A stretch of 64,000 nucleotides of DNA, from NCBI GenBank assembly GCA_035606665.1, contig DATNEY010000026.1:215575-279574 (forward strand), in the 5' to 3' direction. Source of the DNA: Vicinamibacterales bacterium. GTDB lineage: Bacteria; Acidobacteriota; Vicinamibacteria; Vicinamibacterales; SCN-69-37. Positions within the stretch are counted from its first letter, which is position 1, and each line of letters begins with the position of its first letter. A model generated the notes under the pieces. That model had not been told where the DNA came from. It searched no databases and saw nothing but the letters and a program-made list of their open reading frames with translations. Position numbers and translations under genes: made by a program. Positions 1-64,000 of this stretch are shown piece after piece.

Positions 1-367
1 CGTTGCAGGTGGCCGGCCGTCTGGATCGAGTCCGGGAGGTGGCCGCAAATGTCTCCGACTGGACGTCGGTCGTCGACCTCGGTCGCCCGGAGGCGGCGCT
101 GTAATGCCGAGCGCCGCGTCCGTCCAGGTAACCGAGGTCCTGAGGCAGCGATATTTTCCTATCATGTCCGCGCTTTCGAACAACTGGACTCCGGAGCAAC
201 ACGAAAAGAATCGCCTAAGCCGGTCTCTTGCCGCCTTCGCCATAGAGGAGTTCGGCGGGTTGGTTCCGGCCCAAGCCGCATACAAGGTATGTGACGGCGG
301 GAACTTAGGGGTATTACAATCATCCAACTACTCAGCTGGTTTTGCTGAGAGCCTATAGAGGTGTGAC

Positions 368-1585
368 ATGACGGGTCTTGGACCGTTAGCGATCTCGATC
401 CTGCTTGTCGCAGTCACCGTTGGCCAGACATCCACGCAGAATGGTGAACTAGTCCGGGCAGCTTCGGACCTCGCGGCGCGCATTGCAGCCCTCGCTCCTG
501 GCACCACCGTCGGCGTGGTCGATTTCACGGATCTGCAGGGTCGGAAGACGGAACTGGGGCGCTCCCTCTCAGAGGAGTTGTCCGTTGCTCTAGTCAATAC
601 TTCCAAAGGCCTTCGGATCATCGATCGCGCCAACATCCGTGAGTTGCTCGCCGAGCAGAAACTGGCACAACAAGGAGTCATTGATGAAAGGACTGCGGCC
701 CAACTGGGTAAGATCGCGGGTCTGAGGGTTGTGATCACCGGAATAGTCAGAACTGAGACCTCTGACACGGCCCGAGTAACGCTGAAGGCCGTTGATACTC
801 AAACGGCGGAGACTCTCGCAGCCGCAGCGCTCACCATGCCGATCTCAATGGCTTCGCGACTGGACAGAGACCTCCTTGACCCGCCGCGGGTGTCGAATGC
901 CGCGCCGAATGTTCGGCCGTTTCAGAATGCCTTTCTGACGATGACTGCGGATTCCGCAACTTTCTCAGCGTCTTCCGGGCCAGCGGAGGCATCCGTCAAT
1001 TTGTCATTCGTGATCGAAAGCAGGACATCCGCCGAAGAGCTTCTTCTCTGCGTGGAAAAAAACCTCGTTGATGACCGGGGGACCGACTGGACCCTAGTCA
1101 AAGGCACCAGCCTTGCCGCATTAGCTGAAGGGTACAACGTTACGTACAGTTCAAGCGGCGGCAACACATTCGACCTGGCAGCTCACACTAGGCTGCCGCC
1201 AGGTGTCCGCGAGACCGTGTTCATGCGGTTCAATGGTGATCGCTCACAATCGCGTCCTGCGACCGTGGACCTGTCGATGAAGTGTTACCGAAGGCGCGGG
1301 AACGTCGACGAACCGTTTTCGATCACGATCTCGAGGATACCCATCGGCGGGACCGCTCCGGGCCGACCGGTGGTGTTCTGTGGTGCTTGCGGCCAATCGA
1401 ATCTAGATAGGTTACGTTCGTGCGCGTTTTGCGGTGCGCCGCTGTCTGCCACGTCTGAGCTGGCCTCCGCCGCCACCATCGTCGGTCTCGCTTCGGGTGC
1501 CAGAGAGTCGTCCGGAAGTCGAGCAGCGTCGATTCGCAGTTCATTGTCGAGAGCCTTCGACCTGACCAGTGACGCGCTTGAATAG
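368..1585 (+). CDS. Lipoprotein with FlgO/CsgG/LpoB-like (TolB-N-like) periplasmic domain and C-terminal zinc ribbon (CGACG...CAFCG)
   Basis: Signal-peptide-like N-terminus. Conserved block VGVVDFTDLQGRKTELGRSLSEEL...DRANIRELLAEQKL...GKIAGLRVVITG is shared with four paralogs in this window. C-terminal CxxC-x13-CxxC. Confidence 0.6.
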   Translation: MTGLGPLAISILLVAVTVGQTSTQNGELVRAASDLAARIAALAPGTTVGVVDFTDLQGRKTELGRSLSEELSVALVNTSKGLRIIDRANIRELLAEQKLAQQGVIDERTAAQLGKIAGLRVVITGIVRTETSDTARVTLKAVDTQTAETLAAAALTMPISMASRLDRDLLDPPRVSNAAPNVRPFQNAFLTMTADSATFSASSGPAEASVNLSFVIESRTSAEELLLCVEKNLVDDRGTDWTLVKGTSLAALAEGYNVTYSSSGGNTFDLAAHTRLPPGVRETVFMRFNGDRSQSRPATVDLSMKCYRRRGNVDEPFSITISRIPIGGTAPGRPVVFCGACGQSNLDRLRSCAFCGAPLSATSELASAATIVGLASGARESSGSRAASIRSSLSRAFDLTSDALE

Positions 1586-1602
1586 ACGACGACAGCAAGC
1601 CG

Positions 1603-4035
1603 CTATTCAATCGTGATCGGCTCTTGTGCCAGTGCAAGACGGACTGAGCGGCGCGTGTCTGAAATGGGACCGTACCAGATCGCCACACTGAGCAGCATCT
1701 GACCCTTCGGCCACTGCGACTTTAGAGTCAAGATCCGTTCGACGGTGCTTGCGCCAACGGCGATCGTCGCTTCTTGGTCCTCGGTGGCATCGTAGAAATA
1801 GCGGTCGCCCCTCGACAAGTCGGCACCAAGCCACCCATCGAAACCGAATGGCAGCCCACTGTGCGCCTTGTAGATTAGGCGGAGAACAGAACCCTGAGGA
1901 ACGGAGCCATCACGCTGACTCTTGAATAGACGGTCTTCCTTCTCCTTCGCCGCGCGCGATGCGACGCCGTCGAAGCCGGCGTCGACGCGTGGCGACCCGT
2001 CCTCATTCGTGTCGTAGAGGCCCTCCAAGATCGGGCCGCGCGGGCGTTTTGCGCCCTCCAACACTGTCGAGCGGCCCAGACTCAACTTCACAAGCGCCGT
2101 ACCCGTCGCGGCGCGGATAGCCTCGTCTCGCTTTCTAGCAAGCCATTCGTAACGGTACGCTCCATCGGGTCTTATCGAGCGCGCCTTCAGGAACTCTCGC
2201 AGGTCCAGTAACCCGATTGCGTCACCGGGTATTTCGCCGTGATCTAGCGAGACCTGCGGCCACAGGTATTTGCGCCACAGTCTCTTGGCCAGGTCACGCC
2301 GATGCTCGCAGGGGAGCTGTTGCCACACTGCGTCGAACCGGCGTCCCAGCTCACTCACCGTGGATGACAGAGACTGGACATCCCGATTGGCCGGTAACTC
2401 GGCCTGCAGGCCGGCGCAAAAACAACTCGCGAACTTCGTACGGACCTCATCGAGAACCGTGTCGCCCATCCCACCGCCAGGAAGGTTGGCCATCGGTGGG
2501 AATTCGCAACGAGCCCACGCGCTACAGCAAGCATCCAGCACGTCGTGGCCAGACACTAGCCGTAACGGCGCAAGGGAAACGGCAACAAACTCGCGTTCAT
2601 CATGCTTGGCCTGTCTTTCTTCGGCTTCACGTCGCAACACGTCCTCGGCCTCTGCCGCTCGGTGCTGCGCCTCCAGCAGGAGTTGGTAATCACCCCACGT
2701 TGTCCGCGGGTCAAGTTTCAGCCAGTCCAAGTACCGATCCAAATCGATGTGCTTCAGCACGACCTCTCGGAGTAACTCGCCCTCCTCGGAGGTGACGGGG
2801 CTTGAAAGTCGGTCTCGCATTACGGGAAGCCGCGAAGCCATCCAGGACTCGGTGACGAAGAGCCGATCGGGCCCCTTGTTGCATCCGTCAAAAAACGCTG
2901 CGATGACCTGCTCGACACCGAGCCCGCCACGAAGCTGGTCAAAGGTCACTGGACCTATGGATTCCGTCGAATTCTTCCCCGTCTTTCTATTCGCTTCAAT
3001 TCTCGCCTTGATCCGTGCTCTTGTTGCAGTTTCCGTTTTTCTATTCGCTGCAATTCTCGCTTCAATCCGTGCTCTCGTTGCAGTCTCGCCGCTCGGAGGC
3101 GACGCTTCGCTCTTGATCGCCGCGCCATCGAGTAACTCGCGCACTTGCGTTGCTCCAGGGCGCTCAGCCGGGTTCTTGGCAAGGAGTAGCGCTACTAGCT
3201 GGGCCAGTTCTTCTGACGCACCAACCAACCTGTCTGGTACTCGATGCAGGATCTGCGTCGCTATGTCGCCCGTCGAAAAGGGAGGTGCGCCGCTGACCAT
3301 TTCGTAGAGCGTCGCGCCGAGGGCGTACCAGTCGCTGGTTGGCCCAGCTTTGCCCATCACCGCTTCGGGTGCCATGTAGGCCAGCGTGCCCGACGTGTCG
3401 AGTCGTGACACCCGACTCAATGAGTCTCGAACCTCACGCGCGAGCCCGAAGTCCGCGAGCTTGACCGTGCCTTCTGGTCCCAGGAGCACGTTGGCGGGCT
3501 TCACATCGCGATGGAGCACGCCTTTTGCGTGAGCATAGGCAAGCGCTGCGGCTATTTGCGCGCCGACCCGTCGCGCGTCTCGGTCGTCGAGTCGGCGGTG
3601 ACGCAGAAGCAGGGCGGCGAGCGAGACGCCCTCGACATACTCCATCACCAGAAACTTGATCGGCCCCTGCGCCTCGAAGTGGAACATGCGCACGATATCC
3701 TCGTGCGCCAGTTCCATCGACGTCCGAGCCTCAATCTTGAGCCGATCGACTGCGCCGGTATCCTGGCTCAGGACATCCCGCAGGCGCTTAATCGCGCGCG
3801 GCTTCTTCAGCTCAACATCCTCAGCGAGGTAGACTTCACCTGTCGCCCCAGCGCCGATCAGCCGCTCGATGCGATACCGCCCACTGAGGAGCGCGCCGGT
3901 CGCCAGTCCAAGTTGCGTCGGATGCGCGTCGAGTGGATCCATCGGCGCCGCGCTGGCCGATGCAAGCTTGTGCCCACAGCGTCCGCAAAATGAAGTATCG
4001 TCAGGACTCGGCGCGCCGCATCTACGACACAACAT
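1603..4035 (-). CDS. Multidomain Ser/Thr protein kinase: N-terminal zinc ribbon, Hanks-type kinase, 18-aa tandem repeat, ~450-aa C-terminal domain of unknown function
   Basis: CRRCG...CGRCG zinc ribbon. Kinase motifs GAGATGEVY, AIK, HRDVKPANVLL, DFGLAR, APE. Confidence 0.9.
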   Translation of the reverse strand: MLCRRCGAPSPDDTSFCGRCGHKLASASAAPMDPLDAHPTQLGLATGALLSGRYRIERLIGAGATGEVYLAEDVELKKPRAIKRLRDVLSQDTGAVDRLKIEARTSMELAHEDIVRMFHFEAQGPIKFLVMEYVEGVSLAALLLRHRRLDDRDARRVGAQIAAALAYAHAKGVLHRDVKPANVLLGPEGTVKLADFGLAREVRDSLSRVSRLDTSGTLAYMAPEAVMGKAGPTSDWYALGATLYEMVSGAPPFSTGDIATQILHRVPDRLVGASEELAQLVALLLAKNPAERPGATQVRELLDGAAIKSEASPPSGETATRARIEARIAANRKTETATRARIKARIEANRKTGKNSTESIGPVTFDQLRGGLGVEQVIAAFFDGCNKGPDRLFVTESWMASRLPVMRDRLSSPVTSEEGELLREVVLKHIDLDRYLDWLKLDPRTTWGDYQLLLEAQHRAAEAEDVLRREAEERQAKHDEREFVAVSLAPLRLVSGHDVLDACCSAWARCEFPPMANLPGGGMGDTVLDEVRTKFASCFCAGLQAELPANRDVQSLSSTVSELGRRFDAVWQQLPCEHRRDLAKRLWRKYLWPQVSLDHGEIPGDAIGLLDLREFLKARSIRPDGAYRYEWLARKRDEAIRAATGTALVKLSLGRSTVLEGAKRPRGPILEGLYDTNEDGSPRVDAGFDGVASRAAKEKEDRLFKSQRDGSVPQGSVLRLIYKAHSGLPFGFDGWLGADLSRGDRYFYDATEDQEATIAVGASTVERILTLKSQWPKGQMLLSVAIWYGPISDTRRSVRLALAQEPITIE
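2984..3091. repeat. 54-bp x2 tandem duplication inside the kinase gene, encoding ATRARIEARIAANRKTET / ATRARIKARIEANRKTGK
   Basis: Two near-identical 54-nt units (tttctattcgc..gcagt) visible directly in the sequence. Confidence 0.8.
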
Positions 4036-4057
4036 CGTGGCCCATTTTGCCTCGACA

Positions 4058-4753
4058 CTACCGGCTCAGATCAATCCGGCTCAATTGACACGTGGAATCG
4101 GTGTGGAAGACAGCGAGGATGCTCACACGCCGCTCCTTCGCGAGGTCGGCGTTCGAAACTCCGAGTGCACGCTTCTGCGCGTCGGAAGTTCCCAGTTGCC
4201 GGAAGGCGGTGAGCGTGTTTCCTCGCCTAAGCCACCCTTGCAGCAAGGGTGAATGCGAATCTGAGTAGCTGGCGACCACGACGCAATCGTCCGGCATGCG
4301 GAGCTCGTTCACCAGGTAGTTCCGGACAGCCATGGCCCGGTCTTCGGCGAGTTGCTGGTTTCGTTTCCCCTCGGGCGACGCGTATCCAATGACCTGAAGA
4401 TGATTCGCTCCTCTTTCTCGGCTCTGTGCGCGGGCCCTGGCACTCTGCACAACCTGCTGAGCTACGCGGGCCACCGCCTGTGCGGTGTCAGGCGTCAGAG
4501 CAGATTGTCCGGCTTCGAAGAACCCCTGACCGGTGTTCTTCTCCGAAATGTCAATCAGCGTAGTCGGCAGAGTCGAGCGTGCCTTGCTCACATCCCGCCA
4601 ACCCAAAGCTGCGACGAGCAGGAACATCGCAAATAGCGAGAGCACGAGGGCCGCGCCCGGTCCAAAGTCATCATCCTCATGCGTTCCGACTTGCGGCGGG
4701 AGGCTCACCGAGATCCCAGTAACAGAAAGAGCAGCGTGAGACCAGACGCGCAC
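4058..4753 (-). CDS. MotB/OmpA-like protein: N-terminal TM with a conserved-Asp plug-like motif (DDDFGPGAALVLSLFAMFLLV) plus an OmpA-like peptidoglycan-binding C-terminal domain
   Basis: OmpA_C signature VIGYASPEGKRNQQLAEDRAMAVRNYL. TM segment with an acidic residue at its N-terminal edge as in MotB/ZorB/TolR. Start likely downstream of 4753 (alternative start), since it overlaps the upstream gene. Confidence 0.7.
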   Translation of the reverse strand: MRVWSHAALSVTGISVSLPPQVGTHEDDDFGPGAALVLSLFAMFLLVAALGWRDVSKARSTLPTTLIDISEKNTGQGFFEAGQSALTPDTAQAVARVAQQVVQSARARAQSRERGANHLQVIGYASPEGKRNQQLAEDRAMAVRNYLVNELRMPDDCVVVASYSDSHSPLLQGWLRRGNTLTAFRQLGTSDAQKRALGVSNADLAKERRVSILAVFHTDSTCQLSRIDLSR

Positions 4754-6183
4754 GCTAGAGCGACGAGTGCGTGCGGGACAAAACGAAACACACCGCTTCC
4801 CAGGTGTAATGACGTCATGTCTCTGACGCCGGTAACATCGCGATGGACGCTTGCGATCTCGGACTTCAGTGCGAACACGGCGTGATCCTGCGACATGTCG
4901 ATCTGTTTCGAAATCTGCCTGGCCATTCCAGCGATAGTCCCGACGTCGTAATAGGTATTGAGCTTTTTCAAGAACTCGTCATGCGACTGCGAGATCCCGT
5001 CCAGGAAGCCATCGAGCTTTGCCTTGGCGCCGCCTAGGCTTTCCAGACCTGCTTCAATGGTCTTCGCCTGCTCAGCGATGGCGCTTGCCAAGGTCACGAT
5101 GCCTTCCTTCACCGTCAGGGTCTGCTCCTGCAACCGGGCACTGACATGCTGCAGCGAAGCGAGCAGTTCGTCATTGTTCAGCGAGTTACTCGCCAACGCA
5201 ATCATGGTCGCCGTCGCTTCGTCCAGCTTCCGAAAATATGCGAATTGCTTCTTTCGAACCGACGAGAGCAGCATCGCGCCAAACACGGACACCGATAATC
5301 CGCCGACGCTGGCACCGAACGCGAGAAGCAGGCCATCTAGGACCTTTCGAATCGCGCCCTCGTCGGAAGCGGTGTCGTCAATCGCCTCAGCCGGCATTCC
5401 GGGTTCCGCGATGGCTTGAGCAGCGACGTGCTGCGGCGCTTCGCTGGATGCGATCATGGCCGGGACTGCGTTGATGACGAGCACAAGTCCAATAAAGTGA
5501 CAGAGGATTCCAAGCCGCAAGGCGGTGCGTTGAACGGCCTCCAGTCTCAGCGTGGACTCCATGCTTTCGCGCTGGTACGGTTCGATCAGGTTAATGGTCG
5601 ATTCGAAACGCCGGTCCATGGCCTCGGCGCAGATTCTCTGAAAAAGACGCAGACTGGCAGGTTTGGGATTGTCCGGGTTGTCGGGAAGGTGGAGGCTCTC
5701 GAGATGTGCCACATTCACCCGAGTTCTGGGATCGCGTCGAATCTGCTGCAGGGCCTGCGCCGCACTCTTCTCAACGTGCTGAGCGATCGCCAGATTCACT
5801 CCCAGATCAGCCAGCGCAGAACGGGCATGCGAAACTGCGCGAAACGCCAACAGAAATATCGGGACTGCTCCCCAGGCCACGATGAAATGGACGACATCAA
5901 CTGGTCCGGCAAACGTCGGCCGTGCTCGTGTCAGCGTCCAGGGGACTGCGATGACACCACAGACCGCGAGCAGCAGCACGCCGACGGCGACGAGGCTCCC
6001 GAACCGAGGGTTATCCTCACCGAAGAAGGCACTGCGTCGATAGTCCCGCACCGTCATTCGTGCGCGGCGCGTCGTCGGGTTCTGGTGCGACGTCTGGTCT
6101 TCGCTCGGAGACGACGCTGGTGGCTGATCGGTCTGTTCCATGCTAGTTCTCGTCTTCCGTGTCAGGCGCCGCCGGCGTTCCAA
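4705..6183 (-). CDS. Polytopic membrane protein with MotA/TolQ/ExbB-like topology (TM1-2, cytoplasmic loop, TM3-4) followed by a ~140-aa helical tail and an extra C-terminal TM
   Basis: Hydrophobic segments at about aa 63-85, 100-120, 215-240, 285-310 and 465-490. The TM3/TM4 sequences (IGLVLVIN; AFGASVGGLSVSVFGAML) are reminiscent of ExbB/MotA. It sits immediately upstream of the MotB-like gene. Confidence 0.45.
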   Translation of the reverse strand: MERRRRLTRKTRTSMEQTDQPPASSPSEDQTSHQNPTTRRARMTVRDYRRSAFFGEDNPRFGSLVAVGVLLLAVCGVIAVPWTLTRARPTFAGPVDVVHFIVAWGAVPIFLLAFRAVSHARSALADLGVNLAIAQHVEKSAAQALQQIRRDPRTRVNVAHLESLHLPDNPDNPKPASLRLFQRICAEAMDRRFESTINLIEPYQRESMESTLRLEAVQRTALRLGILCHFIGLVLVINAVPAMIASSEAPQHVAAQAIAEPGMPAEAIDDTASDEGAIRKVLDGLLLAFGASVGGLSVSVFGAMLLSSVRKKQFAYFRKLDEATATMIALASNSLNNDELLASLQHVSARLQEQTLTVKEGIVTLASAIAEQAKTIEAGLESLGGAKAKLDGFLDGISQSHDEFLKKLNTYYDVGTIAGMARQISKQIDMSQDHAVFALKSEIASVHRDVTGVRDMTSLHLGSGVFRFVPHALVALACASGLTLLFLLLGSR

Positions 6184-8314
6184 GCGCTCGAGTCGTGGGG
6201 GCAGGGCCGATCTGGAATGTCGGATCCATCGGCGTCATGATTGAACCTGTGCCGCGCTCGCGGTAGAGCGCCTCCAGATCCGCTTTGACCAGCTTCTTCC
6301 TGGCGTCGATCTCGGCCACCCTCTCGGTATCGCCCTCCACATACGCATTGCGCAGTTGGCTCGAAAGGTCATTCAGGATCAACTCAAAATCCCTCGTCTC
6401 GTTCTCCCAGTTCCGCAAAGGCCGGCCGACAGACTCGTCGTGGCGGAACCAATGAACGATCGCGATGCCAAGTCCAAGGTCCCGCGCGAGTCGCTCATTG
6501 ACCCAGCGTTCGGCGTGAACAACCACATCTCTGCTTGACGCAGAGACAAAGGTGCGTAGGTTCAAGCTGGAGTACTCGTTGATGAACGAGGCAACATGCT
6601 CGCGAACCGTTTCGGCCACGCGTTCGGGCGTCGGTCTCTTCTTCCGGAATTGCGAAAAATGCGTACCGGAAATGCTATTCACAGATGCGCGCACATCGAC
6701 GATGATCTTCGTATTAGGGTCTTCAACTCCTTTCAGGGCCAAGGGCGTCTCGACCAGGAGCTGGTAAGCTTTCATCAATTCGTCCTGACGAGGCGTAAAG
6801 TGAACAAGCGGTTCACTGTCCGGCTTGAATGGCTCACAGGCCGCTCTAATCGCTGACTCGAGCCGCGTCGCCACTGACACTTCGGACGAGCTCCCGTCGC
6901 CGAATAGGCGCAGGTAGAATTCCTCGGGGCTCGTCTTCCGAAGCTCCGCCGCCACGGTCGAGCGAATGCGTTCTTCGACCGTCTGGCGGATCCCGGTGTT
7001 CTTCTTGAATAGCGTGCCGAGCACTGACCGGTCGCCAATGCGCAGCCGCGTCTCGATATCCAGTACTACTTCGCACTCGCGTGACGCGAGTGGGAACGTT
7101 GCGTTTTCAATCGTGCATTCGAAGCCGCGCTGGAGAACGTCGAAATCAAGATTCGTCTGCAACACGAGCCGTGTCGCTGGCGCGTAGCCGATGTTTCGAG
7201 CCGCAGCTCGAATGGCCTCTTCCGTGTCATGAATCTTGTCGTCAAAGCAATCAAAGAGATCGACATAGTAGACGTCGAGAAGATGATGAGTAATAGCCTC
7301 CCGCACCGTCCTGCGAGCCCACGAATCGAGGTCGTCGTGATCGACACCGCTGCTCATCAACAAACCGAGATCCACGAGCTCGATTCGCAATGCGACATCA
7401 ACTTCGACTGGATCGGGATAGTCCAACTGCCGAAACTGCTCCTTGGTGATATCGATCTCGAACGAGCGCTGCACGCCGGCGACTGGCGGCTTCACGTCGA
7501 TCATGAGGCGAGCGACCTCGCGTCCCGCAGGTGCCGCCACAGCGGTAGCGACGGCTTCGACCATCGCTTTCAGCCGACCCTGGCTCTCGAACTGCCAGAG
7601 ATGGAGGCCGACCTGTGTTCGGAATAGGTCCCGCATCTCTCGCCTGAGCGTGTCTTCGACGATGTCACGACGGCCGGTAGGCATGAACGCGAGAACCGAG
7701 CCGGGCGCCAGGCGAAGATCGAGATCAAGCGACAGCTCCAGGTCCGGTTTGTAATCCCGGAGCACCACCGGCATTTTCGGAGCCCGAATCTCGAGTACCT
7801 CCTTGGCCTCGGCTTCGCCGCGAATCAGGATCTCAGCGCTCATAACTTGAAGGAGTGCTTCATCCTTGGCAACCTTGACGATGTGGGCTTTGAGGGGCTC
7901 CCTGAATCGGCCGAAGCTCTCGATAAACTGAGCGGGTGTTACGTTGCGGTCACCCATGAACCCGCCAATCCATCGATTGATGAGTATCTCGACAGCCCGG
8001 TCCGGATTGGGCGCCTCCCTCACCAGATCGACGAGCCTGCGCGCGTCGGCTTCCGTGTGGCCGGCAAACTGCAGCGCCAGGGATATCTGGAGCGGGAGCC
8101 GCCAGTCGCGCTCTGGAGCGTCGATGTCGCGGTCGATTCTGATGTTGGCCCACCCGGAATGAGCCTGCGGCCGGGTCACACAATAGAACCACTTTTCCGA
8201 GAACCAGCCACCAGCAACGGAGGCTTCGACGACGATTCCGTCAATCGCCGCCTCGTGTTTCTCGGACCGGTCGATTCTTCGAATAATCGGGTCCATTTGG
8301 AAATTGGTCGACAT
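6143..8314 (-). CDS. Hypothetical 723-aa cytoplasmic protein (possible SPFH-like repeats, unverified)
   Basis: Long ORF with high GC3 and no recognisable catalytic motif. Co-directional with, and overlapping, the flanking genes. Confidence 0.65.
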   Translation of the reverse strand: MSTNFQMDPIIRRIDRSEKHEAAIDGIVVEASVAGGWFSEKWFYCVTRPQAHSGWANIRIDRDIDAPERDWRLPLQISLALQFAGHTEADARRLVDLVREAPNPDRAVEILINRWIGGFMGDRNVTPAQFIESFGRFREPLKAHIVKVAKDEALLQVMSAEILIRGEAEAKEVLEIRAPKMPVVLRDYKPDLELSLDLDLRLAPGSVLAFMPTGRRDIVEDTLRREMRDLFRTQVGLHLWQFESQGRLKAMVEAVATAVAAPAGREVARLMIDVKPPVAGVQRSFEIDITKEQFRQLDYPDPVEVDVALRIELVDLGLLMSSGVDHDDLDSWARRTVREAITHHLLDVYYVDLFDCFDDKIHDTEEAIRAAARNIGYAPATRLVLQTNLDFDVLQRGFECTIENATFPLASRECEVVLDIETRLRIGDRSVLGTLFKKNTGIRQTVEERIRSTVAAELRKTSPEEFYLRLFGDGSSSEVSVATRLESAIRAACEPFKPDSEPLVHFTPRQDELMKAYQLLVETPLALKGVEDPNTKIIVDVRASVNSISGTHFSQFRKKRPTPERVAETVREHVASFINEYSSLNLRTFVSASSRDVVVHAERWVNERLARDLGLGIAIVHWFRHDESVGRPLRNWENETRDFELILNDLSSQLRNAYVEGDTERVAEIDARKKLVKADLEALYRERGTGSIMTPMDPTFQIGPAPTTRALGTPAAPDTEDEN

Positions 8315-8328
8315 GGCGCTCGCGCTCC

Positions 8329-10944
8329 TTACAGATCAAGTGAATGGGTCGTCGATGTCGAAGCCATCCGACGAAGCCGTCTCAACTGACTTCGCAGTCC
8401 CTTCAGGTGGGCTTCGATCGCGCGCCGGTCATTTGCCGGAAGAACTGGACCGGCGAGCAGTGTCGCCACTACGCGTCCGAAGCCGTCGTCAATTGCTCCA
8501 AGGCATTGCCGCAACGAGGCCAGACCGGCTTTCGGTACGACGGTGCGAAGCGAGGCACCCACCGCAAGCTCCGTCTTGTCGCCAGGAAAGCAAGTCAACC
8601 AGTCTGTCAGGGTCATCGCGCGAAACAGCACTGGTGAAGGACCAACGGCGCTCACCGTGTCCCGACTGGCTGCCGAGAAGGCCTCCCACCAGGCCATCAG
8701 CAGAATCGGCGCCGCTTCCAACGCGTCGCTCATCACGCGCCGGCGCAGGGAGAGAGGGAACATCCACAAGCCGGGCAATGCGGCCACGCGAATAGCGCGT
8801 GCCTCGATGGTCCTCGTTGCAAGCGGATGCCACAGCCACGAGACAAGACTCTGAACCTGACCCTGTTCGCCATCTTGAAGCACTCCCCCAAGAGGAGAGT
8901 GGACTTGAAGTCCGGCGAGGGACGACTCACAGATCTCCACCAGGAGACGCGCTGCGACCTCTTCTCTCAGGTTGGAACCTGACGCGTCGATGGGAATCCA
9001 GTCCGGTCCCCATAGCGTCGAGATTGGCAAACTGCCTTGCCGGATGGCTCCGCGCATCTGCCGAACGACCTGATCCCTGACGTCTGAAGGCGCCTCACTT
9101 AGGAGCCGTTTTGCCAGAGTCAGCGAACCCTGGAGAAGACCACCGACGCCCCAAAGTCGTCGAAGAAGCCCTGCCGCGAGCCAATGAGCGCCCAAGTCGA
9201 TGAAACGGCCCACGGCAGAAACTGCGCGATCGGGCTGGTGCCACTCGCGAATAACGTCCCCGGTCCAGACGAGTAACGCGGCACGCCGCTCCCTCGTCAA
9301 GCTCTGCCACAGAAGTGCCAGGCGTTCGTTCTCGCCGACGGCTCCTCCGGCGGCCGGTGCGCACGCCAGAATCCACTGCGCCAGTACCTGGTTGTCGTAC
9401 GTTGGGCTGGCGATAGCCTGAACCGCCGCCACCTGCGATGCGCCCCGCGACATATCCTCCTGCCCGAGGATGAACTGTGGGTCGCGAACGTAACCAGCGA
9501 GCCGGCCGAACACCCACTGGAATTGAGACTCCCCAAACAGCGCGGTCAGCTCGCCCCGCCAGGACCGATCGCCCAGCGCCGCAATCACAGCCCCGGAGCT
9601 CGACTTCAGAATGCGAATGCCGCAGGCAGACATCAACTGAGTTGCCTGGCGCCGCCACATTCGCTCGAGGCGGAACGCTGGGCTATCGTCAGGAGTTGCG
9701 CCGGCCGCAAGACAGGCGTCAGGTGCGGCGAACGGGATAAGTGTTCGGACGATGACATCGAAGCGGTCGAGGGGCAAGCCCGGCAGTGGCTCTTCGGGAT
9801 TCTCCCGGAAGAACGCGATCACGAAAAGAATTAGTTCGTTGAGAGCGCGCTCTTCGGGGGGTTCTACGTTCAGTAGTGCGTTCCACGTGGGAGGGTTGTC
9901 GTCACGGCATGCCGGGCCACCTTCGATCCCGTGTGCTCGGTCGATTCGCTGTTTGAGGCTTCCATCCGCGGCACCTTGAGTGAGCAATTCTGCGACACGT
10001 TCGTCCGTGCCGCCCCACAGTCCAGCCTTTCGTTGTCGCATGAACTCCTGTTCAAGAACGGCGGCGGCGCCACCAAAGGCGGCACGCAGACGGGGACCAA
10101 CGAAATCGACTTCGGTTTCCACCCATTCTCTCGGCAGCCCACCCTGTAGTCCGGCCGCCTTCATCAAGCTTGGAGTCGTGAGAACCAGGACCCAAGTGGC
10201 CGTGTCTTCAAGAACGCGTTCGAGGTCGGTCCGCCGGTACGGATCAATGCACAGGCTGGTCAGGAATCTTTCGGCAGACCTGTCCGCAGCGTAGACAACA
10301 ACAACTGCTGGGTCTCCTGTTCTTGACTCCAGGAGGTCCCACACGACAGGCATTTCGCCGCGAACGACCTGAAGCTTGCGGCATGAGACAAACTGGGACT
10401 GGAACGGCACCAGCCGAGCGGCCGAATTCAACACATCCCTATCGACGCATGTCAGAAACAGGACGCGGCGTTCATGTAGGCACCTTGCCCATCGCTCAAC
10501 AGCGGACGAGTCAAGCGGGACGAGCCCGACCGTGTTTGAATGCAGGGCCTCCAGGTACTGCTGTGGATTCTCCCGGTCCTCCTGGAATGCTTGCGTGATG
10601 TTGTTGATGATGGTGGTCGTGTTGGAGGTGCTGGTGATGTTGCCCCCCACTACCTGAGTACGTGCCACAGCCACGCCAGACGGAAACACAGTGTCTGTCT
10701 TAGCGGCGAGCGCGTCGCGCTGATCAGCCAAATCACCGTCGATGACGGTGGAGGCCTGCGGCGCTGACATCGCCGGCTCTGGCACGGGCGGTGGACGCTT
10801 CTCCACTAGAGCGCTACCGCACTCGCCGCAGAACTTCACGCCCGCCGAAAACTCGCGGTTGCAGCCAGCGCACCGCAATGGCGGTGCGACGGACACATCC
10901 GCTCGTTCCTGCGATTCAGCCACGTCCGCCGTCGGGTCCGCCAT
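8329..10944 (-). CDS. Hypothetical 871-aa protein with N-terminal zinc ribbon (CAGCN-x11-CGECG)
   Basis: Long ORF, first gene of a four-gene minus-strand operon. No Walker or other motifs recognised. Confidence 0.7.
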   Translation of the reverse strand: MADPTADVAESQERADVSVAPPLRCAGCNREFSAGVKFCGECGSALVEKRPPPVPEPAMSAPQASTVIDGDLADQRDALAAKTDTVFPSGVAVARTQVVGGNITSTSNTTTIINNITQAFQEDRENPQQYLEALHSNTVGLVPLDSSAVERWARCLHERRVLFLTCVDRDVLNSAARLVPFQSQFVSCRKLQVVRGEMPVVWDLLESRTGDPAVVVVYAADRSAERFLTSLCIDPYRRTDLERVLEDTATWVLVLTTPSLMKAAGLQGGLPREWVETEVDFVGPRLRAAFGGAAAVLEQEFMRQRKAGLWGGTDERVAELLTQGAADGSLKQRIDRAHGIEGGPACRDDNPPTWNALLNVEPPEERALNELILFVIAFFRENPEEPLPGLPLDRFDVIVRTLIPFAAPDACLAAGATPDDSPAFRLERMWRRQATQLMSACGIRILKSSSGAVIAALGDRSWRGELTALFGESQFQWVFGRLAGYVRDPQFILGQEDMSRGASQVAAVQAIASPTYDNQVLAQWILACAPAAGGAVGENERLALLWQSLTRERRAALLVWTGDVIREWHQPDRAVSAVGRFIDLGAHWLAAGLLRRLWGVGGLLQGSLTLAKRLLSEAPSDVRDQVVRQMRGAIRQGSLPISTLWGPDWIPIDASGSNLREEVAARLLVEICESSLAGLQVHSPLGGVLQDGEQGQVQSLVSWLWHPLATRTIEARAIRVAALPGLWMFPLSLRRRVMSDALEAAPILLMAWWEAFSAASRDTVSAVGPSPVLFRAMTLTDWLTCFPGDKTELAVGASLRTVVPKAGLASLRQCLGAIDDGFGRVVATLLAGPVLPANDRRAIEAHLKGLRSQLRRLRRMASTSTTHSLDL

Positions 10945-11013
10945 CGTGGTCTCCGGGATGAAAGGTCACGGCGCGCTGGAGCGGGCAGCCGCGAACCCGC
11001 ACATCGAGCGCTC

Positions 11014-11043
11014 ACTATAGGTAATTTAGGGTAATTAAGTCAA
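11014..11043 (-). promoter_or_regulatory. Sigma70-like promoter TTGACT-N18-TATAGT on the minus strand upstream of the 871-aa gene. Contains a TAGGGTAAT motif.
   Basis: Hexamers read directly from the sequence (reverse complement of 11014-11043) in an AT-rich intergenic gap. Confidence 0.45.
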
Positions 11044-11162
11044 CTAGGTTCGTCTTAATACCTAACCAACCGGCCGTGCCGGACTTTAGATCCTGCGCCG
11101 GCCCGCGGCTCGTGGCATTGCCTGGGCAGAGGCCGCGAACCTCCACATCAATCGGCCGATGA

Positions 11163-11870
11163 TCACCGCCGCGACTCCGGGCCGAGGTGGCGCAAGAGAA
11201 TCGGGCGCACAATCGGACCGCCTTGTCGATTAACGACATAGGTCCCGACCTCGCCGGCCGTAACTTCCACGGTTTCCACAATCAGGTTCCTTGCCCCGCG
11301 GGCCAGGAACGCCGCCCGGGCCTCATCGCCTTCAACGAGGTCGAGCGACGGCAACTCACTTCTCAGTCGAGCGAAGCAAAGGAGCAGACGCTCGTCCTGT
11401 GCCGGAGGCTGGAAGCGAATCAGAGGACTCACGTAGTCCTGGGTCGCCTTGACGGGCGTGCCCGCCGTATCGCCGTCTACAGGCAGCAACAGGGACGCCC
11501 GTCCCGATGTGTTCAGCGCCCAGACAGAAAGGAATCCGTCGACATTGGTTCGGACATGAATGCGGATCCGATCGCCGGACGCGAAGGAATGCGTGTCCGC
11601 CACAGGCCCGCGGCCTGTCAAGTCAATCCAGTAATGCACTCCAACGGATCGCGTACCCGTGGGAACCGGCGCCACTGGGCGAGGCGCTCCCGTGCTCGAC
11701 GCCGGTGGGGTCGCCGGCACGCGGGGCGGCGACGGAGCAGCCTTCGCCGTCGATCCTGTTGCGGGGTTGTAGAACAGTGACCGCGCGCCGGTCGGCTCCT
11801 GGACACCCATGCCGGCTGCCAGCGCAACCGCGGCGAATGTCGTCGAGAGCCGCGTCATGCCTGATCGCAT
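11163..11870 (-). CDS. Secreted DUF4384-like domain protein (caspase-associated beta-sandwich)
   Basis: Signal peptide. Motif GDRIRIHVRTNVDGFLSVWALNTSGRASLLLP is typical of the DUF4384 family that commonly accompanies bacterial caspase-domain proteins. Confidence 0.6.
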   Translation of the reverse strand: MRSGMTRLSTTFAAVALAAGMGVQEPTGARSLFYNPATGSTAKAAPSPPRVPATPPASSTGAPRPVAPVPTGTRSVGVHYWIDLTGRGPVADTHSFASGDRIRIHVRTNVDGFLSVWALNTSGRASLLLPVDGDTAGTPVKATQDYVSPLIRFQPPAQDERLLLCFARLRSELPSLDLVEGDEARAAFLARGARNLIVETVEVTAGEVGTYVVNRQGGPIVRPILLRHLGPESRR

Positions 11871-11895
11871 TGGTCGTGCCCTTCCATCTGGTCAG

Positions 11896-13191
11896 CTAGC
11901 CGCCAGGCTTCCTGGCGATCCGATCCTTCAGATACAGGTTCACCGAATCGCGGCTCCGTACGATCATCGGATGCTGCGACTCGCGCTTTTCGCTCATTAC
12001 GGCATCCGTGACTCGGAGCCTCACATGGCCGAAGACATCGTCGACGGACAACGGGCCTGGTTTCGTGAGCGCATCGAGCAAGAAATAGGTGAAGTAGCCG
12101 TGTTGAATCTTGTCGTCCTCCCAGGACCGCTCGGCCTGACTGCTCGACGTTATGATGATGCGGCCCACGCCCTGGGGGACCCGGCCTCTGCCGATTTCTG
12201 ATCCGGTATCAACCACCAGTGATCGCGACCCCGCCAGACCCTCTTCCAACCGGGCCATCGACACGCCAGTCTCGGTCGTCAGGGCGCGACTGCTGGCGGT
12301 CCATCCCGACGGCAACTCTTTGTAGGTGCCGCCGCTATAGCACGTGTCGAGGAACGCGATGACGCGTTCCGACTTGATTCGACTGCCGAGCGCTCTGAGC
12401 AGGTCGTCCATCGCGTAAGCAGTCGAGTACAGGCCGCTGACCTCGGTGTCGTACGTGACGATGTAATTCACACCGGCCGTGTCGAGATTCTCAGGAGACC
12501 CATGGCTGCTCATGTAGACCACCACGAGGTCCTCTGGTTCGGCATTCTTCGCGAGGTAGTCGATCTCCATCGTAATGTTCTTGCGCGTCGCCGCTTCGTC
12601 CAGGAGTGTCTTGACGGAGTCGAACTCGCAGCATTGCTTGAGTGCCGCGGAGACCGCCTCCGCATCACGTGCGGTGTACTTGAGCGCGTTGATTCTCGGG
12701 TCCTGAAAACGGCTGATTCCCACTACCAGTGCCCACCTCTTGCGCACGACCGAGGAAACGTGGATGGCGGGCACTGCCGGTGGCGGTGAAGCTACGCCTG
12801 GGGAGCGGACGGCTCCTGCGGCCGAGGTGGATGTGCTGGCCAGGGGCACCGGCGCATACAGCGACTCGCCGTTGCGCATCGCGGCAGAGTTCCAGGTCTC
12901 GGCCTGTTTGCGCCAGTACTGCGCTTTGGAGTCCTTCAGTTCTGCGCCAACAAGGCTCAGGAAATACCATGCATCCCCAAGGCCTGCGCAGAAGTCTGTC
13001 GCGCGCTTCAGATTCTGCAGAGCATCTTCAAGACTTGCCCGCTCGGCGTTCGGCTTGAGACTCTCACGCGTGCTCCGGACGAGCTCTGCCGCGGTATCGC
13101 ACCTGGTACCCTGCTCGGCAGAACCGGACGTGGACCCATACGGAAACGCGAGCGCGCAAACCCCGACGACCAACCATTTCAGAGAAGTCAT
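11896..13191 (-). CDS. Secreted caspase-like (peptidase C14, orthocaspase) protein
   Basis: KRWALVVGISRF...YMSSHGS (His) ...IAFLDTCYSGG (Cys) catalytic dyad contexts. Signal peptide. C-terminal HGYFTYFLLDAL block. ATGA start/stop overlap with the upstream gene. Confidence 0.85.
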   Translation of the reverse strand: MTSLKWLVVGVCALAFPYGSTSGSAEQGTRCDTAAELVRSTRESLKPNAERASLEDALQNLKRATDFCAGLGDAWYFLSLVGAELKDSKAQYWRKQAETWNSAAMRNGESLYAPVPLASTSTSAAGAVRSPGVASPPPAVPAIHVSSVVRKRWALVVGISRFQDPRINALKYTARDAEAVSAALKQCCEFDSVKTLLDEAATRKNITMEIDYLAKNAEPEDLVVVYMSSHGSPENLDTAGVNYIVTYDTEVSGLYSTAYAMDDLLRALGSRIKSERVIAFLDTCYSGGTYKELPSGWTASSRALTTETGVSMARLEEGLAGSRSLVVDTGSEIGRGRVPQGVGRIIITSSSQAERSWEDDKIQHGYFTYFLLDALTKPGPLSVDDVFGHVRLRVTDAVMSEKRESQHPMIVRSRDSVNLYLKDRIARKPGG

Positions 13192-14552
13192 TGCGCCGAC
13201 CAGTTCCAGTTTCCTGGACCTCCACTTGGTGTAGACACAAGTGGAGCTTTCTTGGTCGCCTGTCTCGCACGTATGGCTGCCATGACCTTGGCTGAGACCT
13301 TCCCGGCCAGGAGCTGCTTGTAACCCTCAGGTGACAGGTCGAACGCGACGGTCTTGGCGTTCTTGATGGCATCGAGGAGGCTGGCTTCGTCCAGGCCGCC
13401 CGCGACGAGTTCAACCACATCCTTATTGCCGAACGCTGCTGGCTTCGTCGTAGCCGGCGGAGTCGTCGTGAGTGCCCTGGCGCCAGACTTGCTGCTTGCG
13501 GAATCAGCCGCCTGTTTGGCGGCGGCCGCCGCCGCGATAATGGCCTGTTGACGTTCGAGTTGGGCGTAGGCCGCGATGCCCTCCTGGATTCTGATCTGGG
13601 GGGTCTGGAAGTACTTTTCGTCGACCTTCATTTCGATGGCTCTTCCGTAGAGGCTCGAGGCTTGCTCGAGCAATTTCTTCGACGTCGGGATGTCCTCAGA
13701 GCTGTAGGCCATGGCTTCCCTGGCGACGCCGAGATTGAACAGCCGATACGCTTCCTTCTTTGGATCCTTCAGCGGTGGTATCTGTTCCAGTTGCTCCAGC
13801 ATGCGATTCCACAGTCCCGCTTGACCGAGCTTGTTGATCTCGTCGATGGCGTCCGGTCGGGCGAGCATTACGGTTACCGGCTCGGTCGTGGGCGTCAGCC
13901 GACGCATCACCTGCTCGACGGCTGAATCGATCAACAGTTGTTCCACGCGGCTTTGGTCGGGTGGCGTCGTGCCAGCCAGGAACTCGCGCGTGTAGGTGGG
14001 CGTGAACGACTGCGAATCAATGGAGGCCCCGCTGACGCGATCCTGGACCTGGACGGCGACCGCCAAATCACCCTGCACCGCGGTGAAGTGTTGCGTCTCG
14101 TTCACGGTCGAGTACACATCCTGAGTTTCGTATGCTTTCTTCTTGGCGTTCCACACCTGCTTCGTGCCCGTCTTCTTGCTGACCTGCACTTGACGCTGGC
14201 CCGCCGACTGCTTGGTGTCGAGCCTGCTGATCGTGCACATGATGAGCGTATCTGGTTGAGCCGTTTCAACCCGTAGCCGTGCGTCACCGGCCAGGAGGCG
14301 CGTCTCGACCGTGGATTTGAACCGCTGTGCGATGTTCTCGCGCCCATTTGTCTGGGAAACGACCTCGACTTTGATTGCGGTACCGGTAATCAGCACTGTC
14401 GGAGGGTGCTTTCGATTCAGCGTGACCTCAGTTTTTTGCTGCGTAAGTCCCTTGCGGAATTGGGCTTCGGCCCGGGGCGGATTCCCCAACGCTACCGCGA
14501 CAACGACACTGGCAACGCCTGCAGCAAGAACCGTGTGGACGCTTCTCATCAT
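13188..14552 (-). CDS. Secreted hypothetical protein (start reassigned to the ATGATG at 14552, overlapping the upstream stop)
   Basis: SD GGAGGA then ATGATG. Signal peptide MMRSVHTVLAAGVASVVVAVALG. The ORF-track N-terminal extension is low-complexity. Confidence 0.7.
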   Translation of the reverse strand: MMRSVHTVLAAGVASVVVAVALGNPPRAEAQFRKGLTQQKTEVTLNRKHPPTVLITGTAIKVEVVSQTNGRENIAQRFKSTVETRLLAGDARLRVETAQPDTLIMCTISRLDTKQSAGQRQVQVSKKTGTKQVWNAKKKAYETQDVYSTVNETQHFTAVQGDLAVAVQVQDRVSGASIDSQSFTPTYTREFLAGTTPPDQSRVEQLLIDSAVEQVMRRLTPTTEPVTVMLARPDAIDEINKLGQAGLWNRMLEQLEQIPPLKDPKKEAYRLFNLGVAREAMAYSSEDIPTSKKLLEQASSLYGRAIEMKVDEKYFQTPQIRIQEGIAAYAQLERQQAIIAAAAAAKQAADSASSKSGARALTTTPPATTKPAAFGNKDVVELVAGGLDEASLLDAIKNAKTVAFDLSPEGYKQLLAGKVSAKVMAAIRARQATKKAPLVSTPSGGPGNWNWSAQ

Positions 14553-15433
14553 TCCTCCTCGACCTTCGTCAAGTTCTCGAAACGTACCCGTCCGTGCAGC
14601 GGCTGCAACATGGCGTCCGATCGGGCGTGTTCGGCGAGTGCCGCCCTGGTCATGCCCGGAGCGTTGGCGACCGCCATCAAGGCGGTACCCAATGACTCGA
14701 GCGCCCCGTCCGCTCGCCCGCTCAACGCCAGGGCGCAGGCGAGGTTGTAGTGCGCCAGCCAATTCGCCGGCGCAACCCTGATGGCGGCCCTGCACGATGC
14801 TTCCGCGCTGGCCACCTGGCCTGCCTGCAATTCCGCGCCGCAGAGGTTTGCAAGGACGGCTGCATTGGACGGCTCTCGCACGGCGAGTTCCGTGAACGCT
14901 CGGAGCGCCTCCGTCGTGCGTCCGTCAGCAGCCAGCGCGATTGCGGCCTCGAGTGTCACCAGCGGCGGAGCGCCCCCGTCGGAGTTCTGCACGGTATTCG
15001 CGTTCGCTTGCTCGACTCCCCGGCCGTCGGCGGAACTGCGGGTCACCCACATCGCAAGCACCACAACCGCGATGATCGAAACCACACCCATCAACAGGCC
15101 GCCAGCGATATTCACCCGCGAGTGCTTGACGCTACTGTCGACGTTGCTGGTAATCGTCGTGGCCCGTGACGAGTGATCGTCGTTCGTGACGGTCGTGACC
15201 GAGCGACTGTCCCGGACCGAATGGTCGTCTCGAGTGGAATGGTCGTCGCGGGTCGAACTCGACTGCGCCGAACTGTGGATGTTCGTCTCGCTGTAGTCGG
15301 CGCCCGTGTCGCCCTTCGACTGTGAGATCGTCGCTGGCGTAGCCGGCGGCCGTACCACGCGCAGCGCGCCGCCACAGGCGAGACAGAACTTCCCCGAAGC
15401 CTCCTGTCGCCCGCACTGAGCGCATTCCAACAT
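14549..15433 (-). CDS. Membrane-anchored protein: N-terminal zinc ribbon, STRDDHS-repeat linker, single TM, C-terminal TPR repeats
   Basis: CAQCG...CLACG. TM GGLLMGVVSIIAVVVLAMWV. TPR-like helices (AEASCRAAIRVAPANWLAHYNLACALALSG). The N-terminal ~100 aa are near-identical to the protein at 28021. Confidence 0.8.
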   Translation of the reverse strand: MLECAQCGRQEASGKFCLACGGALRVVRPPATPATISQSKGDTGADYSETNIHSSAQSSSTRDDHSTRDDHSVRDSRSVTTVTNDDHSSRATTITSNVDSSVKHSRVNIAGGLLMGVVSIIAVVVLAMWVTRSSADGRGVEQANANTVQNSDGGAPPLVTLEAAIALAADGRTTEALRAFTELAVREPSNAAVLANLCGAELQAGQVASAEASCRAAIRVAPANWLAHYNLACALALSGRADGALESLGTALMAVANAPGMTRAALAEHARSDAMLQPLHGRVRFENLTKVEEE

Positions 15434-15678
15434 CGACTACTCCTCGGCTCAGCCAGCCGATCTCGACGGGTTCAGCGCAGACCGTGCATTGCACTGAATA
15501 AGTACCCCCAAGATGACTTTAATGGACTCTAATTATCCGAGGAGTATACTCCCGCCGCCCGGCCGGGTTCAACTGGTGACTTGGCACGGCGCCTGGGCGG
15601 CCCGTGGCAGGGCAAGCTGGCAGGTCATAGGAAGGTATTACCCTGAAGTTCTGGAACCGTCTATATAATTGATGGCAA

Positions 15679-16521
15679 GTGTTCGGCTTCCTGCTCGGCA
15701 TCCTTGCTCGGCCCGTCGGTAAAATGCTGCTGGGTGCCGTTGTTGTCCTCCAAGGTTATTTGCTGTTCCGCCCGCAAGATCCGCTGGGCTTCGCGGGCCA
15801 TTCTGTGGTGACTCAGACCGCCGCCGCCGTGGCAGCGGATCTGCCTGATAGGAAGGGACTGACGACCCTTGCGGTGCTCCCGTTCGTCAATGACTTCAAT
15901 GCGGTCGTCGCCGGCCAGGTGAAGGATGCGATCCTCGAACGAGGCCGCTATGAGGTGTTGGACGAGTCTTTCTTCAGGCGGTTGCTGAACGAAGCCAGGG
16001 GCGGCGCTGCGCCGATCGCGGACCTGAAAGAGGCCGTGGCTGCCGCCCGCCGAATTGGCGTTGACGCGGTCGTGTTCGGGGAGGTGTCGCGGTTGACACG
16101 CGAGCCCGGGCAAGCAGATCTCGCGTTGAATCTGCGAATGGCCGAACGTGAGTCGGGCCAAGCCGTCTTTGCCCGCCAATATGAGGACCGTGCCGGTGGC
16201 AACTCGACGTCGGTCGCCTATTGGCGCGCAAGACTGGCAGACAGTTCCACGCCGCAGCGTATTCTGGCGTGGACCTGCATCGTGCTGCTCGCGCCGCTCG
16301 TCGGCGCTGGCCTCATCCGACGGGTGACGGCTGAGGAATCGAATCTCCGAAATGGCGTGCTGCTAGTTGCGATGACAGGCATTGACGTGCTTCTGGCCTG
16401 GGGACTCACGGGATTCTGGATCGCGTCCTGGGGGACCGCTGCCGCGATCGCCTTGGCAGCGGCCGCCAGCCTGGCGTACAACTACAAGGTAGCGTCGATA
16501 ATTGACGATTTGGCCCAGTGA
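15679..16521 (+). CDS. Membrane protein with FlgO/CsgG/LpoB-like domain and C-terminal TM helices
   Basis: Block LAVLPFVNDF...GVDAVVFGEVSRL. Hydrophobic C-terminus. Confidence 0.55.
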   Translation: MFGFLLGILARPVGKMLLGAVVVLQGYLLFRPQDPLGFAGHSVVTQTAAAVAADLPDRKGLTTLAVLPFVNDFNAVVAGQVKDAILERGRYEVLDESFFRRLLNEARGGAAPIADLKEAVAAARRIGVDAVVFGEVSRLTREPGQADLALNLRMAERESGQAVFARQYEDRAGGNSTSVAYWRARLADSSTPQRILAWTCIVLLAPLVGAGLIRRVTAEESNLRNGVLLVAMTGIDVLLAWGLTGFWIASWGTAAAIALAAAASLAYNYKVASIIDDLAQ

Positions 16522-16567
16522 GCAGGAAGTATCAACGCCGTGGTAGGTGGAGAGTCCATCTTAGTTC

Positions 16568-16595
16568 TTGACAGGGTAAAAGATTACTTTAGAAT
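16568..16595 (+). promoter_or_regulatory. Sigma70-like promoter TTGACA-N16-TAGAAT with a CAGGGTAAA motif abutting the -35
   Basis: Exact hexamers. Near-identical architecture to the promoter at 21034. Confidence 0.55.
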
Positions 16596-16623
16596 GGAGT
16601 CGAGTGCTCCGTTCGTGGTGAAA

Positions 16624-16839
16624 ATGCGAATGACGAAGACACCAACGAATCTCATGACGGTGGAGGAGGCTGCGGCCTACCTCAAAGTCGATCCCAAGAC
16701 GGTCTACCGGTTGATCAACGACAAGGAAATCAAGGCATTCCTCGTGGGGCGGGTGTACCGATTCGAGATGAAGGACATCGAGGACTTCGTCCAGAAATCC
16801 AAACTGAAGGTCCAGCGCGCGGCGAAGCGGAGCTACTGA
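16624..16839 (+). CDS. Excisionase-family helix-turn-helix DNA-binding protein (HTH_17/MerR-like)
   Basis: MTVEEAAAYLKVDPKTVYRLINDKEIKAFLVGRVYRFEMKDIEDFV matches the excisionase-family HTH pattern. The ORF-track start at 16540 overlaps the promoter, so a downstream Met (16624, 16630 or 16654) is the likely start. Confidence 0.6.
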   Translation: MRMTKTPTNLMTVEEAAAYLKVDPKTVYRLINDKEIKAFLVGRVYRFEMKDIEDFVQKSKLKVQRAAKRSY

Positions 16840-16857
16840 GCTTCTGGCAACTGGTCC

Positions 16858-17460
16858 ATGGGCCTTTTCAAGTCTAAAGAGGAGCGACGGCTCGAGCGGA
16901 CGATGAAAGTCCGCCAGGCTGTCGCGCAGCTCAGGCGCCAGATCAAGGACAGCGAAAAGCACGAAACGGCCTATGTCCAGAAGGCCAAGCGGTCCCGCAA
17001 GCTCGGCTGGAACAACCAGTACGAGTTCCTCAAGAAGGCGATCAAGAAGACCGCCACCGTAAAGGTCCAGCTCGAACGACAGCTTCTTGCGCTCGAGTCG
17101 GCTTCCCAAATCAAGGAACAGACCGAAAGCCACGCGCAGTTCGCGTCGGCAATGTCCGCGCTCTCGAAGAGTATCTCCGAGGCTTTTGGCATCACCGATC
17201 TCGCCAAGACTCAGGTGAACTTCGAGAAGGCCATGGCGCAAGCCTCGAACCTCGAAGAGCGCATGGACACGTTCCTGGACATGACGTCGGAAACGATGTT
17301 CGGCTACGAGGGCAGCCCGGAAGGCGAACTGGTGAGCGACGCCGACATCGACAGAATGCTGGTCGACGAGGTCACACGCGAAGAGAGGACCGACACGGGT
17401 CTCGACCTCGACGCGGACATCGCATCCGTCGAACGGGAACTGGATCGGGCAAAGAAGTAG
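16858..17460 (+). CDS. Snf7/ESCRT-III-like (CHMP2/Vps2-like) coiled-coil protein with C-terminal MIM-like helix
   Basis: MGLFKSK N-terminus. The helical layout is colinear with CHMP2A (basic N-half, acidic C-half). The C-terminal DLDADIASVERELDRAKK resembles the MIM1 of CHMP2A, DADADLEERLKNLRRD. Confidence 0.65.
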   Translation: MGLFKSKEERRLERTMKVRQAVAQLRRQIKDSEKHETAYVQKAKRSRKLGWNNQYEFLKKAIKKTATVKVQLERQLLALESASQIKEQTESHAQFASAMSALSKSISEAFGITDLAKTQVNFEKAMAQASNLEERMDTFLDMTSETMFGYEGSPEGELVSDADIDRMLVDEVTREERTDTGLDLDADIASVERELDRAKK

Positions 17461-17741
17461 TGACCCGATCCGGGATCTAGGAACTGACACGAGCCCACAC
17501 ACCTCCTTCGTCATCGTCTCGACCGCCGTTCGACTAATGCCGAGGTCCGCGGCGTCGATTCGTGGCTGGATTTGGGTTTCCACCGCGCGGGCACGTGCTT
17601 ACCGCCTCAAGAGGCTCAACGAGCAGCTGCCCGGCGGCAGCGCCAATCTATGGCATCCGCTACGGAAGTGATCAGACCATTCCAGAGTCTGTGCTTATAG
17701 GCCCGGTTCTTGTCGCAACGGCCACAGCCGCGAGCCGCCAG

Positions 17742-19073
17742 TCATTTCACCAGATTCCGCCGCGGCGGAACGGGTTCGGCGATCCTCGGCAACGTGAGGC
17801 CATCAAAGATCAAGTTGTGAAGTGAATAGGATCTTCTTGTGCCCGTCGTGACAACGCCGACCACGAATTCGGCACTGAGTTGAAACGACTTCGGAGCGGC
17901 ACCGGAATTCGTTTCGCTCGCATCCTGAACGAAGCTCATGGTAACTGCAATGTTCTGCCCAGCGGGGATGGGCGTTGTGGACCCGTACACGAACTGGTAG
18001 GGACCGCAAGTCGCGCCTTCCCGGATGTCCGTCGCAGTTTGTGAACCAGTGCCTTCCCACCTTTGAAGAACCAGCACGATCTCGGCAGGATTGTACTCGG
18101 CGCGACCCGGCGCACAGCTGTCCGCACTTCGTCCCACTCCGACAACACTCACGCCAGTAACCGCAGAAGGTGATAGGCGCCAGACCGTGCCTCGCTCGTC
18201 GATGAGGCTGGTCCGCAGGGACGCACCCATCTCCGTACCTTGTCGCTCTGGTGCAGCATCAGCATTCATCGCCACAACCATGGGCCTCTGAAGATCGCGG
18301 TTCAAGAGCTCGATCGAAAGCCTGAACCCGCTTCTGCTTCGACCGTCCTGTCCCTGGAGGCGCATCGGGACGGCCGATTTGAGAACCACACGAAGAGCCC
18401 CGACGTCCTTCGAAGCAATGGCATTGCCTTCGCGATAACTCGGAGTCCCACCGCCACCGCTTGCGGAGTCACCCGCGGGTGCCGTTGCCGTCGTCGAACC
18501 GGCGAACAGCCCTCGATTGAGCAGTTGCTGGATGTCGCTGGTCGTCGGGAAGGTGATCCTGCCGGCGGTGACGATCCGCGATGACTCCGTAGCAATGGCT
18601 TTGACTGTAAGAGTGATCTTCGCATCAAGGGAAGTTACTGTCCCCATCAGGAAGACATCAACCCCCGCGAACTCGCCCAGTTTCTTGGCGTTCGCTGGAT
18701 TGACCAGGCCTTGCACCGTCAGCTTGTTTTCCGCCAGGATGCGATTGGTGTTGGCGCGGTCCAGCATCGAGATGCCGCCGGCGAGCACCATCTCGACGGT
18801 CAGGAGCTCCGACAGGTGGCGCCCCAGTTCGGTCGGCTGTCCCTGGATGTCCGTGAAATCGACCGCGGCTACGTTCTTGATGCCTTGGCTCGCCAGCGCC
18901 TTGCCCAGGTTGGCCGCGAGCGTGGACAGTTCCTTGTCCAGCGATTGTGCCTGTACCTCCGTCGATTGTGCCCGTACCTCCGTGTTGATCGCGAGGCTGA
19001 GCGCAAGGACAACCATCAGTTTCACTGCCGCCAGGATCTTCAAAGTGAACCTCCAACCTGCGCGATGACGCAC
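17742..19073 (-). CDS. Lipoprotein/secreted protein with FlgO/CsgG/LpoB-like domain (paralog)
   Basis: VAAVDFTDIQGQPTELGRHLSELL...DRANTNRILAENKL...GVDVFLMGTVT. GTG start. 21-bp tandem duplication (TEVRAQS x2) in the signal region. Confidence 0.75.
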   Translation of the reverse strand: MRHRAGWRFTLKILAAVKLMVVLALSLAINTEVRAQSTEVQAQSLDKELSTLAANLGKALASQGIKNVAAVDFTDIQGQPTELGRHLSELLTVEMVLAGGISMLDRANTNRILAENKLTVQGLVNPANAKKLGEFAGVDVFLMGTVTSLDAKITLTVKAIATESSRIVTAGRITFPTTSDIQQLLNRGLFAGSTTATAPAGDSASGGGGTPSYREGNAIASKDVGALRVVLKSAVPMRLQGQDGRSRSGFRLSIELLNRDLQRPMVVAMNADAAPERQGTEMGASLRTSLIDERGTVWRLSPSAVTGVSVVGVGRSADSCAPGRAEYNPAEIVLVLQRWEGTGSQTATDIREGATCGPYQFVYGSTTPIPAGQNIAVTMSFVQDASETNSGAAPKSFQLSAEFVVGVVTTGTRRSYSLHNLIFDGLTLPRIAEPVPPRRNLVK

Positions 19074-19211
19074 GCAATCTACTTCTTCCTATTGGCCTTT
19101 AGTATACTTTGATACCATTTAATTCCGTCAAGTGTGCCGCATCTGCCTAGGGCGGGCCACTCGGTCGGGCTATTATGCGCGCGTCAGGCGGAGCCCTGAG
19201 GGAGGTTAGGC

Positions 19212-19424
19212 ATGTCGAAGCGACTGCCGTTCATGAGACTCGCAATGGCCTTGACCGTCGTTGGCGTGGCTGGGCGTTCGCCTCGCCAGAGGACCACCGC
19301 CTTCCGGATCCGCCGGGCCGCCCTTTCGCGCTCTTTCTACTTTGCCGGCCACGGCGTGCAAGTCAGTGGCGAGAACTTCCTGATCGCCTTGGACTTCTGC
19401 GGCCTCTCGGCGGCGGAAAGCTAG
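19212..19424 (+). CDS. Possible small protein (70 aa) immediately upstream of the kinase gene
   Basis: Strong SD (GAGGGAGG) 7 nt before the ATG, very high GC3, and it ends 1 nt before the kinase start. No homology recognised. Confidence 0.35.
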   Translation: MSKRLPFMRLAMALTVVGVAGRSPRQRTTAFRIRRAALSRSFYFAGHGVQVSGENFLIALDFCGLSAAES

Positions 19425-20909
19425 GTGCCGATGTTCTGCGGGTCCTGCGGTACCGCCAATCCCGACACGAACAGATTCTGTCGGAGCTGCGGCCGTTCCC
19501 TCGCCGCTGATTTCGCCGCAGCCCCGGCCGACGCGCTCGACGCTCGCGCGACCGTCATGGGCCTGCGCGCGGGCCAGATACTGAGCGATCGCCACGTGCT
19601 GGAGCGACTGCTCGGCCGAGGCGGAATGGGCGAGGTGTGGCTCGCGCGTGACCGGACGTTGGACCTGCCGGTCGCGATCAAAGTCGTGAGCGAACTGCTC
19701 GCGCGCGATGCGCAGGCGATGGCGCGGCTGCGCGTCGAGGCGCGGACAACCATTCCCCTCCACCACCCCCGCATTGTCCGGGTCAATCACTTTGAAAACC
19801 AGGGGCCGGTGACGTTCCTGGTGATGGAGTACATCGAGGGCGAGACGCTCGCCCAACGGCTGGCGCGAGAAAGGCAACTGCCCGAAGTTGACGCCCGTCG
19901 GATCGGACTGGCGGTGACCGAAGCGTTGGCTTACGCGCACGAACACCGTGTGTTGCATCGGGACATCAAGCCGGCGAACGTACTGCTCGGCGTAGATGGA
20001 GCGGTCAAGCTCGCGGACTTCGGGATTGCTCGTGCTGCTACGGATTCGCTGTCGCGACTGACGGGGTTGCAGACGTCGGGGACACTGCTCTATATGGCGC
20101 CGGAGGTCGTCGAAGGCGAACCGCCCCTGCCCGCGGCGGACTGGTATTCACTGGGGGCGACATTGTATGAACTCGTGACTGGTATGCCGCCGTTCCATTC
20201 CGGCGACCTGACCTATCAGATCCTGCACAAGACACCGACGCCGCTCGAGGGCGTTAGCGCCGTTTTTGGGGCACTGGTGGCGACGCTGCTGGCGAAGAAC
20301 CCGGCCGCGCGGCCGGCGGCGACCGAGATCCGCGAGACGCTCAGTGGGACGTTCGGGCGCCGGCAGAATCGAGAAGCCCAGGATTCGCAATCGGGGCGCG
20401 GCCCTGATGTTGTCATCGAGCATCCCATTGACCTCACGCTCGAAGATGCATTCACAGGAACAATCCGTCGCGTCCTGATTCCGCATGAGGGTCGCCAGGA
20501 CCGCACCGTTGATACGGCGGGGCCCACGAGCCTGAAGGTGCCCGAATCCACGCGATCGGGAGGTCTTCCGGCTAAGAGTCTTGGCATGCCGACCACGAGT
20601 AGGCCGGATGAGCGTGGCGATCTTCACGTGACCACGGATGTCGCAGTTCCATCGCTGTCGGACGGCGAATCGCGGCGCGCCCGGCGTATTCGCCGCGCCC
20701 TAATCGCAGCGCTGGCGCTCGCTATCGCAGGCGGCTCCCTCTACTGGTTCTACGGACGTCAACTGTTGGCGAGCGAACTGGAGTACACGCTGCCCCAGCG
20801 CGCCCAACAGCGGATGCCGCAGGTCGCGCCGGCGATCGGGATGCCGACGGATGCCGAACTTGAGGCCTATTTTAGGGAAATGCTGGGGATGGAAGTGGGA
20901 CGGAATTAG
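19425..20909 (+). CDS. Ser/Thr protein kinase with N-terminal zinc ribbon, DnaJ-C-terminal-like domain and C-terminal TM
   Basis: CGSCG...CRSCG. Kinase motifs GRGGMGEVW, AIK, HRDIKPANVLL, DFGIAR. The segment IEHPIDLTLEDAFTGTIRRV...GDLHVTTDVAVP resembles the DnaJ CTD. Confidence 0.9.
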   Translation: MPMFCGSCGTANPDTNRFCRSCGRSLAADFAAAPADALDARATVMGLRAGQILSDRHVLERLLGRGGMGEVWLARDRTLDLPVAIKVVSELLARDAQAMARLRVEARTTIPLHHPRIVRVNHFENQGPVTFLVMEYIEGETLAQRLARERQLPEVDARRIGLAVTEALAYAHEHRVLHRDIKPANVLLGVDGAVKLADFGIARAATDSLSRLTGLQTSGTLLYMAPEVVEGEPPLPAADWYSLGATLYELVTGMPPFHSGDLTYQILHKTPTPLEGVSAVFGALVATLLAKNPAARPAATEIRETLSGTFGRRQNREAQDSQSGRGPDVVIEHPIDLTLEDAFTGTIRRVLIPHEGRQDRTVDTAGPTSLKVPESTRSGGLPAKSLGMPTTSRPDERGDLHVTTDVAVPSLSDGESRRARRIRRALIAALALAIAGGSLYWFYGRQLLASELEYTLPQRAQQRMPQVAPAIGMPTDAELEAYFREMLGMEVGRN

Positions 20910-21033
20910 GTGTCGTCAGAGGGCAATAGTGTTCAGGCCTCACGATACCGGCGCGCCAATTGAATCCGCTCCCTCGGACTTGGCCCCGCCCCGGCCGTCG
21001 AACCGTTAGCGAATCGGCTCAGAATGTAAATAC

Positions 21034-21061
21034 TTGACAGGGTAATAGAGTCCAATAGAAT
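21034..21061 (+). promoter_or_regulatory. Sigma70-like promoter TTGACA-N16-TAGAAT with CAGGGTAAT abutting the -35
   Basis: Exact hexamers. Duplicate of the 16568 promoter architecture. Confidence 0.55.
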
Positions 21062-21084
21062 ACCCACAGATAAGGGCTTACCAG

Positions 21085-22224
21085 GTGCACTTCTTTCTCG
21101 ATCAATACATGCGCAACCGCGACCAGGGCGTTGACTACCTGAAGGTTGGTGACGGCACCCAGGCCCGGTACCACCTCCTCCAAGCGGCCCGATTCCTCCT
21201 CGAATCGGCCAAGCGATCGGAGCCCGCGCTGGCGAGGGTCCGGCGAGATAAGGCCGTTGAACTGCGAGAACTCGCGCTGAGTGTCCCTGAGAAGCCTCAT
21301 ACGCAACCCGCGCCCGTCCGTCAGCCCGGCGCGCTTGCCGACCCGCCGGCCCCTGGGGCCAAAGCCAACGAGGAAGGACTGACCGACGAGGCCAAATGGC
21401 TTCTATCGGAGAAGCCCAATATCCGTTTCTCGCAGATCGCTGGACTCGATGACGTGAAGCAGGCAATCGACCTGCGCCTGGTCTACCCATTCCGCCATCC
21501 GGAAGTCGCCGAGCGTTTCAAGAAGCGGGCGGGCGGCGGGTTGCTCCTGTATGGCCCGCCCGGCACGGGCAAGACAATGATCGGCAAGGCCGTGGCCGCT
21601 GAATTGGACGCGCAGTTCCTGAGCGTGAAGTGCTCGAGCATCATGTCGCAGTGGGTGGGCGTCGCCGAACGCAACATCGCGAAGCTGTTCGACGTCGCCC
21701 GGCGCTACCCCCTGTCAGTCGTGTTCCTCGATGAAACCGAAGCGCTCGTGGGCAAGCGCGGCGGCCATTCGACTGTGATGAACCGCGTCATTCCGGAGTT
21801 TCTTTCCCAGATCGATGGTGTGGATGCGGCGAAGAACGCCATCCTGCTCCTCGGCGCCACGAACCGCCCCTGGGACATGGATGAAGCCGCGTTGCGCACA
21901 GGCCGATTCGGGGAGAAATTCTACGTCGATCTGCCGAACGCTGCGGCGCGCGAGCAGATCCTGCACTTCAATCTCGATGAGATCCCGATGGGCGGTGGCA
22001 TCGATTTCAAAATGCTCGCCGCCGCCACGGACGGCTTCAGCGGTGCGGACATCGTCGGCGTTTGCCGCACGGCGACGGATTATCCCTTCCAGAGGCAGAT
22101 TCGATCCGGTGCCGAAACGGTGCTGCTGCAGGAAGATCTAGACCGCGCACGCAAAGCAACCAAGCCCTCGGTCACACCGGCGATGATTGCCCGATACCGG
22201 CGCTTTGCGGAGACGTCATCGTGA
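21085..22224 (+). CDS. Vps4-like AAA+ ATPase with N-terminal MIT-like domain
   Basis: N-terminal three-helix MIT-like region (GVDYLKVGDGTQARYHLLQAARFLLESAK). Walker A GPPGTGKT, Walker B VVFLDETEAL, meiotic-clade-like AAA. The start may be the ATG at 21109. Confidence 0.85.
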   Translation: MHFFLDQYMRNRDQGVDYLKVGDGTQARYHLLQAARFLLESAKRSEPALARVRRDKAVELRELALSVPEKPHTQPAPVRQPGALADPPAPGAKANEEGLTDEAKWLLSEKPNIRFSQIAGLDDVKQAIDLRLVYPFRHPEVAERFKKRAGGGLLLYGPPGTGKTMIGKAVAAELDAQFLSVKCSSIMSQWVGVAERNIAKLFDVARRYPLSVVFLDETEALVGKRGGHSTVMNRVIPEFLSQIDGVDAAKNAILLLGATNRPWDMDEAALRTGRFGEKFYVDLPNAAAREQILHFNLDEIPMGGGIDFKMLAAATDGFSGADIVGVCRTATDYPFQRQIRSGAETVLLQEDLDRARKATKPSVTPAMIARYRRFAETSS

Positions 22225-22811
22225 CCGCTTTGCGCGATCGACATCTGACCGCCGTGGCGGGCCGCCTCGCACACCTGCTTTGTGGCGCCGATGATCCGGC
22301 CGTGTTCATCGGCGTCCCCGGCGCGCTGGCCGGCGAAATCGGCCGACTGTTCGACCTGCGGCTGTTGCGGCGGGCGGAGGGCGACGGGCCGAAGTTGTCT
22401 TATCGCGATGTGGTGGCGACGTGCGCGATGCCAGCCCGACCTGTTGCGATCGAACGATTGGACGACGCGCCGCTGATCCTCCTTGACGGTTTGAGCGGGC
22501 CAGCGACGCTCGCCACCGCGCCGAGACTCGCTCTGCCGGACACGACGATCACCATCGACGTCGAGGCTCTCCTGCGCCAGCCGGTGCTGCGGTTCTACGT
22601 TCGCACAGACGCGCCGCAGCAGTTCAGCGACGCGATTCGCGCGGAACTGCCGCCGTCTGAGGTCGAGTCGATTCGGCCGATGGCCATCGGCGGAGGTCTG
22701 GCGCTGGTGGCGTCCTTTAACGCCGCCCGCCGGGCCCTGGCGCGGCCGGAAGTTCAGGCGTGGCAGGTGCCGGGCGAGATCGCGCTCAGCACGCCAGCGG
22801 AGTCCCGATGA
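22221..22811 (+). CDS. Hypothetical protein, translationally coupled (GTGA overlap)
   Basis: GTG start overlapping the stop of the Vps4-like gene. High GC3. Confidence 0.55.
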   Translation: MTALRDRHLTAVAGRLAHLLCGADDPAVFIGVPGALAGEIGRLFDLRLLRRAEGDGPKLSYRDVVATCAMPARPVAIERLDDAPLILLDGLSGPATLATAPRLALPDTTITIDVEALLRQPVLRFYVRTDAPQQFSDAIRAELPPSEVESIRPMAIGGGLALVASFNAARRALARPEVQAWQVPGEIALSTPAESR

Positions 22812-25486
22812 AGGCGAGCGCGAAGCTCCATCCGTTTCTCCTGACGTCACTGCCAGAACGCCGAACGGCGCTGCTGCGGCAGTACGCCGAGCGCCTGGTG
22901 ACGTTCGAGTTGACGAACGAACGCGTCGAGGAACACCACTATGACGAGGCGCAGCGGCTCCGGCTGCACCGCGTCATCGAGCGTCAGGTCCAGCGCGGTT
23001 CGCTGCGCGAGAGGTACGCCGCCGTGCTCGGTGCCGTCGCCGATGGCGCCACGGACCGAGCGGCCGCGACGATCCGCCTCAGCCAACTTCTGGACGAGGA
23101 CGCTTCGGGGATCGCCGCGCGAGACACCGTCTCGCTCGATGACCTGGTCCGAGACTACGCCGCGGTTCTTCCTAAGGACAACTGGCCCAATCTCCTCTGC
23201 ATGGCGTCGTCACGCGGCGATATCGAGGTGCTCGAGTCGGAACTGAAGAGCCGTGGGCTCGACGTGCGCCGGTCGCGCTTAACGGGCTTCGGCATTCTGC
23301 ATGTGGCATGTCCGCCCGAAGTCGCGGCGGCCACGCGCATCGCCGAAATGGGCCGGGTCGCCTGCCTGGCGGACGGCGCGTCGCCAGTCCTGTCCCCGGA
23401 ACCGGTGCCGACTGTTTCCGAAATGGTGGAAATGCGCGCCGCAATTGGCCTGACGCGCGAAATGCAGGATGCCGATCAGGGTCTGGCCACCATTGCTGTG
23501 CTCGACACCGGCCTCGACGTCAGCCATCCGGCGTTCGCTCGACTGGCGCGCTCCGACTACCGCAATTTCACCTCGTGGCCCCCGGCCGACGAGGAAGGGC
23601 ACGGTACGCACGTGGCCTCCATCGCCGCTGGCGACGGTGCGTTCGCCGGCCATGAGTACAGCGGCGTCGCGCCGAAGTGCCGGCTCATCGCCGGCAAAGT
23701 CGTGCATGGCCACGGCGTCGGCTCGCTCGAACAGATTCTGGACGGCATGGCGTGGGCCGTGTTCGATGAGCGGGCGGACGTGCTGTCGCTGTCTATCGCC
23801 GAGGAGCGCACTCCTGCCAACGGTCAGTCGATCTGGAGCCGTGCCTGTGACGAAGCGTTTCACCAGGGCACGATCGTGTGCGTGGCGGCGGGCAATCTGC
23901 GGCAGACGCCCGCGTACCCCGGCACTGTGGTGGTGCCGGGCGACGCTGCCACGGCCGTGACGGTCGGTGCCGTTGACAAGGCCGGCCGGCTGGCCCCGTT
24001 CTCGGCGCAGGGAAGCGACGACCCGCACTCGCCTTTGTACCGGCGGCCAACTTGCGTCGCGCCCGGCGTGAACATAACGGCGGCGCGCTCCACGGCGAGC
24101 CAGGAAGGCGCCGGCCTCCTCGTGAGCTACTCGGGCACGAGCATGGCGGCACCGGCCGTTGCAGGTTGTCTCGCTTTGCTCAAGTCGCGCGCGCGATTTC
24201 TTGGCTGGGAGATTCCTCCCGCGGAATTGCTCGACATCTTCTATTCAACGTGCCGGCCGCTCGACTCTGAGAGTGGTGAACCCTACAGCCCCAACTTTGA
24301 GGTTGGACGCGGGCTGGTTGACATGACGCCCGCGATGGAAAAATTGGAGCAGTACGCGGCGGCAGCGGTGGGAATGGGCAGGCCACCCGTGACATCGACC
24401 AGAGACAGAATTGAAATCGAGGGTGGGCAAACGCCGCCGACCGCAGTTCCGACGGCTTCCACGACTGGGCAAGTGGCACCACGCCACCAGGATGTTGTGC
24501 GCGAAGCCTACGCGCAAAACACCTGCTACGCTTGCGGCCGCCGCTACCTGACCGAGGTCGGGACCTTCTCGGAGGCTTGGAAGTGCCGGACGTGCGGGGC
24601 GCCGATCTGCGGCGTGTGTTGGGCGATTGGGCGGCGGGCCTGCGAGCCGCATGAGGCGCCAGGCGTTGCGCCGGGGCCACCGCCGCTGGCGGCGGTTGTC
24701 CCGCCCGGCATCGCCCAGCCGGCGCGAGCGTTATCAGGAGACCGACCGATGTCCAAGGAACTGTCGAATCCATGTGCGATTGCCGACGACGCCGTGATAG
24801 CGGGGCAGCGATTCTTCGATCGCTTTGATCAGCGGGCCGCGCGCGTGGAGGAACTGGTGAATCCAGTGACGGCGAAGGCCGTCCGGAAATCCGATCCTTT
24901 CCATCAGACGCCGCTACGAAAATTCGGGGCTGTTAGCCGCTACAACTTCACTGGAGGCATCAGAGTCTCGCGCCTCGATCTGACGCATTCCAGTCTGTCG
25001 CTGATCGCGGTGCGGGTCGGCGAAGGCGGATTGCAGGCGAAAGACGGTCGGTGCGAGCCGAGCACGGAGTTGCTGCGTAGCTTGCCCCAGGAACTGGACT
25101 TCAAGGATGGCGGCTACTACGTGGTGGGTGTGTTCAGCCCGGTCGGATGGCCAGCGACGTGGACCAATTTCGACCACGTCAGCGCGAACTTCGAGGTGCA
25201 CCTGGTTGAATGCCGCGACGGACGGTGGCAGGTGCATGGATCGGACACGGAGTTTCGCACCCTGTTTGATCCGCGGTCTGACAAGGAACTTCTGGCCGGG
25301 TTGATGTCGGCGCTGCAGGGCGAGGCGCGTCTCGTGATCCCCGGCGATCAGGTGAGCCTGGACGAGTTCTCTGCGGCGCACGGGATCGCGCCCGAGTTGG
25401 TCTCGAAGACACTGGCGGTCCAGGATCTCGGCTACCAGGTAATTTCACAAAAGGGGCGCTCGGTGATCCAGCGCCGCCATCGCTGA
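22808..25486 (+). CDS. Cytoplasmic subtilisin-like serine peptidase (S8) with N-terminal helical domain, internal zinc ribbon and C-terminal unknown domain
   Basis: Catalytic triad contexts IAVLDTGLD (Asp), HGTHVASIAAG (His), GTSMAAPAVAG (Ser). No signal peptide. CYACG...CRTCG. ATGA overlap with the upstream gene. Confidence 0.85.
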   Translation: MKASAKLHPFLLTSLPERRTALLRQYAERLVTFELTNERVEEHHYDEAQRLRLHRVIERQVQRGSLRERYAAVLGAVADGATDRAAATIRLSQLLDEDASGIAARDTVSLDDLVRDYAAVLPKDNWPNLLCMASSRGDIEVLESELKSRGLDVRRSRLTGFGILHVACPPEVAAATRIAEMGRVACLADGASPVLSPEPVPTVSEMVEMRAAIGLTREMQDADQGLATIAVLDTGLDVSHPAFARLARSDYRNFTSWPPADEEGHGTHVASIAAGDGAFAGHEYSGVAPKCRLIAGKVVHGHGVGSLEQILDGMAWAVFDERADVLSLSIAEERTPANGQSIWSRACDEAFHQGTIVCVAAGNLRQTPAYPGTVVVPGDAATAVTVGAVDKAGRLAPFSAQGSDDPHSPLYRRPTCVAPGVNITAARSTASQEGAGLLVSYSGTSMAAPAVAGCLALLKSRARFLGWEIPPAELLDIFYSTCRPLDSESGEPYSPNFEVGRGLVDMTPAMEKLEQYAAAAVGMGRPPVTSTRDRIEIEGGQTPPTAVPTASTTGQVAPRHQDVVREAYAQNTCYACGRRYLTEVGTFSEAWKCRTCGAPICGVCWAIGRRACEPHEAPGVAPGPPPLAAVVPPGIAQPARALSGDRPMSKELSNPCAIADDAVIAGQRFFDRFDQRAARVEELVNPVTAKAVRKSDPFHQTPLRKFGAVSRYNFTGGIRVSRLDLTHSSLSLIAVRVGEGGLQAKDGRCEPSTELLRSLPQELDFKDGGYYVVGVFSPVGWPATWTNFDHVSANFEVHLVECRDGRWQVHGSDTEFRTLFDPRSDKELLAGLMSALQGEARLVIPGDQVSLDEFSAAHGIAPELVSKTLAVQDLGYQVISQKGRSVIQRRHR

Positions 25487-25495
25487 GGGGATGCC

Positions 25496-26116
25496 ATGAA
25501 GCTGCTCGATCGGCTCAAAAAGATCTTTCAGCGCGCGTCGGTTCCCGAGGACGCGCGGCGCGTCTACGCCGAGTCTCGGTCAACGGAGGAGCTGGTCGCC
25601 GGGCTCGAGCGCCTATTCGGCACCAACCGCATGGAATACGACCGGCTGTATACCGAATTGGCCGCCGTGTCGAAGGCCATCGCCGCGCAGAAGGACAAAG
25701 TCAGGTCGGGCGGCTTGAGCGCGATCGAGGAAGACGTGACTCTGGATGACATTGAGATTCGACAGGAACACCAGGCAAGGCTGAGAGGCCGCTTGTCCGT
25801 GCTGAAGGGCAACCTGCTCCTGCACCAGCGCCTGATCGGCACCGTCCAGGACGCCCAGGTCCGTGAAATGCGCGGCATCAGCGAGGAAGACGTTGATGCC
25901 ATTGTCGAAGCCGCGCAGGATGCAGTTGCGTCATACGAGCGCGACATGAAAGCGGGCGAGGCGGCCGAGGCGTCGCCGGTCGAGGATGAGGCAGCCGAAG
26001 CGGCGCGGCGCGTCGAACGACGCCGGAAGCTCCTCGGCGAGGATCCCGTTGCCGCCGCGGAGCCTGCCGCTGTGCCGCGGCAGACGAAGGCTGACCGATC
26101 TCAGGAACCCGAATAG
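25496..26116 (+). CDS. Coiled-coil protein, possibly a divergent ESCRT-III-like subunit
   Basis: Helical, charged, ~200 aa, acidic C-terminal half. Sits between the subtilase and a Snf7-like gene. Assignment tentative. Confidence 0.45.
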   Translation: MKLLDRLKKIFQRASVPEDARRVYAESRSTEELVAGLERLFGTNRMEYDRLYTELAAVSKAIAAQKDKVRSGGLSAIEEDVTLDDIEIRQEHQARLRGRLSVLKGNLLLHQRLIGTVQDAQVREMRGISEEDVDAIVEAAQDAVASYERDMKAGEAAEASPVEDEAAEAARRVERRRKLLGEDPVAAAEPAAVPRQTKADRSQEPE

Positions 26117-26149
26117 ATCTCATTGATGAGGGAGATGACGCTGATGGTC

Positions 26150-26770
26150 ATGGACATCTGGAACAAGCTGTTTAAGAAGACGCCGAACGTGTCGGACTTG
26201 CGCGTGCAGTTCAAGGAAATCGAGCGCGAGCAGAAGAAGAAGCGCCGCGATCTAGAAATGGCTGAGGTGGCCAAGACTGCGAAACTCCGCGAGGCCGTGA
26301 AAGCCAAGAAGGACGGCAAGAGCGAGCTGCAGCGCGATATCTTCCGCGAATTGCGGCAGATGGAAATCAACCGCGGCCACATGGACACCGAATTGCGCCA
26401 ATTGTCGCTGTCGAAGACGGCGCTGACGCGGTTCATACGCCAGATCGAACGGCTCGAGAAGCGCAAGGATCGAAAGAGCCTGCAGAGCATCATCCTCCGA
26501 TTCAAGGAGAGCGACCTGCAAGCCATCATCAGCAAGGCTGAAGTGGACGACGACACGTTCAACGACGTGCTCGAAGAGATCCTCGGCGACGAAGAACTCG
26601 AGGTGACGGGCGGCAAGCTGAAGGAGGACTCGGGGTTCGCTGAGTTCGATCGCGCGCTCGAGCAGATGGTGAGGGCCGAGGAGTCGGGGTCCGAGGATGA
26701 CGTAGCCAAGATCCAGGCCGAGATCGACCGCGCGGTTCGCGCCGACCGCGACACGGACTCCGAGCGGTGA
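26150..26770 (+). CDS. Snf7/ESCRT-III-like coiled-coil protein
   Basis: MDIWNKLFKK N-terminus, basic helical hairpin (KEIEREQKKKRRDLEMAEVAKTAKLREAVKAKKDGK...), acidic C-terminal half (DDDTFNDVLEEILGDEELE). Pattern as in Snf7/CHMP4. Confidence 0.6.
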   Translation: MDIWNKLFKKTPNVSDLRVQFKEIEREQKKKRRDLEMAEVAKTAKLREAVKAKKDGKSELQRDIFRELRQMEINRGHMDTELRQLSLSKTALTRFIRQIERLEKRKDRKSLQSIILRFKESDLQAIISKAEVDDDTFNDVLEEILGDEELEVTGGKLKEDSGFAEFDRALEQMVRAEESGSEDDVAKIQAEIDRAVRADRDTDSER

Positions 26771-28002
26771 AGATCGATCTCAGCGGACCCATCAAGGCGA
26801 GCCTGGACAAGGCTGTCGCGGAGGCGCGCGCGCACCAGCAGGCGGGCCGGCTCAACGAAGCCGCGGCCGCGTTCATCAAGGCGGCGGGATTGATGAACAG
26901 CTACGGTGAATACGCGCTCACCCGGAGCGACGAAGTACGGCGCCGCCTCAAGGCCCGCACGTATTTGCAGGTCGCCGAACAGTTGCGTGCGGGAGGGGGC
27001 GGCACAAAGCCGCGGCGGCCCGCGCCGGCTCCGTCCGGACCAACTGGCTCCAGCGGGGCAGGTCAGCACGAGAGCCAGCCCGACGCCGAGCAGGAGGAGC
27101 AGACATCGGCCATCGAAGCCCTGATCTACCGCAGCCCGGCAACCTGGGATCAGATCGGCGGCCTGGACGAGACGAAGCGCGAAATCAAGTTCGCTTATGG
27201 CCTCGCGCTGGCCGCCAAGCCGGAGGGCGTGGCTTTGCCAGGGTGGCGCCGCATCTTGTTCTATGGCCCGCCGGGCACGGGCAAGACGCTCCTGGCCGCG
27301 GCCACGAGCAACGGCCTAAGCGCCACCTTCTTCAACGTGAAGGTGGGGAGCCTGTTGTCCAAGTACTTCGGGGAGTCGTCTCGACTGATCTCGACTCTCT
27401 TTGACGTGGCGCGGGATCGTGCTGACGAGGGGTTTTCAGTCGTGTTCGTCGACGAGATCGAATCGTTGTGCCTGCCGCGCGGCGAAGGTTCCGAAAGCGG
27501 CGCAGAGCGGCGCGTGCTGTCCACACTGCTGTCCGAACTGGACGGCCTGGCCGACAAAGGCGAGGATCGGTCCGTGCTGACCATCGCGGCGACGAACGCG
27601 CCCTGGGACCTCGACGACGCGATTCTGAGCCGGTTTCAGAAGCGCGTGTTCATCCCGCTTCCCGACGCTGCCGCGAGAAAGCAGATCCTCGGGATCCTGC
27701 TAGAGAAGGCCGGTCATCAGCTTGACGTGCCCGTGGACGATTTGGTTGCGCGGACCGAGTGGTTCAGCGGGCGCGATCTCGAACGGCTCGCGCATCAGGC
27801 GATCAATGTCATGGTGGCCGACTTGAACGGATCCGTTCCGGATCTGGTCGATCGCGGCCGAGCGCAGATCGAGGGGTACGAAATCAAGGTCCGGCCGCTC
27901 GGCCGGCCGGACTTCGATCGCGCCTTCGACCGTATCCGGGTGGACGTCGTCCGGCAGAAAGAGCAGGGCCAGCGGTATCGGGAGTTCGAGGCAGCGAACT
28001 GA
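26767..28002 (+). CDS. Vps4-like AAA+ ATPase with N-terminal MIT-like domain (second copy)
   Basis: GTG start overlapping the upstream stop. MIT-like helices (AEARAHQQAGRLNEAAAAFIKAAGLM). GPPGTGKT, VVFVDEIESL. Confidence 0.85.
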   Translation: MKIDLSGPIKASLDKAVAEARAHQQAGRLNEAAAAFIKAAGLMNSYGEYALTRSDEVRRRLKARTYLQVAEQLRAGGGGTKPRRPAPAPSGPTGSSGAGQHESQPDAEQEEQTSAIEALIYRSPATWDQIGGLDETKREIKFAYGLALAAKPEGVALPGWRRILFYGPPGTGKTLLAAATSNGLSATFFNVKVGSLLSKYFGESSRLISTLFDVARDRADEGFSVVFVDEIESLCLPRGEGSESGAERRVLSTLLSELDGLADKGEDRSVLTIAATNAPWDLDDAILSRFQKRVFIPLPDAAARKQILGILLEKAGHQLDVPVDDLVARTEWFSGRDLERLAHQAINVMVADLNGSVPDLVDRGRAQIEGYEIKVRPLGRPDFDRAFDRIRVDVVRQKEQGQRYREFEAAN

Positions 28003-28020
28003 TCGCGAGGGAATCGTCGA

Positions 28021-29061
28021 ATGTTGGAATGCGCCAGGTGCGGGCGGAGTGAGCCTTCTGATTCGGTGCGAGTCTGCCCCGGGTGTGGCGGCGCACTGAG
28101 GGCCGCCCCGCTACCGGGGCCGATTTCAATTTCGCGCGGTGACACGGGTCTCGACAAGAGCGTGACCAGTATCCACAGTTCCGCGCAGACCAGCTCGACC
28201 CGCGACGACCATTCCATTCGAGACGACCATTCGGTTCGAGATAGTCGCTCGGTCAGGAACGTCACGAAAGACGATCACTCGTCGAGGGCGACGACGATCA
28301 GGACGAATATCGACAACCGCGTCAAGCATTCGCGCGTGAATATCGGCGGTGGCGTCCTCGTCTTCTTCGCGATGATCGCTGCCTTGGGATTCGCCATGTG
28401 GGTCATCAATCGGCAGGCTCAGCCGTCGGCAATCACGCTTTCGCCCTCGCCGAACCAGCTCGTGGCTACGCCGGTGGTTTCGACGCCAGTTTCGAGCCCC
28501 ACTGGGGTCCCGCCAACGCCCATCGTGCAGCAGGCTCCAGCCCCGCAGCCTCCGGTCGCCGGAGCGGCTCCGCCGCCTGTGGCCACGCCGCCCAAGCTGG
28601 ATCGCACGAAGTATCTGAACATCGGGTCGATTCGCCCCGGCCTCGTCGCCGTTCTGATGGTCGATGAGCGCCGCGGCGCCGACGCCCTGCTTACCCAGCA
28701 GATGGCGGCAGCGCTTGGGGGGAACGACGATCTCTTCAAACCGGCGTTCGTCGGCGATGGCCTGTTCTCGCGCGTTCATCGCGGCGACATCGATCTGCTC
28801 AGGGAGCTTGGCATCGGTACAGACGTCGCGGAGATTGCACTCGGCACGCGGGCGGCGACGTTTTCGGGGATCGATGTGTCTGGGACGCCGATGACGCGCG
28901 CGAGCGTCACGTTGAGTGTGCGCATCACGCGGCCGTCGGCGGGCTTCGTGTCGAATATGCAAGCCGCCCCGGGGGTCGGTGCCGGATTCGATGAGGCATC
29001 AGCATTGGCGCTTGCCACTGAGAATGCCCTCAAGGTCTTGTTGAAGCAGATGGGAAGGTGA
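28021..29061 (+). CDS. Membrane-anchored protein: N-terminal zinc ribbon, STRDDHS-repeat linker, TM, Pro-rich spacer, C-terminal FlgO/LpoB-like domain
   Basis: CARCG...CPGCG. Linker and TM near-identical to the 14549..15433 protein. C-terminal block LVAVLMVDE...VAEIALGT...ASVTLSVRIT. Confidence 0.75.
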   Translation: MLECARCGRSEPSDSVRVCPGCGGALRAAPLPGPISISRGDTGLDKSVTSIHSSAQTSSTRDDHSIRDDHSVRDSRSVRNVTKDDHSSRATTIRTNIDNRVKHSRVNIGGGVLVFFAMIAALGFAMWVINRQAQPSAITLSPSPNQLVATPVVSTPVSSPTGVPPTPIVQQAPAPQPPVAGAAPPPVATPPKLDRTKYLNIGSIRPGLVAVLMVDERRGADALLTQQMAAALGGNDDLFKPAFVGDGLFSRVHRGDIDLLRELGIGTDVAEIALGTRAATFSGIDVSGTPMTRASVTLSVRITRPSAGFVSNMQAAPGVGAGFDEASALALATENALKVLLKQMGR

Positions 29062-30104
29062 GAGAGATGATGACGAGGTCGGCAAGATTCCGAACCGCAA
29101 CCTTCAGTGCCGTACTCCTCGTGGCGGCCATCCTTCCGACAGGGGTCAGCGGACAGCAGAAGCTGTCCGGCGAGGGTCTTCAGGATCTCGCGAATCAGAT
29201 CACCGCCGGGGTTACCAAAGAACGCAAGCAGAAGATCGGCGTGCTTCCGTTCGTCGAATTGGATGGGCGTCCGACGATGCTGGGCGCATTCCTTTCCGAG
29301 GAATTGACGACGAAATTGTTCACTGCCGGAGGTTTTGAGATCGTCGAGCGGACTCTGTTGGGCAAGGTCATGGCTCAACTGAAATTGAATGCATCCGGCG
29401 CCATCGATGCCGATCAGGCCAAGCAGATCGGGAAGCTGGCCGGCGTTGACGCGATTGTGACGGGCACGATCACGGATCTTCAATCGTCGATCGCGCTGAA
29501 CTGCCGGCTGATCGATGTTCTGACTGGCCGGGTCTTCGGTGCCGCGCAGACGAGAATCGTGAAAGACGATGACATCAAAGCTGTGATGAATCGGTCGCAG
29601 GGTCCGGCCGGCGGCGAGGAAAATGCTGGTGCGACCGGCACCGGCTTGCCAAACGCAACGCCGCGCGGGCCATCGGTGAGTGCAGCTGGGCTCCAGTTCA
29701 CAATGGTCGGTTGCACACGATCGGCCAATTCGATCGAGTGCCTGATCACTGTGGTGACGAGACAGGACCAGGAGGTCCGTGTTGGATGCGACAACTCCAC
29801 TGGAACGAAAGCCTTCGACACCAAGGGACAACCCCTGCGCTGCGGTCGCGTGACGCTCGTTGGCCAGCGGACCGGTTCGGCGTGGGGAAATGAAGTCACC
29901 CTTGTTTCGAATGTCGGCGCGCCCCTGGTCCTGGTGTTTGAGGGCGCGACACAGGATTCACGAACGCTATCTCGCCTGGACATTGCCTTTGCGTTCGGGA
30001 GGTCCGCTCTTGGTGGCGTTGGTGCTGGTGCCGCTGGGGCAGGAGGTGGCAGGGTTGGTTGGAGCGCCGTCCAATTCCGCAACGTGCCGGTGCAGGAGCG
30101 GTAG
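29058..30104 (+). CDS. Lipoprotein with FlgO/CsgG/LpoB-like domain (paralog)
   Basis: ATGA overlap start. Signal peptide. KIGVLPFVELDGRPTMLGAFLSEELTTKL...GVDAIVTGTITDL...LNCRLIDVLTGRV. Confidence 0.7.
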   Translation: MREMMTRSARFRTATFSAVLLVAAILPTGVSGQQKLSGEGLQDLANQITAGVTKERKQKIGVLPFVELDGRPTMLGAFLSEELTTKLFTAGGFEIVERTLLGKVMAQLKLNASGAIDADQAKQIGKLAGVDAIVTGTITDLQSSIALNCRLIDVLTGRVFGAAQTRIVKDDDIKAVMNRSQGPAGGEENAGATGTGLPNATPRGPSVSAAGLQFTMVGCTRSANSIECLITVVTRQDQEVRVGCDNSTGTKAFDTKGQPLRCGRVTLVGQRTGSAWGNEVTLVSNVGAPLVLVFEGATQDSRTLSRLDIAFAFGRSALGGVGAGAAGAGGGRVGWSAVQFRNVPVQER

Positions 30105-30109
30105 CTCGC

Positions 30110-30871
30110 ATGGATGGGCTGAAACACGCGTGGGACGCGGCCACCCAGGACCTGGCCGTTTGGTTGATCCGGGCGCTGATCACGACGCTCGTCGTGACGC
30201 TCATGTGGTGGTTCTGGGAACGAATTCGCCGGGCGATTCTGCGCCTGCTGGGACGCACGCCGGCTCCGCCAACGCAGGCGCAACAGCCGGATTGGCAGGA
30301 AGGTTACGCGGTGCGCCTGTGGCCGCTCGACCGGCTCCGTCAGGGCGTCGTCATTGCGCCGCGCACTCGTCTCCTCGTCATTGACCGGGACGTTGTCCAG
30401 TTCGAACTGGAGCCGGGGAAGTACGCCGGCAGCGATCTCGGACGCCGACTGGCCCGTCATGCGGTGGGGGCTGGCGCGATGGCGGTCCAGGTGCCGGATG
30501 GAGGTATTCAGTTTGAACGGACACTTGGCGCCGAGCTGGAGGGCAGGGCTGACGCGATGGCTGGGGGCGTGAGGTTAGGGCTGAACGTCGATCCGCACGG
30601 TTTCGGGAAGCTGGCGAGGTCGTCGCGCCTGCGCAATGGGGTGCTGACCAAGGATGATGTGTTTGCGTTCGTGGAGGAGGTCGTGCAGCCCCGACTGGCC
30701 CAGATAGCGGAACACCCGGCTATGCCTGGCGTCGGCTCGGAAACGGTCATGCAGCAGATCGCCGACCACCTCCACCAGGAATTGGGCTTGGTGGGGTCCG
30801 TTGATTCCACAGTCCCCGCGGTGCCGGCTGCGGCGCATCTGAACGTGCCCGCTCATGGGCCGACCAGCTAG
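30110..30871 (+). CDS. Membrane protein with one TM, possible SPFH-like fold
   Basis: ATG 6 nt after the upstream stop. TM LAVWLIRALITTLVVTLMWWFW. Weak similarity to the SPFH region of the 31017 protein. Confidence 0.55.
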   Translation: MDGLKHAWDAATQDLAVWLIRALITTLVVTLMWWFWERIRRAILRLLGRTPAPPTQAQQPDWQEGYAVRLWPLDRLRQGVVIAPRTRLLVIDRDVVQFELEPGKYAGSDLGRRLARHAVGAGAMAVQVPDGGIQFERTLGAELEGRADAMAGGVRLGLNVDPHGFGKLARSSRLRNGVLTKDDVFAFVEEVVQPRLAQIAEHPAMPGVGSETVMQQIADHLHQELGLVGSVDSTVPAVPAAAHLNVPAHGPTS

Positions 30872-30900
30872 AGCCGTGCGAGGCCGGTGGACAGTGAGCT

Positions 30901-30960
30901 TTGAGGAAATTTAGGGTATCAGGATATACTAGATTCATGTACATGGTTCCATGTGTATGT
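30901..30960 (+). promoter_or_regulatory. Promoter TTGAGG-N18-TATACT with TTAGGGTAT motif, followed by imperfect palindrome CATGTACATGG-ttc-CATGTGTATG (candidate operator)
   Basis: Read directly from the sequence. An SD GGGAGG lies 8 nt before the ATG at 31017. Confidence 0.45.
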
Positions 30961-31016
30961 GTCGCAAGCTGCCGGAAATCGGCCGTGGACGTTAGCGTCA
31001 GTGTGGGAGGCAACCG

Positions 31017-32984
31017 ATGAGCGCGTGGTTCGATGGCCAGGTTGAGTGTCCGTCCTGTCATAAGGGGACGCGTCCGGGCAAGTTCTGCGGCGAGTGCGGC
31101 AAGCCGATGCCCGGCAGCGAAGTGCGCTGCGGCCGCTGCAACGCGGCGGTGTCTGCTACCGCGACGTTCTGCGGCCAGTGCGGGGCTTCGCTTGCAGAGA
31201 GTACAGCGCCCGCGGTAGTGGGAAATCGTTGGGCCAGACGCGCGGATGACTTCGCCACGCGGGTTGACGTGAACGACGTCGAAGGCTTCTTCACGAAAGG
31301 ACTCGTCGTCGAGGAAGGCACGAAGGCCCTCTTCATTACGAATGGCGCATTCTCCGGTATCGTTGACGCTGGCCGCCACGATCTGGGCGGGCTCAAGCGC
31401 GCGATCCTGAACGTCTTCAGCTCGAAGAAAACGACAGCCGTACTGATTGATGCAGGCGATGTCGAGGTCTCCTTCTCGTTGGATGGCCTGCGAACGGCGG
31501 ACCCGCTGCATCTCTCGGCGGATTGCCGCGTGGTACTGCGACTCGATAACCCGGTCCCGTTTTTCGAAAATCTCCTGAAAGGACAACAGAGCTATTCGCT
31601 AACGGCGATGCGTGCCTTCATCGCCGATGAGTTACGCAATGCCGGACAGGAGTTCCTATCGGGTAGGACAGTGGCCGACCTCTCTGGCAATCTCGCGGTG
31701 AAACAGGCGCTTGAGCAGGGTATTGCCGCCCACTTGGCCCGTACGCTCGAGCGCAAAGGCCTGACGCTGGTCCAGGTGCGCGTGTTCGATTTCCGCCACG
31801 CGAAACTCAACGCGCTGACCGGCAAGCTTGAGGAGTACTGGCTGAACGCCGAAGAACTCCGAACGCGGCTCAAGGGCGGCGACATGCTCGCCGGCGTCGA
31901 GCGCAAGGTGCTCGATCAGGAGACGCAACGCGCGCTCATGCAGGTCGAAGTCTACGAAGATCGGGCGCGCGTCTATCAGCGTATGCGTGCCGCCGCCAAT
32001 TCGGAGGAATTCAACAAGATCAGCAGCGCCGACGATCTCGAGCGATTCGTGCATGGCATCGACAAAGGCGGGCTGATTCGTGCGAAGGAAATGGAGGAAC
32101 TGAAGGCGGACTTCGCCGACCGCACTGTGGATCGGGAAGTGGCGCGCAAACACCTGCTCGCGACACTTGGGGTGAACCATGCCGCTGAATTGCAGCGCCT
32201 GGAGCTCATCAGCAAGTTGTCGCTGCAGACGACACTCGCCGAGGCGATGCGGGGGGAGGAACTGAAGAATTTCGAGCTTCAGCAAGAGAAGGAACGGCGA
32301 GATGCCGCCCGGAAGCGCGAGGCGCGCATGGCTGAGCACGACCAAGACATTAAGAAGGCAAAAGACGGCCTCGAACTGCTGGCAGTGATGCGAAAACAGA
32401 AAGCCGAAGAGGCCGATCGCGATCAGGAGCGCGAATTGCGCGCCGAGAGAGACCGTCATGCTCGGGACCTCGAACGGTACCAGAAGCTCGCCGAACTGGG
32501 TCCGGACGCTCTCATCAGCTTCGCCCCCGCCGACCGGGCTCCCATCCTTGCCGAACTGCGTAAGACCGAAATGCTGAAGGGCATGACGGATAGCCAGATC
32601 CTGGCGATGGCCGCAGAGAAGAGCGGCGCCGTCGCTGACGCCCTGAAGGAGAAGTTCAAGGGCGAGGCAGGGCGCGAAGTTATGGAACGGCTGATTCTCG
32701 AGAAGGATCGGCACGCGGGGCAGAGCCACGAAGTGATGCGCGCCAATGCCGAGCAACTCGAACGTCTGGCAACGCGGGCCATGGACACGATGCGCGACAC
32801 GGCAACCGCCGCGACACGCGCCGGTCAGCCGGGCATGACAGTCATCACGCCTGGCATGAGTTCGGGCGTCGTTCAGACGGGCGCAGGCGGTGGGGTGGGC
32901 GCGATGAAGTGTCCGAAATGCCACCACGACGTGCCGCCGTCGCAGAACTTCTGCCAGAACTGCGGCCATAAGTTCCTGCCATAG
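31017..32984 (+). CDS. SPFH/band-7 (flotillin-like) protein with N-terminal double zinc ribbon, long EA/KR-rich coiled coil and C-terminal zinc ribbon
   Basis: CPSCH...CGECG...CGRCN...CGQCG. SPFH-like core (VLIDAGDVEVSF...CRVVLRLDNP...RTVADLSGN...LTLVQVRVFDF). C-terminal CPKCH...CQNCG. Confidence 0.7.
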   Translation: MSAWFDGQVECPSCHKGTRPGKFCGECGKPMPGSEVRCGRCNAAVSATATFCGQCGASLAESTAPAVVGNRWARRADDFATRVDVNDVEGFFTKGLVVEEGTKALFITNGAFSGIVDAGRHDLGGLKRAILNVFSSKKTTAVLIDAGDVEVSFSLDGLRTADPLHLSADCRVVLRLDNPVPFFENLLKGQQSYSLTAMRAFIADELRNAGQEFLSGRTVADLSGNLAVKQALEQGIAAHLARTLERKGLTLVQVRVFDFRHAKLNALTGKLEEYWLNAEELRTRLKGGDMLAGVERKVLDQETQRALMQVEVYEDRARVYQRMRAAANSEEFNKISSADDLERFVHGIDKGGLIRAKEMEELKADFADRTVDREVARKHLLATLGVNHAAELQRLELISKLSLQTTLAEAMRGEELKNFELQQEKERRDAARKREARMAEHDQDIKKAKDGLELLAVMRKQKAEEADRDQERELRAERDRHARDLERYQKLAELGPDALISFAPADRAPILAELRKTEMLKGMTDSQILAMAAEKSGAVADALKEKFKGEAGREVMERLILEKDRHAGQSHEVMRANAEQLERLATRAMDTMRDTATAATRAGQPGMTVITPGMSSGVVQTGAGGGVGAMKCPKCHHDVPPSQNFCQNCGHKFLP

Positions 32985-33007
32985 GCATTGGCGGACGGGA
33001 TTGCTGT

Positions 33008-34420
33008 ATGCCTGCGTGGGAATGTCCGAATTGCGGGGTCGCGAACCTACCGAATGACGGTGAGTGTCGGGCGTGCAGGACGCCGCGCCCGTCCGGGTGG
33101 ATCGACGGCAGCTGGGAGTGTCCGAGGTGCGGCAACGAGAACTCGAACAGCGACGAGCACTGCCAGCAGTGTGGCTATCTGCCCGGGGCTGATTCGATCT
33201 CCCGTGTGGCGAGTTCATCGAGCGAGCAGGCCGTCGGCAAGGACATCATGTCCAACCTCCGCAAGATGAATGAGGATCTGCTCGGGGACATTCGGAGCCA
33301 GGTTGCCGGCCTGATAGGGGCTCCCCCTGCGCGAACCGCCGCAAGTCTTCCCCTGTCGACGCCCAGCCGGCGACGGCCCATCGAGCGCGCCACGACACGG
33401 ACACTTGCAGTGCGAGTGCGTGCGCTCCCGAAGCTCAACTACGCTCTGCTACACGCAGGGTTGCCGCTGATCAGCGCGATCGAGCTTTCGAATGCAGACA
33501 CACAGTCAGCCGAGGATCTCCTCCTTAGGGCATGGGTTGCGCCCGACTACGGGGAGGCTTGGCAGACGAGCATATCGAGCATTCCCGGCCGGTCGAGCCT
33601 TGAAGTGAAAGACGTCGAAGTGCCGCTGCGGAAGGCGCGCCTGCAAGAGGTTCGTGAAGCCGAGCGGGCAAGCCTCAGGGTCGATGTCTTCAGCGAAGGA
33701 AAGATCGTGCAGTCGGTCACACAACCCCTGCAGGTGCTGGCCTACAACGAGTGGTATTTCCACCCCGCCATTCCGCATACGGCCGCATGCTTCGTGCAGC
33801 CGAATTCGTCTGCAGTGGAGACGATAACTTCGCTCGTGAGGGATCGGCTGCGTCGCGTGGGAGCCGACCCGTCCATGTCCGGTTACCAGGAGGGCGGAGC
33901 AGGCCGAGTGATGGCATTGGCAAAGGCCTTGTACGAGACGCTGCAGCAGGACCTGAAATTGTCGTACATCAACCCCCCGCCGAGCTTTGAGCATCCTGAG
34001 CTTCTCGATGATGGCGACATGACGATTTCGCAGAAGGTGTTCCTTCCGGAGCAGATTCTCAAAGAACAGCGCGGGACCTGCCTCGATCTGGCATTCCTCG
34101 GGGCGTCGTGCCTTGAGCGCATGGGCCTGAATCCGATCTTCTTTCTGGTTCCAGGCCACGCCTTCTTCGGCGTGTGGCTCGAACCATCGTATTTGCGCGA
34201 GCCTTGGACGCGTGATGGCGCGGCGGTTCGAGCTCTGGTGAACGATCGACGGTGGTTGCCGCTCAACTCCACGACATTCACGGCTAACCCCATGCGCCCG
34301 ATGGAACAGTGCCGCAATGAAGCGGTGAGTTTTCTCTCTGGCGACGTTCGACTCGAAGCCGCCGTCGACATTACAGCCGCGCGCCAGGCAGGCATCAAGC
34401 CGGTTCCGCCGCTCCTGTGA
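33008..34420 (+). CDS. Transglutaminase-like cysteine peptidase domain protein with N-terminal double zinc ribbon
   Basis: CPNCG...CRACR...CPRCG...CQQCG. Transglutaminase-core-like GTCLDLAFLGASCLERMGLNPIFFLVPGHAFFGVWLE (Cys ... His). Confidence 0.7.
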   Translation: MPAWECPNCGVANLPNDGECRACRTPRPSGWIDGSWECPRCGNENSNSDEHCQQCGYLPGADSISRVASSSSEQAVGKDIMSNLRKMNEDLLGDIRSQVAGLIGAPPARTAASLPLSTPSRRRPIERATTRTLAVRVRALPKLNYALLHAGLPLISAIELSNADTQSAEDLLLRAWVAPDYGEAWQTSISSIPGRSSLEVKDVEVPLRKARLQEVREAERASLRVDVFSEGKIVQSVTQPLQVLAYNEWYFHPAIPHTAACFVQPNSSAVETITSLVRDRLRRVGADPSMSGYQEGGAGRVMALAKALYETLQQDLKLSYINPPPSFEHPELLDDGDMTISQKVFLPEQILKEQRGTCLDLAFLGASCLERMGLNPIFFLVPGHAFFGVWLEPSYLREPWTRDGAAVRALVNDRRWLPLNSTTFTANPMRPMEQCRNEAVSFLSGDVRLEAAVDITAARQAGIKPVPPLL

Positions 34421-35643
34421 TGTCTGTGGGCACGCCTATAGCGATCGAAATCGACCGCTCCAAGCGGTACCGCGTTGGGGAGAGCGGAGTGATTGCGCTT
34501 CGCGTGACCGGCCTGGCGGCCGCCGCGCGATCAATCCATGTTCGAGTAGCCGGCCCTGGGCTCGATTCCCAGCGCGATCTTGCGTGCGAGCGAACGTCGG
34601 ACCCGCTCCTGGCCGCACTACTGCCGTGGGTTCCGCCTCACGCCGGCGAATCGCTGCTGGCGGTGTCGGGTACCGTCGGGGATGGGCGGCGCCGAGTGGG
34701 GCAGTTTGACGCGGCATTTTCAGTCGTCGTTGAACGGGCGCAGGCCGGGCCGAGCGTGTCCTACGTGATCCAGGGCCAGACGATCGACTTCAAGGGCGTC
34801 GACCTGAGCACCGTGGTACGGGAGCAGCGTCACGAGGAGATCCCGGCCGGCGCGCCGAGGTGGGAGTCGCTGGGTCTGGATTGGACGCCGGCCCGGCCAA
34901 TTCATGTTCTGGACGGCCCTTCTGCAAGCCGTAGGGCCGTTCTAAGGGCTGTAGAAACCGGCGTCGAATGGGTTGTCGTGACAGGCGCGCGCATCGCGTG
35001 CGGGCGTCACTCGCAGAACGACGTGGTCCTACGATTCCTTCCCGAGAATTCAGAAAACGACCAGCGCAGCGCGGTCATCAGCCGTGAACAGTTCGCCTTG
35101 GTGGTCGATGCAGGCCAAGTGCTTGCTGAAGTCTCGGGTACCAGCCCGACCTTCATCGACGGCAACAGGCTCACGCAGGGAAGCCGAGCTCTGATTGTGA
35201 CCGGGACGAGGTTGATGGCGGGACTGATGGGGCTCGAGTTGATGGCGGACATCCGGCACGACGACGATGCGGCTGCGGTGGAGACGCTCGCTCTGATCCA
35301 CGCCGAACACGATCGACAGCCCGTCGCTCATGCGCCGTCGGCTCCGACGATGGTTCGCCTGCGACGCGTCGGCAACCACCCCGGCGTGGAGTATTGCTGG
35401 CTCCACCGTTCAGTGACGCTCGGGACCACGTCGGAATGCGGATGGCGGCTGTCGCCACCGGCGGCTCCCCGGCAGGCGCGTCTCTTTTTCGTGAACGGGC
35501 GCTTCTTCATGGAGGCGCTAGCCTCGAAGCCGGCGCTGGTCATCTCAGGCCACGCGTTGGAGGCCGGGGATGTTCGGCAACTCGGCGCCGCCGAGCAAAT
35601 CCGGTGCGCCGAACAGGCATTCGACTGGCGTATCGATCGCTGA
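34420..35643 (+). CDS. Protein with two FHA (forkhead-associated) domains
   Basis: Two segments with FHA-like layout (CGRHSQNDVVL...ISREQFALVVDAGQVLAEVSGTSPTFIDGNRL ; LHRSVTLGTTSECGWRL...ARLFFVNGRFFMEA). Start overlaps the upstream stop (TGATG). Confidence 0.75.
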   Translation: MSVGTPIAIEIDRSKRYRVGESGVIALRVTGLAAAARSIHVRVAGPGLDSQRDLACERTSDPLLAALLPWVPPHAGESLLAVSGTVGDGRRRVGQFDAAFSVVVERAQAGPSVSYVIQGQTIDFKGVDLSTVVREQRHEEIPAGAPRWESLGLDWTPARPIHVLDGPSASRRAVLRAVETGVEWVVVTGARIACGRHSQNDVVLRFLPENSENDQRSAVISREQFALVVDAGQVLAEVSGTSPTFIDGNRLTQGSRALIVTGTRLMAGLMGLELMADIRHDDDAAAVETLALIHAEHDRQPVAHAPSAPTMVRLRRVGNHPGVEYCWLHRSVTLGTTSECGWRLSPPAAPRQARLFFVNGRFFMEALASKPALVISGHALEAGDVRQLGAAEQIRCAEQAFDWRIDR

Positions 35644-35652
35644 AGTCAGACC

Positions 35653-37068
35653 ATGAGCGTCTCCTTGCGGCTTCCACGCTTCCTTTCACGCCGTGTTCAG
35701 GTAGCGGTTCCTGCCCAGCAGGCGTCGGCGACGTTCGCTGCGCACGAACTCCCGCGCTGCGGCTATCTCGCTGTCGGCCATGGCGCCGCCCTCGTCGAGA
35801 AGGACACGATTCAGGACGTCGTGATGGCTCACGCTCGCCCAGAGCCACTGGACCGATTGCGAACCGGAGCGTCGAAATCCGCGGACGCGTTCGTATGCGT
35901 GTGGTTGTTCCGACCCGTCTGCCTGGCTCTTGACCCGGTCGGAGTCGTTTCGCGCGACGGTCACAGTTTTCTGATCTCCCTCGGTCTGTCAGTTCGATTC
36001 GCCGAGCGCGCGCACGCCGGCGATCGATTCCGAACGTTGCCGGCTTCACTCGCGGATGTGTCAAATCAGCTGTGGTCGCCAATCGCCGCGGCGCTGCGCG
36101 CCGCCGCGCGTGATGTCGATGGCGAGGCACTGTTTTCGCGATGGCCGACGGACACGGTTGTGTCGGAACTTGTGTGTCAGGCGGCGCAAGCCACCGGCGA
36201 TGGAGTTCTGTCGACCGTCGGCCCGGCGGAGATCGGCCTCCGTAACCCGTTCTTCGAGTCCCAGCGTGAGCAGCACACCGACCGGTCCACCCGCCGAGGC
36301 GAACTCGCCCTGCTCGAGGAAGACAGTCGGATTCGCGGCGCCGTACGGGTGCTCGTGCATCAGGAACGGCTGATCAACTTGCAGCGCGACGCCGAATTCG
36401 AGGCGGTCGCGACGACGCTTGGTCAGGACGCCGAGCTGCGTGCGAGGGCACTGCGAAAAGAACTGCAACGGGAGGATCTCGATGCCGCCGCGGAGCGAGT
36501 CGCGGCGGCGCGCAGAAGCGCAGACCTTGTCGCTGATCTTGTCGCGGCGGTGGACAAGACCCATGCGGCCGTTTTTGAGTCGGGGAGCCGCCTCGCATCG
36601 GCGCTCACGGCCGCGGTTGGATCGCTCGGCGCTGGCCGTTTCACCGCGCACGAACTCGAATGGGTGCGGTCCGCCCTTGCAAACGCTGCGCTGGCCGCTC
36701 GATCGCCTGAGGATGTGCTGGCGGCGATCCAGAATGGCGGCCCGCTGTCGTCCATCCTCGTCGATCCATTCCGCCGCCTCGATGGCGTGCACTCGGTCAA
36801 GCCCGGGACCAGATGGCGGGTGTTCGACGGCGAGACGCTCTGGACGATTGCCGTACAGCAGATCGACTGGCGGCGGTGCGGGTTTCTTTGGCTGCGTCAG
36901 CGCCCGAAGGCTGCTCGACTGCACATCGTTGGCAAGCCGGATGGCCGCGAACTGCGATATCACGTTGGGACCGAGGATATGATCCTTGAGATTCATTCTC
37001 ACAGGGTCGCGTGTCGCCTGCAGTCGGACGTTGCGGTTCCGACCCTACGGTTCGCAAGTTCGGCATAG
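35653..37068 (+). CDS. Hypothetical 471-aa protein
   Basis: Long ORF starting 10 nt after the FHA gene stop. No motif recognised. Confidence 0.6.
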   Translation: MSVSLRLPRFLSRRVQVAVPAQQASATFAAHELPRCGYLAVGHGAALVEKDTIQDVVMAHARPEPLDRLRTGASKSADAFVCVWLFRPVCLALDPVGVVSRDGHSFLISLGLSVRFAERAHAGDRFRTLPASLADVSNQLWSPIAAALRAAARDVDGEALFSRWPTDTVVSELVCQAAQATGDGVLSTVGPAEIGLRNPFFESQREQHTDRSTRRGELALLEEDSRIRGAVRVLVHQERLINLQRDAEFEAVATTLGQDAELRARALRKELQREDLDAAAERVAAARRSADLVADLVAAVDKTHAAVFESGSRLASALTAAVGSLGAGRFTAHELEWVRSALANAALAARSPEDVLAAIQNGGPLSSILVDPFRRLDGVHSVKPGTRWRVFDGETLWTIAVQQIDWRRCGFLWLRQRPKAARLHIVGKPDGRELRYHVGTEDMILEIHSHRVACRLQSDVAVPTLRFASSA

Positions 37069-37138
37069 CCAACGTAAGCCGACTCTGATTCCTGGTTCTC
37101 AGTCGATCGGGATGGAATCCCGAGAAAAGAAGGTAGCG

Positions 37139-38356
37139 ATGGCGCGAAAGTTCATTCTGGTGTTCCTGGGGTGTTGGCTTGTCAGCACCGGCCCACTGCG
37201 GGCTCAGGCGTTGAATCTTGAGATGCGAGGCCTGGCCGAAAGACTGAGCAAGGCCGTTCAAGGACAAGGCATCAAGAACCTCGCCATCGTGGACTTCACA
37301 GATATTCAGGACCAGCCGACCGAACTCGGGCGGGTCCTGGCGGACAGGCTTACAGCTGAGGTTGTGTCACTCGGCCAGGTATCGGTGGTCGATCGAGCCA
37401 ACCTCAAAACCGTTCTCGCGGAGCACAAGCTCACAGCAGCGGGCCTCGTGAACCCGGCAGATGCCAAGAAACTGGGGGAATTCGCTGGGGCGGACGCGGT
37501 TGTTACCGGTACGATCACTGTCCTCGAAGGAGTTGGGCTGACAATCAAGGCCATCTCCACGGGGTCGGCGAAAGTCGCTGCGGCTGGAACCATCACATTT
37601 TCCATGACTCCTGACATCCAGCAGCTTCTCAATCGCCGGATACTCTCCGGTTCGACCGGTGCTGGGGGCTTGGCCGGCGCTTCGACTAACTCCGAGATGG
37701 GTACCATTGTGACCAAAGATTTTGGCCCTCTTCGAGTGACTCTCAAATCGGTATCGCCGCTCCAGACCAGGGACGTTTCCGGCCGCAGCGTGAACAGCGT
37801 AAGTGGAATCCGCTGCACTTTCGAGTTCACCAGTCGGGAAACGCAACGGTCAATTGTTGTCGGACTAAATGCCGTACCGGATGATCGGCCGCCGGTTGAG
37901 GGCAGGGTTCTTCGCACGACGCTGATCGACGATCACGGCAGTACCTGGTATCTTTTCGCACCGGACGTCAGTGGGCTGAGTATCGTGTCTGTTGGGTTGC
38001 GTGACCCTCGGACTAGGTACGATCCGACAGACATCGGGACTGCCCTCCGGCGTCAGGACCTGACGGGTGCAAACACGGCGACTGCCCCTCCTTCGACTTC
38101 CCCCACCGGCGGTAACCCTTTCGACAGAGTCCCCTACACGTTTGTATTTGGCACAACGACTCCACTCACCCCAGGACAGAGCCTGACGGTGACCATGAAC
38201 TTCGCGCAGCCTGACCGCGACTCGCGCAGCCCCCGACCGCAGTTCTTCCAGCTTGTGAGCGAGATGGTCGTGGGCGTGGTTACTTCAGACCGGGAGAAGA
38301 CCTACTCGCTCCACAATGTGGCGTTCGATCACGTGACCATGCCAGGCGGCGGCTAG
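37139..38356 (+). CDS. Lipoprotein with FlgO/CsgG/LpoB-like domain (paralog of 17742..19073). Start moved to the Met preceding the signal peptide.
   Basis: MARKFILVFLGCWLVSTGPLRAQA signal. LAIVDFTDIQDQPTELGRVLADRL...DRANLKTVLAEHKL...GADAVVTGTIT. Confidence 0.75.
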   Translation: MARKFILVFLGCWLVSTGPLRAQALNLEMRGLAERLSKAVQGQGIKNLAIVDFTDIQDQPTELGRVLADRLTAEVVSLGQVSVVDRANLKTVLAEHKLTAAGLVNPADAKKLGEFAGADAVVTGTITVLEGVGLTIKAISTGSAKVAAAGTITFSMTPDIQQLLNRRILSGSTGAGGLAGASTNSEMGTIVTKDFGPLRVTLKSVSPLQTRDVSGRSVNSVSGIRCTFEFTSRETQRSIVVGLNAVPDDRPPVEGRVLRTTLIDDHGSTWYLFAPDVSGLSIVSVGLRDPRTRYDPTDIGTALRRQDLTGANTATAPPSTSPTGGNPFDRVPYTFVFGTTTPLTPGQSLTVTMNFAQPDRDSRSPRPQFFQLVSEMVVGVVTSDREKTYSLHNVAFDHVTMPGGG

Positions 38357-38881
38357 TTGGAGACTGTGTGAGCCAGTTCTCTGTGAGTCTCAAGGACATC
38401 GGTGCATGGAAACCGGCCGCGAGGGTCTGCGCCCCGGTGTGTGTTTTGAGGCATTTCTGACTATGCGATCCTAGAAGGCCTTTTGGTAACGACTGGCATC
38501 TTGCCGCGTCTCTTTCCGCGGCATCGTGCGCAACGGCTTGGCCATCGTCCGCCCTCTGACAATCAGTTCTGACTTTGAAGTGTAAGGTCTCCACTATCGT
38601 TGGAGACTCGCAGCTGGGCCGCTGATCATCTCTGGGCATCCTGTCCGCTAATCGAACCGCCGGCATCCAACCGGGAGGGTTGCCGGCCGAAAGCTGTGAT
38701 CCGAACTGTGATCCAACCCCGACGAAATACTGGTTGCTACCGAGGTTTACGGCTTGTTACCGAGATCGATGAATCGCCGCCAAGTCTCTCGCGCTCTATC
38801 ACTTGGCACCATTCCATCGCATGCCATCATTTCTTTCGTTTTCTCCTGTTAACCGGAGGGTTGGCAAGCGGCTCGGGTGGC
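38357..38881. other. 525-bp lower-GC non-coding region between convergent genes. Contains repeated GTTGGAGACT and GGAGGGTTG words and bulged GC hairpins. Candidate terminators or small RNA.
   Basis: No ORF with coding-like GC3. Hairpin CCGGCAtccAACC-gggag-GGTTGCCGG at ~38668-38696. Stem GTCTCCA-ctatcgt-TGGAGAC at ~38588-38610. Confidence 0.35.
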
Positions 38882-40231
38882 TCACTTCCCCCTCAACTTC
38901 CTCAACACCCTGTCGTTGATCCAATGCTCGTCCCACCACTCGATCGGATTCACCATCTGTCCGTTCACGAGCATGGTGAAGTGCAGATGGTCACCGCCCG
39001 CGAGGCCGGTCATGCCGCTCTTGCCGAGTTCCTGTTGTTTCGCGACCATGTCGCCGACCTTGACGGCGATCGATGAGAGATGGCCATAGAGCGACTGCAC
39101 GCCGAGGCCGTGATCGATGACGACGCAGTTGCCGTAGATGCCGAGATCGCCGGCGAAGAGGACCTTGCCGCGGTTGGCGGCGATGATGGGCGTGTTGGCA
39201 AACGATGCGAGATCGAAGCCGAGGTGGACCTGCTTGTCGACCTCGCGGCCCTGATACACGTAAGTCCGGAAGTCGGCGAACGCGGCCTCGGCCTTGGTGT
39301 TCGTGAACGGATGAAAGACGACGCCGTTCCAGAGCATCTCCGGTGATGTCTGCGAAGCCATCGCCTTGATCGTCGCGTTGTTCTTGAGACGCAGCTCGCG
39401 ATTGATCGCAACGTACTGCTCGATCATCGTCCCCGTCGGCTTGAAGTCCTTGGCGCCGTCGCCGGCGAGAACCGCGGGGACGACGCGCTCGAGAAACTTG
39501 TCCTCGAGCGGGATGGTGCTCTTCTTGAACGGCTTCGGGAACGTGAGGTGATCGAAGTCGCTCGTCGCCTCCTCGCCGGTGGGATCGCGCGCGAACAGCT
39601 TCATCGGCACGTTCACAGGCTGGTCGTAACGGAGGGCGAAGAAGGCCACCCGCAGTGTCGACGGATCGCCATCGGTCACGAGCCCGTTGAGCTTGACGCC
39701 GGCGATGGGGAAGCCGGGATACTCGATGTCGCCGACGCGCACGCCGGAGGCCGCATCGGCCGGTGTGGCTCGGTACACGATCATCTCCGACCCGCCAAGA
39801 TTGATGTAGTGCTTGGTCGAGACGACCGACACGCGAGGCTTCTCGAGCCGAATGGTGAGGGGCTTCGACACCTCAGCCGTGACCCGGCGAATCCACCACA
39901 CCTTTCGTGACGCAGAGACGATAAGGTTCGCCGGCCCAGCCTTGGGGGCAAAGCCGGGCACCTCCTTGGCGCCCGCAACCACATTGGTCATTGTGGAACC
40001 CTCGGGCGCTTCGAAACCGGGCAGCGGAGTGCGCGTGCCGTTCTGCTCGAAGAAAACCTGCACCTCGGCGGGCGAGGGCGAGGCGATCTGCAATTCGATC
40101 GGAATCGTCGCGCCGGCAAAGTCACCGGGCTTGACGATGGTTATTGACGGGCCTGGCCGGAATCCGGCTGCGACATATACGCCGAGGGCAACCAGGACGA
40201 GGACAACGACAGCGACGAGAAGCTTGCGCAC
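38882..40231 (-). CDS. M23 family metallopeptidase (LytM domain) with N-terminal TM/signal
   Basis: HLGFDLA...GNCVVIDHGLGVQSLYGHLSSIAVKVGDMV...GDHLHFTMLVNG. Confidence 0.85.
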   Translation of the reverse strand: MRKLLVAVVVLVLVALGVYVAAGFRPGPSITIVKPGDFAGATIPIELQIASPSPAEVQVFFEQNGTRTPLPGFEAPEGSTMTNVVAGAKEVPGFAPKAGPANLIVSASRKVWWIRRVTAEVSKPLTIRLEKPRVSVVSTKHYINLGGSEMIVYRATPADAASGVRVGDIEYPGFPIAGVKLNGLVTDGDPSTLRVAFFALRYDQPVNVPMKLFARDPTGEEATSDFDHLTFPKPFKKSTIPLEDKFLERVVPAVLAGDGAKDFKPTGTMIEQYVAINRELRLKNNATIKAMASQTSPEMLWNGVVFHPFTNTKAEAAFADFRTYVYQGREVDKQVHLGFDLASFANTPIIAANRGKVLFAGDLGIYGNCVVIDHGLGVQSLYGHLSSIAVKVGDMVAKQQELGKSGMTGLAGGDHLHFTMLVNGQMVNPIEWWDEHWINDRVLRKLRGK

Positions 40232-40319
40232 GCTGGCATCGTACCAAAAGTGATGCGGGCAACGACGCGAACGAGCGGGAACGACGGGAACGAACGTGAA
40301 CGAAAGCCGGTTCGAGGTT

Positions 40320-40823
40320 CTACTTCCCGATCCTATCCATCGTGTAGATCCGCTCGCCCGCGGCTCGATTCGCCGTCGCGGGCAGGAAGATCACCGCGCG
40401 CCACTGATTGGCGTCGACGCGCTCCCACTTCCAGCCGCTGCCGGCACGTCCGACGTTCGCGAACGTGATGGACTTCTCGTCGAACGCTGTTGCGACCGAG
40501 CGTGTGGGATCGGCGCCGGATCCGAACTCGCCGTTCTTGAGCTCGAACCGGCTGGTGTCCTTGACCTTGTCGTCCTCAATGGTGTCCACGAGGAGCGTGG
40601 TTCCCTCGAAGCGATACCGCTCGTAGAACGTCGGCACGCCACCGCCGGTACCCCTCCAGCAACCCTCGATCCAGTGAAGCTTCTGCAGATCCGCCGCAGT
40701 GAGAGTGCGCGGCTTGAGGGGCGCAGTCTGTGCCTGCCTTCGCTCTTCGAGCTTCGGCGAGGCAAGGCTCCAGCCGCTGAGGCAGACGACGCAGATCAGA
40801 ACAGCGACGGTTCGAGAGAGCAT
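40320..40823 (-). CDS. Secreted hypothetical protein
   Basis: Signal peptide MLSRTVAVLICVVCLSGWSLASP. Coding-like composition. Confidence 0.55.
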   Translation of the reverse strand: MLSRTVAVLICVVCLSGWSLASPKLEERRQAQTAPLKPRTLTAADLQKLHWIEGCWRGTGGGVPTFYERYRFEGTTLLVDTIEDDKVKDTSRFELKNGEFGSGADPTRSVATAFDEKSITFANVGRAGSGWKWERVDANQWRAVIFLPATANRAAGERIYTMDRIGK

Positions 40824-40893
40824 GCGTCAGTTTACCGCTCGCAATCCCGGCGACGGCACAGCCATTGCTCATGTACTGGCTGAGGTTGGGTTT

Positions 40894-41895
40894 ATGACGT
40901 CCAGCGGCATATCTCGGCAGAACGGCGACCAGAAGTCGGTAATTAAGCGCGCGCGGTGGACAATCGCGGCATTCTTCGGAGCGATGACGGCCGTCGCCGT
41001 CCCGATCGGTGGAGCGGCGCAGCAGAAGCCCGCATCAGCGCCGCAGGCGCAGGCGGCCGGGGCAATCTCAGTGCTCGATCAGCAGATCCGTCTCGATCGG
41101 GCCGGCTTCTCGCCGGGCGAAATTGACGGCGTGCCGGGCGCGAACACCGATCGCGCGTTGGCGGCGGCGAAGAAGGCGGGCCGGGACCTGGAGTCCGATT
41201 CCGCTGAAACGACGGTCGCGCACAAGATCGCGCCAGAAGAAGTCGCCGGGCCCTTCACGCAACCGATCCCGCGCGACCTGATGGAGCAGTCGAAGCTCGA
41301 GGCACTGAACTACTCGTCCGCGCTCGAAGCGCTGGGCGAGCGCTTTCATTGCTCGCCGGCGCTGCTGCGGAAACTGAATCCCGGCGCGAAGTTCGCCGCC
41401 GGTGAATCAATCACCGTGCCCAATGTGATGCCCCGAGGAGGCGAAGAGCCGGCGCCCGCGCGTGGCAGCGTGCCGCCCGGTCCCGCTCTCACCATCGTCG
41501 TCTCCAAGAGCACGTCGTCGCTGACGCTCGTGGACGAGAAGGGGACGGTCGTCTTTCACGCGCCCGTGACGAGCGGCAGCGAGCACGATCCACTGCCGAT
41601 CGGGAAGTGGGCCGTGACGACCGTGAGCCGGCGGCCGGCGTTTCACTACAACCCGGAACTGTTCTGGGACGCGAATCCCACCCACGCGAAGGCGAAGATT
41701 CCGGCCGGCCCGAACAATCCCGTCGGCCTGGTGTGGATCGACCTGACGCGCGAGCACTACGGCATCCACGGCACTCCGGAGCCCGGAAAAATCGGGCACA
41801 CCGAATCGCATGGATGCGTGCGCCTGACGAACTGGGACGCGCTCCACGTCGCAAGCCTCGTACGCAAGGGGACCGTCGTGCTGTTCGAACAATAG
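40894..41895 (+). CDS. L,D-transpeptidase (YkuD domain) with peptidoglycan-binding domain
   Basis: YkuD motif GIHGTPEPGKIGHTESHGCVRLTNWD. PG-binding-like LDRAGFSPGEIDGVPGANTDRAL. Start set at Met66 of the track ORF (signal-like RWTIAAFFGAMTAVAV). Confidence 0.8.
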   Translation: MTSSGISRQNGDQKSVIKRARWTIAAFFGAMTAVAVPIGGAAQQKPASAPQAQAAGAISVLDQQIRLDRAGFSPGEIDGVPGANTDRALAAAKKAGRDLESDSAETTVAHKIAPEEVAGPFTQPIPRDLMEQSKLEALNYSSALEALGERFHCSPALLRKLNPGAKFAAGESITVPNVMPRGGEEPAPARGSVPPGPALTIVVSKSTSSLTLVDEKGTVVFHAPVTSGSEHDPLPIGKWAVTTVSRRPAFHYNPELFWDANPTHAKAKIPAGPNNPVGLVWIDLTREHYGIHGTPEPGKIGHTESHGCVRLTNWDALHVASLVRKGTVVLFEQ

Positions 41896-41928
41896 GCCTG
41901 GGCTTCCGCTTCGGCGGTCAGGATCAAC

Positions 41929-42642
41929 ATGAAAAGAGTCAGGCGGTCGTGGTCGCACGCGCTGGCATTCCTTGCCGGTGCCGGCGTGACGAGTGCGCTG
42001 ATCTGGAGCATCCAGAACGCTCCGGCGCGTCTGCAGGCGCGGCTCGCGGACGACTGCGGTCCCCTCGCGACCGAGGCCGAGGCACGCGGGGGCGTTCCGC
42101 GCGAGCAGCCGTCCGCAAAAGGACGAGACGATGAGCCGATCCGAACGAGCCGCAGCACTGCTGTGATGCCGGTGATTGGCGCGGACTCGCTCGCTGATCT
42201 CCACTCGCGTGCGCTCATGCTGCCCGTGAAGGGCATGAAGGTCGATGACCTGCAGGAGTCATTCGACGACAAGCGCGGCGAGGGCCGGCGGCACGAGGCG
42301 ATCGACATCCTGGCCCCGCGCAACACGCCCGTGCTCGCCGTCGAGGACGGCACCATCGCGCGGCTCTTCACGAGCAAGGCGGGCGGCCTGACTGTCTATC
42401 AGTTCGATCCCGCGTCCCGCTATGCCTACTACTACGCGCATCTGGAGCGATACGCTCCAGGACTGACCGGCGGCGCCGAGGTCCGGCGTGGCCAGCTGCT
42501 CGGGTTTGTCGGAACGTCCGGCAACGCTCCACCCGACACCCCGCACCTGCACTTCGCGATCTACAGGCTCAACGACAAGAAGCAATGGTGGCAGGGCACG
42601 CCGATCGATCCGTACATGGTGCTTCGAAAGGCAGGCAGGTAA
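41929..42642 (+). CDS. M23 family metallopeptidase
   Basis: HEAIDILAP...YYYAHLERYAPGL...GTSGNAPPDTPHLHFAIY. Confidence 0.85.
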   Translation: MKRVRRSWSHALAFLAGAGVTSALIWSIQNAPARLQARLADDCGPLATEAEARGGVPREQPSAKGRDDEPIRTSRSTAVMPVIGADSLADLHSRALMLPVKGMKVDDLQESFDDKRGEGRRHEAIDILAPRNTPVLAVEDGTIARLFTSKAGGLTVYQFDPASRYAYYYAHLERYAPGLTGGAEVRRGQLLGFVGTSGNAPPDTPHLHFAIYRLNDKKQWWQGTPIDPYMVLRKAGR

Positions 42643-42686
42643 CGACGGGTAACGACGGGTGACGACAGGTAACGACAGGTGACGAG
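42638..42686. repeat. Tandem array of a 10-bp unit GTRACGACRG (~5 copies), with the stop codon TAA embedded in it
   Basis: gtaacgacgg gtaacgacgg gtgacgacag gtaacgacag gtgacgagg read directly. Confidence 0.85.
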
Positions 42687-42844
42687 GCGGGCTGAACAGT
42701 CCTGTCAGCACCCGGTTTGACGATTCTCCAATGCGATTCCTCGAAAGCTTTGGAGAAACTCCATCGTCGCAAGACCCGCACTTCGGTTTGCAGCCGCGCG
42801 AGTTCGGCACCGCGCTTGCAGTAGATCGGCCACGGCAACGCATC

Positions 42845-43375
42845 ATGGCCAATCGACCATCCATCGTGCCGGGCCAGATCGAACATGCCATTCTTCGCAT
42901 CCGCGGGCTCAATGTGATTCTCGACACTGAGTTGGCTGGGTTGTACGGAGTTGAGACAAAGGTGCTGAATCAGGCCGTCAGGCGCAATATCAAGCGCTTC
43001 CCGTCTGACTTCATGTTCCAGCTCGCTCCAACCGAGGCGGCGGAGGGTTTAAGGTCACAATTTGTGACCTTAAACGCTGGCCGTGGGTCGCATCGAAAAT
43101 ATGCTCCCTACGCCTTCACCGAGCAAGGCGTCGCCATGCTCTCGTCCGTTCTCCGGAGCCCTCGCGCCATCGCGGTGAACATCGAGATCATGCGTGCCTT
43201 TGTCCAGCTGCGCCGTATGCTCGACTCCAACGCCGAACTCGCCCGCAAGCTCGCAGATCTGGAGCGGAAGTACGACGGCAAGTTCAGCGTCGTCTTCGAG
43301 GCCATCAGGCAGCTGATGGCGCCGCCTGCGGCGCCACGCCGGGAGATTGGTTTTCGCGGGAAACGCCCCATGTGA
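42845..43375 (+). CDS. ORF6N/KilA-N-like domain protein (typically associated with mobile elements or phage)
   Basis: IRGLNVILDTELAGLYGVETKVLNQAVRRNIKRFPSDFMFQL...YAFTEQGVAMLSSVLRSPRAIAVNIEIMRAF matches the ORF6N family pattern. Confidence 0.7.
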   Translation: MANRPSIVPGQIEHAILRIRGLNVILDTELAGLYGVETKVLNQAVRRNIKRFPSDFMFQLAPTEAAEGLRSQFVTLNAGRGSHRKYAPYAFTEQGVAMLSSVLRSPRAIAVNIEIMRAFVQLRRMLDSNAELARKLADLERKYDGKFSVVFEAIRQLMAPPAAPRREIGFRGKRPM

Positions 43376-43390
43376 TTCCACGATTCCGAA

Positions 43391-43460
43391 TCAATGGGTC
43401 AATGACCCCAGGAGTGAGGGGTCATTGGCCCAGAAACGCACAGAATCAGATCCCGCGGCG
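43391..43460. repeat. Intergenic element: GGGTCAATGACCCC inverted against GGGGTCATTGGCCCAGA...CAGATCCCGCG. A second copy lies at 46993..47058.
   Basis: ~45-bp block shared with the 47013 region (GGGGTCATTGGCCCAGAnnCnnAnnAAnCAGATCCCGCG). Confidence 0.7.
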
Positions 43461-43562
43461 GCGCCTCGATCGCTCCACAAGCGCGTCGGCCGGCGGCCGA
43501 CAACGATCGTAGTAACCGGGCGCTTCGAGCGGCGCCCTCCAAACCGCATACACTTGCTCCGC

Positions 43563-43736
43563 ATGTCACTCCCCGCGGGCACCAAACTCGGCACGTACGA
43601 AATTATTTCTCCTCTCGGCGCAGGCGGCATGAGCGCCTGCGGCCGGGCGAGCGCGCGAAGCGCGTCGAGCCCTCCAGGCGTGGGGGTGGGGCCCCACGCA
43701 ACTTCTAGAAGAGGACGGCCGAGCCCATGCCGCTAG
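43563..43736 (+). pseudogene. Remnant of a Ser/Thr kinase 5' end (MSLPAGTKLGTYEIISPLGAGGMS...) immediately upstream of the intact kinase
   Basis: ~75% identity in the first 25 codons to the N-terminus of the 43727 kinase (MPLAAGTRLGSFEIISALGAGGMG), then the similarity decays into a GC-rich out-of-context tail. Confidence 0.55.
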
Positions 43737-46393
43737 CCGCAGGTACACGTCTCGGTTCTTTCGAAATCATCTCGGCTCTCGGCGCTGGCGGCATGGGCGA
43801 GGTTTATCGCGCCCGCGACGCGAAGCTGAATCGCGAGGTCGCCATCAAGGTCCTGCCCGAGCGGCTGGCGCAGGATCCGGCGGCGCTGGCGCGATTCGAG
43901 CGCGAGGCGCATGCGGTTGCGGCGCTTTCGCATCCGAACATCCTGGCGATCTTTGATTTCGGCACTTCGACTCCTGGTGACTCTCAGAGTCGCTCAGTGC
44001 AGGGCACGCCGGCGATCACCTACGCGGTCACCGAGCTGCTCGAGGGTACGACGCTCCGCCAGCGTTTGTCCGACGGAGCGCTGCCCGTCCGCAAGGCCAT
44101 AGACTTCGCGGTCCACATCGTCCGCGGTATCGCCGCTGCCCACGAGCGTGGCATCGTCCATCGGGATCTCAAGCCCGAGAACATCTTCATTACCAATGAT
44201 GGCGCGGTGAAGATCCTCGACTTTGGCCTTGCCAAGAGCGCCGGACCTGAAAGCCAGGCCGGCGCCGCGCCAACTGCGATGCAGACGCAGATGGCGGACA
44301 CGACGCCCGGCATGGTCCTCGGGACTGTCGGCTACATGTCTCCCGAACAAGTCCGCGGCCTCGCACTCGATCACCGCACGGACATCTTCTCGTTCGGCGC
44401 GATCTTCTACGAGATGCTGACCGGGCAGCGCGCGTTCCGCGGCGACTCGCACGTGGAGACGATGAATGCGATCCTGAAAGAAGATCCGCCGGAGTTCAGC
44501 GCGGTCACGGCGAACGTGCCGGGCGCGCTGGAGCGCGTGATCCGGCGGTGTCTCGAGAAGCTGCCGTCCGATCGGTTCCACTCGGCCCACGACCTCGCGA
44601 TCTCGCTCGAGGCGTTTTCGGGCGCGTCGACGTCGAGCGGAGTCCACACGGGGTCAATGGCCCACCTACAGGGGTCAGCGGCCCACCAGGCGCTCCACGA
44701 CGTTCCTGCGCGCAGCAAGACAATGCCGCTCGTGATCGCAGGCGTCGTCATCGCGGCCAGCGCCGCGGCCTTCTTCGCCGGCCGCTTCACGTCGCAGCCG
44801 GAGCCGCCCAGCCAGCCGGACATGAGGCGCCTGACGTACCGCCGCGGACCCGTGATGTCGGCCCGCATGTCGAAAGACGGCACCACCTTCGTGTACTCGG
44901 CGGCGTGGGAGGGCACTCCGCGCCAGGTCTACGCAGCACGCAGCGACACGACGGAATCGCTATCGCTCCCGTATCTGGATGCCGATGTCGTGTCGGTTTC
45001 AGCCAAGGGCGACCTCGCCATCATCCAGAAGCGGCGCAACATCACCGGCTACTCACGACCGGGGACGCTGGCACGCGCGACGATGACCGGCGGCGCGTCG
45101 CGGGATGTCCTTGAAGACGTGCAGGATGCGGACTGGCTGCCCGACGGCTCCAACCTCGCCGTTTCCCGCGTCGTAGACGGCAAATACCAGCTCGAGTTTC
45201 CGATCGGCAAGGTCCTCTACAAGACCGACGGCTGGATCAGCCACGTGCGCGTGTCGCCGGACGGTCAGAAGATCGCGTTTCTGGATCAGCCGATCATCGG
45301 AGACGACCGCGGCACGCTGTCGATCGTCGATGGCGCGGGCAAGAAGTTTTCGATGTCCATCAACTGCGAGAGCACGCAGGGAATGGCGTGGCTGCCGTCG
45401 GGGAAGGAAGTCTGGTTCAGCTGCGCTGCGAATGGCCTGTCGCGCGCGGTGATGGCCGGCGCGATGGACGGCACCGTGCGCACGGTGCTTCGCGTGCCAG
45501 GCAGCCTGTATCTCGGAGACGTCGGCGCCGACGGCTCGGTGCTCGTCTCGCACGACAACGAACGCATGGCGGTGGTCGGGCTGCCGCCCGGCGAAACGCG
45601 CGAGCGTGATATTTCGTGGCTCGACTGGACGCAGGCCAGCATGCTCTCCGAAGACGGCCGCACGCTGCTGATCACCGAAGCGGGCGAGGGCGGCGGCAAA
45701 GGGTACAGCACATTCATTCGGAAGACCGACGGATCGCCGGCGGTCCGCCTGGGGAAGGGACTCGGGCTCGCGATGTCGGCCGACGGCAAATGGGTGATCG
45801 CACAGAACATCGACACGTCGCCCGAGCAGCTCGTGCTGATGCCGACGGGCGCCGGCGAAGCACGCGCGCTCACGCAGGACGACATCACGCACGTCAGTGC
45901 GCGATTCCTTCCCGACGGCAAACGCTTCATCTTCAATGGATACAAGCCCGGGAAGCCGCCTCGCACGTGGATTCAGCCGCTCTCTGGTGGCGCGGCCCTA
46001 CCAGTCACACCCGAGGGCGTCGTGACCGGACAACTGGTTCCGGACGGCACCAAGGTGATGGCGCGCGACGCGGACGGCCAGCGCAAACTCTTTCCCATCG
46101 ATCCGCCCGGTGGCGCGCCGGAGCCGATCAAGTTTCTCGAAGCTGCCGAGGGCGTACTCCGCATCATCGACGCGCACACCGTGTTCGTTCGTCGTCAGGG
46201 GCCGAATGGCACCATTCTGGTTAGCCGGCTGGATCTGGCCACAGGCACACGGACGCCGGTCAGAACGATCATCCCGCCACAGGAGGCGCTCACCACGGGC
46301 TGCACAGTGCTGGTTTCGGCCGACGGCAGCTCGTACACGTGCAACTTCACGGCAACAAACTCGGACTTATTTCTCGTCAAAGGACTCAGGTAA
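43727..46393 (+). CDS. Ser/Thr protein kinase with C-terminal TolB-like/WD40-like beta-propeller (PD40 repeats)
   Basis: GAGGMGEVY, AIKVL, HRDLKPENIFI, DFGLAK, SPEQ. C-terminal repeated hydrophobic-DG-x-x-[IV]-x-F beta-propeller blades. Confidence 0.9.
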   Translation: MPLAAGTRLGSFEIISALGAGGMGEVYRARDAKLNREVAIKVLPERLAQDPAALARFEREAHAVAALSHPNILAIFDFGTSTPGDSQSRSVQGTPAITYAVTELLEGTTLRQRLSDGALPVRKAIDFAVHIVRGIAAAHERGIVHRDLKPENIFITNDGAVKILDFGLAKSAGPESQAGAAPTAMQTQMADTTPGMVLGTVGYMSPEQVRGLALDHRTDIFSFGAIFYEMLTGQRAFRGDSHVETMNAILKEDPPEFSAVTANVPGALERVIRRCLEKLPSDRFHSAHDLAISLEAFSGASTSSGVHTGSMAHLQGSAAHQALHDVPARSKTMPLVIAGVVIAASAAAFFAGRFTSQPEPPSQPDMRRLTYRRGPVMSARMSKDGTTFVYSAAWEGTPRQVYAARSDTTESLSLPYLDADVVSVSAKGDLAIIQKRRNITGYSRPGTLARATMTGGASRDVLEDVQDADWLPDGSNLAVSRVVDGKYQLEFPIGKVLYKTDGWISHVRVSPDGQKIAFLDQPIIGDDRGTLSIVDGAGKKFSMSINCESTQGMAWLPSGKEVWFSCAANGLSRAVMAGAMDGTVRTVLRVPGSLYLGDVGADGSVLVSHDNERMAVVGLPPGETRERDISWLDWTQASMLSEDGRTLLITEAGEGGGKGYSTFIRKTDGSPAVRLGKGLGLAMSADGKWVIAQNIDTSPEQLVLMPTGAGEARALTQDDITHVSARFLPDGKRFIFNGYKPGKPPRTWIQPLSGGAALPVTPEGVVTGQLVPDGTKVMARDADGQRKLFPIDPPGGAPEPIKFLEAAEGVLRIIDAHTVFVRRQGPNGTILVSRLDLATGTRTPVRTIIPPQEALTTGCTVLVSADGSSYTCNFTATNSDLFLVKGLR

Positions 46394-46430
46394 CGACGGG
46401 TGACGACAAGTGATGACGGGTAACGACAGG
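46388..46430. repeat. Second tandem array of the GTRAYGACRG decamer (~4 copies), again containing the gene stop codon
   Basis: gtaacgacgg gtgacgacaa gtgatgacgg gtaacgacag. Direct orientation relative to the 42638 array. Confidence 0.85.
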
Positions 46431-46442
46431 CAGGAGGCACTG

Positions 46443-46922
46443 ATGAAGACAGCACTACTCGCGTCGTTCGTTGTGGCGCTTGGTGTGGCGGCGGCGATGC
46501 CGATCGCTGCGGACCAGGCCAGTAGAGGGACGAGCCCGATCGCGAAGGGATTCGATCGCGCTGGCGTCGAAGCGGCGGCGCTGGACTACGTCGAGGGTCT
46601 GTATAACGCCGACCCGTCGCGCATCGAGCGCAGTGTCCATCCGCAGCTCACCAAGCGCGGCTTCTGGCGTGATTCTCCCACCGCGCCCTGGGGCGCGCAG
46701 GAAACGATGACCTACGACCAGCTCGTCGCGCTCGCGAAGACCTGGAACGCCAAGAAGAATCGCGACCTCTCGATCAAGAAGGTGGAAATCCTGGACGTTG
46801 CTGATCAGACCGCCAGCGCGAAGGTGACCGCGATGTGGGGCATCGACTATCTGCAGCTCGCCAAGTACGAGGGCCGCTGGAAGATCATCAACATCCTCTG
46901 GCAGGCGCACCCGGCGAAGTAG
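46443..46922 (+). CDS. Secreted NTF2-like (lumazine-binding/SnoaL-like) protein
   Basis: Signal peptide MKTALLASFVVALGVAAA. AALDYVEGLYNADPSRIERSVHPQL...AKVTAMWGIDYLQLAKYEGRWKIINILWQ. Confidence 0.55.
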   Translation: MKTALLASFVVALGVAAAMPIAADQASRGTSPIAKGFDRAGVEAAALDYVEGLYNADPSRIERSVHPQLTKRGFWRDSPTAPWGAQETMTYDQLVALAKTWNAKKNRDLSIKKVEILDVADQTASAKVTAMWGIDYLQLAKYEGRWKIINILWQAHPAK

Positions 46923-46992
46923 CGCTTGGGCGCGCGCGACTGGCGGCCGTGGGGCCCCCAGGAGCCCCGCGGGATGTCGCGATCGGCATTTG

Positions 46993-47058
46993 CCGGGCCA
47001 ATGGCCTAGTTGCACAGGGGTCATTGGCCCAGATTCCGAAGAAACAGATCCCCGCGTT
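46993..47058. repeat. Second copy of the GGCCAATGGCC...GGGGTCATTGGCCCAGA...CAGATCCCCGCG element
   Basis: Aligned by eye to 43391..43460. Confidence 0.7.
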
Positions 47059-47060
47059 GG

Positions 47061-47231
47061 CTACTCGCGATACCAGACGACAATCACGCCCTTGGAGTGG
47101 TCTTCCGACATCGATATGTTGATGATTCGGTCAGGCCCTTTCGCGGTTGCGAACGCGGCCGCTTCCGCGCAAAGTTTCTCCCACGATTTCATCGAACTCT
47201 TGAACACCTCGAACTTGACCTCGATCTGCAT
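47061..47231 (-). CDS. Small hypothetical protein (56 aa, MQIEVKFEVFKSSMKSWEKLCAEAAAFATAKGPDRIINISMSEDHSKGVIVVWYRE), absent from the ORF track
   Basis: GGAGG 4 nt upstream of the ATG. Balanced, non-low-complexity sequence. Confidence 0.4.
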   Translation of the reverse strand: MQIEVKFEVFKSSMKSWEKLCAEAAAFATAKGPDRIINISMSEDHSKGVIVVWYRE

Positions 47232-47335
47232 TTAGCCTCCAATCCGGCTGACGAATGATACGGGCCGCAGGACCTTCGCGACGATACGGCCTTTTCTTGC
47301 GGTGAGTCGGCATCCTCGTTGCACTTGCTGGGGTC

Positions 47336-47539
47336 GTGAAAGTCCGCGACGTACTCCGAGTGCTGAGGGACGATGGTTGGGAGCAGCTCAGACAATCACG
47401 AAGTCACCGACATTTTGCGCATTCGACGAAACCGGGCATCGTCACTGTCGCAGGCGCCGAGGGTAGTGAAGTTCCCACCGGTACTCTGAGGGGTATCTAC
47501 CGGCAGGCTGGGCTAGACTGGAAGGCGAGACGGCAATGA
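47336..47539 (+). CDS. hicA: HicA-family mRNA interferase toxin
   Basis: MKVRDVLRVLRDDGWEQLRQSRSHRHFAHSTKPGIVTVAGAEGSEVPTGTLRGIYRQAGL fits the HicA/YcfA pattern. Confidence 0.85.
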   Translation: MKVRDVLRVLRDDGWEQLRQSRSHRHFAHSTKPGIVTVAGAEGSEVPTGTLRGIYRQAGLDWKARRQ

Positions 47540-47754
47540 GATACGCGGTTGTGATCGAAAGGGGTGCGACCAGTTTTGGTGCAACTGTCCCCGACCTGCC
47601 TGGATGCTTTGCCGTTGGCGAGTCCAGGGAGGAGGTCGAGCGCCTGATTCAGGAAGCGATCACGGAACACCTGGCGCTTCTTCGCTCTCAGGGGCGCCAG
47701 ATTCCGGAACCTCGGTCATCGACGGCCGAAGTTGAAATCGAACAGGCGAAGTAG
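47536..47754 (+). CDS. hicB: HicB-family antitoxin
   Basis: MRYAVVIERGATSFGATVPDLPGCFAVGESREEVERLIQEAITEHL. ATGA overlap with hicA. Confidence 0.8.
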   Translation: MRYAVVIERGATSFGATVPDLPGCFAVGESREEVERLIQEAITEHLALLRSQGRQIPEPRSSTAEVEIEQAK

Positions 47755-47764
47755 CTCCTTGCCC

Positions 47765-48229
47765 ATGCCCACGCCACCGGGCATTTCTCGACGGCATCGC
47801 TGGTTCATCGGCGTCATGGTCGCGCTGCTCGTCGCGCCGATGCTGCTGCTCTGGTCGCCACTGCCGCTGCCCGTCACGGCTCTTCTCGTAATCCTTGCGC
47901 TTCCGGCGCTGCTGATCTGGATCTCGGCTGGGCAGTCCTGGGTGTGGGCCGCCGGACCACCTCGTCCGCCCGACGCTGTCGGTGAAGCCCGGCGCGTCGG
48001 GCGACGCATCATGGTGCTGAATTTCGTCGTGCTTCTTTCAATCGAGGTCGTCTCCTGGGCCTTCGGCGCGCGTCAGGAAAAGACCGCGACCGAAGCGTTG
48101 ATCAAGGCCGCCTTCACCGGAGCGATCATGGCGTTTGGGTCGGGGAAGATGGCCGAGTACCTCTGGTCGCGGCGCCCGGCGGATGCGCCCGTGCCGTGGC
48201 TGTTCCGTATCTGGCCTCTCAGAGACTGA
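47765..48229 (+). CDS. Hypothetical membrane protein (two or three TM helices)
   Basis: Hydrophobic segments FIGVMVALLVAPMLLLW and LLVILALPALLIWI. Confidence 0.5.
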   Translation: MPTPPGISRRHRWFIGVMVALLVAPMLLLWSPLPLPVTALLVILALPALLIWISAGQSWVWAAGPPRPPDAVGEARRVGRRIMVLNFVVLLSIEVVSWAFGARQEKTATEALIKAAFTGAIMAFGSGKMAEYLWSRRPADAPVPWLFRIWPLRD

Positions 48230-48286
48230 CGGAGAAGACGACTCGCGACTGAGTTCCACTTACACTACGCACTTCGGAGGCCCCTC

Positions 48287-51043
48287 ATGAGATCCCGTCT
48301 GGTAGGCGCGCTCATCCTCGTCGCGCTGTGTGGTCTGACGCTCAACTCGCAAACGCCCGCAAGGCCGGCGCCGCAGGCCGCGCCAATTCCAGACATTTCC
48401 TACACGAAGTTCGTGCTGAAGAACGGCCTCACGCTGCTCGTGCACGAGGATCACAAGGCGCCGATCGCGGCCGTGAACGTGTGGTACCACGTCGGCTCGA
48501 AGAACGAGAAGCCCGGGCGGACGGGATTCGCGCACTTGTTCGAACACCTGATGTTCAACGGCAGCGAGCACTACAACAACGACTACTTCAAAGCCGTCGA
48601 GCCCGTCGGCGCGACCGACCTGAACGGCACGACCAACGAAGACCGCACGAACTACTTCCAGAATGTGCCGGTCTCAGCGCTCGATCGGATCCTGTGGCTC
48701 GAGTCAGACCGCATGGGCCATCTCGTCGGCGTCATCGACAAAGCCCGCCTCGACGAGCAGCGCGGCGTCGTCCAGAACGAGAAGCGGCAGGGTGAGAACG
48801 GCCCGTACGGCAAGTCATTCATCACCGTCGCGGAGAACACGTATCCCAAGGGACATCCGTACTCCTGGTCAGTCATCGGATCGATGGACGACCTCAATGC
48901 TGCGTCCCTCGAGGACGTGAAAGGCTGGTTCGCCGAGTACTACGGCGCCGCCAACGCGACGCTCGTGGTCGCCGGCGACGTGAATCCAGCGGACATCAAA
49001 CAGCGCGTCGAGAAGTTCTTCGGGGACATTCCGTCCGGCCCGCCGCTCATCAAGCCGAAGGCGTGGGTCGCGAAGCGCACGGGTGTACAGCGGCAGACGA
49101 TGCAGGATCGCGTGCCGCAGACGCGAATCATCAAGGTGTGGAACGTGGCGCAGTTCGGGACCGCAGACTCCACGTACCTCGGCCTGGTCGTGGATCTTCT
49201 CGCCGGCGGGGAGTCGTCGCGACTGTACAAGCGATTGGTCTACAGAGACCGCACCGCCACGAGCGTCGTTGGCTTCCAGGACGATCGCGAGATCAGCGGA
49301 CAAGTATGGTTCTGGGCGGACGTGCAGCCGGGCGGCGATGCGAAAGCCGTGGAACGCGCGCTCGACGAAGAGATCGGCACGTTCATCGCAAAAGGCCCGA
49401 CGGCCGAGGAAGTGCAACGCGCTCGCACGCAGGCGCTCTCGGGATACGTTCGCGGCATCGAGCGCATCGGCGGCTTCGGCGGCAAGTCCGATTTGCTCGC
49501 GCGCGGCCAGGTGCTGCTGGGAGATCCCGAGGCGTACCTGAAGGATCAGCGTGAGATTCAGGCGGCCACGGCTGCCGATCTGCAGGGTGCGGCGCAGCGC
49601 TGGCTGTCGGACGGCGTCTATGTCCTCGAGGTCACGCCGTTCGCGGAGTACGAGACGACGAAATCAACCGCGGATCGAACGAAGCTGCCCGACGCGAACC
49701 AGCCCCCGGATGCGCCGTTGCCGGCCTCGCAGACCGCGACGCTTTCCAACGGCGTCAAGGTCGTGCTCGCGAATCGCAAAGCCGTACCGGTCGTCCGGAT
49801 GACGATGATCCTCGACGGCGGATTCTCGGCGGATCGCGCAGATCTGCCGGGCGTCGCGTCGATGACCGCGGCGATGCTGACGCAGGGAACGTCCACGAGG
49901 ACGGCGCTGCAGCTGGCGGACCAGCGCGCGCTGATAGCCGCCGACATCGGCGCCGGGGCCGATCTCGACACGTCCACGGTCTCGTTGTCGGTTCTCACCG
50001 AGCGGCTCGATCCCGCGCTCGATTTGTTCGCGGACGTGCTCCTCAATCCGGCGTTCCCGCAAGCAGATCTGGATCGCCTGAAGAAGAACGCGCTCGCGAA
50101 TATCGAGCAGGAGAAGGTCGATCCCATCGGCGTGGCGTTGCGTGTGCTGCCCGGGTTGCTCTACGGTCCAGGGCACGCGTATGCCCAGCCGCTGACCGGA
50201 TCCGGCACCGAAGCGTCGGTCAACGCCATGACGAGGGCCGACCTGTCGGCGTTCCATCAGGCTTGGTTCAAACCGAATCGCGCGACGCTCATCGTGGCTG
50301 GCGATATCACGATGGAAGCGCTGACGGCGAAGCTCGAACGCGTGTTCAAGACGTGGAAGGGTGGTACGGTTCCGACCAAGAACATTCCAACGGTTCCCGC
50401 GCTCGCGCGCGACCAGATCTACATCGTCGATCGACCGGGAGCCGAGCAGAGCGTCGTGATTTCCGGCCAGCTCATCGCGCCGAAGAAGAACCCCGATGAG
50501 TTCGCGTTCACGATGTTCAACGACGCGTTCGGCGGCGCGTTCGGATCGCGCGTCAACCTGAATCTGCGCGAGGACAAGCACTGGTCGTACGGCGCCGGCA
50601 GCTTCGCGTTCGACGCGCGCGGTCAGCGCATGTGGATCGTCTATGCGCCGGTGCAGACGGACAAGACGCGCGAGTCCGTGATCGAAATGATCAAGGAACT
50701 GAAGGCCGTCATCGACGACAGGCCGATCACCGCGGTCGAAGTCCAGGAGGCCAAGGATCGCCAAACCAGGACGATGGCGGGTCGGTGGGAGACGACGGGC
50801 GCGATTCGATCGGCGTTGCAGGAAATCGCGACGTTCGATCTTCCGGCCGACTACTACGCGACGTTTGCGCAGAACGTCCGCGCTGTGACTCCGGCTCAGG
50901 TGACCTCGGCGGTCTCGAAGTCGGTCACCGGCCGCAAGGTATGGGTCATCGTCGGCGACCGGGCCAAGATCGAGGAGAGCCTCAAAGGCCTGAACCTCGG
51001 CGAGATTCGATTGCTGGATGGCGACGGGAAGATTAAGAAGTAG
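48287..51043 (+). CDS. Secreted M16-family zinc peptidase (pitrilysin-like, two fused M16 halves)
   Basis: Inverted zincin motif HLFEHLMFNGSEHY. Signal peptide. Long two-lobe architecture. Confidence 0.9.
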   Translation: MRSRLVGALILVALCGLTLNSQTPARPAPQAAPIPDISYTKFVLKNGLTLLVHEDHKAPIAAVNVWYHVGSKNEKPGRTGFAHLFEHLMFNGSEHYNNDYFKAVEPVGATDLNGTTNEDRTNYFQNVPVSALDRILWLESDRMGHLVGVIDKARLDEQRGVVQNEKRQGENGPYGKSFITVAENTYPKGHPYSWSVIGSMDDLNAASLEDVKGWFAEYYGAANATLVVAGDVNPADIKQRVEKFFGDIPSGPPLIKPKAWVAKRTGVQRQTMQDRVPQTRIIKVWNVAQFGTADSTYLGLVVDLLAGGESSRLYKRLVYRDRTATSVVGFQDDREISGQVWFWADVQPGGDAKAVERALDEEIGTFIAKGPTAEEVQRARTQALSGYVRGIERIGGFGGKSDLLARGQVLLGDPEAYLKDQREIQAATAADLQGAAQRWLSDGVYVLEVTPFAEYETTKSTADRTKLPDANQPPDAPLPASQTATLSNGVKVVLANRKAVPVVRMTMILDGGFSADRADLPGVASMTAAMLTQGTSTRTALQLADQRALIAADIGAGADLDTSTVSLSVLTERLDPALDLFADVLLNPAFPQADLDRLKKNALANIEQEKVDPIGVALRVLPGLLYGPGHAYAQPLTGSGTEASVNAMTRADLSAFHQAWFKPNRATLIVAGDITMEALTAKLERVFKTWKGGTVPTKNIPTVPALARDQIYIVDRPGAEQSVVISGQLIAPKKNPDEFAFTMFNDAFGGAFGSRVNLNLREDKHWSYGAGSFAFDARGQRMWIVYAPVQTDKTRESVIEMIKELKAVIDDRPITAVEVQEAKDRQTRTMAGRWETTGAIRSALQEIATFDLPADYYATFAQNVRAVTPAQVTSAVSKSVTGRKVWVIVGDRAKIEESLKGLNLGEIRLLDGDGKIKK

Positions 51044-51048
51044 GGGAG

Positions 51049-51249
51049 ATGCCGGTTGACGATCCCGACACGACCCAGTTCCAGATCACCTGTCCCTACT
51101 GCGGTGAGCAAGTCGAGATCTACATCGAACCGGAAGTGGCCGGCACGCTCGTGATGGACTGTGAGGTCTGCTGCCAGCCCTGGCAGGTGCACGTCACGCG
51201 CGACGAAGACTATCGCTATGTCGACGTCGCGCGTGGTGACGGATCGTAG
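51049..51249 (+). CDS. Small cysteine-rich CPXCG-family zinc-ribbon protein
   Basis: CPYCG...CEVCC. Confidence 0.65.
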   Translation: MPVDDPDTTQFQITCPYCGEQVEIYIEPEVAGTLVMDCEVCCQPWQVHVTRDEDYRYVDVARGDGS

Positions 51250-51263
51250 TAAAGCCCTGAGTC

Positions 51264-52013
51264 CTACTTGGTGCCGACGCGGGTCGAGTAGCGCGCAAGC
51301 ATGATCGGGAAGGCGCGCACGGAAGCGATCGCCATCGACTGATTGCCTGCGAGCACCTGCTTGGCCATCATGCCGGCGCCGTACACGTCGCTCATGTCGT
51401 CCTTGTCGGGCTTGATGACGACGCCCTTGAGCTCAAGACCCGCGAACAGACCCTTGCTGCGTGAGTAGGAAAGAATCTGCGCATTGAGCTTGAGGTCGGT
51501 GTCTGCGCCTGCCTGGCGGCCGACCGGGCCGGCGGCCACGGACGCATCGCCGCCCAGCGTGAATTCATTGGACAAGAGACTGTTCATGCCGCCGGTGTTC
51601 ATGAAGAGCATGACGAAGTCCGTGGACTGCGCGCCGATCTGGAACCCGATGCTGCCGCCGCCCAGGTTGAAGTACGCAGGCGCGCTCCAGCCGGAGGTTG
51701 TGCGGCAGCTTGCCACACCACGCCCGCCGCGGCCACCGACGACGAACCCTGCTTTGAGCACGTTGGGAAACACGGCCACGCACTCGGCCTTGTCGAGCAC
51801 CCACTGGGGGATGCCCTTGTCCGGCGCGTCCATGATTTCCTTGAACACGCGCGCCGCTTTGTCGGACTGGCTGACCTCGTCCGTCAAGTCCTTCTTCTGC
51901 GCCGACACGGGGCTCACTGCGACCGAGGCCAGCAGTGCCGCGCCAACAAGTGTCGTTGTGATGATTCCAATCGCCCGGCGGCTCGCGCGCGGGTATTTCG
52001 TATGCGTTGTCAT
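51264..52013 (-). CDS. Secreted SYLF (Ysc84-like, DUF500) lipid-binding domain protein
   Basis: GFVVGGRGGRGVASCRTTSGWSAPAYFNLGGGSIGFQIGA...LGGDASVAAGPVGR is characteristic of SYLF. Confidence 0.75.
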   Translation of the reverse strand: MTTHTKYPRASRRAIGIITTTLVGAALLASVAVSPVSAQKKDLTDEVSQSDKAARVFKEIMDAPDKGIPQWVLDKAECVAVFPNVLKAGFVVGGRGGRGVASCRTTSGWSAPAYFNLGGGSIGFQIGAQSTDFVMLFMNTGGMNSLLSNEFTLGGDASVAAGPVGRQAGADTDLKLNAQILSYSRSKGLFAGLELKGVVIKPDKDDMSDVYGAGMMAKQVLAGNQSMAIASVRAFPIMLARYSTRVGTK

Positions 52014-52154
52014 TCTTATGTACTCCAACTGAGCAGCCTACGTGGCTGGCCCCAGATTGGGTGTACCGAACAGCACAGGCGCGTGAGTGCGGCACGCGCC
52101 GTTATGTGCCTTTGGGTACAGCACGCGTTTGCGACGTCCGCCTAAGGTGGATGG

Positions 52155-52673
52155 ATGGCTGAACCACTGGCGGCGGAAGAAGCGCGGCGATCGGTCCAGC
52201 ACGAATCAGTAAAGTCCGAAGTGGAGGGCAAGGTGCAGGCCGAGATCGCCGATGAGGCGCGGCAGGCGCCGGCGGCGGACGAGTCACGGAAGATAAAACT
52301 GGTCGCCGGTCAGTTTCGCGAGAAGGCCGTCGACGAAGTCATCAGCACCGAACGAGAAGTCGATCGCTCCAGGGGTGCCGCGAGGATTTCGCAGTTCGTG
52401 GACTACTTCTTCTATCTCGTGTACGCCCTCATGGGGATGCGCTTCCTGCTGGCCCTGATTGCCGCACGCAGCTCCGCCGGATTCGTCAAGTTCGTCGTTG
52501 CGGTGACGACTCCGTTCTACGCGCCATTCAGGGACATTGTGGGAAGTCCACGCTCGGACGGCGGGCACACGTTGCTCATGCCGATCGTCGTCGCGCTCGT
52601 CGCCTACGTCATCCTCCACATCGCCATCAACGGGATCCTCAGGATCGCCGCCCAACGGAAGACCCAGATCTGA
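52155..52673 (+). CDS. YggT-like integral membrane protein
   Basis: ISQFVDYFFYLVYALMGMRFLLALI and C-terminal TM are typical of the YggT family. Confidence 0.5.
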   Translation: MAEPLAAEEARRSVQHESVKSEVEGKVQAEIADEARQAPAADESRKIKLVAGQFREKAVDEVISTEREVDRSRGAARISQFVDYFFYLVYALMGMRFLLALIAARSSAGFVKFVVAVTTPFYAPFRDIVGSPRSDGGHTLLMPIVVALVAYVILHIAINGILRIAAQRKTQI

Positions 52674-52694
52674 GGAGGCCGGGCGCGCGCTCGG

Positions 52695-53438
52695 CTACTT
52701 CTTCCGCAACTCCACATCCAACGTCGATCTGCCCGTGAGATCGCCGGACGAGGCGAACGACTCGTAGCCGTTGAGTCCCGCCGTAACCGTGAGGCCGGGG
52801 AGAAACGGCACATTGCAGAACACGTAGCGGCCGTCCTGGTCCGTGCGCGTGCGGGCGATGACGTGACCGTTTCCGTTGACGGCGTCGAGCAACACGGTGA
52901 CGTTCTCGAGCGGCCGCCTGCTTGCGGGCGTGCCGAATGAGCCGGGCGCCATCTCATAAATCTCGCCGGCGAGCGTTGGATCCCGGCCGACCAGCGCGGC
53001 GGGAAGGTGCGCGCCGAGCATGCTCTCGTCGCGGACGATGAAGATGTCGGCGATTGTGTCGCCCGTGGGTTCGAGCGTGACAGCGCACGGCTGGAATAGC
53101 GGCCCCTGGAGACGAATGCGCTTCGTGCCGGCCGGAATCGTGAGGTCATAGCGACCCTCGACCGAAATCGGAGTGACATCGGTCGCGCGACCGGCATCGC
53201 CCGGCGCGCCGCTTTCGACCCAGGCGAAGGCCTCGCCTCTGGTCGCGACTTCAACACCAAAGGAGCCTGCAACCCACACCGTACCCGTCACGGTCCAGGT
53301 CGACCCGGGAGCGGCAGACCCGCTGGCCGGTTGCTGTGTTGGCGACGCGGACGTGCGTCCGCAACCAGCCAGCGTCAGGAGGCCGATGAGGAGGATAATG
53401 GAGATGCCATGAAGCGACCTGAACAGACGTACGCCGAC
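52695..53438 (-). CDS. Lipoprotein with carboxypeptidase-regulatory-like (CarboxypepD_reg) beta-sandwich domains. Start uncertain (non-ATG).
   Basis: Lipobox LTLAGC. TVTGTVWVAG and GHVIARTRTDQDGRYVFCNVP motifs. The track N-terminal extension has non-coding-like GC3 and collides with the plus-strand small ORF. Confidence 0.55.
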   Translation of the reverse strand, partial: VGVRLFRSLHGISIILLIGLLTLAGCGRTSASPTQQPASGSAAPGSTWTVTGTVWVAGSFGVEVATRGEAFAWVESGAPGDAGRATDVTPISVEGRYDLTIPAGTKRIRLQGPLFQPCAVTLEPTGDTIADIFIVRDESMLGAHLPAALVGRDPTLAGEIYEMAPGSFGTPASRRPLENVTVLLDAVNGNGHVIARTRTDQDGRYVFCNVPFLPGLTVTAGLNGYESFASSGDLTGRSTLDVELRKK

Positions 53439-53624
53439 CCGACCGTCGAAACCCTGATTCGTGCGTTCAAGAAGAAGGGGAAGCACCTCGACACGGACCT
53501 CGCGAATCTCCATAAGGCGCTGAAGAAGCACTACCTGGACACGAAGCTGACGAGCAAGCAGTCTCAGGCCAGAGCGAGCTGGGACGTTGAACAGACCCGG
53601 CGCACGATGACCCACTCCTGGTAA
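53409..53624 (+). CDS. Small basic hypothetical protein (71 aa)
   Basis: High GC3, GGAG 7 nt upstream of the ATG. Confidence 0.35.
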   Translation: MKRPEQTYADPTVETLIRAFKKKGKHLDTDLANLHKALKKHYLDTKLTSKQSQARASWDVEQTRRTMTHSW

Positions 53625-53652
53625 GACCTTCGGCTGAAGCCCGCCGACAACG

Positions 53653-55374
53653 CTACGTTCGTCGTCCCCGATCTCTCCGCACTTCGACCCGCTGTCCCCG
53701 CAACGTCGTCTTCTGGAGCGCGCGAATGACGCGGTCCGCGAGCGCTTCCGGCAGCTCGACCAGCGAATAGCTTGGTGTGATCGTGATCTTGCCGAGCTCG
53801 CGCGCGTCGAGACGCGCCTCACTCGTAATTGCGCCGACCAGATCGCCCGGGCGGATATTGGCAGTGCGGCCGGCGCCGACCCAGAGCAGGGTCATTGGCC
53901 TGCCTGACTGGTCCGCCGGCCCCTCCCGGTGGGCCGCTGGCCCCTCCCGGTGGGCCGCTGACCCACCCCGATGGGTCACTGGCCCGCGATCATCGTGATC
54001 CCCATCATCATCGTCGTCCTCTGACTCACCACCATCCTGAAGCAGCGATACCGCGGCGGCCGCGATGTCGAGGATGTCGACGTTGTGCGCAAGCTCCGCC
54101 ACGAACGCACGCGGGCCGTCGAGTTCGCCCGCCTTGATGCGTTCCTCGATCGCGGCGCGCATGGCGCTGAGACGCTTTGCCTGAAGCGCGGCCTCCGTCG
54201 GGAGCGGCGCGACCTCGATCGGCTGGCGCGTGAGTCCTTCGATCTGCCGGAGCAGGCGCTGTTCGCGCGGATCGACGAGCGTGATCGCAACGCCTTCGCG
54301 GCCGATGCGGCCCGTGCGGCCGATCCGGTGCACGTAGACCTCTGGTGATGTCGGGATGTCGTAGTTGATCACGTGAGAGACATGGTCAATGTCGAGGCCC
54401 CGGGCCGCCACGTCAGTCGCGACGAGCACGTGCGCCTGCTCCTGCCTGAACATCGCCATGACGCGATCGCGCTGCCGCTGCTCCATGCCGCCGTGGAGCG
54501 CCTGCGCGTCGTAACCATGGGACTTGAGCGTGTCCGTGAGCTCTTCGACTTCGAGCCGGGTACGGCAGAAGACAATAGCCGACGCTGGTTCTTCGAATTC
54601 CAGGATGCGCCCGAGCGCGTAGGCTTTGTTCGCGCGTGCGGCGATGAACGCGACCTGGCGAACGCGCGGAAGCTTGCCGGCGGCGCGCTTCTCGCCCTTG
54701 ATCATCACCCGCGCCGGTTTCGTCAGATGGTTTTCCGCAATCGCCGCAATCCGCGGTGCCATCGTCGCCGCGAAGAGCGCCGTCTGTCGCGAATCAGGTG
54801 TGGCTGTGAGGATCGTCTCGAGGTCCTCGGCGAATCCCATGTCGAGCATCTCGTCGGCCTCGTCGAGGACGAGCACAGCGACGGCGTCGAGCACCAGCGC
54901 CTTCCGGCGCATGAGATCGAGCGCGCGGCCGGGCGTGGCGACCACGATGTCGACGCCGCGGCGGAGGGAGCGGATCTGCTGATCCATCGGTGCGCCGCCG
55001 TAGACCGGTACGACGCGCAAGCTGGTCTGCTTCGAGTACTTGTGCACGGCTTCCGCGACCTGCATCGCGAGCTCGCGCGTCGGCACGAGAATCAGGCCAC
55101 GGGGCCCAATGGAGGCCGGGTCTTTAGACCCGGCCTGAGACGCCTTGCGCGGCTCGAGCAGCCGATGGAGCAACGGCAGCGCGAACGCCGCGGTCTTGCC
55201 GGTACCGGTGCCGGCCTGGCCAATCAGATCGCGGCCGGCGAGCAGCACGGGAATGGCCTCTCGCTGAATCGGCGTGGGCTCCTCGTAGCCGAGCGCGGAA
55301 ACGGCTTTGACGAGGGAAGCGGACAGGCCGAGCGAATCGAAGCGAGGGGCGGGGGTCTCTGACGTCACGCACAA
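53653..55374 (-). CDS. DEAD-box ATP-dependent RNA helicase with C-terminal RNA-binding extension
   Basis: PTPIQ (Q motif), GTGKTAAF, DEAD, SAT-like, HRIGRTGR. C-terminal 7-aa tandem repeats REGPAAH. Confidence 0.9.
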   Translation of the reverse strand: MCVTSETPAPRFDSLGLSASLVKAVSALGYEEPTPIQREAIPVLLAGRDLIGQAGTGTGKTAAFALPLLHRLLEPRKASQAGSKDPASIGPRGLILVPTRELAMQVAEAVHKYSKQTSLRVVPVYGGAPMDQQIRSLRRGVDIVVATPGRALDLMRRKALVLDAVAVLVLDEADEMLDMGFAEDLETILTATPDSRQTALFAATMAPRIAAIAENHLTKPARVMIKGEKRAAGKLPRVRQVAFIAARANKAYALGRILEFEEPASAIVFCRTRLEVEELTDTLKSHGYDAQALHGGMEQRQRDRVMAMFRQEQAHVLVATDVAARGLDIDHVSHVINYDIPTSPEVYVHRIGRTGRIGREGVAITLVDPREQRLLRQIEGLTRQPIEVAPLPTEAALQAKRLSAMRAAIEERIKAGELDGPRAFVAELAHNVDILDIAAAAVSLLQDGGESEDDDDDGDHDDRGPVTHRGGSAAHREGPAAHREGPADQSGRPMTLLWVGAGRTANIRPGDLVGAITSEARLDARELGKITITPSYSLVELPEALADRVIRALQKTTLRGQRVEVRRDRGRRT

Positions 55375-55421
55375 GAGTATCGTGATCGCTCGCCGCGCGT
55401 CCGCTATCCTTCGGAGCGGCC

Positions 55422-55688
55422 GTGCACTTCGTCTACATCGTTCGCTGCAACGACAAGTCCCTCTACACCGGCTACGCGCGCGATCTGCGCGCGCGCCTGC
55501 AGCTGCACAACAGCGGCAAGGGCGCGAAGTACACGCGTGGGAGACGCCCTGTCAGGCTGGTCTACTCGGAAGAATTCGCAACGGTGTCCGATGCGCTCAA
55601 GCGCGAGCACGAGCTCAAGCAGTTGCCGCGAATGATGAAGCAGCGGCTGATTCGCGAGGCCGCGCGCCTGCGGCGCGGCAATGCTTGA
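55422..55688 (+). CDS. GIY-YIG nuclease family protein (UPF0213/Slx1-like small protein)
   Basis: FVYIVRCNDKSLYTGYARDLRARLQLHNSGKGAKYTRGRRPVRLVYSEEF. Confidence 0.85.
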   Translation: MHFVYIVRCNDKSLYTGYARDLRARLQLHNSGKGAKYTRGRRPVRLVYSEEFATVSDALKREHELKQLPRMMKQRLIREAARLRRGNA

Positions 55689-55707
55689 CCGCTGCGCGAC
55701 GCGCAGC

Positions 55708-56208
55708 TCATTCGACTCGCACGGCCTTGATCGTGAACGGATTCGGGAAAGGCCCGTTCTGATTGCGGTCCTGCGTCAACTGAAGCGAGCTACCACTGAT
55801 ATTGAACGTGTATCTGACGAAGACGGTCGGGCCCATGACGGCGGGATTCTTCGATGCGATCGGATGCATCGTGACCGCGTTTCCTGTGACCTCGTACGTG
55901 CCTGCCTCGGCGACGAACGGGCCCCAGGTCGCGCGTAGTTCGTCAGCGGTGGCTTTGGCGATATCCGGGATCAACGGCCGTGGGTTCTCCGACTGAACTT
56001 CGACCCGGCTGTAGTGTTTGCCCGTGAAGATGACCAGATTGGCCCGCGGCTCGGCGAATGTGATGGTTCGAGCCGACGGACCGGTGATGTTGATCTCGGT
56101 GATCTGCCAGGCGCCCTGAAGCCCACGCGCCGACTGGCGTGCGACGACGTCACTGCCGGCGAGTCCAATGACGACCAGCAAAATGCCAGAAAACACTAGT
56201 GTTCTCAC
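55708..56208 (-). CDS. Secreted hypothetical protein
   Basis: Signal peptide MRTLVFSGILLVVIGLAG. Confidence 0.55.
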   Translation of the reverse strand: MRTLVFSGILLVVIGLAGSDVVARQSARGLQGAWQITEINITGPSARTITFAEPRANLVIFTGKHYSRVEVQSENPRPLIPDIAKATADELRATWGPFVAEAGTYEVTGNAVTMHPIASKNPAVMGPTVFVRYTFNISGSSLQLTQDRNQNGPFPNPFTIKAVRVE

Positions 56209-56258
56209 GCCCCACCTCTCTTGAACATCCTAATCATCCTCTGTATTGTCTGCCCACC

Positions 56259-57043
56259 ATGATGCGTAAACACGTTCTTCTCCTCGTGCTGTTGATCTCG
56301 GCCGCGCCCGTTCGCGCGCAATTGCCAGCGCCGAACGCCGCCGGCGTGTCCGCCGGGCACATACACATGATGGTGCGGGACCCAGCGGCCCACAAGAAAC
56401 TCTGGGTCGATGTCCTCGGCGCCGAGGTCACGAAGACGGGCTCGCTCGAGCTGCTCAGGTTACCGGGAATCTTTCTGACCTCGGGAAGGGTGAGCCAGCC
56501 GAGGGTTCAGAAGGGTCGACGGTCGATCATTTCGCGTTTCGCGTCAAAGACCTGGCGGCTATCAGAACGAAACTCCTCGCCGCATCGATTCCACTGACGC
56601 GCGATGACGCGATGGAAATCGTCGCGATCTTTCCGGACAAGGTGAAAGTCGAGTTCTACCCGGCGCCAACACTTGCCGTGCCCGTGGAGCATTTTCACGC
56701 GCACTTTTACGCGGCCGACATCGACGCACTCCGCGCCTGGTACGTGAAGCACTTCGGCGCGGCGCTGCCGCCGCCGGCGAATGCGAACGCGACCGGCGTG
56801 CCCGGCATCAGCTTCAGTTTCCGTAAGACGGATGTGGCGCAGGCCGCGACGAAGGGTCGCTCGCTCGATCACATCGGTTTCGAGGTGAAGGACCTCGAGG
56901 CGTTCTGCAAGAAACTCGCAGCCGACGGCGTCACCTTCGAGAGCCCGCTTCGGAACGTTCCAAGCATCGGGCTGAAGATCGCCTTTCTGATCGATCCCGC
57001 CGGGACCAGGATCGAACTCACGGAAGGTCTCGCGGGCAAGTAG
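56259..57043 (+). pseudogene. VOC (glyoxalase/bleomycin-resistance-fold) family gene interrupted by a frameshift near 56500 (or a sequencing error)
   Basis: Signal peptide plus first beta-alpha-beta module in one frame. Switching frame at ~56505 gives the continuous ...EGSTVDHFAFRVKDLAAIRTKLLAASIPL...DHIGFEVKDLEAFCKKLAADGVTFESP. The track shows two abutting ORFs. Confidence 0.55.
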
Positions 57044-57047
57044 CGCC

Positions 57048-58286
57048 ATGCCTCAACCCCGTCGCCGGCGTAGCCCTTGGCCGCTAATTACCTTCGCCGC
57101 GCTCGGCCTGGCATGTCTTCTCCGCGCGGAAGCTCCGGTCGATCGCTTTGTCCGGTCCGCGGACGGCCTGACCGTTCACGACGATGAACTGAAGGTCACG
57201 TGGCTCGCCGACGCGAACCTGCCGGCATCGAAGCCATTCGGCCTGCCTGTACAGAAGAGCGGTTCGATGACGTATCCCGTCGCGAGAAAGTGGCTCGCGG
57301 CGTTGAACGCGAGCAAGTATCTCGGCCGAAGCGACTGGTCAATTCCGGCGACACCGGCGACGGATTCAGGATGCAGTGTCGCGAAGGGCCCGAACGGAAA
57401 CTCGTTTGGATTCGATTGCGCGCAGGGTGCGATGGGGTCGCTCTACTATCGCGGCCTTGGTCTCAAGTCGCCGAACACGGCCGTGCCGATCCCGCCCAGC
57501 AAAGTTGGTCCCTTCAGAAACTTTCAGCCGTACCTCTACTGGTCGCTGAACGGGAAGGCACGCCCCGGTGGCGAGCGCGCCCGGCGGGCGGACCGGCGCG
57601 ACAACGGCGATCACACGTTCTCGTTCAACACCGGCTGGCAAGGTGGGAATGTTTCCGCGCATGTGATGTACGTGCTGCCGATGATTCCCGGAGCGCTGCC
57701 GGGCTCGCGGCCGGCGCCCGGCACGGAGCTGCAGCCGAGCGCCGACGGGCAGACCGTCTACGATCCGATCGCGAAAGTCACGTGGCTCGCCAATGCCAAC
57801 CTCGCCGCGGAAAACACGTTCGGTGTCTCCGGCATCGTTCGCGACGGCGCTATGTCACGAACGACGGCCGACGACTTCATCGCCGCGATGAACAGGAATG
57901 GGCGCGATGGGTATCTCGGTCAGAAACGCTGGCAGCTTCCGCCGACGAATCCCGATCCGAGCTGCACGATGCCGGAGGGCGGCTACGACTGCAGCGGCTC
58001 GCCGATGGGCGGCCTGTACTACAACCACCTCATCGAGCTGCTTCACCTCTCGGCCCGCGAGCCCGTCGTCCGCGCCCCTGATATTCAAGCGGGGCCGTTT
58101 CACAATTTCCAGCCGTACCTGTACTGGTCGTGCGCCGGCGGCAGGAGCCGCACGCAGTGCAGCGGAGAGCCGGCCGCACGCGGCTTCGAATTCAGCTTCT
58201 CGTTTGGAAACGGCTTTCAGGGCACGGACGTGATCGGGAACACGCTCTACGTGATGGTGTACGCGCCGGATCCCAAGGGACGCTGA
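57048..58286 (+). CDS. Secreted protein with two DUF1566 (Lcl C-terminal-like) domains
   Basis: Twice-repeated pattern V.D..TG.VTWLA.ANL ... W.[IL]P. Signal peptide. Confidence 0.65.
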   Translation: MPQPRRRRSPWPLITFAALGLACLLRAEAPVDRFVRSADGLTVHDDELKVTWLADANLPASKPFGLPVQKSGSMTYPVARKWLAALNASKYLGRSDWSIPATPATDSGCSVAKGPNGNSFGFDCAQGAMGSLYYRGLGLKSPNTAVPIPPSKVGPFRNFQPYLYWSLNGKARPGGERARRADRRDNGDHTFSFNTGWQGGNVSAHVMYVLPMIPGALPGSRPAPGTELQPSADGQTVYDPIAKVTWLANANLAAENTFGVSGIVRDGAMSRTTADDFIAAMNRNGRDGYLGQKRWQLPPTNPDPSCTMPEGGYDCSGSPMGGLYYNHLIELLHLSAREPVVRAPDIQAGPFHNFQPYLYWSCAGGRSRTQCSGEPAARGFEFSFSFGNGFQGTDVIGNTLYVMVYAPDPKGR

Positions 58287-58412
58287 CGGCGGGCTGAACC
58301 TGCCGGCTACGCGGGGCCGACGTTTCGGCCATATTCGGGGACCTGTTATACACTGACGGTGTTCGCCCGCCCGATAGTTTTCGGCCCCCCGGCGCTACTT
58401 TAAGGAATTCAG

Positions 58413-59969
<1,557 letters not shown>

Positions 59970-59987
59970 GTCAGGCAGACGAAGCGA

Positions 59988-60824
59988 TTAGCGCATCGTG
60001 ACGACCAGCGCGTGGTGATCCGAGATGTCCATCGGATGAATCGCGCGCGCGATTGGTTGCAGATCCCTCAGGAACATCCAGTCCAGGCGCATTCGTAACG
60101 TGTCATGCGTCGCACCGCGCTCGAACGCCGAGCGCAATCCGTGCGATGCCATGTACCGTTCGAGGCCCGAGCCCTGGCGCCCGAGGAACGGCAGCGGGAT
60201 CGTATGGAAGAGCCAGAGATTCTCGTTGGTGTTGAAGTCACCGGCCACGAGCGCACGGCCGGGCGCGGCTTCCATGTCCTTGACGATGTCCGCGACCTGG
60301 TCGACGCGGTCCCCACCGTTGATTCGTGTATCCAGATGCACGTTGTAGGTGGTGAGCGGACCGGACGGGGTGTCGAGTGTCACGGCCAGCGCTGAGCGTT
60401 CGCGCGATCGGAAGATCAGTGAGAAACGCTTCAGCGGCAGCGCGCGTGAGTGGGCGATCGGAAAGCGGCTGAGCGTCGCAAGCCCGACATTGCGGCCACC
60501 ATCGATCTTGAAGCTCGATTGGTACGCGGCGTCGAGCCCGAGTGAGCCGGCAATCTGGCTGCCGATATCGGGCGCACCCTCGACCTGAACCACCTCCTGC
60601 AGCACCAGCACATCCGCGGCGTCCGCGCCAATCTCCCGAATGCCGTTCACGATGCGGCCGACGTCCTCGCGCATTTCGAGATTCAGCGACACAACAGTGA
60701 GTGGGGAGGCCGAGCCGGGCGCCGCGGCGGCCATGTCCTGCGCGAGGCCAGATTCAGGCGACCACGAAACGGTCACGACGACAATCAGTGCAAGGACAAC
60801 TGCGCGAACCTGGGCTCGGGACAT
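59988..60824 (-). CDS. Secreted endonuclease/exonuclease/phosphatase (EEP) family protein. Start moved to the Met preceding the signal peptide.
   Basis: LTVVSLNLE...VLVLQEV...DFNT...SDHHALVVTM are EEP family hallmarks. Signal MSRAQVRAVVLALIVVVTV. Confidence 0.8.
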   Translation of the reverse strand: MSRAQVRAVVLALIVVVTVSWSPESGLAQDMAAAAPGSASPLTVVSLNLEMREDVGRIVNGIREIGADAADVLVLQEVVQVEGAPDIGSQIAGSLGLDAAYQSSFKIDGGRNVGLATLSRFPIAHSRALPLKRFSLIFRSRERSALAVTLDTPSGPLTTYNVHLDTRINGGDRVDQVADIVKDMEAAPGRALVAGDFNTNENLWLFHTIPLPFLGRQGSGLERYMASHGLRSAFERGATHDTLRMRLDWMFLRDLQPIARAIHPMDISDHHALVVTMR

Positions 60825-60882
60825 ACCTTTCGAGTGTCGCGTGCCGCGGTCGATCTGGCAAATCGGGCGTAGACTTGCGCCC

Positions 60883-63800
60883 ATGATGAACCGGCGCATG
60901 CCGGGTCTAAAGACCCGGCCTCCACTCTTCTTCGCATGCTTGCTGCTCGTCGCTGTCGTCGCGCTTCCGTCCGCGCAGACCACGCCCCAGGTGTCGCCCT
61001 CACTCTTCCAGGAGATGAAATGGCGCAACATCGGGCCGTTTCGCGCGGGCCGGACGAAGGCCGCAGCGGGGCATCGGAGCCAGCCCTTCACCTTCTATAT
61101 AGGGATGGTGAACGGCGGCGTGTGGAAGACGACCGACGCCGGCCGCACGTGGAAGCCGATCTTCGAGGATCAGCCGACGGGCTCCATCGGCGCGATCGCG
61201 GTGGCGCCGTCGGACGCGAATGTCGTGTACGTCGGCACCGGCGAGGGCCTGCCACGACCGGATCTGGCCGTCGGCGATGGCATGTACAAATCCACCGACG
61301 CCGGCAAGACGTGGACGCATCTGGGACTTCGTGATGCTCAGCAGATACCCAAGATCGCCGTCGATCCGACCGACCCGAACCGGCTGTTCGTCGCGGCGCT
61401 CGGACATCCGTACGGCCCCAACAAGGAACGCGGCATCTTCCGCTCGACTGACGGTGGCCGCACGTTCCAGCAGGTCCTCTTCAAGAACGAGGACACCGGC
61501 GGCAAGGACGTGGACATCGATCCAGCCAATCCGCAAATCGTCTACGCGACCATGTGGGAGCAGCGGCAGGGGCCGTGGGAAAACGGCGCGTGGTCGGGAA
61601 TGAATGGCGGGCTGTTCAAGTCCACCGACGGCGGTATGACGTGGACGCAGATGAAGCAAGGCCTGCCCGACGGCGTCATCAATGCGGAGCTGGCGATTGC
61701 GCCGTCGAATCCACGGAGGCTCTACGTCACGCTCGAGGCCGGCGCGGGCGGTACGGGGCTCTATCGATCGGACGACGCAGGCGCGACGTGGGCACGCGCG
61801 ACGACCGACAATCGCCCGACCTCACGGATCAATGAAGTCGTTCCGCACGTGCATCCCAAAGACGCCGACACCATCGTCGTCACAGACATCGTCAGCTTCA
61901 AGTCCACGGACGGCGGGAAGACATTCGTGCCGTTCAAGGGCGCGCCCGGCGGCGACGACAATCAGAACATCTGGTGGAATCCTGACAACCCCGACATCAT
62001 GCTGCTCGTCATCGATCAGGGCGCCGTCGTCACGCTCAACGGCGGACAGACCTGGAGCTCGTGGTTCACGCAGTCGACGGCCGCGCTGTACCACGTGATG
62101 ACGGACAACGCCTTTCCGTACCGCGTGTGCGGCGGCCAGCAGGACAGCGGATCGGTTTGTGTCGCGAGCCGCGGTACTGATGGACAGATCACCTTCCGCG
62201 AGTGGCATCCCGTCGGCGTCGAAGAGTACGGCTATGCGGCGCCGGATCCACTCGATCCGGATCTCGTGTACGGCGGCAAGGTCACGCGATACGACCGGCG
62301 GACGGCCCAGGTCTCAGACGTCGGTCCGGTCGGCCGCGGCGGCGGGGCCGGTGGACCAGGGGGTGGGCCAGCGGCCCCCGCGTACCGCACGGTGCGTACG
62401 CAGCCCGTCGTCTTTTCCCAGGTCGACAAGCGCACGCTTTACTACGGCAACAACGTCCTGTGGAAGACGATCGACGGCGGCATCAACTGGACGCAAATCA
62501 GCCCCGATCTCACGCGGGAAACGTGGACTGTGCCGAAGAACGTCGGCTCGTACATGTCGCGCGTTCAGAACACCAAGCGCGGCGCCATCGGCGCGCAGGT
62601 CATCTACACGATCGGCCCGTCATACAAGGACATCAATCGCATCTGGATTGGCACCGACGACGGCACCATCGCGACCACGGCTGATGGCGGTCTCCACTGG
62701 ACGAACGTGACGCCGCCGGGCGTGACGGACTTCATGAAGGTGTTCACGATCGACCCAGGCCGATTCGATCCGCTCACGGCGTACGCGGCCGTCAACACGC
62801 TCCGTCTCGATGACATGAATCCGCACATCTACCGCACGCACGATGGTGGAAAGACGTGGAAGGAAATCGTTAACGGGATCCCGGGCGGGGCGCCGGTGAG
62901 CGTCGTCCGCGAGGATCCGGTGCGAAAGGGCCTGCTCTTTGCGGGATCGGAGACGCAGGTCTACGTCTCGTTCGATGACGGCGACAACTGGCAGTCTCTT
63001 CGCCTCAACATGGCCGCGTCGTCTGTCCGCGACCTGGTGATCAAGGACGATGACGTGGTCGTCGGCACGCACGGGCGGGGAATCTGGATTCTCGACAACA
63101 TCACGCCGCTTCGTCAGGTGAGCGCAACGACGGCGCAGCAGGACGCGGTGTTGTACAAGCCGCAGGCGGCGTGGCGCGTTCGCTGGAACACGAATACCGA
63201 TACGCCGCTGCCACCGGACGAGCCGACCGCGCCGAATCCGCCGGAGGGCGCGATCATCGACTACTACCTGAAAGCCGCGGCAAGCGGCCCGGTTACGCTC
63301 GAGATCCTGGACGGGAAGACGGTGTTGCGGAAGTACTCGAGCGACGACGAGGTGTTCAGGCCGAATGCGGCGACGACCACGATTCCTCTGTACTGGTATC
63401 GCGAGCCGATGACGCTCAAGACCACGGCGGGTATGCACCGGTTCACGTGGGACGTGCACTACCAGCCGGTCGATGGCGTGAATCGGGTCGGCGGTCCGGC
63501 GCTGCCGATCGCCGCGATTGGCTACAACACGGTGCCGGTTCCATCGACGCCGTGGGCGAACCCCGGCTCGTACACGGTGAGGCTCACGGTGAACGGCAAG
63601 AGCTACACGCAGCCGATCCTGGTGAAGCAGGATCCGCGCGTGAAGACGCCGGCGCTCGCGATGCAGCAGATCTACACGCAGTCACGCGGGGCATACGACG
63701 GCGCAGTGGCTGCGCGGTTGAACGCCGCCCAGGGCCGGGCGTGGCGGGATGAGATCGCGACGCTGCAGCCGAGGGCCGTCGGCCCCGTCGCTGACGCGCT

Positions 63801-64000
63801 CGCGGCCTTCGACAAGAAGCTGGAGGCGATCGTCGGAGTCGCGGCCGGAGGCGGCGGAGGGCGCGGACGCGGTGCGGGCGGTGGAGGTGGTGGGGCCGCC
63901 GGCCCCGGAGGGCGGGCCGGTGGCCCACCCCCCGCTACGGGTGGCTCCACTGGCCCACCGGCGGAGACATTTGCCACGGCCGGCGCCGCTCTCTCAGGCG
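60883..64000 (+). CDS. Secreted sortilin/Vps10-like BNR (Asp-box) repeat beta-propeller protein, 3' partial (runs off the window)
   Basis: Not in the ORF track because there is no stop inside the window. Repeated S-x-D-x-G-x-T-W Asp-box motifs (KTTDAGRTW, KSTDAGKTW, RSTDGGRTF, KSTDGGMTW, ...). Signal peptide. Open frame to position 64000. Confidence 0.85.
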   Translation, partial: MMNRRMPGLKTRPPLFFACLLLVAVVALPSAQTTPQVSPSLFQEMKWRNIGPFRAGRTKAAAGHRSQPFTFYIGMVNGGVWKTTDAGRTWKPIFEDQPTGSIGAIAVAPSDANVVYVGTGEGLPRPDLAVGDGMYKSTDAGKTWTHLGLRDAQQIPKIAVDPTDPNRLFVAALGHPYGPNKERGIFRSTDGGRTFQQVLFKNEDTGGKDVDIDPANPQIVYATMWEQRQGPWENGAWSGMNGGLFKSTDGGMTWTQMKQGLPDGVINAELAIAPSNPRRLYVTLEAGAGGTGLYRSDDAGATWARATTDNRPTSRINEVVPHVHPKDADTIVVTDIVSFKSTDGGKTFVPFKGAPGGDDNQNIWWNPDNPDIMLLVIDQGAVVTLNGGQTWSSWFTQSTAALYHVMTDNAFPYRVCGGQQDSGSVCVASRGTDGQITFREWHPVGVEEYGYAAPDPLDPDLVYGGKVTRYDRRTAQVSDVGPVGRGGGAGGPGGGPAAPAYRTVRTQPVVFSQVDKRTLYYGNNVLWKTIDGGINWTQISPDLTRETWTVPKNVGSYMSRVQNTKRGAIGAQVIYTIGPSYKDINRIWIGTDDGTIATTADGGLHWTNVTPPGVTDFMKVFTIDPGRFDPLTAYAAVNTLRLDDMNPHIYRTHDGGKTWKEIVNGIPGGAPVSVVREDPVRKGLLFAGSETQVYVSFDDGDNWQSLRLNMAASSVRDLVIKDDDVVVGTHGRGIWILDNITPLRQVSATTAQQDAVLYKPQAAWRVRWNTNTDTPLPPDEPTAPNPPEGAIIDYYLKAAASGPVTLEILDGKTVLRKYSSDDEVFRPNAATTTIPLYWYREPMTLKTTAGMHRFTWDVHYQPVDGVNRVGGPALPIAAIGYNTVPVPSTPWANPGSYTVRLTVNGKSYTQPILVKQDPRVKTPALAMQQIYTQSRGAYDGAVAARLNAAQGRAWRDEIATLQPRAVGPVADALAAFDKKLEAIVGVAAGGGGGRGRGAGGGGGGAAGPGGRAGGPPPATGGSTGPPAETFATAGAALSG

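What the first reader, a model, noticed from the sequence alone, without database searches (positions are those of the whole stretch)
16858..28002. Bacterial ESCRT-III/Vps4-like module: Snf7-like proteins (one with MIM-like tail) plus two MIT-AAA ATPases
Three small coiled-coil proteins (16858-17460, 26150-26770, possibly 25496-26116) have the asymmetric charge layout and N-terminal M(G/D)(L/I)F/W..K motif of eukaryotic and archaeal ESCRT-III. The 16858 protein ends with DLDADIASVERELDRAKK, closely resembling the MIM1 that docks into Vps4 MIT domains. Two AAA ATPases (21085, 26767) carry N-terminal three-helix MIT-like domains followed by a meiotic-clade-like AAA cassette, the Vps4 architecture. 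The co-occurrence of ESCRT-III-like filament subunits, a MIM and MIT-AAA disassemblases in one bacterial locus suggests a complete membrane-remodelling machine rather than isolated PspA/Vipp1 homologs.
Basis: partly seen in the sequence, partly recalled or inferred. Interest (0 to 1): 0.9.

Follow-up and report, generated by a model that had tools for sequence, protein, structure and literature searches.

The report
Bacterial ESCRT-III plus Vps4-like operon
This soil bacterium carries a conserved gene cluster that matches, part by part, the archaeal ESCRT membrane-cutting machinery (filament proteins plus the ATPases that recycle them), which current reviews say bacteria lack.

Summary
The window comes from a Vicinamibacterales (Acidobacteriota) MAG.

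- **p200 (16858-17460)** belongs to a ~200-aa bacterial family. Its profile hits only ESCRT-III chains in the PDB (CHMP2A E=6e-8).
- **p215 (26150-26770)** is a divergent paralogue (hhalign 95%; controls ≤3.5%).
- **p206 (25496-26116)** could not be assigned.
- **Both AAA ATPases** have an N-terminal three-helix domain, a low-complexity linker and one classic AAA cassette. The AAA2 N-domain models at pLDDT 91, and its top 13 PDB fold matches are all MIT domains. The AAA1 N-domain is homologous to it.
- **Synteny:** 59 of 66 related bacterial loci, mostly Planctomycetota and Acidobacteriota, have such an ATPase within 1.3 kb of the Snf7-like gene. The usual order is S8C-p206-(p215)-(AAA2)-snf-(AAA1).
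- **Archaeal counterpart:** four of the five core gene families (p206 excepted) match a Thermococcus peptonophilus plasmid locus that Makarova et al. 2024 list as a "Main-clade" archaeal ESCRT system (Vps4, three Snf7-family proteins, wH protein arCOG09748).

Filament formation, MIM-MIT docking and membrane remodelling are all inferred, not shown. I found no paper describing this system in bacteria.

The parts
15679..16521 (+). mem280: polytopic membrane protein with a weak DUF3280 match, which I read as a FlgO/LpoB-like domain. It is a frequent partner of the module.
   Evidence: Found in 15 of 30 well-flanked related loci. Weak Pfam DUF3280 match. TM segments read from the translation.
16567..16595 (+). 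Promoter-like site 1: CTTGACAGGGTAAAAGATTACTTTAGAAT.
   Evidence: 11/12 match to the sigma-70 consensus. One of only two copies of a 29-nt motif in the window, with 0 expected by chance.
16540..16839 (+). HTH_17 (excisionase/MAD1-like) small DNA-binding protein. Because the promoter-like site lies inside the ORF as listed, the real start is probably near 16624.
   Evidence: Pfam HTH_17 E=2e-16. The same domain is fused to the S8C module in L003.
16858..17460 (+). p200: ESCRT-III (Snf7-superfamily) subunit. Closest to CHMP2A/CHMP3/CHMP1 and to archaeal arCOG07402.
   Evidence: tblastn 33.6% identity, E=1e-12, to T. peptonophilus WP_062390961. hhalign 99.4%.
17404..17457 (+). C-terminal amphipathic helix of p200 (DLDADIASVERELDRAKK), a MIM1-like candidate docking site for MIT domains.
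   Evidence: A conserved island after a variable acidic linker; family consensus D.EI..GL..IEKEL. Hydrophobic spacing 0/4/7/11 matches MIM1, but the signature Arg is not conserved. Binding was not tested.
19425..20909 (+). Zn-ribbon Ser/Thr protein kinase with a DnaJ_C-like C-terminal part. Together with the lipoprotein gene at 17742-19073 (-), it separates p200 from AAA1 in this genome only.
   Evidence: Pfam Pkinase 7e-51. Kinases are present in 16 of 30 well-flanked loci and in the archaeal system.
21033..21061 (+). Promoter-like site 2: CTTGACAGGGTAATAGAGTCCAATAGAAT, 24 nt upstream of AAA1.
21085..22224 (+). AAA1: MIT-like N-domain (about residues 1-72), a linker and a classic AAA cassette with an RxGRF-type second region of homology. 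It is a bacterial paralogue of AAA2.
   Evidence: N-domain hhalign 91% to the AAA2 N-domain. 41% identity to the ATPase next to the Snf7-like gene in L001.
22215..22811 (+). p249: unknown protein. The true start is probably near 22215. It is found only where the S8 peptidase fusion is present.
22760..25486 (+). S8 subtilase, Cys-rich zinc finger and S8C module. S8C is about 24764-25483: a globular domain with the S[TP]xGW motif plus a probable C-terminal winged helix.
   Evidence: Pfam Peptidase_S8 2e-43. S8C is present in 29 of 30 well-flanked loci, usually without the peptidase. hhalign 95.6%, E=1e-8, to residues 403-594 of T. peptonophilus arCOG09748.
25496..26116 (+). [quoted passage not shown] Family unassigned.
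   Evidence: Present in 27 of 30 loci, always after S8C. No link to ESCRT-III (hhalign 0.9%).
26150..26770 (+). p215: divergent ESCRT-III paralogue, arCOG09749/09747-like. Its stop overlaps the AAA2 start.
   Evidence: hhalign against the Snf7-like family 95.1%, E=3e-8, 146 columns in register; controls 0-3.5%. 95.6% and 93.2% to archaeal 'Snf7 family' proteins. The AF2 model shows a0 plus a long a1-a2 hairpin plus a3-a4. Fold searches did not discriminate.
26767..28002 (+). AAA2: Vps4-like ATPase. MIT domain (residues 1-76, 26767-26994), linker, and an AAA cassette with a meiotic-clade-type second region of homology (ATNAPWDLDDAILSRFQKRVFIPLPD).
   Evidence: AF2 pLDDT 91; top 13 Foldseek PDB hits are MIT domains. 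Profile hits to Vps4 MIT sequences. 37.3% identity, 239 bits, over the full length to T. peptonophilus Vps4 arCOG01307. Katanin is the best single-domain PDB hit.
31017..32984 (+). Double zinc ribbon, SPFH/Band-7, coiled coil and zinc ribbon protein; a recurrent neighbour of the module.
   Evidence: Pfam. A protein with the same domain set lies in L073. A 528-aa protein in L003 with a C-terminal zinc ribbon looks similar by eye; its SPFH part was not confirmed by any search.

Best explanation
The region encodes a bacterial counterpart of the euryarchaeal 'Main-clade' ESCRT system.

Components:
- Two ESCRT-III filament subunits: p200 (arCOG07402-like, nearest to CHMP2/3/1) and p215 (arCOG09749/09747-like).
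- An unassigned coiled-coil partner, p206.
- A winged-helix adaptor module, S8C (arCOG09748-like), here fused to a subtilase.
- A membrane partner, mem280.
- Two Vps4-type MIT-AAA ATPases. AAA2 is closest to archaeal Vps4. AAA1 is a paralogue.

Proposed working, all inferred by homology:
1. The subunits sit as autoinhibited monomers, with a basic hairpin masked by an acidic tail.
2. They are brought to the cytoplasmic face of the inner membrane by their N-terminal amphipathic motif and by S8C and mem280.
3. They co-polymerise into curved filaments.
4. The exposed C-terminal helices are bound by the MIT domains.
5. The hexameric ATPases thread subunits through aromatic pore loops. This drives filament turnover, which bends, seals or cuts membrane.

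Gene adjacency (snf-AAA1 and p215-AAA2) suggests cognate subunit-ATPase pairs. Ser/Thr kinases and an FHA protein probably gate the system by phosphorylation.
For: **ESCRT-III identity**
- Pfam Snf7 is the only recurrent hit.
- The profile of 77 members hits CHMP2A at E=6e-8 over positions 7-147 against 4-144, then CHMP3, CHMP1B, CHMP1A, Snf7 and CdvB.
- p215 links to this family at 95% with clean controls.

**MIT-AAA**
- AF2 plus Foldseek gives Vps4, NRBF2, MITD1 and CdvC MIT domains at TM 0.70-0.77.
- Supported by profile hits and by homology between the AAA1 and AAA2 N-domains.

**Component-by-component match to an annotated archaeal ESCRT locus**
-.

**Conserved operon**
- 66 bacterial loci, with an ATPase next to the Snf7-like gene in 59 of them.

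**Other**
- Charge asymmetry and conserved terminal helices.
- A shared 29-nt promoter-like motif in front of both halves of the split module.
- Housekeeping surroundings in a Planctomycete.
Against: - No experiment exists for this system in bacteria, and the paper that defines the archaeal 'Main-clade' system infers its function only from comparative genomics.
- The window p200 is below Pfam's Snf7 cut-off.
- No member reaches Pfam's MIT gathering score.
- CdvC scores (202 and 170 bits) are far below the 650-bit equivalog cut-off and barely above CDC48.
- AAA2 has one Arg (SRF) where the aligned Cdc48 second region of homology has two; by my recollection Vps4 has adjacent arginines there. I did not see a Vps4-type beta-domain insert in either ATPase.
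- The MIM1-like helix lacks the signature Arg.
- The p215 fold searches were not discriminating.
- p206 is unassigned.
- arCOG08177 and PP2C counterparts were not found.
Confidence: 0.75

Rival explanations
1. The cluster is mainly a conflict or defence system, or a regulated cell-death system. An IetAS-like AAA ATPase plus S8 protease pair would work with kinases, and the coiled-coil proteins would be sensors or effectors. Any ESCRT-like activity would only serve membrane damage or repair during infection.
For: - AAA1 is followed by an S8 subtilase.
- PADLOC/NCBIfam give IetA ~114 bits and IetS 38 bits. The kinase hits PD-T4-6/mad6 and the HTH hits mad1.
- A caspase-like C14 peptidase and several Zn-ribbon kinases lie nearby.
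- The archaeal counterpart sits on a plasmid.
Against: - IetA scores are generic AAA similarity. The AAA2 family model gives archaeal Vps4 395 bits, against about 113 bits for IetA models on window AAA2 (different profiles, so only a rough comparison); BLAST bits to Vps4 are 239.
- The S8 peptidase domain is present in only 5 of 66 loci, whereas its S8C module is nearly universal.
- Neighbours in Planctomycete loci are housekeeping genes.
- There is no match in phages and no bacterial plasmid match.
- The Snf7-like, p206, p215 and mem280 proteins have no PADLOC hit.
Confidence: 0.12
2. The ATPases are Cdc48/PAN-like unfoldases in a proteolytic or quality-control pathway, with the S8 protease as partner. 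The coiled-coil proteins would be adaptors or substrates unrelated to membrane remodelling.
For: - AAA1 has an RxGRF second region of homology like Cdc48/PAN, and scores equally against Cdc48 D2 (180 bits) and Vps4 (181 bits).
- NCBIfam CDC48 and CdvC scores are nearly tied.
- A protease is encoded in the operon.
Against: - The N-domains are MIT-like, not the double-psi barrel N-domain that Makarova et al. describe for Cdc48-type ATPases.
- The partners are ESCRT-III homologues.
- The protease is dispensable in most loci.
- AAA2 is closest to archaeal Vps4 and to katanin.
Confidence: 0.06
3. The coiled-coil proteins act like PspA/Vipp1. They would be a self-sufficient membrane-stress coat that needs no ATPase, and the adjacent AAA genes would be functionally independent.
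For: - ESCRT-III and PspA share a fold, and weak fold hits of the p215 model include PspA and Vipp1.
- An SPFH protein is nearby, as in some psp loci.
Against: - No PspA_IM30 match in any member.
- Tight, often overlapping, gene pairing with MIT-AAA ATPases in 59 of 66 loci.
- C-terminal helices are conserved after variable linkers.
Confidence: 0.05

Closest known systems
Euryarchaeal 'Main-clade' ESCRT system (Makarova et al. 2024, mBio, PMC10936438), e.g. the Thermococcus peptonophilus OG-1 plasmid NZ_CP014751.1 locus A0127_RS10175-10210
   Same: - Vps4 with an MIT domain: AAA2 is 37-40% identical over the full length.
- An arCOG07402-type ESCRT-III protein (p200).
- arCOG09749/09747-type Snf7-family proteins (p215).
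- An arCOG09748-type protein with a globular domain and a C-terminal wH (S8C).
- Associated Ser/Thr kinases.
- The same gene order: adaptor, small coiled-coil proteins, ATPase, Snf7-like.

   Different: - It is in bacteria.
- There is a second MIT-AAA paralogue (AAA1).
- p206 sits where arCOG09747 would be, with no detectable similarity to it.
- Only the C-terminal half of arCOG09748 is kept, and it is fused variously to an S8 peptidase, HTH_17 or a zinc finger.
- No arCOG08177 or PP2C was found.
- There are bacterial extras: mem280 and FlgO-like lipoproteins.
Eukaryotic and Asgard ESCRT-III/Vps4 (CHMP2A/CHMP3/CHMP1 with MIM1, Vps4 MIT-AAA)
   Same: - Profile homology of p200 to CHMP2A/3/1B.
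- MIT fold with 21-24% identity to Vps4 MIT.
- A basic N-half and an acidic C-half.
- An N-terminal MGLF-type motif.
- A C-terminal amphipathic helix with MIM1-like spacing.
   Different: - Very low sequence identity.
- No homologues of other ESCRT complexes or of ubiquitin turned up in the searches run.
- No beta-domain seen in the ATPases, and no Vta1 homologue turned up.
- The MIM1 Arg is not conserved.
- A single Arg at the finger position in AAA2.
Bacterial PspA/Vipp1 (IM30) systems
   Same: The same superfamily fold and a probable role at the cytoplasmic membrane. These are the ESCRT-III relatives that reviews generally cite for bacteria.
   Different: - No PF04012 match.
- The sequences group with Snf7/CHMP instead.
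- They are coupled to MIT-AAA ATPases, not to PspF/PspBC.
Bacterial VPS4-like AAA ATPases noted by Ravi et al. 2024 (mSystems, PMC11237479; e.g. Opitutus ACB74714.1)
   Same: A Vps4-like ATPase in bacteria, including Planctomycetes, proposed to derive from archaea.
   Different: [quoted passage not shown] Here the Snf7-family genes are present and adjacent.
IetAS anti-phage system (AAA ATPase IetA plus S8 peptidase IetS)
   Same: An AAA ATPase gene followed by an S8 peptidase gene, with weak model matches.
   Different: - Scores are far below cut-offs (114 vs 510 bits; 28 vs 900 bits).
- The peptidase is absent from most related loci.
- The MIT domain and the ESCRT-III partners have no IetAS model match.

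Membership tests
ESCRT-III / Snf7 superfamily (Pfam PF03357) | Sequence-profile match to the a1-a4 core | tested here: met
   The family profile A7 hits CHMP2A at E=6e-8 and CHMP3 at 4.5e-5. Pfam Snf7 matches 23 of 77 members, best 1.4e-8. The window p200 alone reaches E=1.5e-4 and 21.9 bits, below the 27.3 cut-off.
ESCRT-III / Snf7 superfamily (Pfam PF03357) | Basic N-terminal half, acidic C-terminal half, and an N-terminal amphipathic membrane motif | tested here: met
   Net charge +11.4 / -15.8 for the Snf7-like family and +9.7 / -15.4 for p215. Conserved MGLFKSK and MG(I/L)..(L)F.K. Membrane binding itself was not tested.
ESCRT-III / Snf7 superfamily (Pfam PF03357) | Helical hairpin plus a3-a5 fold (for p215) | tested here: inconclusive
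ESCRT-III / Snf7 superfamily (Pfam PF03357) | Membership of p206 | tested here: not met
   hhalign 0.9% against the Snf7-like family and 31% against p215. No PDB or Pfam relation.
ESCRT-III / Snf7 superfamily (Pfam PF03357) | Polymerisation into membrane-bound filaments | not testable with these tools
   Needs purified protein and electron microscopy.
Vps4 / CdvC (arCOG01307; NCBIfam NF041006) | N-terminal MIT three-helix bundle | tested here: met
   AAA2 residues 1-80 model at pLDDT 91, and the top 13 Foldseek hits are MIT domains. The AAA1 N-domain is homologous at 91%. Pfam MIT gives only weak hits, in 4 of 25 and 1 of 20 members.
Vps4 / CdvC (arCOG01307; NCBIfam NF041006) | A single classic AAA cassette with Walker A/B, an aromatic pore loop and a second region of homology | tested here: met
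   Pfam AAA 4e-36 and 4e-34, plus AAA_lid_3. Motifs read from the sequences.
Vps4 / CdvC (arCOG01307; NCBIfam NF041006) | Score above the curated equivalog cut-off | tested here: not met
   CdvC is the top NCBIfam model, but at 202 and 170 bits against a cut-off of 650, and nearly tied with CDC48.
Vps4 / CdvC (arCOG01307; NCBIfam NF041006) | Closest relatives are bona fide Vps4 proteins (phylogenetic placement) | tested here: inconclusive
   AAA2 is 37% identical (239 bits) over the full length to T. peptonophilus Vps4, and every AAA2 scores above every AAA1. The best single-domain PDB hit is katanin. No rooted tree with reference clades could be built.
Vps4 / CdvC (arCOG01307; NCBIfam NF041006) | C-terminal helix (Vps4_C) and beta-domain insert | tested here: inconclusive
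   Vps4_C reaches E=0.13 in AAA1 and PF09336 is recorded for a few AAA2 homologues. By eye there is no insert of beta-domain length; this was not modelled.
Vps4 / CdvC (arCOG01307; NCBIfam NF041006) | MIT domain binds MIM motifs of ESCRT-III tails | not testable with these tools
   No multimer prediction was available. The candidate helices are conserved.
Archaeal 'Main-clade' ESCRT system (Makarova 2024) | Vps4, several Snf7-family proteins and arCOG09748 in one locus | tested here: met
   AAA2, p200, p215 and S8C each match the corresponding T. peptonophilus gene. The arCOG labels come from the paper's Table S2.
Archaeal 'Main-clade' ESCRT system (Makarova 2024) | arCOG08177 (inactive Cas2 plus TBP-like domain) present | tested here: not met
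   phmmer of the T. peptonophilus protein against all ORFs of the window and 71 loci found nothing. hhalign against p249 gave 0.1%.
PspA/Vipp1 (Pfam PF04012) | Profile match to PspA_IM30 | tested here: not met
   No PspA_IM30 hit among the 35 and 77 members scanned, nor for p206 or p215.
IetAS defence system | IetA and IetS above the model cut-offs | tested here: not met
   IteA 114 and 105 bits against a cut-off of 510. IteS 27.8 bits against a cut-off of 900. The PADLOC values are similar.

The most novel reading that the evidence does not exclude
The ESCRT-III-Vps4 partnership is not an archaeal invention. On this reading, an old and diversified bacterial lineage of the system (550 clusters at 50% identity; two ATPase paralogues shared by Acidobacteriota and Planctomycetota) is either inherited from before the bacterial-archaeal split or was exchanged very early. 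It would carry out true membrane scission, such as budding, vesicle release or division-related cuts. Its hosts include Pirellulaceae, planctomycetes that, as far as I recall, are among those reported to divide without FtsZ.
Probability: 0.12. Interest if true: 0.95.

Novelty: new variant of a known kind. Interest (0 to 1): 0.8.

Why it matters
**What current reviews say.** A Vps4-like ATPase 'appears absent in bacteria' (PMC7619361). [quoted passage not shown]

**What this adds.** A conserved bacterial operon with Snf7-type subunits, MIT-AAA ATPases and the archaeal wH adaptor changes that distribution.
- It makes the origin of the ESCRT-III-Vps4 pairing testable by phylogeny.

**Cell biology.** It is a candidate ATP-driven membrane-remodelling machine in Planctomycetota and Acidobacteriota, phyla with unusual envelopes.

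**A testable design.** The two subunit-ATPase gene pairs (snf-AAA1 and p215-AAA2) predict cognate MIM-MIT specificities in a minimal system.

**Experimental access.** The archaeal counterpart on a plasmid of a cultured Thermococcus is a route to experiments.

Tried and rejected
- **hhalign with narrow family alignments** showed no link between the Snf7-like family and p215 (30%) or p206 (5%). Only the broadened profile linked p215.
- **phmmer of p200 against the PDB** found nothing.
- **The S8C module** has no Pfam or PDB relative.
- **p206** has no Pfam or PDB relative.
- **PADLOC** gave only generic AAA, kinase and subtilase matches.
- **The 29-nt promoter-like motif** is not present in related loci.
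- **Phage records** gave no match.
- **arCOG08177 and PP2C counterparts** were not found in the window or in 71 loci.
- **A rooted AAA phylogeny** was not attempted because no reference sequences could be fetched.
- **Literature searches** found no description of a bacterial Snf7 plus MIT-AAA operon. Papers outside the held library could exist.
- **Misbinned archaeal DNA** was rejected as an explanation. Related loci lie on bacterial contigs up to 1.96 Mb, and the two inspected in detail have bacterial neighbours.

Full report
**Source and anatomy**

The exact p200 sequence is recorded as VN700_07875 of a Vicinamibacterales (Acidobacteriota) MAG, on a 711,930-bp contig.
- p200, 16858-17460
- AAA1, 21085-22224
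- p206, 25496-26116
- p215, 26150-26770
- AAA2, 26767-28002

Between and around them lie:
- a polytopic membrane protein, mem280 (15679-16521)
- a small HTH_17 protein (16540-16839)
- a FlgO/CsgG-like lipoprotein on the other strand (17742-19073)
- a Zn-ribbon Ser/Thr kinase (19425-20909)
- a short unknown gene, p249
- a 908-aa S8 subtilase with a long C-terminal extension (22760-25486)

**The Snf7-like protein**

Alone, p200 gives only a sub-threshold Pfam Snf7 match (E=1.5e-4; 21.9 bits against a cut-off of 27.3). It gives no PDB hit by phmmer.

It belongs, however, to a well-conserved family of ~200-aa proteins. A word-indexed search found 152 members. An exhaustive profile search found 550 clusters at 50% identity with E≤1e-3, of which 325 have E≤1e-10.

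- Pfam Snf7 is the only recurrent family among members (16 of 35, then 23 of 77). PspA_IM30 never appears.
- A profile of 35 members hits nine PDB sequences at E≤10, and all nine are ESCRT-III.
- A profile of 77 diverse members hits CHMP2A at E=6e-8, aligned from the N-terminus through helix 4. Then come CHMP3, CHMP1B, CHMP1A, Snf7, CdvB and CdvB2.

So the family is ESCRT-III. It lies nearest the Vps2/Vps24/Did2 type, which is the type that carries MIM1 motifs in eukaryotes (established knowledge).

Other conserved features:
- The N-terminus, MGLFKSKEER.
- Net charge of +11 in the N-half and -16 in the C-half.
- A terminal helix that forms a conserved island after a variable acidic linker.

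The hydrophobic spacing of that helix (positions 0, 4, 7, 11) fits MIM1. The MIM1 arginine is replaced by Gly or Asp, so 'MIM1-like' describes the pattern and is not a demonstrated function.

**The other two coiled-coil proteins**

With narrow alignments, hhalign saw nothing convincing. With the 77-member profile and an expanded p215 family, it gave:
- 95.1% probability, E=3.4e-8
- 146 columns aligned in register

Reversed, column-shuffled and block-shuffled controls gave 0-3.5%.

p206 has an N-terminal amphipathic motif and a conserved terminal helix, and it is almost always present. I could not link it to ESCRT-III or to anything else.

**The ATPases**

Both have a classic AAA cassette (Pfam AAA 4e-36 and 4e-34).

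- Per domain, AAA1 scores the same against Cdc48 D2 (180 bits) and yeast Vps4 (181 bits).
- AAA2 scores higher against katanin p60 (168 bits) than against Cdc48 D2 (138 bits).
- CdvC is the top NCBIfam model for both. It is far below its cut-off and nearly tied with CDC48.

The second region of homology of AAA2 (ATNAPWDLDDAILSRFQKRVFIPLPD) is of the meiotic-clade type, as far as I recall those motifs. That of AAA1 is RxGRF, like the Cdc48 D2 sequence aligned.

Orthologues of both share a ~75-aa N-terminal helical domain followed by a low-complexity linker.

Evidence that these N-domains are MIT domains:
- The AAA2 N-domain profile hits Vps4A/B MIT sequences over their whole length at marginal E-values (5e-3 and weaker).
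- The best hit of the AAA1 profile is a 74-residue chitin synthase 1 chain at E=2.6e-4, which I take to be its MIT domain; chitin-synthase chains also appear among the Foldseek MIT-type matches.
- An AF2 model of AAA2 residues 1-80 (pLDDT 91, three helices) has MIT domains as its top 13 Foldseek PDB hits. These are yeast and human Vps4, NRBF2 and MITD1, with TM 0.64-0.77 and 21-24% identity to Vps4. Sulfolobus CdvC and katanin p60 follow lower in the list.
- The two N-domains are homologous to each other (hhalign 91%; reversed control 7%).

**Conservation of the gene cluster**

A scan of one genome per GTDB species found 67 loci. All are MAGs: mostly Planctomycetota, eight Acidobacteriota, plus Sumerlaeota and Hydrogenedentes. 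Cluster members also occur in Pirellulaceae, Acetothermia and Clostridiales.

With family HMMs, the 30 loci that have at least 6 kb on each side contain:

| Component | Loci (of 30) |
|---|---|
| Any MIT-AAA | 30 |
| S8C | 29 |
| p206 | 27 |
| AAA1 | 23 |
| AAA2 | 22 |
| p215 | 19 |
| mem280 | 15 |

The usual order is S8C-p206-(p215)-(AAA2)-snf-(AAA1)...mem280. In close Acidobacteriota relatives it is mem280-snf-AAA1-S8C-p206-p215-AAA2, contiguous.

In the window, a lipoprotein gene and a kinase gene have been inserted between snf and AAA1. The two halves carry the same 29-nt promoter-like motif. It occurs twice in the window, with none expected by chance.

The S8 peptidase is present in only five loci. 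What is conserved is its C-terminal ~240-aa module, S8C. Elsewhere this module stands alone or is fused to HTH_17 or to a zinc finger.

In one Planctomycete the cluster lies among housekeeping genes such as Cpn10, a Mur ligase, OTCase and phosphoglucomutase.

**Link to a described archaeal system**

A tblastn search of plasmids with p200 found one hit, on a 49-kb plasmid of Thermococcus peptonophilus OG-1 (33.6% identity, E=1e-12). The surrounding genes are listed in Table S2 of Makarova et al. 2024 as an ESCRT locus of their euryarchaeal 'Main' clade. In order they are:
- arCOG08177
- arCOG09747 and arCOG09749 ('Snf7 family')
- a membrane kinase
- Vps4 (arCOG01307)
- a PP2C phosphatase
- arCOG07402 ('ESCRT-III/Snf7 family')

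The bacterial families map onto these genes as follows:

| Bacterial family | Archaeal gene | Evidence |
|---|---|---|
| Snf7-like (p200) | arCOG07402 | hhalign 99.4% |
| p215 | arCOG09749 / arCOG09747 | hhalign 95.6% / 93.2% |
| S8C | arCOG09748, residues 403-594 | hhalign 95.6%, E=1e-8 |
| AAA2 | Vps4 (arCOG01307) | 395 bits to the family HMM; 37-40% identity, including the MIT domain |

Every AAA2 scores above every AAA1 against this Vps4. Counterparts of arCOG08177 and PP2C were not found.

A zinc-ribbon-SPFH-coiled-coil-zinc-ribbon protein lies downstream in the window, and a protein with the same domain set lies in a related Acidobacteriota locus. A 528-aa protein with a C-terminal zinc ribbon in L003 looks similar by eye. 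Makarova et al. describe an SPFH-coiled-coil-zinc-ribbon protein in another archaeal ESCRT clade.

**What it most likely does**

Shown here:
- homology of four of the five core families (p206 excepted) to ESCRT-III, Vps4 and the archaeal wH adaptor
- domain architecture
- tight and conserved gene linkage

Inferred from the eukaryotic and crenarchaeal systems:
- autoinhibited subunits that polymerise on the cytoplasmic face of the membrane
- MIT domains that bind exposed C-terminal helices
- ATP-driven extraction of subunits, which remodels the polymer and the membrane

The two gene pairs, snf-AAA1 and p215-AAA2 (the latter with overlapping stop and start), suggest cognate pairs. The kinases and the FHA protein suggest control by phosphorylation, as Makarova et al. 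proposed for the archaeal Main clade. The S8 fusion might cleave tails or cargo; that is speculation.

The cellular process is open. It could be repair, vesicle formation, sorting or a division-related step.

**Rivals**

- **Defence or cell-death role.** This is suggested by the AAA-S8 pair, defence-like kinase and HTH matches, and a nearby caspase. However, those matches are generic, the peptidase is rare among loci, and the context elsewhere is housekeeping.
- **Cdc48-like unfoldase-protease pathway.** This fits AAA1's motifs. It does not fit the MIT domains or the partners.
- **PspA-like coat that needs no ATPase.** This is contradicted by the linkage and by the family assignment.

**Novelty**

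The kind of system is known in archaea and eukaryotes. Reviews and the defining comparative study state that it is missing from bacteria. The closest report, Ravi et al. 2024, describes bacterial VPS4-like ATPases whose operons lack snf7. I found no paper describing this operon.

I therefore rate it a new variant of a known kind. It is a bacterial ESCRT-III/Vps4 system with a duplicated ATPase and bacterial-specific partners.

Noticed in passing
window 16567-16595 and 21033-21061 (+): Two copies of a 29-nt promoter-like motif (CTTGACAGGGTAAwAGAkTmCwwTAGAAT, including a conserved spacer). One lies upstream of HTH/p200 and one upstream of AAA1. There are only two in the window and none expected by chance. 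The motif is absent from related loci.
   Followed up: yes
window 14549-15433 (-) and 28021-29061 (+): Two paralogous Zn-ribbon proteins flank the module in opposite orientation. They share an N-terminal ~110 aa, including DDHS.RDDHSVRDSRSV repeats and a TM segment. One continues into TPR repeats.
   Followed up: no
window 368-1585, 17742-19073 (-), 29058-30104, 36986-38356: Four FlgO/CsgG/LpoB-like lipoprotein paralogues are scattered through the region. mem280 may carry a related domain (weak DUF3280 match only).
   Followed up: partly
window 11163-13191 (-): A caspase-like C14 peptidase (11896-13191) sits next to a DUF4384 protein (11163-11870). Upstream lie three large ORFs without any Pfam match (4705-10944).
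   Followed up: no
window 31017-32984; L073 16838-18895; L003 12979-14565: A double zinc ribbon-SPFH-coiled coil-zinc ribbon protein lies near the module in the window, and a protein with the same domain set lies in L073. The L003 protein has only a zinc-ribbon match on record and looks similar by eye. An SPFH-coiled-coil-zinc-ribbon protein is described in the archaeal Meth_adaptin ESCRT clade.
   Followed up: partly
window 33008-35643: A RanBP-type/double zinc-ribbon protein (33008-34420) is followed by an FHA-domain protein (34417-35643), co-directional with the module. With three Zn-ribbon Ser/Thr kinases in the window (1603-4035, 19425-20909, 43727-46393), this points to dense phospho-signalling.
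   Followed up: no
L074 (Thermococcus peptonophilus plasmid NZ_CP014751.1, 17914-25817): The nearest annotated counterpart of the whole module sits on a 49-kb plasmid of a cultured archaeon. The system is therefore carried on at least one extrachromosomal element, and an experimental host exists.
   Followed up: yes
proteins P0451 (614 aa), P0460 (603 aa), P0497 (585 aa), P0492 (511 aa), P0455 (429 aa, Clostridiales): Some members of the Snf7-like family are N-terminal domains of much longer proteins. The C-terminal parts were not examined.
   Followed up: no
window 19425-20909: The kinase inserted between p200 and AAA1 has a DnaJ_C-like C-terminal region (PF01556, E=2.9e-5), an unusual combination.
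   Followed up: no
L066 10001-10604: In one Terriglobia MAG the Snf7-like gene is split into two overlapping ORFs. This is either a frameshift or an assembly error.
   Followed up: no
L072 11312-12154; L003 3450-6626 and 10598-12766: In other phyla the kinase in the module is of a different type: Kdo/WaaP-like in a Planctomycete, and Pkinase fused to FGE-sulfatase domains in 'bacterium Bin_79R'. A kinase is recurrent, but its family is not fixed.
   Followed up: no

Follow-up and report, generated by a model that had tools for sequence, protein, structure and literature searches.

A rare conserved bacterial gene cluster with putative ESCRT-III-like proteins and two Vps4-like AAA ATPases in an uncultured acidobacterium

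Described systems

The combination of Snf7/ESCRT-III proteins with a Vps4-like (MIT) ATPase occurs in archaea and eukaryotes only, according to recent reviews. In euryarchaeal ESCRT loci ('Main', 'Halo_FHA', 'Meth_adaptin'), the accessory genes encode a winged-helix partner, a Ser/Thr kinase (STK), an FHA protein and a coiled-coil SPFH protein that has a zinc ribbon (Makarova et al., 2024; PMC11188069). The ydjFGHI-type operon of Bacillus subtilis comprises an ESCRT-III-superfamily protein, a zinc-ribbon Band 7/SPFH protein and a protein with zinc ribbon and transmembrane (TM) helix (PMC11237479). For PspA systems, MIT-AAA ATPases 'appear absent in bacteria' (review, 2025). Transfers of Vps4-like AAA ATPases to bacteria and occasional Snf7/PspA+AAA neighbourhoods have been described. 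In the transfers, a TPR+6TM gene stands in for snf7. In the Snf7/PspA+AAA operons, ABC transporter and OmpA/PBPB genes are present, and some of these operons have a two-cassette ATPase (Ravi and co-workers, 2024; PMC11237479).

In the literature searched, no description of a dual-ATPase ESCRT-III/Vps4-like bacterial cluster was found. A candidate is presented here from an uncultured soil acidobacterium (Vicinamibacterales MAG). The window, i.e. the whole stretch of DNA analysed, spans 64,000 nucleotides. Judged from sequence and gene order, Snf7/ESCRT-III-like, presumably filament-forming proteins and two Vps4-like (MIT-domain) AAA ATPases appear to form a rare conserved bacterial cluster.

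The cluster shares with the archaeal ESCRT/Cdv system (ESCRT-III/CdvB and Vps4/CdvC) single-cassette MIT-AAA ATPases beside several Snf7-type helical subunits of ~200 aa. It also has accessory proteins in common with the euryarchaeal ESCRT loci, namely a partner with a winged-helix-like end, membrane Ser/Thr kinases, FHA proteins and a zinc-ribbon SPFH protein with a coiled coil. In contrast to the archaeal systems, the host is bacterial, and two distinct ATPases are present, each with its own subunit family. An S8 protease with the companion protein G2, a FlgO-like-domain membrane protein and a transglutaminase-like protein are additional, and scores are far under the CdvC and Snf7 cut-offs. 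No homologues of CdvA or ESCRT-I/II were detected. PspA/Vipp1 systems of the ydjFGHI type resemble it in combining an ESCRT-III-superfamily protein with zinc-ribbon Band 7/SPFH and zinc-ribbon+TM partners, and in a predicted membrane-proximal action. However, the subunits of the cluster match Snf7 rather than PspA_IM30 and are coupled to MIT-AAA ATPases, while partners of the PspF, PspB/C and LiaI type are absent. None of the operons described in PMC11237479 has dual MIT-AAA ATPases, three helical families, G3C, X280 and S8.

Organization of the cluster

Nine tightly packed genes (G1 to G9) with high GC3 (0.68-0.86) lie co-directionally on the + strand between 21085 and 30871 (Table 1), in agreement with the earlier note. 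Overlaps of 4 nt occur at G1/G2 (GTGA), G2/G3 (ATGA) and G5/G6 (GTGA). G3 and G4 are separated by 9 nt, G4 and G5 by 6 to 27 nt depending on the start chosen, G6 and G7 by 18 nt, and G8 and G9 by 5 nt; G7 and G8 either overlap or are 5 nt apart. A promoter-like site, TTGACA-16-TAGAAT, precedes G1 (21034-21061) and matches 11 of 12 positions. The earlier note had named a single strong promoter at 21034, but a near-identical element also stands before the Snf7-like gene S200 (site at 16568). The two elements head the two separated halves of the cluster. No other site in the 64 kb reaches 11/12 matches, against an expected number of 0.05, and CTTGACAGGGTAAWAGA is identical in both elements (0.07 expected). 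Inside the nine-gene block no further promoter-like site was found. The sole terminator-like match on the + strand, at 29267, is weak and within chance (7 found against 10.1 +/- 3.0 expected).

Table 1. Features of the cluster and neighbouring genes (positions in the window)
Feature	Position	Strand	Description and basis
X280	15679..16521	+	membrane protein: N-terminal TM helix, FlgO/CsgG-like domain (aa ~60-170), three C-terminal TM helices (hydropathy)
HTH_17 ORF	16540..16839	+	small excisionase/MerR-like ORF between X280 and S200 (Pfam HTH_17)
Promoter-like element, copy 1	16558..16595	+	TTGACA-16-TAGAAT; 38-nt element common with copy 2; precedes S200
S200	16858..17460	+	Snf7-type ESCRT-III-like protein, 200 aa (Pfam Snf7 sub-threshold, hhalign, synteny)
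CsgG/FlgO-like gene	17742..19073	-	secreted protein or lipoprotein, inserted between S200 and G1 (Pfam)
Kinase	19425..20909	+	zinc-ribbon Ser/Thr kinase, C-terminal TM helix (Pfam Pkinase E 6.7e-51, Zn_Ribbon_1)
Promoter-like element, copy 2	21024..21061	+	24 nt upstream of G1 start
G1 (AAA1)	21085..22224	+	MIT-like three-helix N-terminus, one classical AAA cassette (Pfam AAA E 4.4e-36)
G2	22221..22811	+	196 aa, no recognisable domain
G3, N-terminal part	22808..24724	+	215-aa N-terminal region, S8 subtilase, 8-Cys/His zinc module (aa 573-616)
G3C	24725..25486	+	adaptor domain, ~250 aa, C-terminal part of G3 (alignment, HMM)
G4	25496..26116	+	helical, 206 aa; weakly supported ESCRT-III-like subunit
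G5	26126..26770	+	ESCRT-III-like subunit (AF2 model, hhalign)
G6 (AAA2)	26767..28002	+	MIT-like N-terminus, Vps4/katanin-type AAA cassette (Pfam AAA E 3.7e-34)
G7	28021..29061	+	zinc ribbon, low-complexity linker, TM helix, periplasmic domain
G8	29058..30104	+	secreted CsgG/FlgO-like protein (Pfam CsgG E 3.2e-13, FlgO E 1.6e-11)
G9	30110..30871	+	single-pass membrane protein (hydropathy, tblastn)
B7	31017..32984	+	double zinc ribbon, SPFH/Band 7, long coiled coil, C-terminal zinc ribbon; conserved downstream partner
Transglutaminase-like gene	33008..34420	+	zinc-ribbon protein, transglutaminase-like Cys..His core (motif read by eye); conserved downstream partner
FHA gene	34417..35643	+	FHA-domain protein (Pfam FHA E 3.2e-7); 4-nt overlap with preceding gene
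u471	35653..37068	+	homologous to C-terminal part (faint Band_7) of a 515-536-aa gene after AAA2 in relatives

Across 20 related loci, cited below by locus number, a recurring set consists of the FlgO-like-domain membrane protein X280, S200, AAA1, G3C, G4, G5 and AAA2. An SPFH/zinc-ribbon protein, a transglutaminase-like protein and a Ser/Thr kinase are the usual downstream company, and these genes, a FlgO-like-domain membrane protein and FHA recur around the core. The conserved unit is larger than the nine-gene block, extending upstream to 15679-17460 and downstream to ~37068. G3C-G4-G5-AAA2 are adjacent in all contigs long enough to show the arrangement, G4 is upstream of G5 in all cases, and AAA2 follows G5 in 17 distinct loci. 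X280-S200-AAA1 are adjacent in Acidobacteriota loci, and the pair S200-AAA1 also in two remote lineages (L029 and L030). The pairings of the Snf7-like protein with AAA1 and of G5 with AAA2 are still seen in remote relatives, whose MAGs bear the labels Planctomycetota and Pseudomonadota. The orders are G3C-G4-G5-x-S200-AAA1...X280-STK in L029 and G5-AAA2-S200-AAA1 in L030; in L033, G4-G5 is followed by a gene with an MIT-like start. Overall, the core order is kept at 25-68% protein identity across at least three phylum labels. The distribution is patchy with variable accessory genes and paralog expansions (L012), and among 1.84 billion representatives, 67 clusters belong to the very rare G5 family.

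A conserved gene order had been proposed as the check on the nine-gene block. The core passes it, G2, the S8 domain and G9 do so in part, and G7 and G8 fail. The idea of a single functional system therefore stands for Vps4-like ATPases, ESCRT-III-like proteins and envelope proteins, on the strength of gene order, but does not extend to G7 and G8, which none of the relatives has at this position. The domain calls hold, namely two AAA ATPases, a leaderless S8 protease with intact D/H/N/S, a zinc ribbon with TM helix in G7 and CsgG/FlgO in G8.

AAA ATPases

G1 and G6 each have a single AAA cassette. GPPGTGKT, a DE-containing Walker B motif and aromatic pore loops are conserved in the orthologs of both. 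In G1, Walker A (GPPGTGKT) is at aa 157, the pore loop (SQWVG) at 188 and Walker B (FLDETE) at 214. Its second region of homology (SRH; LRTGRF at 270) is of the CDC48 type and not meiotic-clade. The conserved N-terminus of the orthologs favours GTG at 21085 as the start of G1. CdvC is the best NCBIfam match of G1 (202 bits), equal with CDC48, and also of G6 (170 bits), there followed by PAN (151) and CDC48 (146). Both scores stay below the CdvC equivalog cut-off of 650. G6 has its pore loop (SKYFGES) at aa 198, its SRH at 274 and an insert of ~17 aa in the lid relative to G1. Only G6 shows the SRH and C-terminal region of the meiotic clade (Vps4/katanin/spastin). The best PDB matches of its C-terminal half were katanin MEI-1 (77 bits), katanin-like 1, Sulfolobus Vps4 (63) and spastin (59). 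Vps4_C was not matched by the ATPases at E <= 0.01.

With a joint profile of the two N-termini, 11 of 11 PDB matches were MIT domains, ten of them from Vps4 (VPS4A/B; best E 2.9e-4). Taken separately, the N-termini matched the MIT domain of VPS4B with E 0.001 (G1) and 2.3e-4 (G6). Three of 15 N-terminal fragments matched Pfam MIT, with E 0.0079 at best. These matches point with moderate significance to an N-terminal MIT domain in both ATPases, whose genes are coupled in the genome to ESCRT-III-like genes.

ESCRT-III-like proteins

S200 matches Pfam Snf7 (PF03357) with E 1.5e-4 over profile positions 4-136 of 171, its score of 21.9 bits lying under the gathering threshold of 27.3. Sub-threshold matches were also obtained for four of five orthologs, and the homolog in L029 gave E 0.0045. 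Among G4 orthologs, two of eight matched Snf7 (best E 0.0077). The G5 family yielded 0/32 and 1/30 matches (E 0.02), and G5 itself has no Pfam match. The gathering score was thus reached by none of the S200, G4 and G5 families, and PspA_IM30 (PF04012) was not among the families listed for them at E <= 1.

In hhalign comparisons against a small, uncurated reference of seven eukaryotic ESCRT-III sequences, S200 aligned over 119 co-linear columns (E 5.4e-5), G4 over 97 co-linear columns (E 0.018) and G5 over 60 columns (E 2.5e-5). All three scores exceeded those of 60 column shuffles and of reversed controls. An AF2 model of G5 from a 32-sequence alignment (pLDDT 77) consists of a helix 0 (aa 2-15), a hairpin (22-62, 66-113), short helices and an acidic tail. 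In a Foldseek search of the PDB with G5, 18 of the top 50 matches belonged to the ESCRT-III superfamily, none of them individually significant. The true start of G5 is likely at 26144, which yields 208 aa.

The N-termini read MxLFKSKEERR in S200, MSVMxKLKxLFQR in G4 (MxxxxKLKxLFQR in another rendering) and MNLLxKLFSK in G5. The tails of S200 and G5 have the motif D-[LIV]-[SA]-x-[IFV]-x-x-E-[IL]-[DE]-[KR] in common, and the tail of G4 orthologs is proline-rich (EEP-L-P-x-KK-x-LE). These tail motifs may resemble MIM1 and MIM2. S200 may be the partner of AAA1, and G5 that of AAA2. Homology to ESCRT-III and MIT appears real but weak, with profile E-values from 1e-3 to 2.5e-5, under curated cut-offs. 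The designation of G4 and G5 as ESCRT-III-like, made in the earlier note, accordingly finds no Pfam support at the gathering level but is backed by the weaker evidence from profiles, topology and context.

Subtilase and adaptor

The Peptidase_S8 domain (PF00082) of G3 scores 149.5 bits (E 1.6e-43), well above the gathering threshold of 21.8. Its catalytic set is intact (D230, H265, N363, S445). The motifs AVLDTG (230), HGTHVA (265), AAGN (360) and GTSMAAP (443) are conserved in four orthologs, as is the zinc module. A leader is lacking and no hydrophobic segment was seen in the S8 part by hydropathy, so that the protease is predicted to be cytoplasmic. Searches of G2 against Pfam, NCBIfam and PADLOC gave no match; the gene is present only alongside an S8 domain (HMM: L002, L007, L011).

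Both S8 domain and G2 are facultative. They are missing in L005, L010, L014 and L019, L003 has a kinase instead, and S8 is absent from about one third of the informative loci. By HMM, all informative loci, L029 among them, have G3C immediately upstream of G4, and the domain is 26-35% identical between orthologs. It is fused to S8 here, separate in some relatives and kinase-fused in Bryobacterales. A single-sequence AF2 model of G3C was poor (pLDDT 45.7), with only a C-terminal H-H-H-hairpin at pLDDT 60-82. In this model the final ~45 aa resemble a winged helix. Proteolytic regulation, raised as a possibility in the earlier note, is at most an optional layer, because S8 and G2 are missing or replaced in relatives and only G3C is constant.

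Proposed mechanism and alternatives

It is proposed that the block belongs to a rare conserved bacterial cluster working like an ESCRT-III/Vps4 machine, with a probability of roughly 0.55. What fits best is a machine that remodels membranes with ATP and is controlled by the envelope and by phospho-signalling. The N-terminal Mx(L/F)Fx(K) segments would attach S200, G4 and G5 to the inner membrane on its cytoplasmic side, and these proteins would polymerise. The MIT domains may recognise the tails of the helical proteins, which are conserved and acidic/amphipathic in S200 and G5 and proline-rich in G4. The ATPases would use ATP to draw subunits through their pore loops and in this way reshape the polymer or take it apart. 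G3C, with its winged-helix-like C-terminal end, might dock an enzyme head at the polymer: the S8 protease and its companion G2 here, a kinase in Bryobacterales and none in others. Place and time of assembly could be set by envelope-side proteins (X280, extra FlgO-like proteins, SPFH) and by STK/FHA phospho-signalling. The machine could serve envelope or membrane repair, vesicle formation or an abortive-infection-type defence.

A conflict or anti-phage (abortive infection) system is an unlikely alternative. AAA ATPases and proteases (S8, caspase, transglutaminase-like) would then sense or execute as in IetAS or in caspase-based systems, and the helical proteins would be membrane-damaging effectors or scaffolds instead of parts of a housekeeping remodelling machine; the mechanism could still be ESCRT-like with a different role. 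IetAS/IteAS likewise places a classical-clade AAA ATPase beside a large leaderless S8 peptidase. PADLOC/NCBIfam searches matched IetA/IteA (E 1.9e-33 and 9e-33) and IetS/IteS (E 1.6e-10 and 7e-7), and the product of the transglutaminase-like gene matched the N-terminus of 'anti-phage protein ProA' (NF058533, E 2e-72, profile positions 1-313 of 1903). Caspase and DUF4384 genes beside the module in the window and in L003 and L030 fit this alternative, as do the rarity of G5, the patchy distribution, the variable accessories and the paralog expansions. However, the similarity is at the domain level only, with scores far under the cut-offs (IteA 113.9 and 105.3 bits against 510, IteS 27.8 against 900, ProA 244 against 1500). 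G2 lies between ATPase and peptidase, and the peptidase is joined to G3C and lost in relatives. IetAS is not known to have ESCRT-III-like partners. PADLOC gave no match for the helical proteins, X280 or B7. No relative was found in the viral contigs searched, and neither an integrase nor a tRNA or other sign of a genomic island was observed.

ATP-dependent proteolysis or quality control of envelope proteins, in which AAA1 unfolds substrates for the cytoplasmic S8 protease and the helical proteins are ordinary coiled-coil adaptors instead of ESCRT-III homologues, is considered improbable. The translational coupling of AAA1, G2 and S8 by 4-nt overlaps and the leaderless protease with intact catalytic residues would suit it, as would ESCRT-III evidence that stays under curated thresholds and fold searches that are non-specific. 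The protease is nevertheless dispensable for the cluster, because L005, L010, L014, L019, L003, L029 and L030 are without it, whereas helical proteins and ATPases are the constant parts. Moreover, the similarity to ESCRT-III profiles is co-linear and above shuffled and reversed controls, and the MIT-like domains argue for an ESCRT-III-type recognition of tails. That unrelated short operons lie side by side by chance in a gene-dense genome is very improbable for the nine genes as a whole. In favour of this reading, G7 and G8, as well as the kinases and the FlgO-like gene at 17742, come from multi-copy families scattered over the window, and their positions are not conserved. For the core it is contradicted by the gene order kept across distant loci, by the three 4-nt overlaps and by two promoter-like elements where 0.05-0.07 were expected.

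Envelope, signalling and lineage-specific genes

In relatives the cluster opens with X280, a conserved gene whose orthologs lie immediately upstream of S200 in L002, L007, L010 and L014; further homologs occur in L003 and L029. The protein is similar to the FlgO-like domain of G8 (BLASTP E 6e-7). The link to FlgO-like proteins made in the earlier note is therefore carried by X280 and not by G8, which is not conserved at its position and has three paralogs in the window. G7 likewise has no counterpart at this position in relatives; a paralog is found at 14936-15433 on the - strand. Both genes are lineage-specific inserts from multi-copy families. The start of G8 is likely at 29067. Two more genes are placed as here in this genome only, the CsgG/FlgO-like gene between S200 and G1, with paralogs elsewhere in the window, and the HTH_17 ORF, whose true start is probably near 16626. 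Kinases of the family encoded between S200 and G1 flank the cluster in most relatives (synteny).

Downstream, B7 matches Band_7 (E 4.9e-13), DZR and Zn_Ribbon_1 in Pfam. Orthologs with 45-49% identity follow AAA2 in L002, L005, L010, L014 and L019. The transglutaminase-like protein has orthologs in L002, L005, L010 and L014, and weaker homologs of the FHA protein are located near the cluster in L010 and L014. The first ~126 aa of G9 correspond to the N-terminus of a gene of 515-536 aa after AAA2 in relatives, with 30-33% identity over aa 1-126 in L002, L010, L014, L015 and L017 (tblastn). The same search gave 27-31% identity for u471 in L002, L005, L006, L010, L014 and L019, and Band_7 is faint on the counterpart gene in L002. 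By these alignments, G9 and u471 look like two halves of the gene found in relatives. Peptidoglycan enzyme genes were observed near the cluster in the Vicinamibacterales MAG.

Organization of the gene cluster

Nine open reading frames with high third-position GC occupy the plus strand at 21085-30871 (see table), as the earlier note had read them. Its claim of tightly coupled junctions holds as well: G1/G2, G2/G3 and G5/G6 overlap by 4 nt, and the remaining gaps measure 5 to 27 nt. The promoter which it had placed at 21034 was recovered as TTGACA-16-TAGAAT with 11 of 12 positions matched. No other promoter-like site lies within 21085-30871, and the sole plus-strand terminator-like match in the block is weak and inside chance expectation.

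Sigma-70-like matches of at least 11/12 occur twice in the 64 kb (0.05 expected), and these are the two copies of a 38-nt promoter-like element. Inside it, CTTGACAGGGTAAWAGA is found exactly at 16567 and 21033 (0.07 expected). One copy lies 5' of a pair formed by a small HTH_17 ORF and S200, a 200-aa Snf7-like protein, the other 5' of the ATPase gene G1; both separated halves of the cluster bear the same element, which is absent from the related loci. The HTH_17 ORF (excisionase/MerR-like) is present in this genome only. Its true start is probably near 16626 because of the promoter-like element at 16568, and a local regulatory function is conceivable for it. Scanning the window for Rfam families and tRNAs gave no matches.

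Features of the cluster and its surroundings in the window
Feature	Position	Strand	Description
X280	15679-16521		280-aa membrane protein upstream of the block
HTH_17 ORF	16540-16839	+	between X280 and S200
38-nt element	16558-16595; 21024-21061	+	promoter-like
S200	16858-17460		200-aa protein upstream of the block; Pfam Snf7 E 1.5e-4, sub-threshold
G1	21085-22224	+	AAA1
G2	22221-22811	+	
G3	from 22808	+	S8 subtilase
Cys/His module of G3	24524-24655	+	CxxC...CxxCx4CxxCx6CxxH, 8 ligands; aa 573-616, between S8 and G3C
G3C	24725-25486	+	C-terminal adaptor domain of G3
G4	25496-26116	+	helical family
G5	26126-26770	+	helical family
G6	26767-28002	+	AAA2
G7	from 28021	+	
G8	from 29058	+	
G9	30110-30871	+	
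B7	31017-32984		SPFH protein
Transglutaminase-like protein	33008-34420	+	zinc-ribbon protein
u471	35653-37068		471-aa protein
FlgO/CsgG-like family	386-784; 17742-19073 (-); 29067-30104; 37196-38344		four copies
Zinc-ribbon Ser/Thr kinases	3124-4035 (-); 19425-20909; 43727-44575		three copies
G7-like gene	14936-15433	-	second zinc-ribbon gene; 53% identical over 174 aa
Caspase	11896-13191	-	Peptidase_C14; 4-nt overlap with next
Membrane protein	13188-14795	-	535 aa, single-pass

X280 and S200 are separated from G1 by a FlgO-like gene on the opposite strand and by a Ser/Thr kinase with a zinc ribbon. A second tight block follows G9 after a gap of 145 nt and encodes a zinc-ribbon/SPFH/coiled-coil/zinc-ribbon protein, a zinc-ribbon protein, an FHA protein and the 471-aa protein. 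Genes for the peptidoglycan enzymes M23 peptidase and YkuD lie nearby, consistent with a bacterial host. The window is part of a metagenome contig of 712 kb (ENA ERZ27256670 k141_1044100), and NCBI assigns its proteins to a Vicinamibacterales bacterium (Acidobacteriota). Within the first block, G7 has a zinc ribbon and a single TM helix, G8 is CsgG/FlgO-like and secreted, and G9 is a single-pass membrane protein. X280 consists of an N-terminal TM helix, a FlgO/CsgG-like domain and three C-terminal TM helices. G2, G4 and G5 of the window had no match in Pfam, NCBIfam or PADLOC; the helical proteins, X280, B7, the transglutaminase-like protein and the FHA protein had none in PADLOC.

Conservation in related genomes

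In the word-indexed collection, the helical protein G5 has 113 homologs. A full HMM scan assigned its family to 67 clusters among 1.84 billion representatives, and the family is therefore rare. Searches of the word-indexed collection with G4 or the adaptor domain G3C returned the query itself only; their orthologs were taken from neighbouring loci. Twenty distinct related loci were gathered from genomes, metagenomes and contig look-ups, and every protein of the window was mapped onto them. In Acidobacteriota (Vicinamibacterales, Terriglobia and unclassified MAGs) the recurring order is X280 - S200 - AAA1 - (G2 - S8) - G3C - G4 - G5 - AAA2. AAA2 is followed by a gene joining a G9-like N-terminus to a u471-like C-terminus, an SPFH protein, a zinc-ribbon/transglutaminase-like protein and a kinase. 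The stretch G3C-G4-G5-AAA2 is adjacent in all contigs of sufficient length.

G2 and the S8 domain occur in the window as well as in L002, L007, L009, L011 and L015. L005, L010, L014 and L019 lack both; there G3C, 240 aa long, stands alone directly 3' of AAA1. In L003 (Bryobacterales) a kinase is fused to G3C, and after the module G4-G5-AAA2 come DUF4384 and a caspase; genes of these two kinds flank the ESCRT-like module of L030 as well. The subtilase, which the earlier note had treated as a constant part, is thus optional. The nine genes form a conserved unit only in part, because S8 and G2 vary across loci and G7 and G8 lack counterparts at the same position in the related loci; the families of both have several copies within the window. 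The core including G3C-G4-G5-AAA2 stands, and the boundaries have to be moved, with the conserved unit starting upstream at X280-S200. The proposed envelope link through a FlgO-like protein is real, but it runs via the conserved X280 and not via G8. G9 and u471 correspond to the N- and C-terminal parts of one 515-536-aa gene 3' of AAA2 in relatives, which suggests a split or rearrangement in the window's genome. There, insertions have split the ancestral cluster.

The ATPases

G1 and G6 are classical AAA ATPases with one cassette each. A 110-residue profile of the N-termini of their orthologs matched MIT domains in 11 of 11 PDB matches, ten of them from VPS4A/B (best E 2.9e-4). Taken separately, the N-termini matched the VPS4B MIT sequence with E values of 0.001 (G1) and 2.3e-4 (G6). 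The best NCBIfam model for both is CdvC, far under its cut-off, and for G6 it ranks above PAN and CDC48. The pore loop of G6 reads SKYFGES, and its second region of homology (SRH) follows the Vps4/katanin/spastin pattern; the best single-domain matches of its C-terminal half are katanin, Sulfolobus Vps4 and spastin. G1 carries a CDC48-type SRH (LRTGRF) after the MIT-like domain. A Vps4_C domain was not detected in G1 or G6. Both proteins share the Vps4 architecture of MIT plus one AAA cassette, and G6 additionally carries the sequence signature of the Vps4 clade. Neither is a member of a curated family.

The helical proteins

S200 is the best ESCRT-III case among the helical families. In four of five orthologs, and also in the remote locus L029, Pfam Snf7 matched it, aligning over positions 4-136 of the 171 in the profile, in every case under the gathering score. 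Snf7 matched two of eight G4 orthologs (best E 0.0077), and G5 gave no convincing match to it. No PspA_IM30 match was listed for S200 at E <= 1, and membership in the PspA type was rejected on this ground. Comparison by hhalign with a small, uncurated reference set of seven eukaryotic ESCRT-III sequences yielded E 2.5e-5 for G5, across the N-terminus and helix 1; S200 reached 5.4e-5 over 119 co-linear columns and G4 0.018 over 97. Each of the three families scored higher than 60 column-shuffled and reversed controls. Searches of PDB sequences with S200, G4 and G5, as single sequences and as profiles, gave nothing meaningful. Among the three families hhalign detected no similarity, and they cannot therefore be called paralogs of one another.

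CHMP proteins begin with MxLFGK, and the N-termini MxLFKSK (S200), MNLLxKLFSK (G5) and MSVMxKLKxLF (G4) resemble such starts. S200 and G5 have a tail motif in common, D-[LIV]-[SA]-x-[IFV]-x-x-E-[IL]-[DE]-[KR], after an acidic stretch, while G4 ends in a proline-rich EEP-L-P-x-KK-x-LE. These tails are candidate MIT-interacting motifs.

The subtilase and other accessory proteins

The S8 protease G3 (892 aa) lacks a hydrophobic leader, in agreement with the claim of a protease without signal peptide, and its catalytic set is intact. It also contains an eight-Cys/His module, kept in four of four full-length orthologs and presumed to be a two-zinc finger, as well as a C-terminal domain of 250 aa that matches nothing. 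Orthologs of this domain, G3C, are 26-35% identical. Its single-sequence structure model is poor (pLDDT 45.7); with modest confidence, the last 45 residues are predicted as helix-helix-helix-hairpin, a winged-helix-like arrangement.

In relatives, the transglutaminase-like protein is conserved as a partner encoded downstream of the cluster. Its residues 144-467 match the first 313 of 1903 positions of the NCBIfam model 'anti-phage protein ProA' (E 2e-72), and a transglutaminase-like Cys..His core, GTCLDLAF...PGHAFFGVW, was read by eye. A literature search for 'ProA' as an anti-phage protein found nothing relevant.

Proposed mechanism and alternative role

The genes belong to a real, conserved and rare bacterial cluster of the ESCRT-III/Vps4 kind. 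The linkage of Vps4-like ATPases, ESCRT-III-like proteins and the envelope, proposed earlier, is upheld by the conserved order. The analysis establishes that the genes occur together, which domain architectures they have, and a homology that is weak but specific; the homology statistics remain under curated thresholds. The best-supported reading, with a probability of roughly 0.55, is an ESCRT-III/Vps4-like machine, for which we infer polymerisation, tail recognition, protease substrates and a biological role. The helical subunits would form polymers at the inner membrane, their tails would be bound by the MIT domains, and the ATPases would pull subunits out of the polymer. G3C would dock a variable enzyme head at the polymer; this head would be an S8 protease in the window, a kinase in other loci, and missing in some. 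X280, the SPFH proteins and STK/FHA signalling would provide envelope and regulatory input.

The main rival, a conflict or defence system, differs in role and not in mechanism. The caspases near the cluster, the ProA-like domain, the rarity and the variable accessories point in this direction, as does an IetAS-like composition. Every defence-family score, however, is far below its cut-off, and the filing of G1 and G3 as an IetAS pair was rejected because of such scores and because the S8 protease is dispensable in relatives.

Relation to known systems

The closest systems to the cluster are euryarchaeal ESCRT loci, which contain the same accessories: a partner with a winged helix, STK, FHA, and an SPFH protein that has a coiled coil and a zinc ribbon (PMC11188069). 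Another paper describes the transfer of Vps4-like ATPases to bacteria in the absence of snf7, and some Snf7/PspA+AAA operons that include transporters, but nothing of the same composition (PMC11237479). According to a 2025 review, a Vps4-like ATPase appears absent in bacteria. Current reviews list only PspA/Vipp1-type bacterial relatives of ESCRT-III, with no Vps4-like partner ATPase, and name the disassembly of bacterial ESCRT-III polymers as an open question, on which the cluster bears directly. A non-exhaustive literature search found no description of it.

Somewhat short of even odds is the broader proposal of a complete bacterial ESCRT-like machinery, comprising Snf7-type filament subunits, each taken apart by its own Vps4-like MIT-AAA ATPase, a winged-helix adaptor that nucleates or targets them, and envelope wiring, of ancient bacterial origin or from an old archaeal transfer. 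In the transfer version, an archaeal system would have gained envelope components of bacterial type and, as an option, a protease or kinase head. A conserved Snf7-like and MIT-AAA cluster would make polymer disassembly in bacteria directly testable with few soluble proteins, and would supply one more observation on how Vps4 originated, by vertical inheritance or by transfer. Such a cluster would further be an example of ESCRT-like machinery tied to envelope proteins of the Gram-negative type, to SPFH scaffolds and kinases, and to an exchangeable protease/kinase head. Acidobacteriota are a dominant, poorly studied soil phylum; a role in repair or vesiculation would represent a new envelope-homeostasis pathway in them, a role in defence a new effector logic.

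Remote relatives

L029 contains G3C-like, G4-like and G5-like genes and a 211-aa gene, then S200-like (Pfam Snf7 E 0.0045) and AAA1-like genes, a 619-aa gene, an X280-like gene and a kinase. In L030, a MAG labelled Pseudomonadota, caspases precede G5-like, AAA2-like, S200-like and AAA1-like genes. A Planctomycetota MAG (L033) has G4-like and G5-like genes, and the next gene start overlaps by 4 nt and resembles the AAA2 N-terminus. From these three loci it follows that two pairings persist, S200 with AAA1 and (G4)G5 with AAA2. Near four other remote G5 relatives an ATPase was not found, and a viral contig collection scanned with the G5 profile contained no relative.

Long-form G5 paralogs of 290-690 aa, extended at the C-terminus by a coiled-coil or Cys-rich region, occur in L012, P0089-P0112, L022, L024 and L026, with no adjacent AAA ATPase. 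Three of them lie within about 5 kb (L012:5748-10792), with an opposite-strand kinase gene among them. A remote G5-like gene, P0168, sits in a series of short genes that overlap and share one direction (L034:1-11057), with ThiF, NUDIX and VWA neighbours; the arrangement resembles that of a phage or another mobile element.

What the first reader, a model, noticed from the sequence alone, without database searches (positions are those of the whole stretch)
43391..47058. Duplicated ~45-bp element GGGGTCATTGGCCCAGA...CAGATCCCGCG with upstream inverted partner, flanking the kinase/NTF2 segment
Copies at 43391-43460 and 46993-47058 share an ordered set of words (GGCCAATGRCC ... GGGGTCATTGGCCCAGA ... 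AA.CAGATCCCGCG). A variant (GGGTCAATGGCCCACC/GGGGTCAGCGGCCCACC) appears inside the kinase coding sequence near 44655. These could be REP/MITE-like elements, binding sites, or remnants of the recombination that generated the kinase remnant.
Basis: seen in the sequence. Interest (0 to 1): 0.5.

Follow-up and report, generated by a model that had tools for sequence, protein, structure and literature searches.

The report
Small family of intergenic hairpin repeats
The two look-alike stretches are real copies of a roughly 70-base hairpin repeat that sits just after genes in a few related soil Acidobacteria (order Vicinamibacterales), most like the ordinary "REP-type" palindromic repeats of other bacteria.

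Summary
At 43395-43460 and 46995-47058 (+ strand) there are two copies of one element. Each has a 14-bp stem with an 8-nt loop, an identical 18-mer right arm (AGGGGTCATTGGCCCAGA) and a second box about 15 nt downstream (GAAWCAGATCCC(C)GCG).

The source is a 712-kb contig of a Vicinamibacterales genome assembled from a metagenome (MAG). The same architecture occurs on two other soil-metagenome loci. L083 carries two full copies plus two diverged ones in 6.9 kb, and its DUF1028 protein is 87% identical to the source's. L132 and L123 are one shared locus. So this is a family, not chance and not a scar of the local kinase rearrangement.

All copies are intergenic. Every copy has the orientation of its neighbouring gene, and five follow a co-oriented gene's stop codon by 20-125 nt. 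Arm variation keeps the pairing.

No copy turned up in about 140 kb from other Vicinamibacterales, in 185,579 species-representative genomes, in Rfam, or in phage and plasmid collections. Only two copies lie in about 80 kb of the source contig.

The family lacks the GTAG/CGTC tag of classical REPs, flanking terminal inverted repeats, integron attC core sites and a U-tract. No transposase gene lies nearby.

The "variant" inside the kinase is a coding 7-residue repeat (GSAAH-type), and its kinship to the element is unproven.

Best reading: a lineage-restricted REP-like stem-loop repeat that probably acts as a 3' RNA hairpin. Interest is low to moderate.

The parts
43395..43432 (+). W1 hairpin. 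Left arm 43395-43409 (TGGGTCAATGACCCC), 8-nt loop 43410-43417, right arm 43418-43432 (GGGGTCATTGGCCCA). It starts 20 nt after the stop codon (43373-43375) of the ORF6N-domain gene.
   Evidence: I22; MFE hairpin, z -3.4; hairpin alone -27.3 kcal/mol on +, -23.4 on the reverse complement. Gene calls; Pfam ORF6N.
43433..43465 (+). W1 3' tail: GAAACGCACAGAATCAGATCCCGCGGCGGCGCC. The conserved CAGA foot spans 43431-43434, bridging the end of the right arm and the start of this tail. The second box is AGAATCAGATCCCGCG.
   Evidence: Alignments. Full-length covariance-model match 43388/9-43465.
46995..47030 (+). W2 hairpin. Left arm 46995-47008 (GGGCCAATGGCCTA), loop 47009-47016, right arm 47017-47030 (GGGGTCATTGGCCC). 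It starts 73 nt after the stop (46920-46922) of the Lumazine_bd_2 (NTF2-like) gene.
   Evidence: -23.3 against -18.5 kcal/mol. Pfam. Identical sequence in an independent assembly, L145.
47031..47064 (+). W2 3' tail: AGATTCCGAAGAAACAGATCCCCGCGTTGGCTAC. It ends at the stop codon (47061-47063, minus strand) of a convergent 56-aa gene, so W2 fills the gap between two convergent genes.

Best explanation
W1 and W2 are two members of a small family of intergenic stem-loop repeats about 65-75 nt long, restricted to a narrow lineage. Each has a 14-bp stem, an 8-nt loop, a conserved CAGA foot 3' of the stem and a second 3' box (consensus roughly GAAA-MAGAYYCCCG-G).

Shown: the family exists in at least three related Vicinamibacterales-type soil populations. 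Copies sit in different intergenic regions beside unrelated genes. Every copy has the orientation of the adjacent gene, and five start 20-125 nt after a co-oriented gene's stop codon. The stem is maintained through G-U wobble and, in the two diverged copies, through compensatory changes.

Inferred: the family arose by copying of a short non-autonomous hairpin element between intergenic sites, in the manner of REP or REPIN elements. A trans-acting single-strand DNA enzyme of the Y1 HUH type is possible but has not been seen. In transcripts the copies would fold into a stable 3' stem-loop (-19 to -27 kcal/mol) lacking a U-tract. That stem-loop would pause or terminate transcription or protect the upstream mRNA's 3' end from exonucleases. 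W2 could serve both convergent genes.

That the two copies bracket the kinase/NTF2 segment is a consequence of local clustering. It is not evidence that the segment is a mobile unit.
For: Family membership. Exact 17-mer scans used only the right arm. Three of 63 metagenome hits (L083, L132, L123) also carry the left arm, the 8-nt loop and a similar 3' box. None of 64 hits in species-representative genomes does.

Further copies. Covariance model R1 found a second full copy (A2, 72.9 bits) and two diverged copies (C, 20.6 bits; D, 22.1 bits) on L083.

Relatedness. L083's DUF1028 protein is 87% identical to the one 9 kb left of the window. Named homologues of its GT39 protein are Vicinamibacterales, as is the source.

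Position. W1, A1 and C start 20-25 nt after a co-oriented stop codon, W2 73 nt and B1 about 125 nt. A2 follows A1 upstream of a co-oriented gene, and D (the weakest copy) lies upstream of a co-oriented gene. All seven have the orientation of the adjacent gene.

Structure. 91% of cells pair. Three left-arm positions vary only as U-G/C-G or A-U/G-U. With C and D included, six pairs change on both sides, and 0 of 500 shuffles reach this. In the six copies extracted correctly, the gene-sense strand folds 0.8-9.4 kcal/mol better than its reverse complement.

The hairpins are among the strongest short-loop inverted repeats in the 64-kb window.

Clustering and patchy distribution are typical of REP-like repeats: 2 copies within 3.7 kb here, 4 within 4 kb on L083, and none in about 140 kb of other Vicinamibacterales.
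Against: Copy number in the source genome is unknown. Only about 80 kb of the 712-kb contig could be read, and it holds just these two copies.

There is no GTAG or CGTC tag. No Y1 transposase or other transposase appears among the genes of those 80 kb.

No empty site was found, so mobility is not demonstrated.

There is no U-tract after the stem except in B1, and the simple terminator scan does not call these sites.

The conserved 3' box has no role in a plain stem-loop model.

The covariation evidence leans on copies C and D, which were found with a structure-aware model. The right arm of A1 and B1 is identical by ascertainment. D may overlap the start of a gene at the contig end.
Confidence: 0.5

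Rival explanations
1. Ends or recombination sites of a cassette-like mobile unit. The hairpin plus its CAGA foot and 3' box would be recognised as single-stranded DNA by a recombinase or HUH enzyme, in the manner of integron attC sites or IS200/IS605 subterminal hairpins. Small accessory genes would move as [5' repeat - gene - hairpin] modules.
For: Copies are in direct orientation at the 3' ends of small accessory-type genes: ORF6N, Lumazine_bd_2 and an XRE-type HTH.

Copies cluster in successive intergenic gaps.

In the window, each of the two small genes is also preceded by the same 10-bp tandem repeat GGTRACGACR, so the layout [TR - small gene - hairpin] occurs twice.

CAGA fits the 'CnGA' foot reported for hairpins flanking class 3 Y1 HUH genes of Acidobacteria and Planctomycetes (PMC6006769).
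Against: No integron integrase or Y1 transposase is present in about 80 kb. The only tyrosine recombinase lies about 50 kb away, in a separate island.

No RYYYAAC/GTTRRRY core sites can be read in the sequence.

The CAGA foot lies 3' of the hairpin on the gene-sense strand, whereas the paper describes a 5' foot.

The 3.6-kb interval holds a conserved chromosomal kinase whose orthologues sit in other contexts without hairpins.

The tandem repeat is not found next to the copies on L083 or L132.
Confidence: 0.12
2. Double operator for a dimeric DNA-binding protein. Each arm is itself a near-palindrome (GGNCAWTGNCC), and the two arm centres lie 22-23 bp apart (two helical turns). A regulator could therefore bind two adjacent sites on double-stranded DNA.
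For: GG[TC]CA[AT]TG[AG]CC occurs at 6 sites in the window against about 0.2 expected from base composition (the expectation is my own calculation). The spacing is constant at 23 bp in W1, W2, A1 and B1. DNA-binding genes are sometimes adjacent: ORF6N before W1 and an XRE HTH between A2 and C.
Against: W2 lies between two convergent stop codons, where there is no promoter to regulate.

Positions 4 and 10 within an arm do not co-vary as an intra-arm palindrome would require. They do stay pairable with the other arm.

The conserved asymmetric 3' box and the strict orientation relative to genes are not expected of a symmetric operator.

No regulator gene is common to all loci.
Confidence: 0.12
3. 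A purely local duplication or recombination scar. The two copies would be direct repeats left by the rearrangement that produced the kinase 5' remnant, with no wider family or function.
For: Only two copies occur in about 80 kb, and they lie 3.6 kb apart. A kinase 5' remnant (43562-43635, 73% identical to 43726-43799) lies between W1 and the kinase (D1). Gene order around the kinase differs from relatives.
Against: The same architecture occurs on L083 (two full copies plus two diverged ones) and on L132/L123, next to unrelated genes. The remnant shares no sequence with the element. The element's boundaries coincide with gene ends rather than with the remnant.
Confidence: 0.08

Closest known systems
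REP / REPIN / BIME repeats (repetitive extragenic palindromes, mobilised by RAYT/TnpAREP Y1 HUH transposases; Di Nocera et al. 2013, PMC3733652; Quentin et al. 2018, PMC6006769)
   Same: Short (about 36 nt) imperfect palindrome forming a stable stem-loop. Extragenic, usually just 3' of genes. Clustered. Patchy, lineage-specific distribution. Conserved short foot next to the stem. Plausibly transcribed as an RNA hairpin.
   Different: No GTAG or CGTC tag. A conserved second box about 15 nt 3' of the stem. Low observed density in the source (2 in about 80 kb). No RAYT gene seen in the DNA available. Each arm is itself near-palindromic.
Hairpins flanking class 3 TnpAY1 genes (Acidobacteria/Planctomycetes; about 600 copies in Solibacter usitatus; PMC6006769) and the GGGGWSAS-containing inverted repeats of acidobacterial TIRYT genes (PMC3733652)
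   Same: The host phylum. Atypical hairpins without GTAG. CAGA fits 'CnGA'. The right arm GGGGTCAT matches GGGGWSAS at 7 of 8 positions.
   Different: The foot lies on the 3' side in the gene-sense orientation, whereas the paper states a 5' foot. No such transposase gene could be examined. These resemblances come from consensus strings in the papers, not from a sequence comparison.
'I-shaped' intrinsic terminators and 3'-UTR stabilising hairpins of GC-rich bacteria (from my own knowledge)
   Same: A GC-rich stem-loop shortly after a stop codon, without a U-tract, in the gene-sense orientation. W2 sits between convergent genes, as a bidirectional terminator would.
   Different: Ordinary terminators are not sequence-conserved between unrelated genes and carry no conserved downstream box.
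Rickettsia palindromic elements (RPE) and other intragenic REPs (PMC3733652)
   Same: Hairpin-like look-alikes of the stem lie in frame in disordered linkers of two proteins: the kinase at 44651-44685 and DeaD at 53951-53985 (16-17 bits with R1, E 0.002-0.005).
   Different: These look-alikes lack the 3' box, have a CAGCGG core in one arm, and form 21-bp coding tandem repeats. Homology to the intergenic element is not established.

Membership tests
REP (GTAG/CGTC-tagged, RAYT-associated) | 20-40 nt imperfect palindrome able to form a stem-loop | tested here: met
   14-bp stem with an 8-nt loop; -19 to -27 kcal/mol in six copies; 91% of cells paired.
REP (GTAG/CGTC-tagged, RAYT-associated) | Extragenic location | tested here: met
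   W1, W2, A1, A2, B1 and C all lie between called genes or long ORFs. D is uncertain because it sits at a contig end.
REP (GTAG/CGTC-tagged, RAYT-associated) | Many dispersed copies in one genome | tested here: inconclusive
   2 copies in about 80 kb of the source contig and 4 in the 6.9 kb of L083. The rest of either genome could not be read.
REP (GTAG/CGTC-tagged, RAYT-associated) | Conserved GTAG (or CGTC) tetranucleotide at one foot of the stem | tested here: not met
   No GTAG, CTAC, CGTC or GACG within 8 nt of either foot in any of the 7 copies. The conserved foot is CAGA.
REP (GTAG/CGTC-tagged, RAYT-associated) | Cognate Y1 HUH transposase gene (PF01797) flanked by the repeats (REPtron) | not testable with these tools
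   No Y1_Tnp hit among the genes of about 80 kb.
Class 3 TnpAY1-associated hairpins (PMC6006769) | 5' tetranucleotide foot CnGA next to an atypical hairpin | tested here: inconclusive
   CAGA abuts the stem in W1, W2, A1, A2 and B1, but on the 3' side of the gene-sense strand. The opposite strand has TCTG at the 5' foot.
MITE | Terminal inverted repeats at the two ends of the element, outside any central hairpin | tested here: not met
   Complementarity between the 50 nt upstream and the 50 nt downstream of the hairpin is no better than in shuffles, for all 7 copies.
MITE | Target-site duplication flanking the element | not tested
   The exact ends are undefined because no empty site was found.
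Integron attC site | R''/R' core sites (RYYYAAC ... GTTRRRY) bracketing the palindrome | tested here: not met
   Read directly. The nearest candidate is GTTGGCT after W2, which does not fit RRR. None is present in W1, A2 or B1.
Integron attC site | Integron integrase, or an array with one site after every cassette | tested here: not met
   There is no intI. The only Phage_integrase gene lies about 50 kb upstream. No site separates the kinase from Lumazine_bd_2.
Canonical intrinsic terminator | GC-rich stem-loop immediately followed by a U-tract | tested here: not met
   The stem is present, but the tails are AGAAAC, AGATTC and AGACTC. Only B1 has TTTTT. The scan calls no terminator at either site.
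Any Rfam family | Match to a curated covariance model | tested here: not met
   No relevant hit at E<=10 in 43000-47500. No hit at gathering score in the window, L083 or L132.

The most novel reading that the evidence does not exclude
The hairpin would be the recognition structure of an uncharacterised single-strand DNA mobilisation system in Vicinamibacterales (class 3 Y1 HUH type, with a CAGA foot). That system would shuttle or copy short modules after stop codons. It would also have seeded in-frame insertions, which grew into the GSAAH-type heptad repeats in the linkers of the Ser/Thr kinase and of DeaD. This would be a REP-like element reshaping both 3' UTRs and protein linkers.
Probability: 0.1. 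Interest if true: 0.5.

Novelty: new member of a known kind. Interest (0 to 1): 0.25.

Why it matters
Almost nothing is known about non-coding repeats in Vicinamibacterales, an abundant and mostly uncultured order of soil Acidobacteria. A defined hairpin family with a usable covariance model would help in three ways. It would mark 3' gene ends. It would serve as a marker for very close lineages. It might lead to the enzyme that spreads the repeats. On present evidence, though, it is an ordinary kind of feature: a REP-like intergenic palindrome with a low copy number in the DNA that could be read. It explains nothing about the neighbouring kinase.

Tried and rejected
Chance: rejected (and the external copies).

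A widespread family: rejected. The 17-mer gave 64 single hits in 185,579 species-representative genomes, none with the left arm, and 4 context-free hits in viral contigs. Many of these are coding matches. The L091 hit, for example, lies in coding sequence. Nothing relevant appeared in plasmids or phages.

Conservation with the kinase: rejected. Five orthologous kinase loci (75-89% identity; about 97 kb) have no copy. Three loci from more distant Vicinamibacterales (about 48 kb) have none either.

An extended outer helix or terminal inverted repeats: I thought I saw CGCGGGA...TCCCGCG around W1, W2 and B1. Flank complementarity is no better than in shuffles, and the MFE folds differ between copies.

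Sigma-70 promoter or terminator consensus: none at the sites.

Sigma-54, ECF promoter and attC readings: checked by eye and fitted badly.

Filled versus empty site: not obtained. P0002's contig had no DNA, L141 is not syntenic, and L145 proved to be the same DNA as the window. At the DUF1028 locus shared by L083 and the source, synteny breaks right at the gene start.

GGGCCAGCGGCC hits at 59681-59828 and 62365: these are GQRP-type low-complexity coding repeats and unrelated.
Full report
**Source and gene context**

The window is part of a 711,930-bp metagenome contig (ENA ERZ27256670, k141_1044100). Its proteins are named 'Vicinamibacterales bacterium' by NCBI. Gene calls around the finding run as follows:
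- M23 peptidase, 41929-42642 (+)
- ORF6N-domain gene, 42845-43375 (+)
- intergenic gap of 350 nt
- Ser/Thr kinase with a PD40/TolB-like beta-propeller, 43727-46393 (+)
- Lumazine_bd_2 (NTF2-like) gene, 46443-46922 (+)
- a 56-aa gene on the minus strand, 47061-47231
- a 154-aa gene
- M16 peptidase

**What is in the sequence**

W1 is a hairpin at 43395-43432: TGGGTCAATGACCCC / AGGAGTGA / GGGGTCATTGGCCCA. It starts 20 nt after the ORF6N stop codon and is followed by GAAACGCACAGAATCAGATCCCGCG.

W2 is a hairpin at 46995-47030: GGGCCAATGGCCTA / GTTGCACA / GGGGTCATTGGCCC. It starts 73 nt after the Lumazine_bd_2 stop codon. It is followed by AGATTCCGAAGAAACAGATCCCCGCG and ends at the stop codon of the convergent 56-aa gene.

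The 18-mer AGGGGTCATTGGCCCAGA is identical in both copies. Enrichment over shuffles is clear. An unbiased blastn self-comparison of the window gives E=0.007 for the right arm plus tail alone. An independent assembly of run SRR6185503 is identical across W2.

**Is it a family?**

I scanned with the right-arm 17-mer only, so that the left arm and the tail could act as independent validation.
- Representative genomes of 185,579 species: 64 single hits in unrelated taxa, none with a left arm.
- JGI metagenomes: 63 hits, three of which (two loci) carry the full architecture.

The external full-length copies are:
- A1 (L083): GGGCCATTGACCTA / CCGGCTGA / GGGGTCATTGGCCCAGA, then CTCACGAAAAATAGACTCCCGG
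- B1 (L132, with L123 as the same locus in another sample): GGTTCAATGACCCC / TGTGCATA / GGGGTCATTGGCCCAGA, then TTTTTCGGGAACGAGGACCCGAG

A covariance model built from these copies (R1) found more on L083:
- A2, a second full copy 197 bp downstream of A1 (72.9 bits)
- C, a diverged copy at 3678-3713 (20.6 bits)
- D, a diverged copy at 6829-6903 on the minus strand (22.1 bits)

L083 comes from a close relative of the source. Its DUF1028 protein is 87% identical to the one encoded 9 kb left of the window.

Neither R1 nor the broader model R2 finds any further full-length copy in:
- the window itself
- the 16 kb of the same contig that I could add at the two ends
- about 97 kb around orthologous kinases
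- about 48 kb from more distant Vicinamibacterales

Rfam, plasmid and phage collections give nothing.

The family is therefore real, narrow and patchy, and its copies cluster locally.

**Anatomy and constraints**

The 5' boundary is the foot of the left arm, because the upstream flanks are unrelated. The 3' side is conserved for about 30 nt: a CAGA foot, a short A-rich spacer and a box of the form MAGAYYCCCG-G.

Flank complementarity outside the hairpin is no better than chance, so there are no outer terminal inverted repeats.

Left-arm variation among W1, W2, A1, A2 and B1 falls at three positions. There it alternates U-G/C-G or A-U/G-U, so pairing is kept only on the strand that has the sense of the upstream gene. 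Accordingly, the six correctly extracted copies fold 0.8-9.4 kcal/mol better on that strand than on the reverse complement. Copies C and D add six pairs changed on both sides, and 0 of 500 shuffles reach this.

Two caveats apply. C and D were found with a structure-aware model. The right arm of A1 and B1 is fixed by ascertainment.

**Position**

Every copy is intergenic and has the orientation of the adjacent gene. Five follow a co-oriented stop codon: W1, A1 and C by 20-25 nt, W2 by 73 nt and B1 by about 125 nt. A2 follows A1 and lies upstream of a co-oriented gene. D lies upstream of a co-oriented gene. W2 fills the gap between convergent genes.

The upstream genes are unrelated to each other: ORF6N, Lumazine_bd_2, an FG-GAP/TPR protein, an XRE-type HTH and a coiled-coil protein.

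**Interpretation**

The features fit a REP-like intergenic palindromic repeat whose transcribed form is a stable 3' stem-loop. That stem-loop would terminate transcription, in the way of an 'I-shaped' terminator without a U-tract, or it would protect the mRNA 3' end. That function is inferred, not shown.

The element is not a classical REP. It has no GTAG or CGTC tag, and no RAYT gene is visible in the 80 kb available. It is also not a MITE with terminal inverted repeats, not an attC site and not a canonical terminator.

Two published consensus strings for acidobacterial Y1 HUH-associated repeats resemble it. One is the 'CnGA' foot (PMC6006769). The other is 'GGGGWSAS' (PMC3733652). These are leads only, and the foot is on the other side of the stem in the orientation I infer.

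The conserved 3' box is not explained by a plain hairpin model. That keeps a DNA-level recognition role alive as a rival.

**The 'variant' in the kinase**

The stretch 44650-44687 encodes ...GSMAHLQGSAAHQ... in the linker between the kinase domain and the transmembrane helix. The five closest orthologues have the same GS-AH(L)-QGSAAH repeat with variable copy number. More distant orthologues have a shorter, different linker.

A related 21-bp coding array (GSAAHRE GPAAHRE ...) lies in the DeaD linker at 53889-53985 on the minus strand. It is absent from the DeaD of the relative L070. The two coding arrays match each other at 82.5% over 40 nt, E 0.002.

Both arrays match the hairpin part of R1 weakly (17.5 and 16.1 bits, E 0.002-0.005) and lack the 3' box. 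They may descend from in-frame insertions of the hairpin, as intragenic REPs and RPEs do, but this is not established.

**The 'flanking' idea and the kinase remnant**

W1 and W2 do bracket the kinase and the NTF2-like gene as direct repeats 3.6 kb apart. The kinase 5' remnant (43562-43635) resembles the N-terminus of orthologous kinases and is best read as the residue of a deleted tandem paralogue. It shares nothing with the element. Since the element also occurs elsewhere without any kinase, it is not a scar of that event.

**Verdict**

The REP-like reading is partly supported. This is a new member of a known kind, of low to moderate interest.

Noticed in passing
window 42636-42685 and 46387-46430 (variant at 40255-40303): A 10-bp tandem repeat GGTRACGACR (4-5 units) begins exactly at the TAA stop codon of the M23 peptidase gene and again at that of the kinase gene (...AGG TAA CGACGGG TRACGAC...). 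The period of 10 puts TAA/TGA in all three reading frames. The two arrays match at 88.6% over 44 nt, E 2.5e-8, which is a stronger repeat than the finding itself. Each lies upstream of the small gene that ends in a hairpin copy, so the layout [TR - small gene - hairpin] occurs twice. The repeat is absent from the other Vicinamibacterales loci fetched.
   Followed up: partly
window 44651-44690 (+) and 53889-53985 (-): Lineage-specific 21-bp (7-aa) coding repeats of the GSAAH type occur in the disordered linkers of two unrelated proteins, the Ser/Thr kinase and DeaD. They share GGGTCAGCGGCCCACC. Copy number varies among kinase orthologues, and the array is absent from the DeaD of relative L070.
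   Followed up: partly
window 43562-43635: A remnant of a kinase 5' end (MSLPAGTKLGTYEIISPLGAGGMS) lies 90 nt upstream of the intact kinase start. It is 73% identical in DNA to 43726-43799 and closer to the N-termini of orthologues than the intact gene's own start is. It is probably the residue of a deleted tandem paralogue.
   Followed up: partly
window 43044-43078: A 35-bp near-perfect palindrome (AGGGTTTAAGGTCACAA T TTGTGACCTTAAACGCT; 17-nt arms, 94% complementary) lies inside the ORF6N-domain coding sequence.
   Followed up: no
window 43678-43699: A GC-rich hairpin, GCGTGGGG-GTGGGG-CCCCACGC, lies between the kinase remnant and the kinase start codon.
   Followed up: no
L142 2040-9991 (same contig, 0.4-8 kb left of the window start): There is an island holding a tyrosine integrase, an HTH_17 gene, an SNF2 helicase, a HigB toxin, an M78 peptidase and a Beta_protein gene. 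The integrase gene overlaps the 3' end of the DUF1028 gene. In relative L083 the DUF1028 gene is instead followed by a GT39 gene, which suggests an integrated element or defence island in the source genome.
   Followed up: no
window 59681-59828: A degenerate 21-bp coding tandem repeat (GQRP-type, about 7 units) forms the basic C-terminal tail of a second DEAD-box helicase (58413-59969). It shares GGGCCAGCGGCC with the DeaD array but looks like ordinary low complexity.
   Followed up: partly
L083 2935-3025 and L132 about 1270-1220 (minus strand): Other short tandem repeats lie beside the external copies. L083 has 3 x 30 bp (CGGTCGGCGGCACAGCGACGGCCTCCTGCC) between A1 and A2. L132 has a CAACTRAC-type repeat of about 9-10 bp straight after a stop codon, 60 nt upstream of B1.
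   Followed up: no
window 15098-15443 / 28010-28353, 18493-18887 / 37265-37656, 3435-3669 / 19800-20034: Inverted paralogous segments of 67-75% DNA identity show that the window holds repeated sets of CsgG/FlgO-like lipoprotein genes, Ser/Thr kinases, AAA ATPases and zinc-ribbon/SPFH genes. A caspase-family peptidase gene (11896-13191) is present too. This may be a multi-gene signalling or conflict cluster.
   Followed up: no
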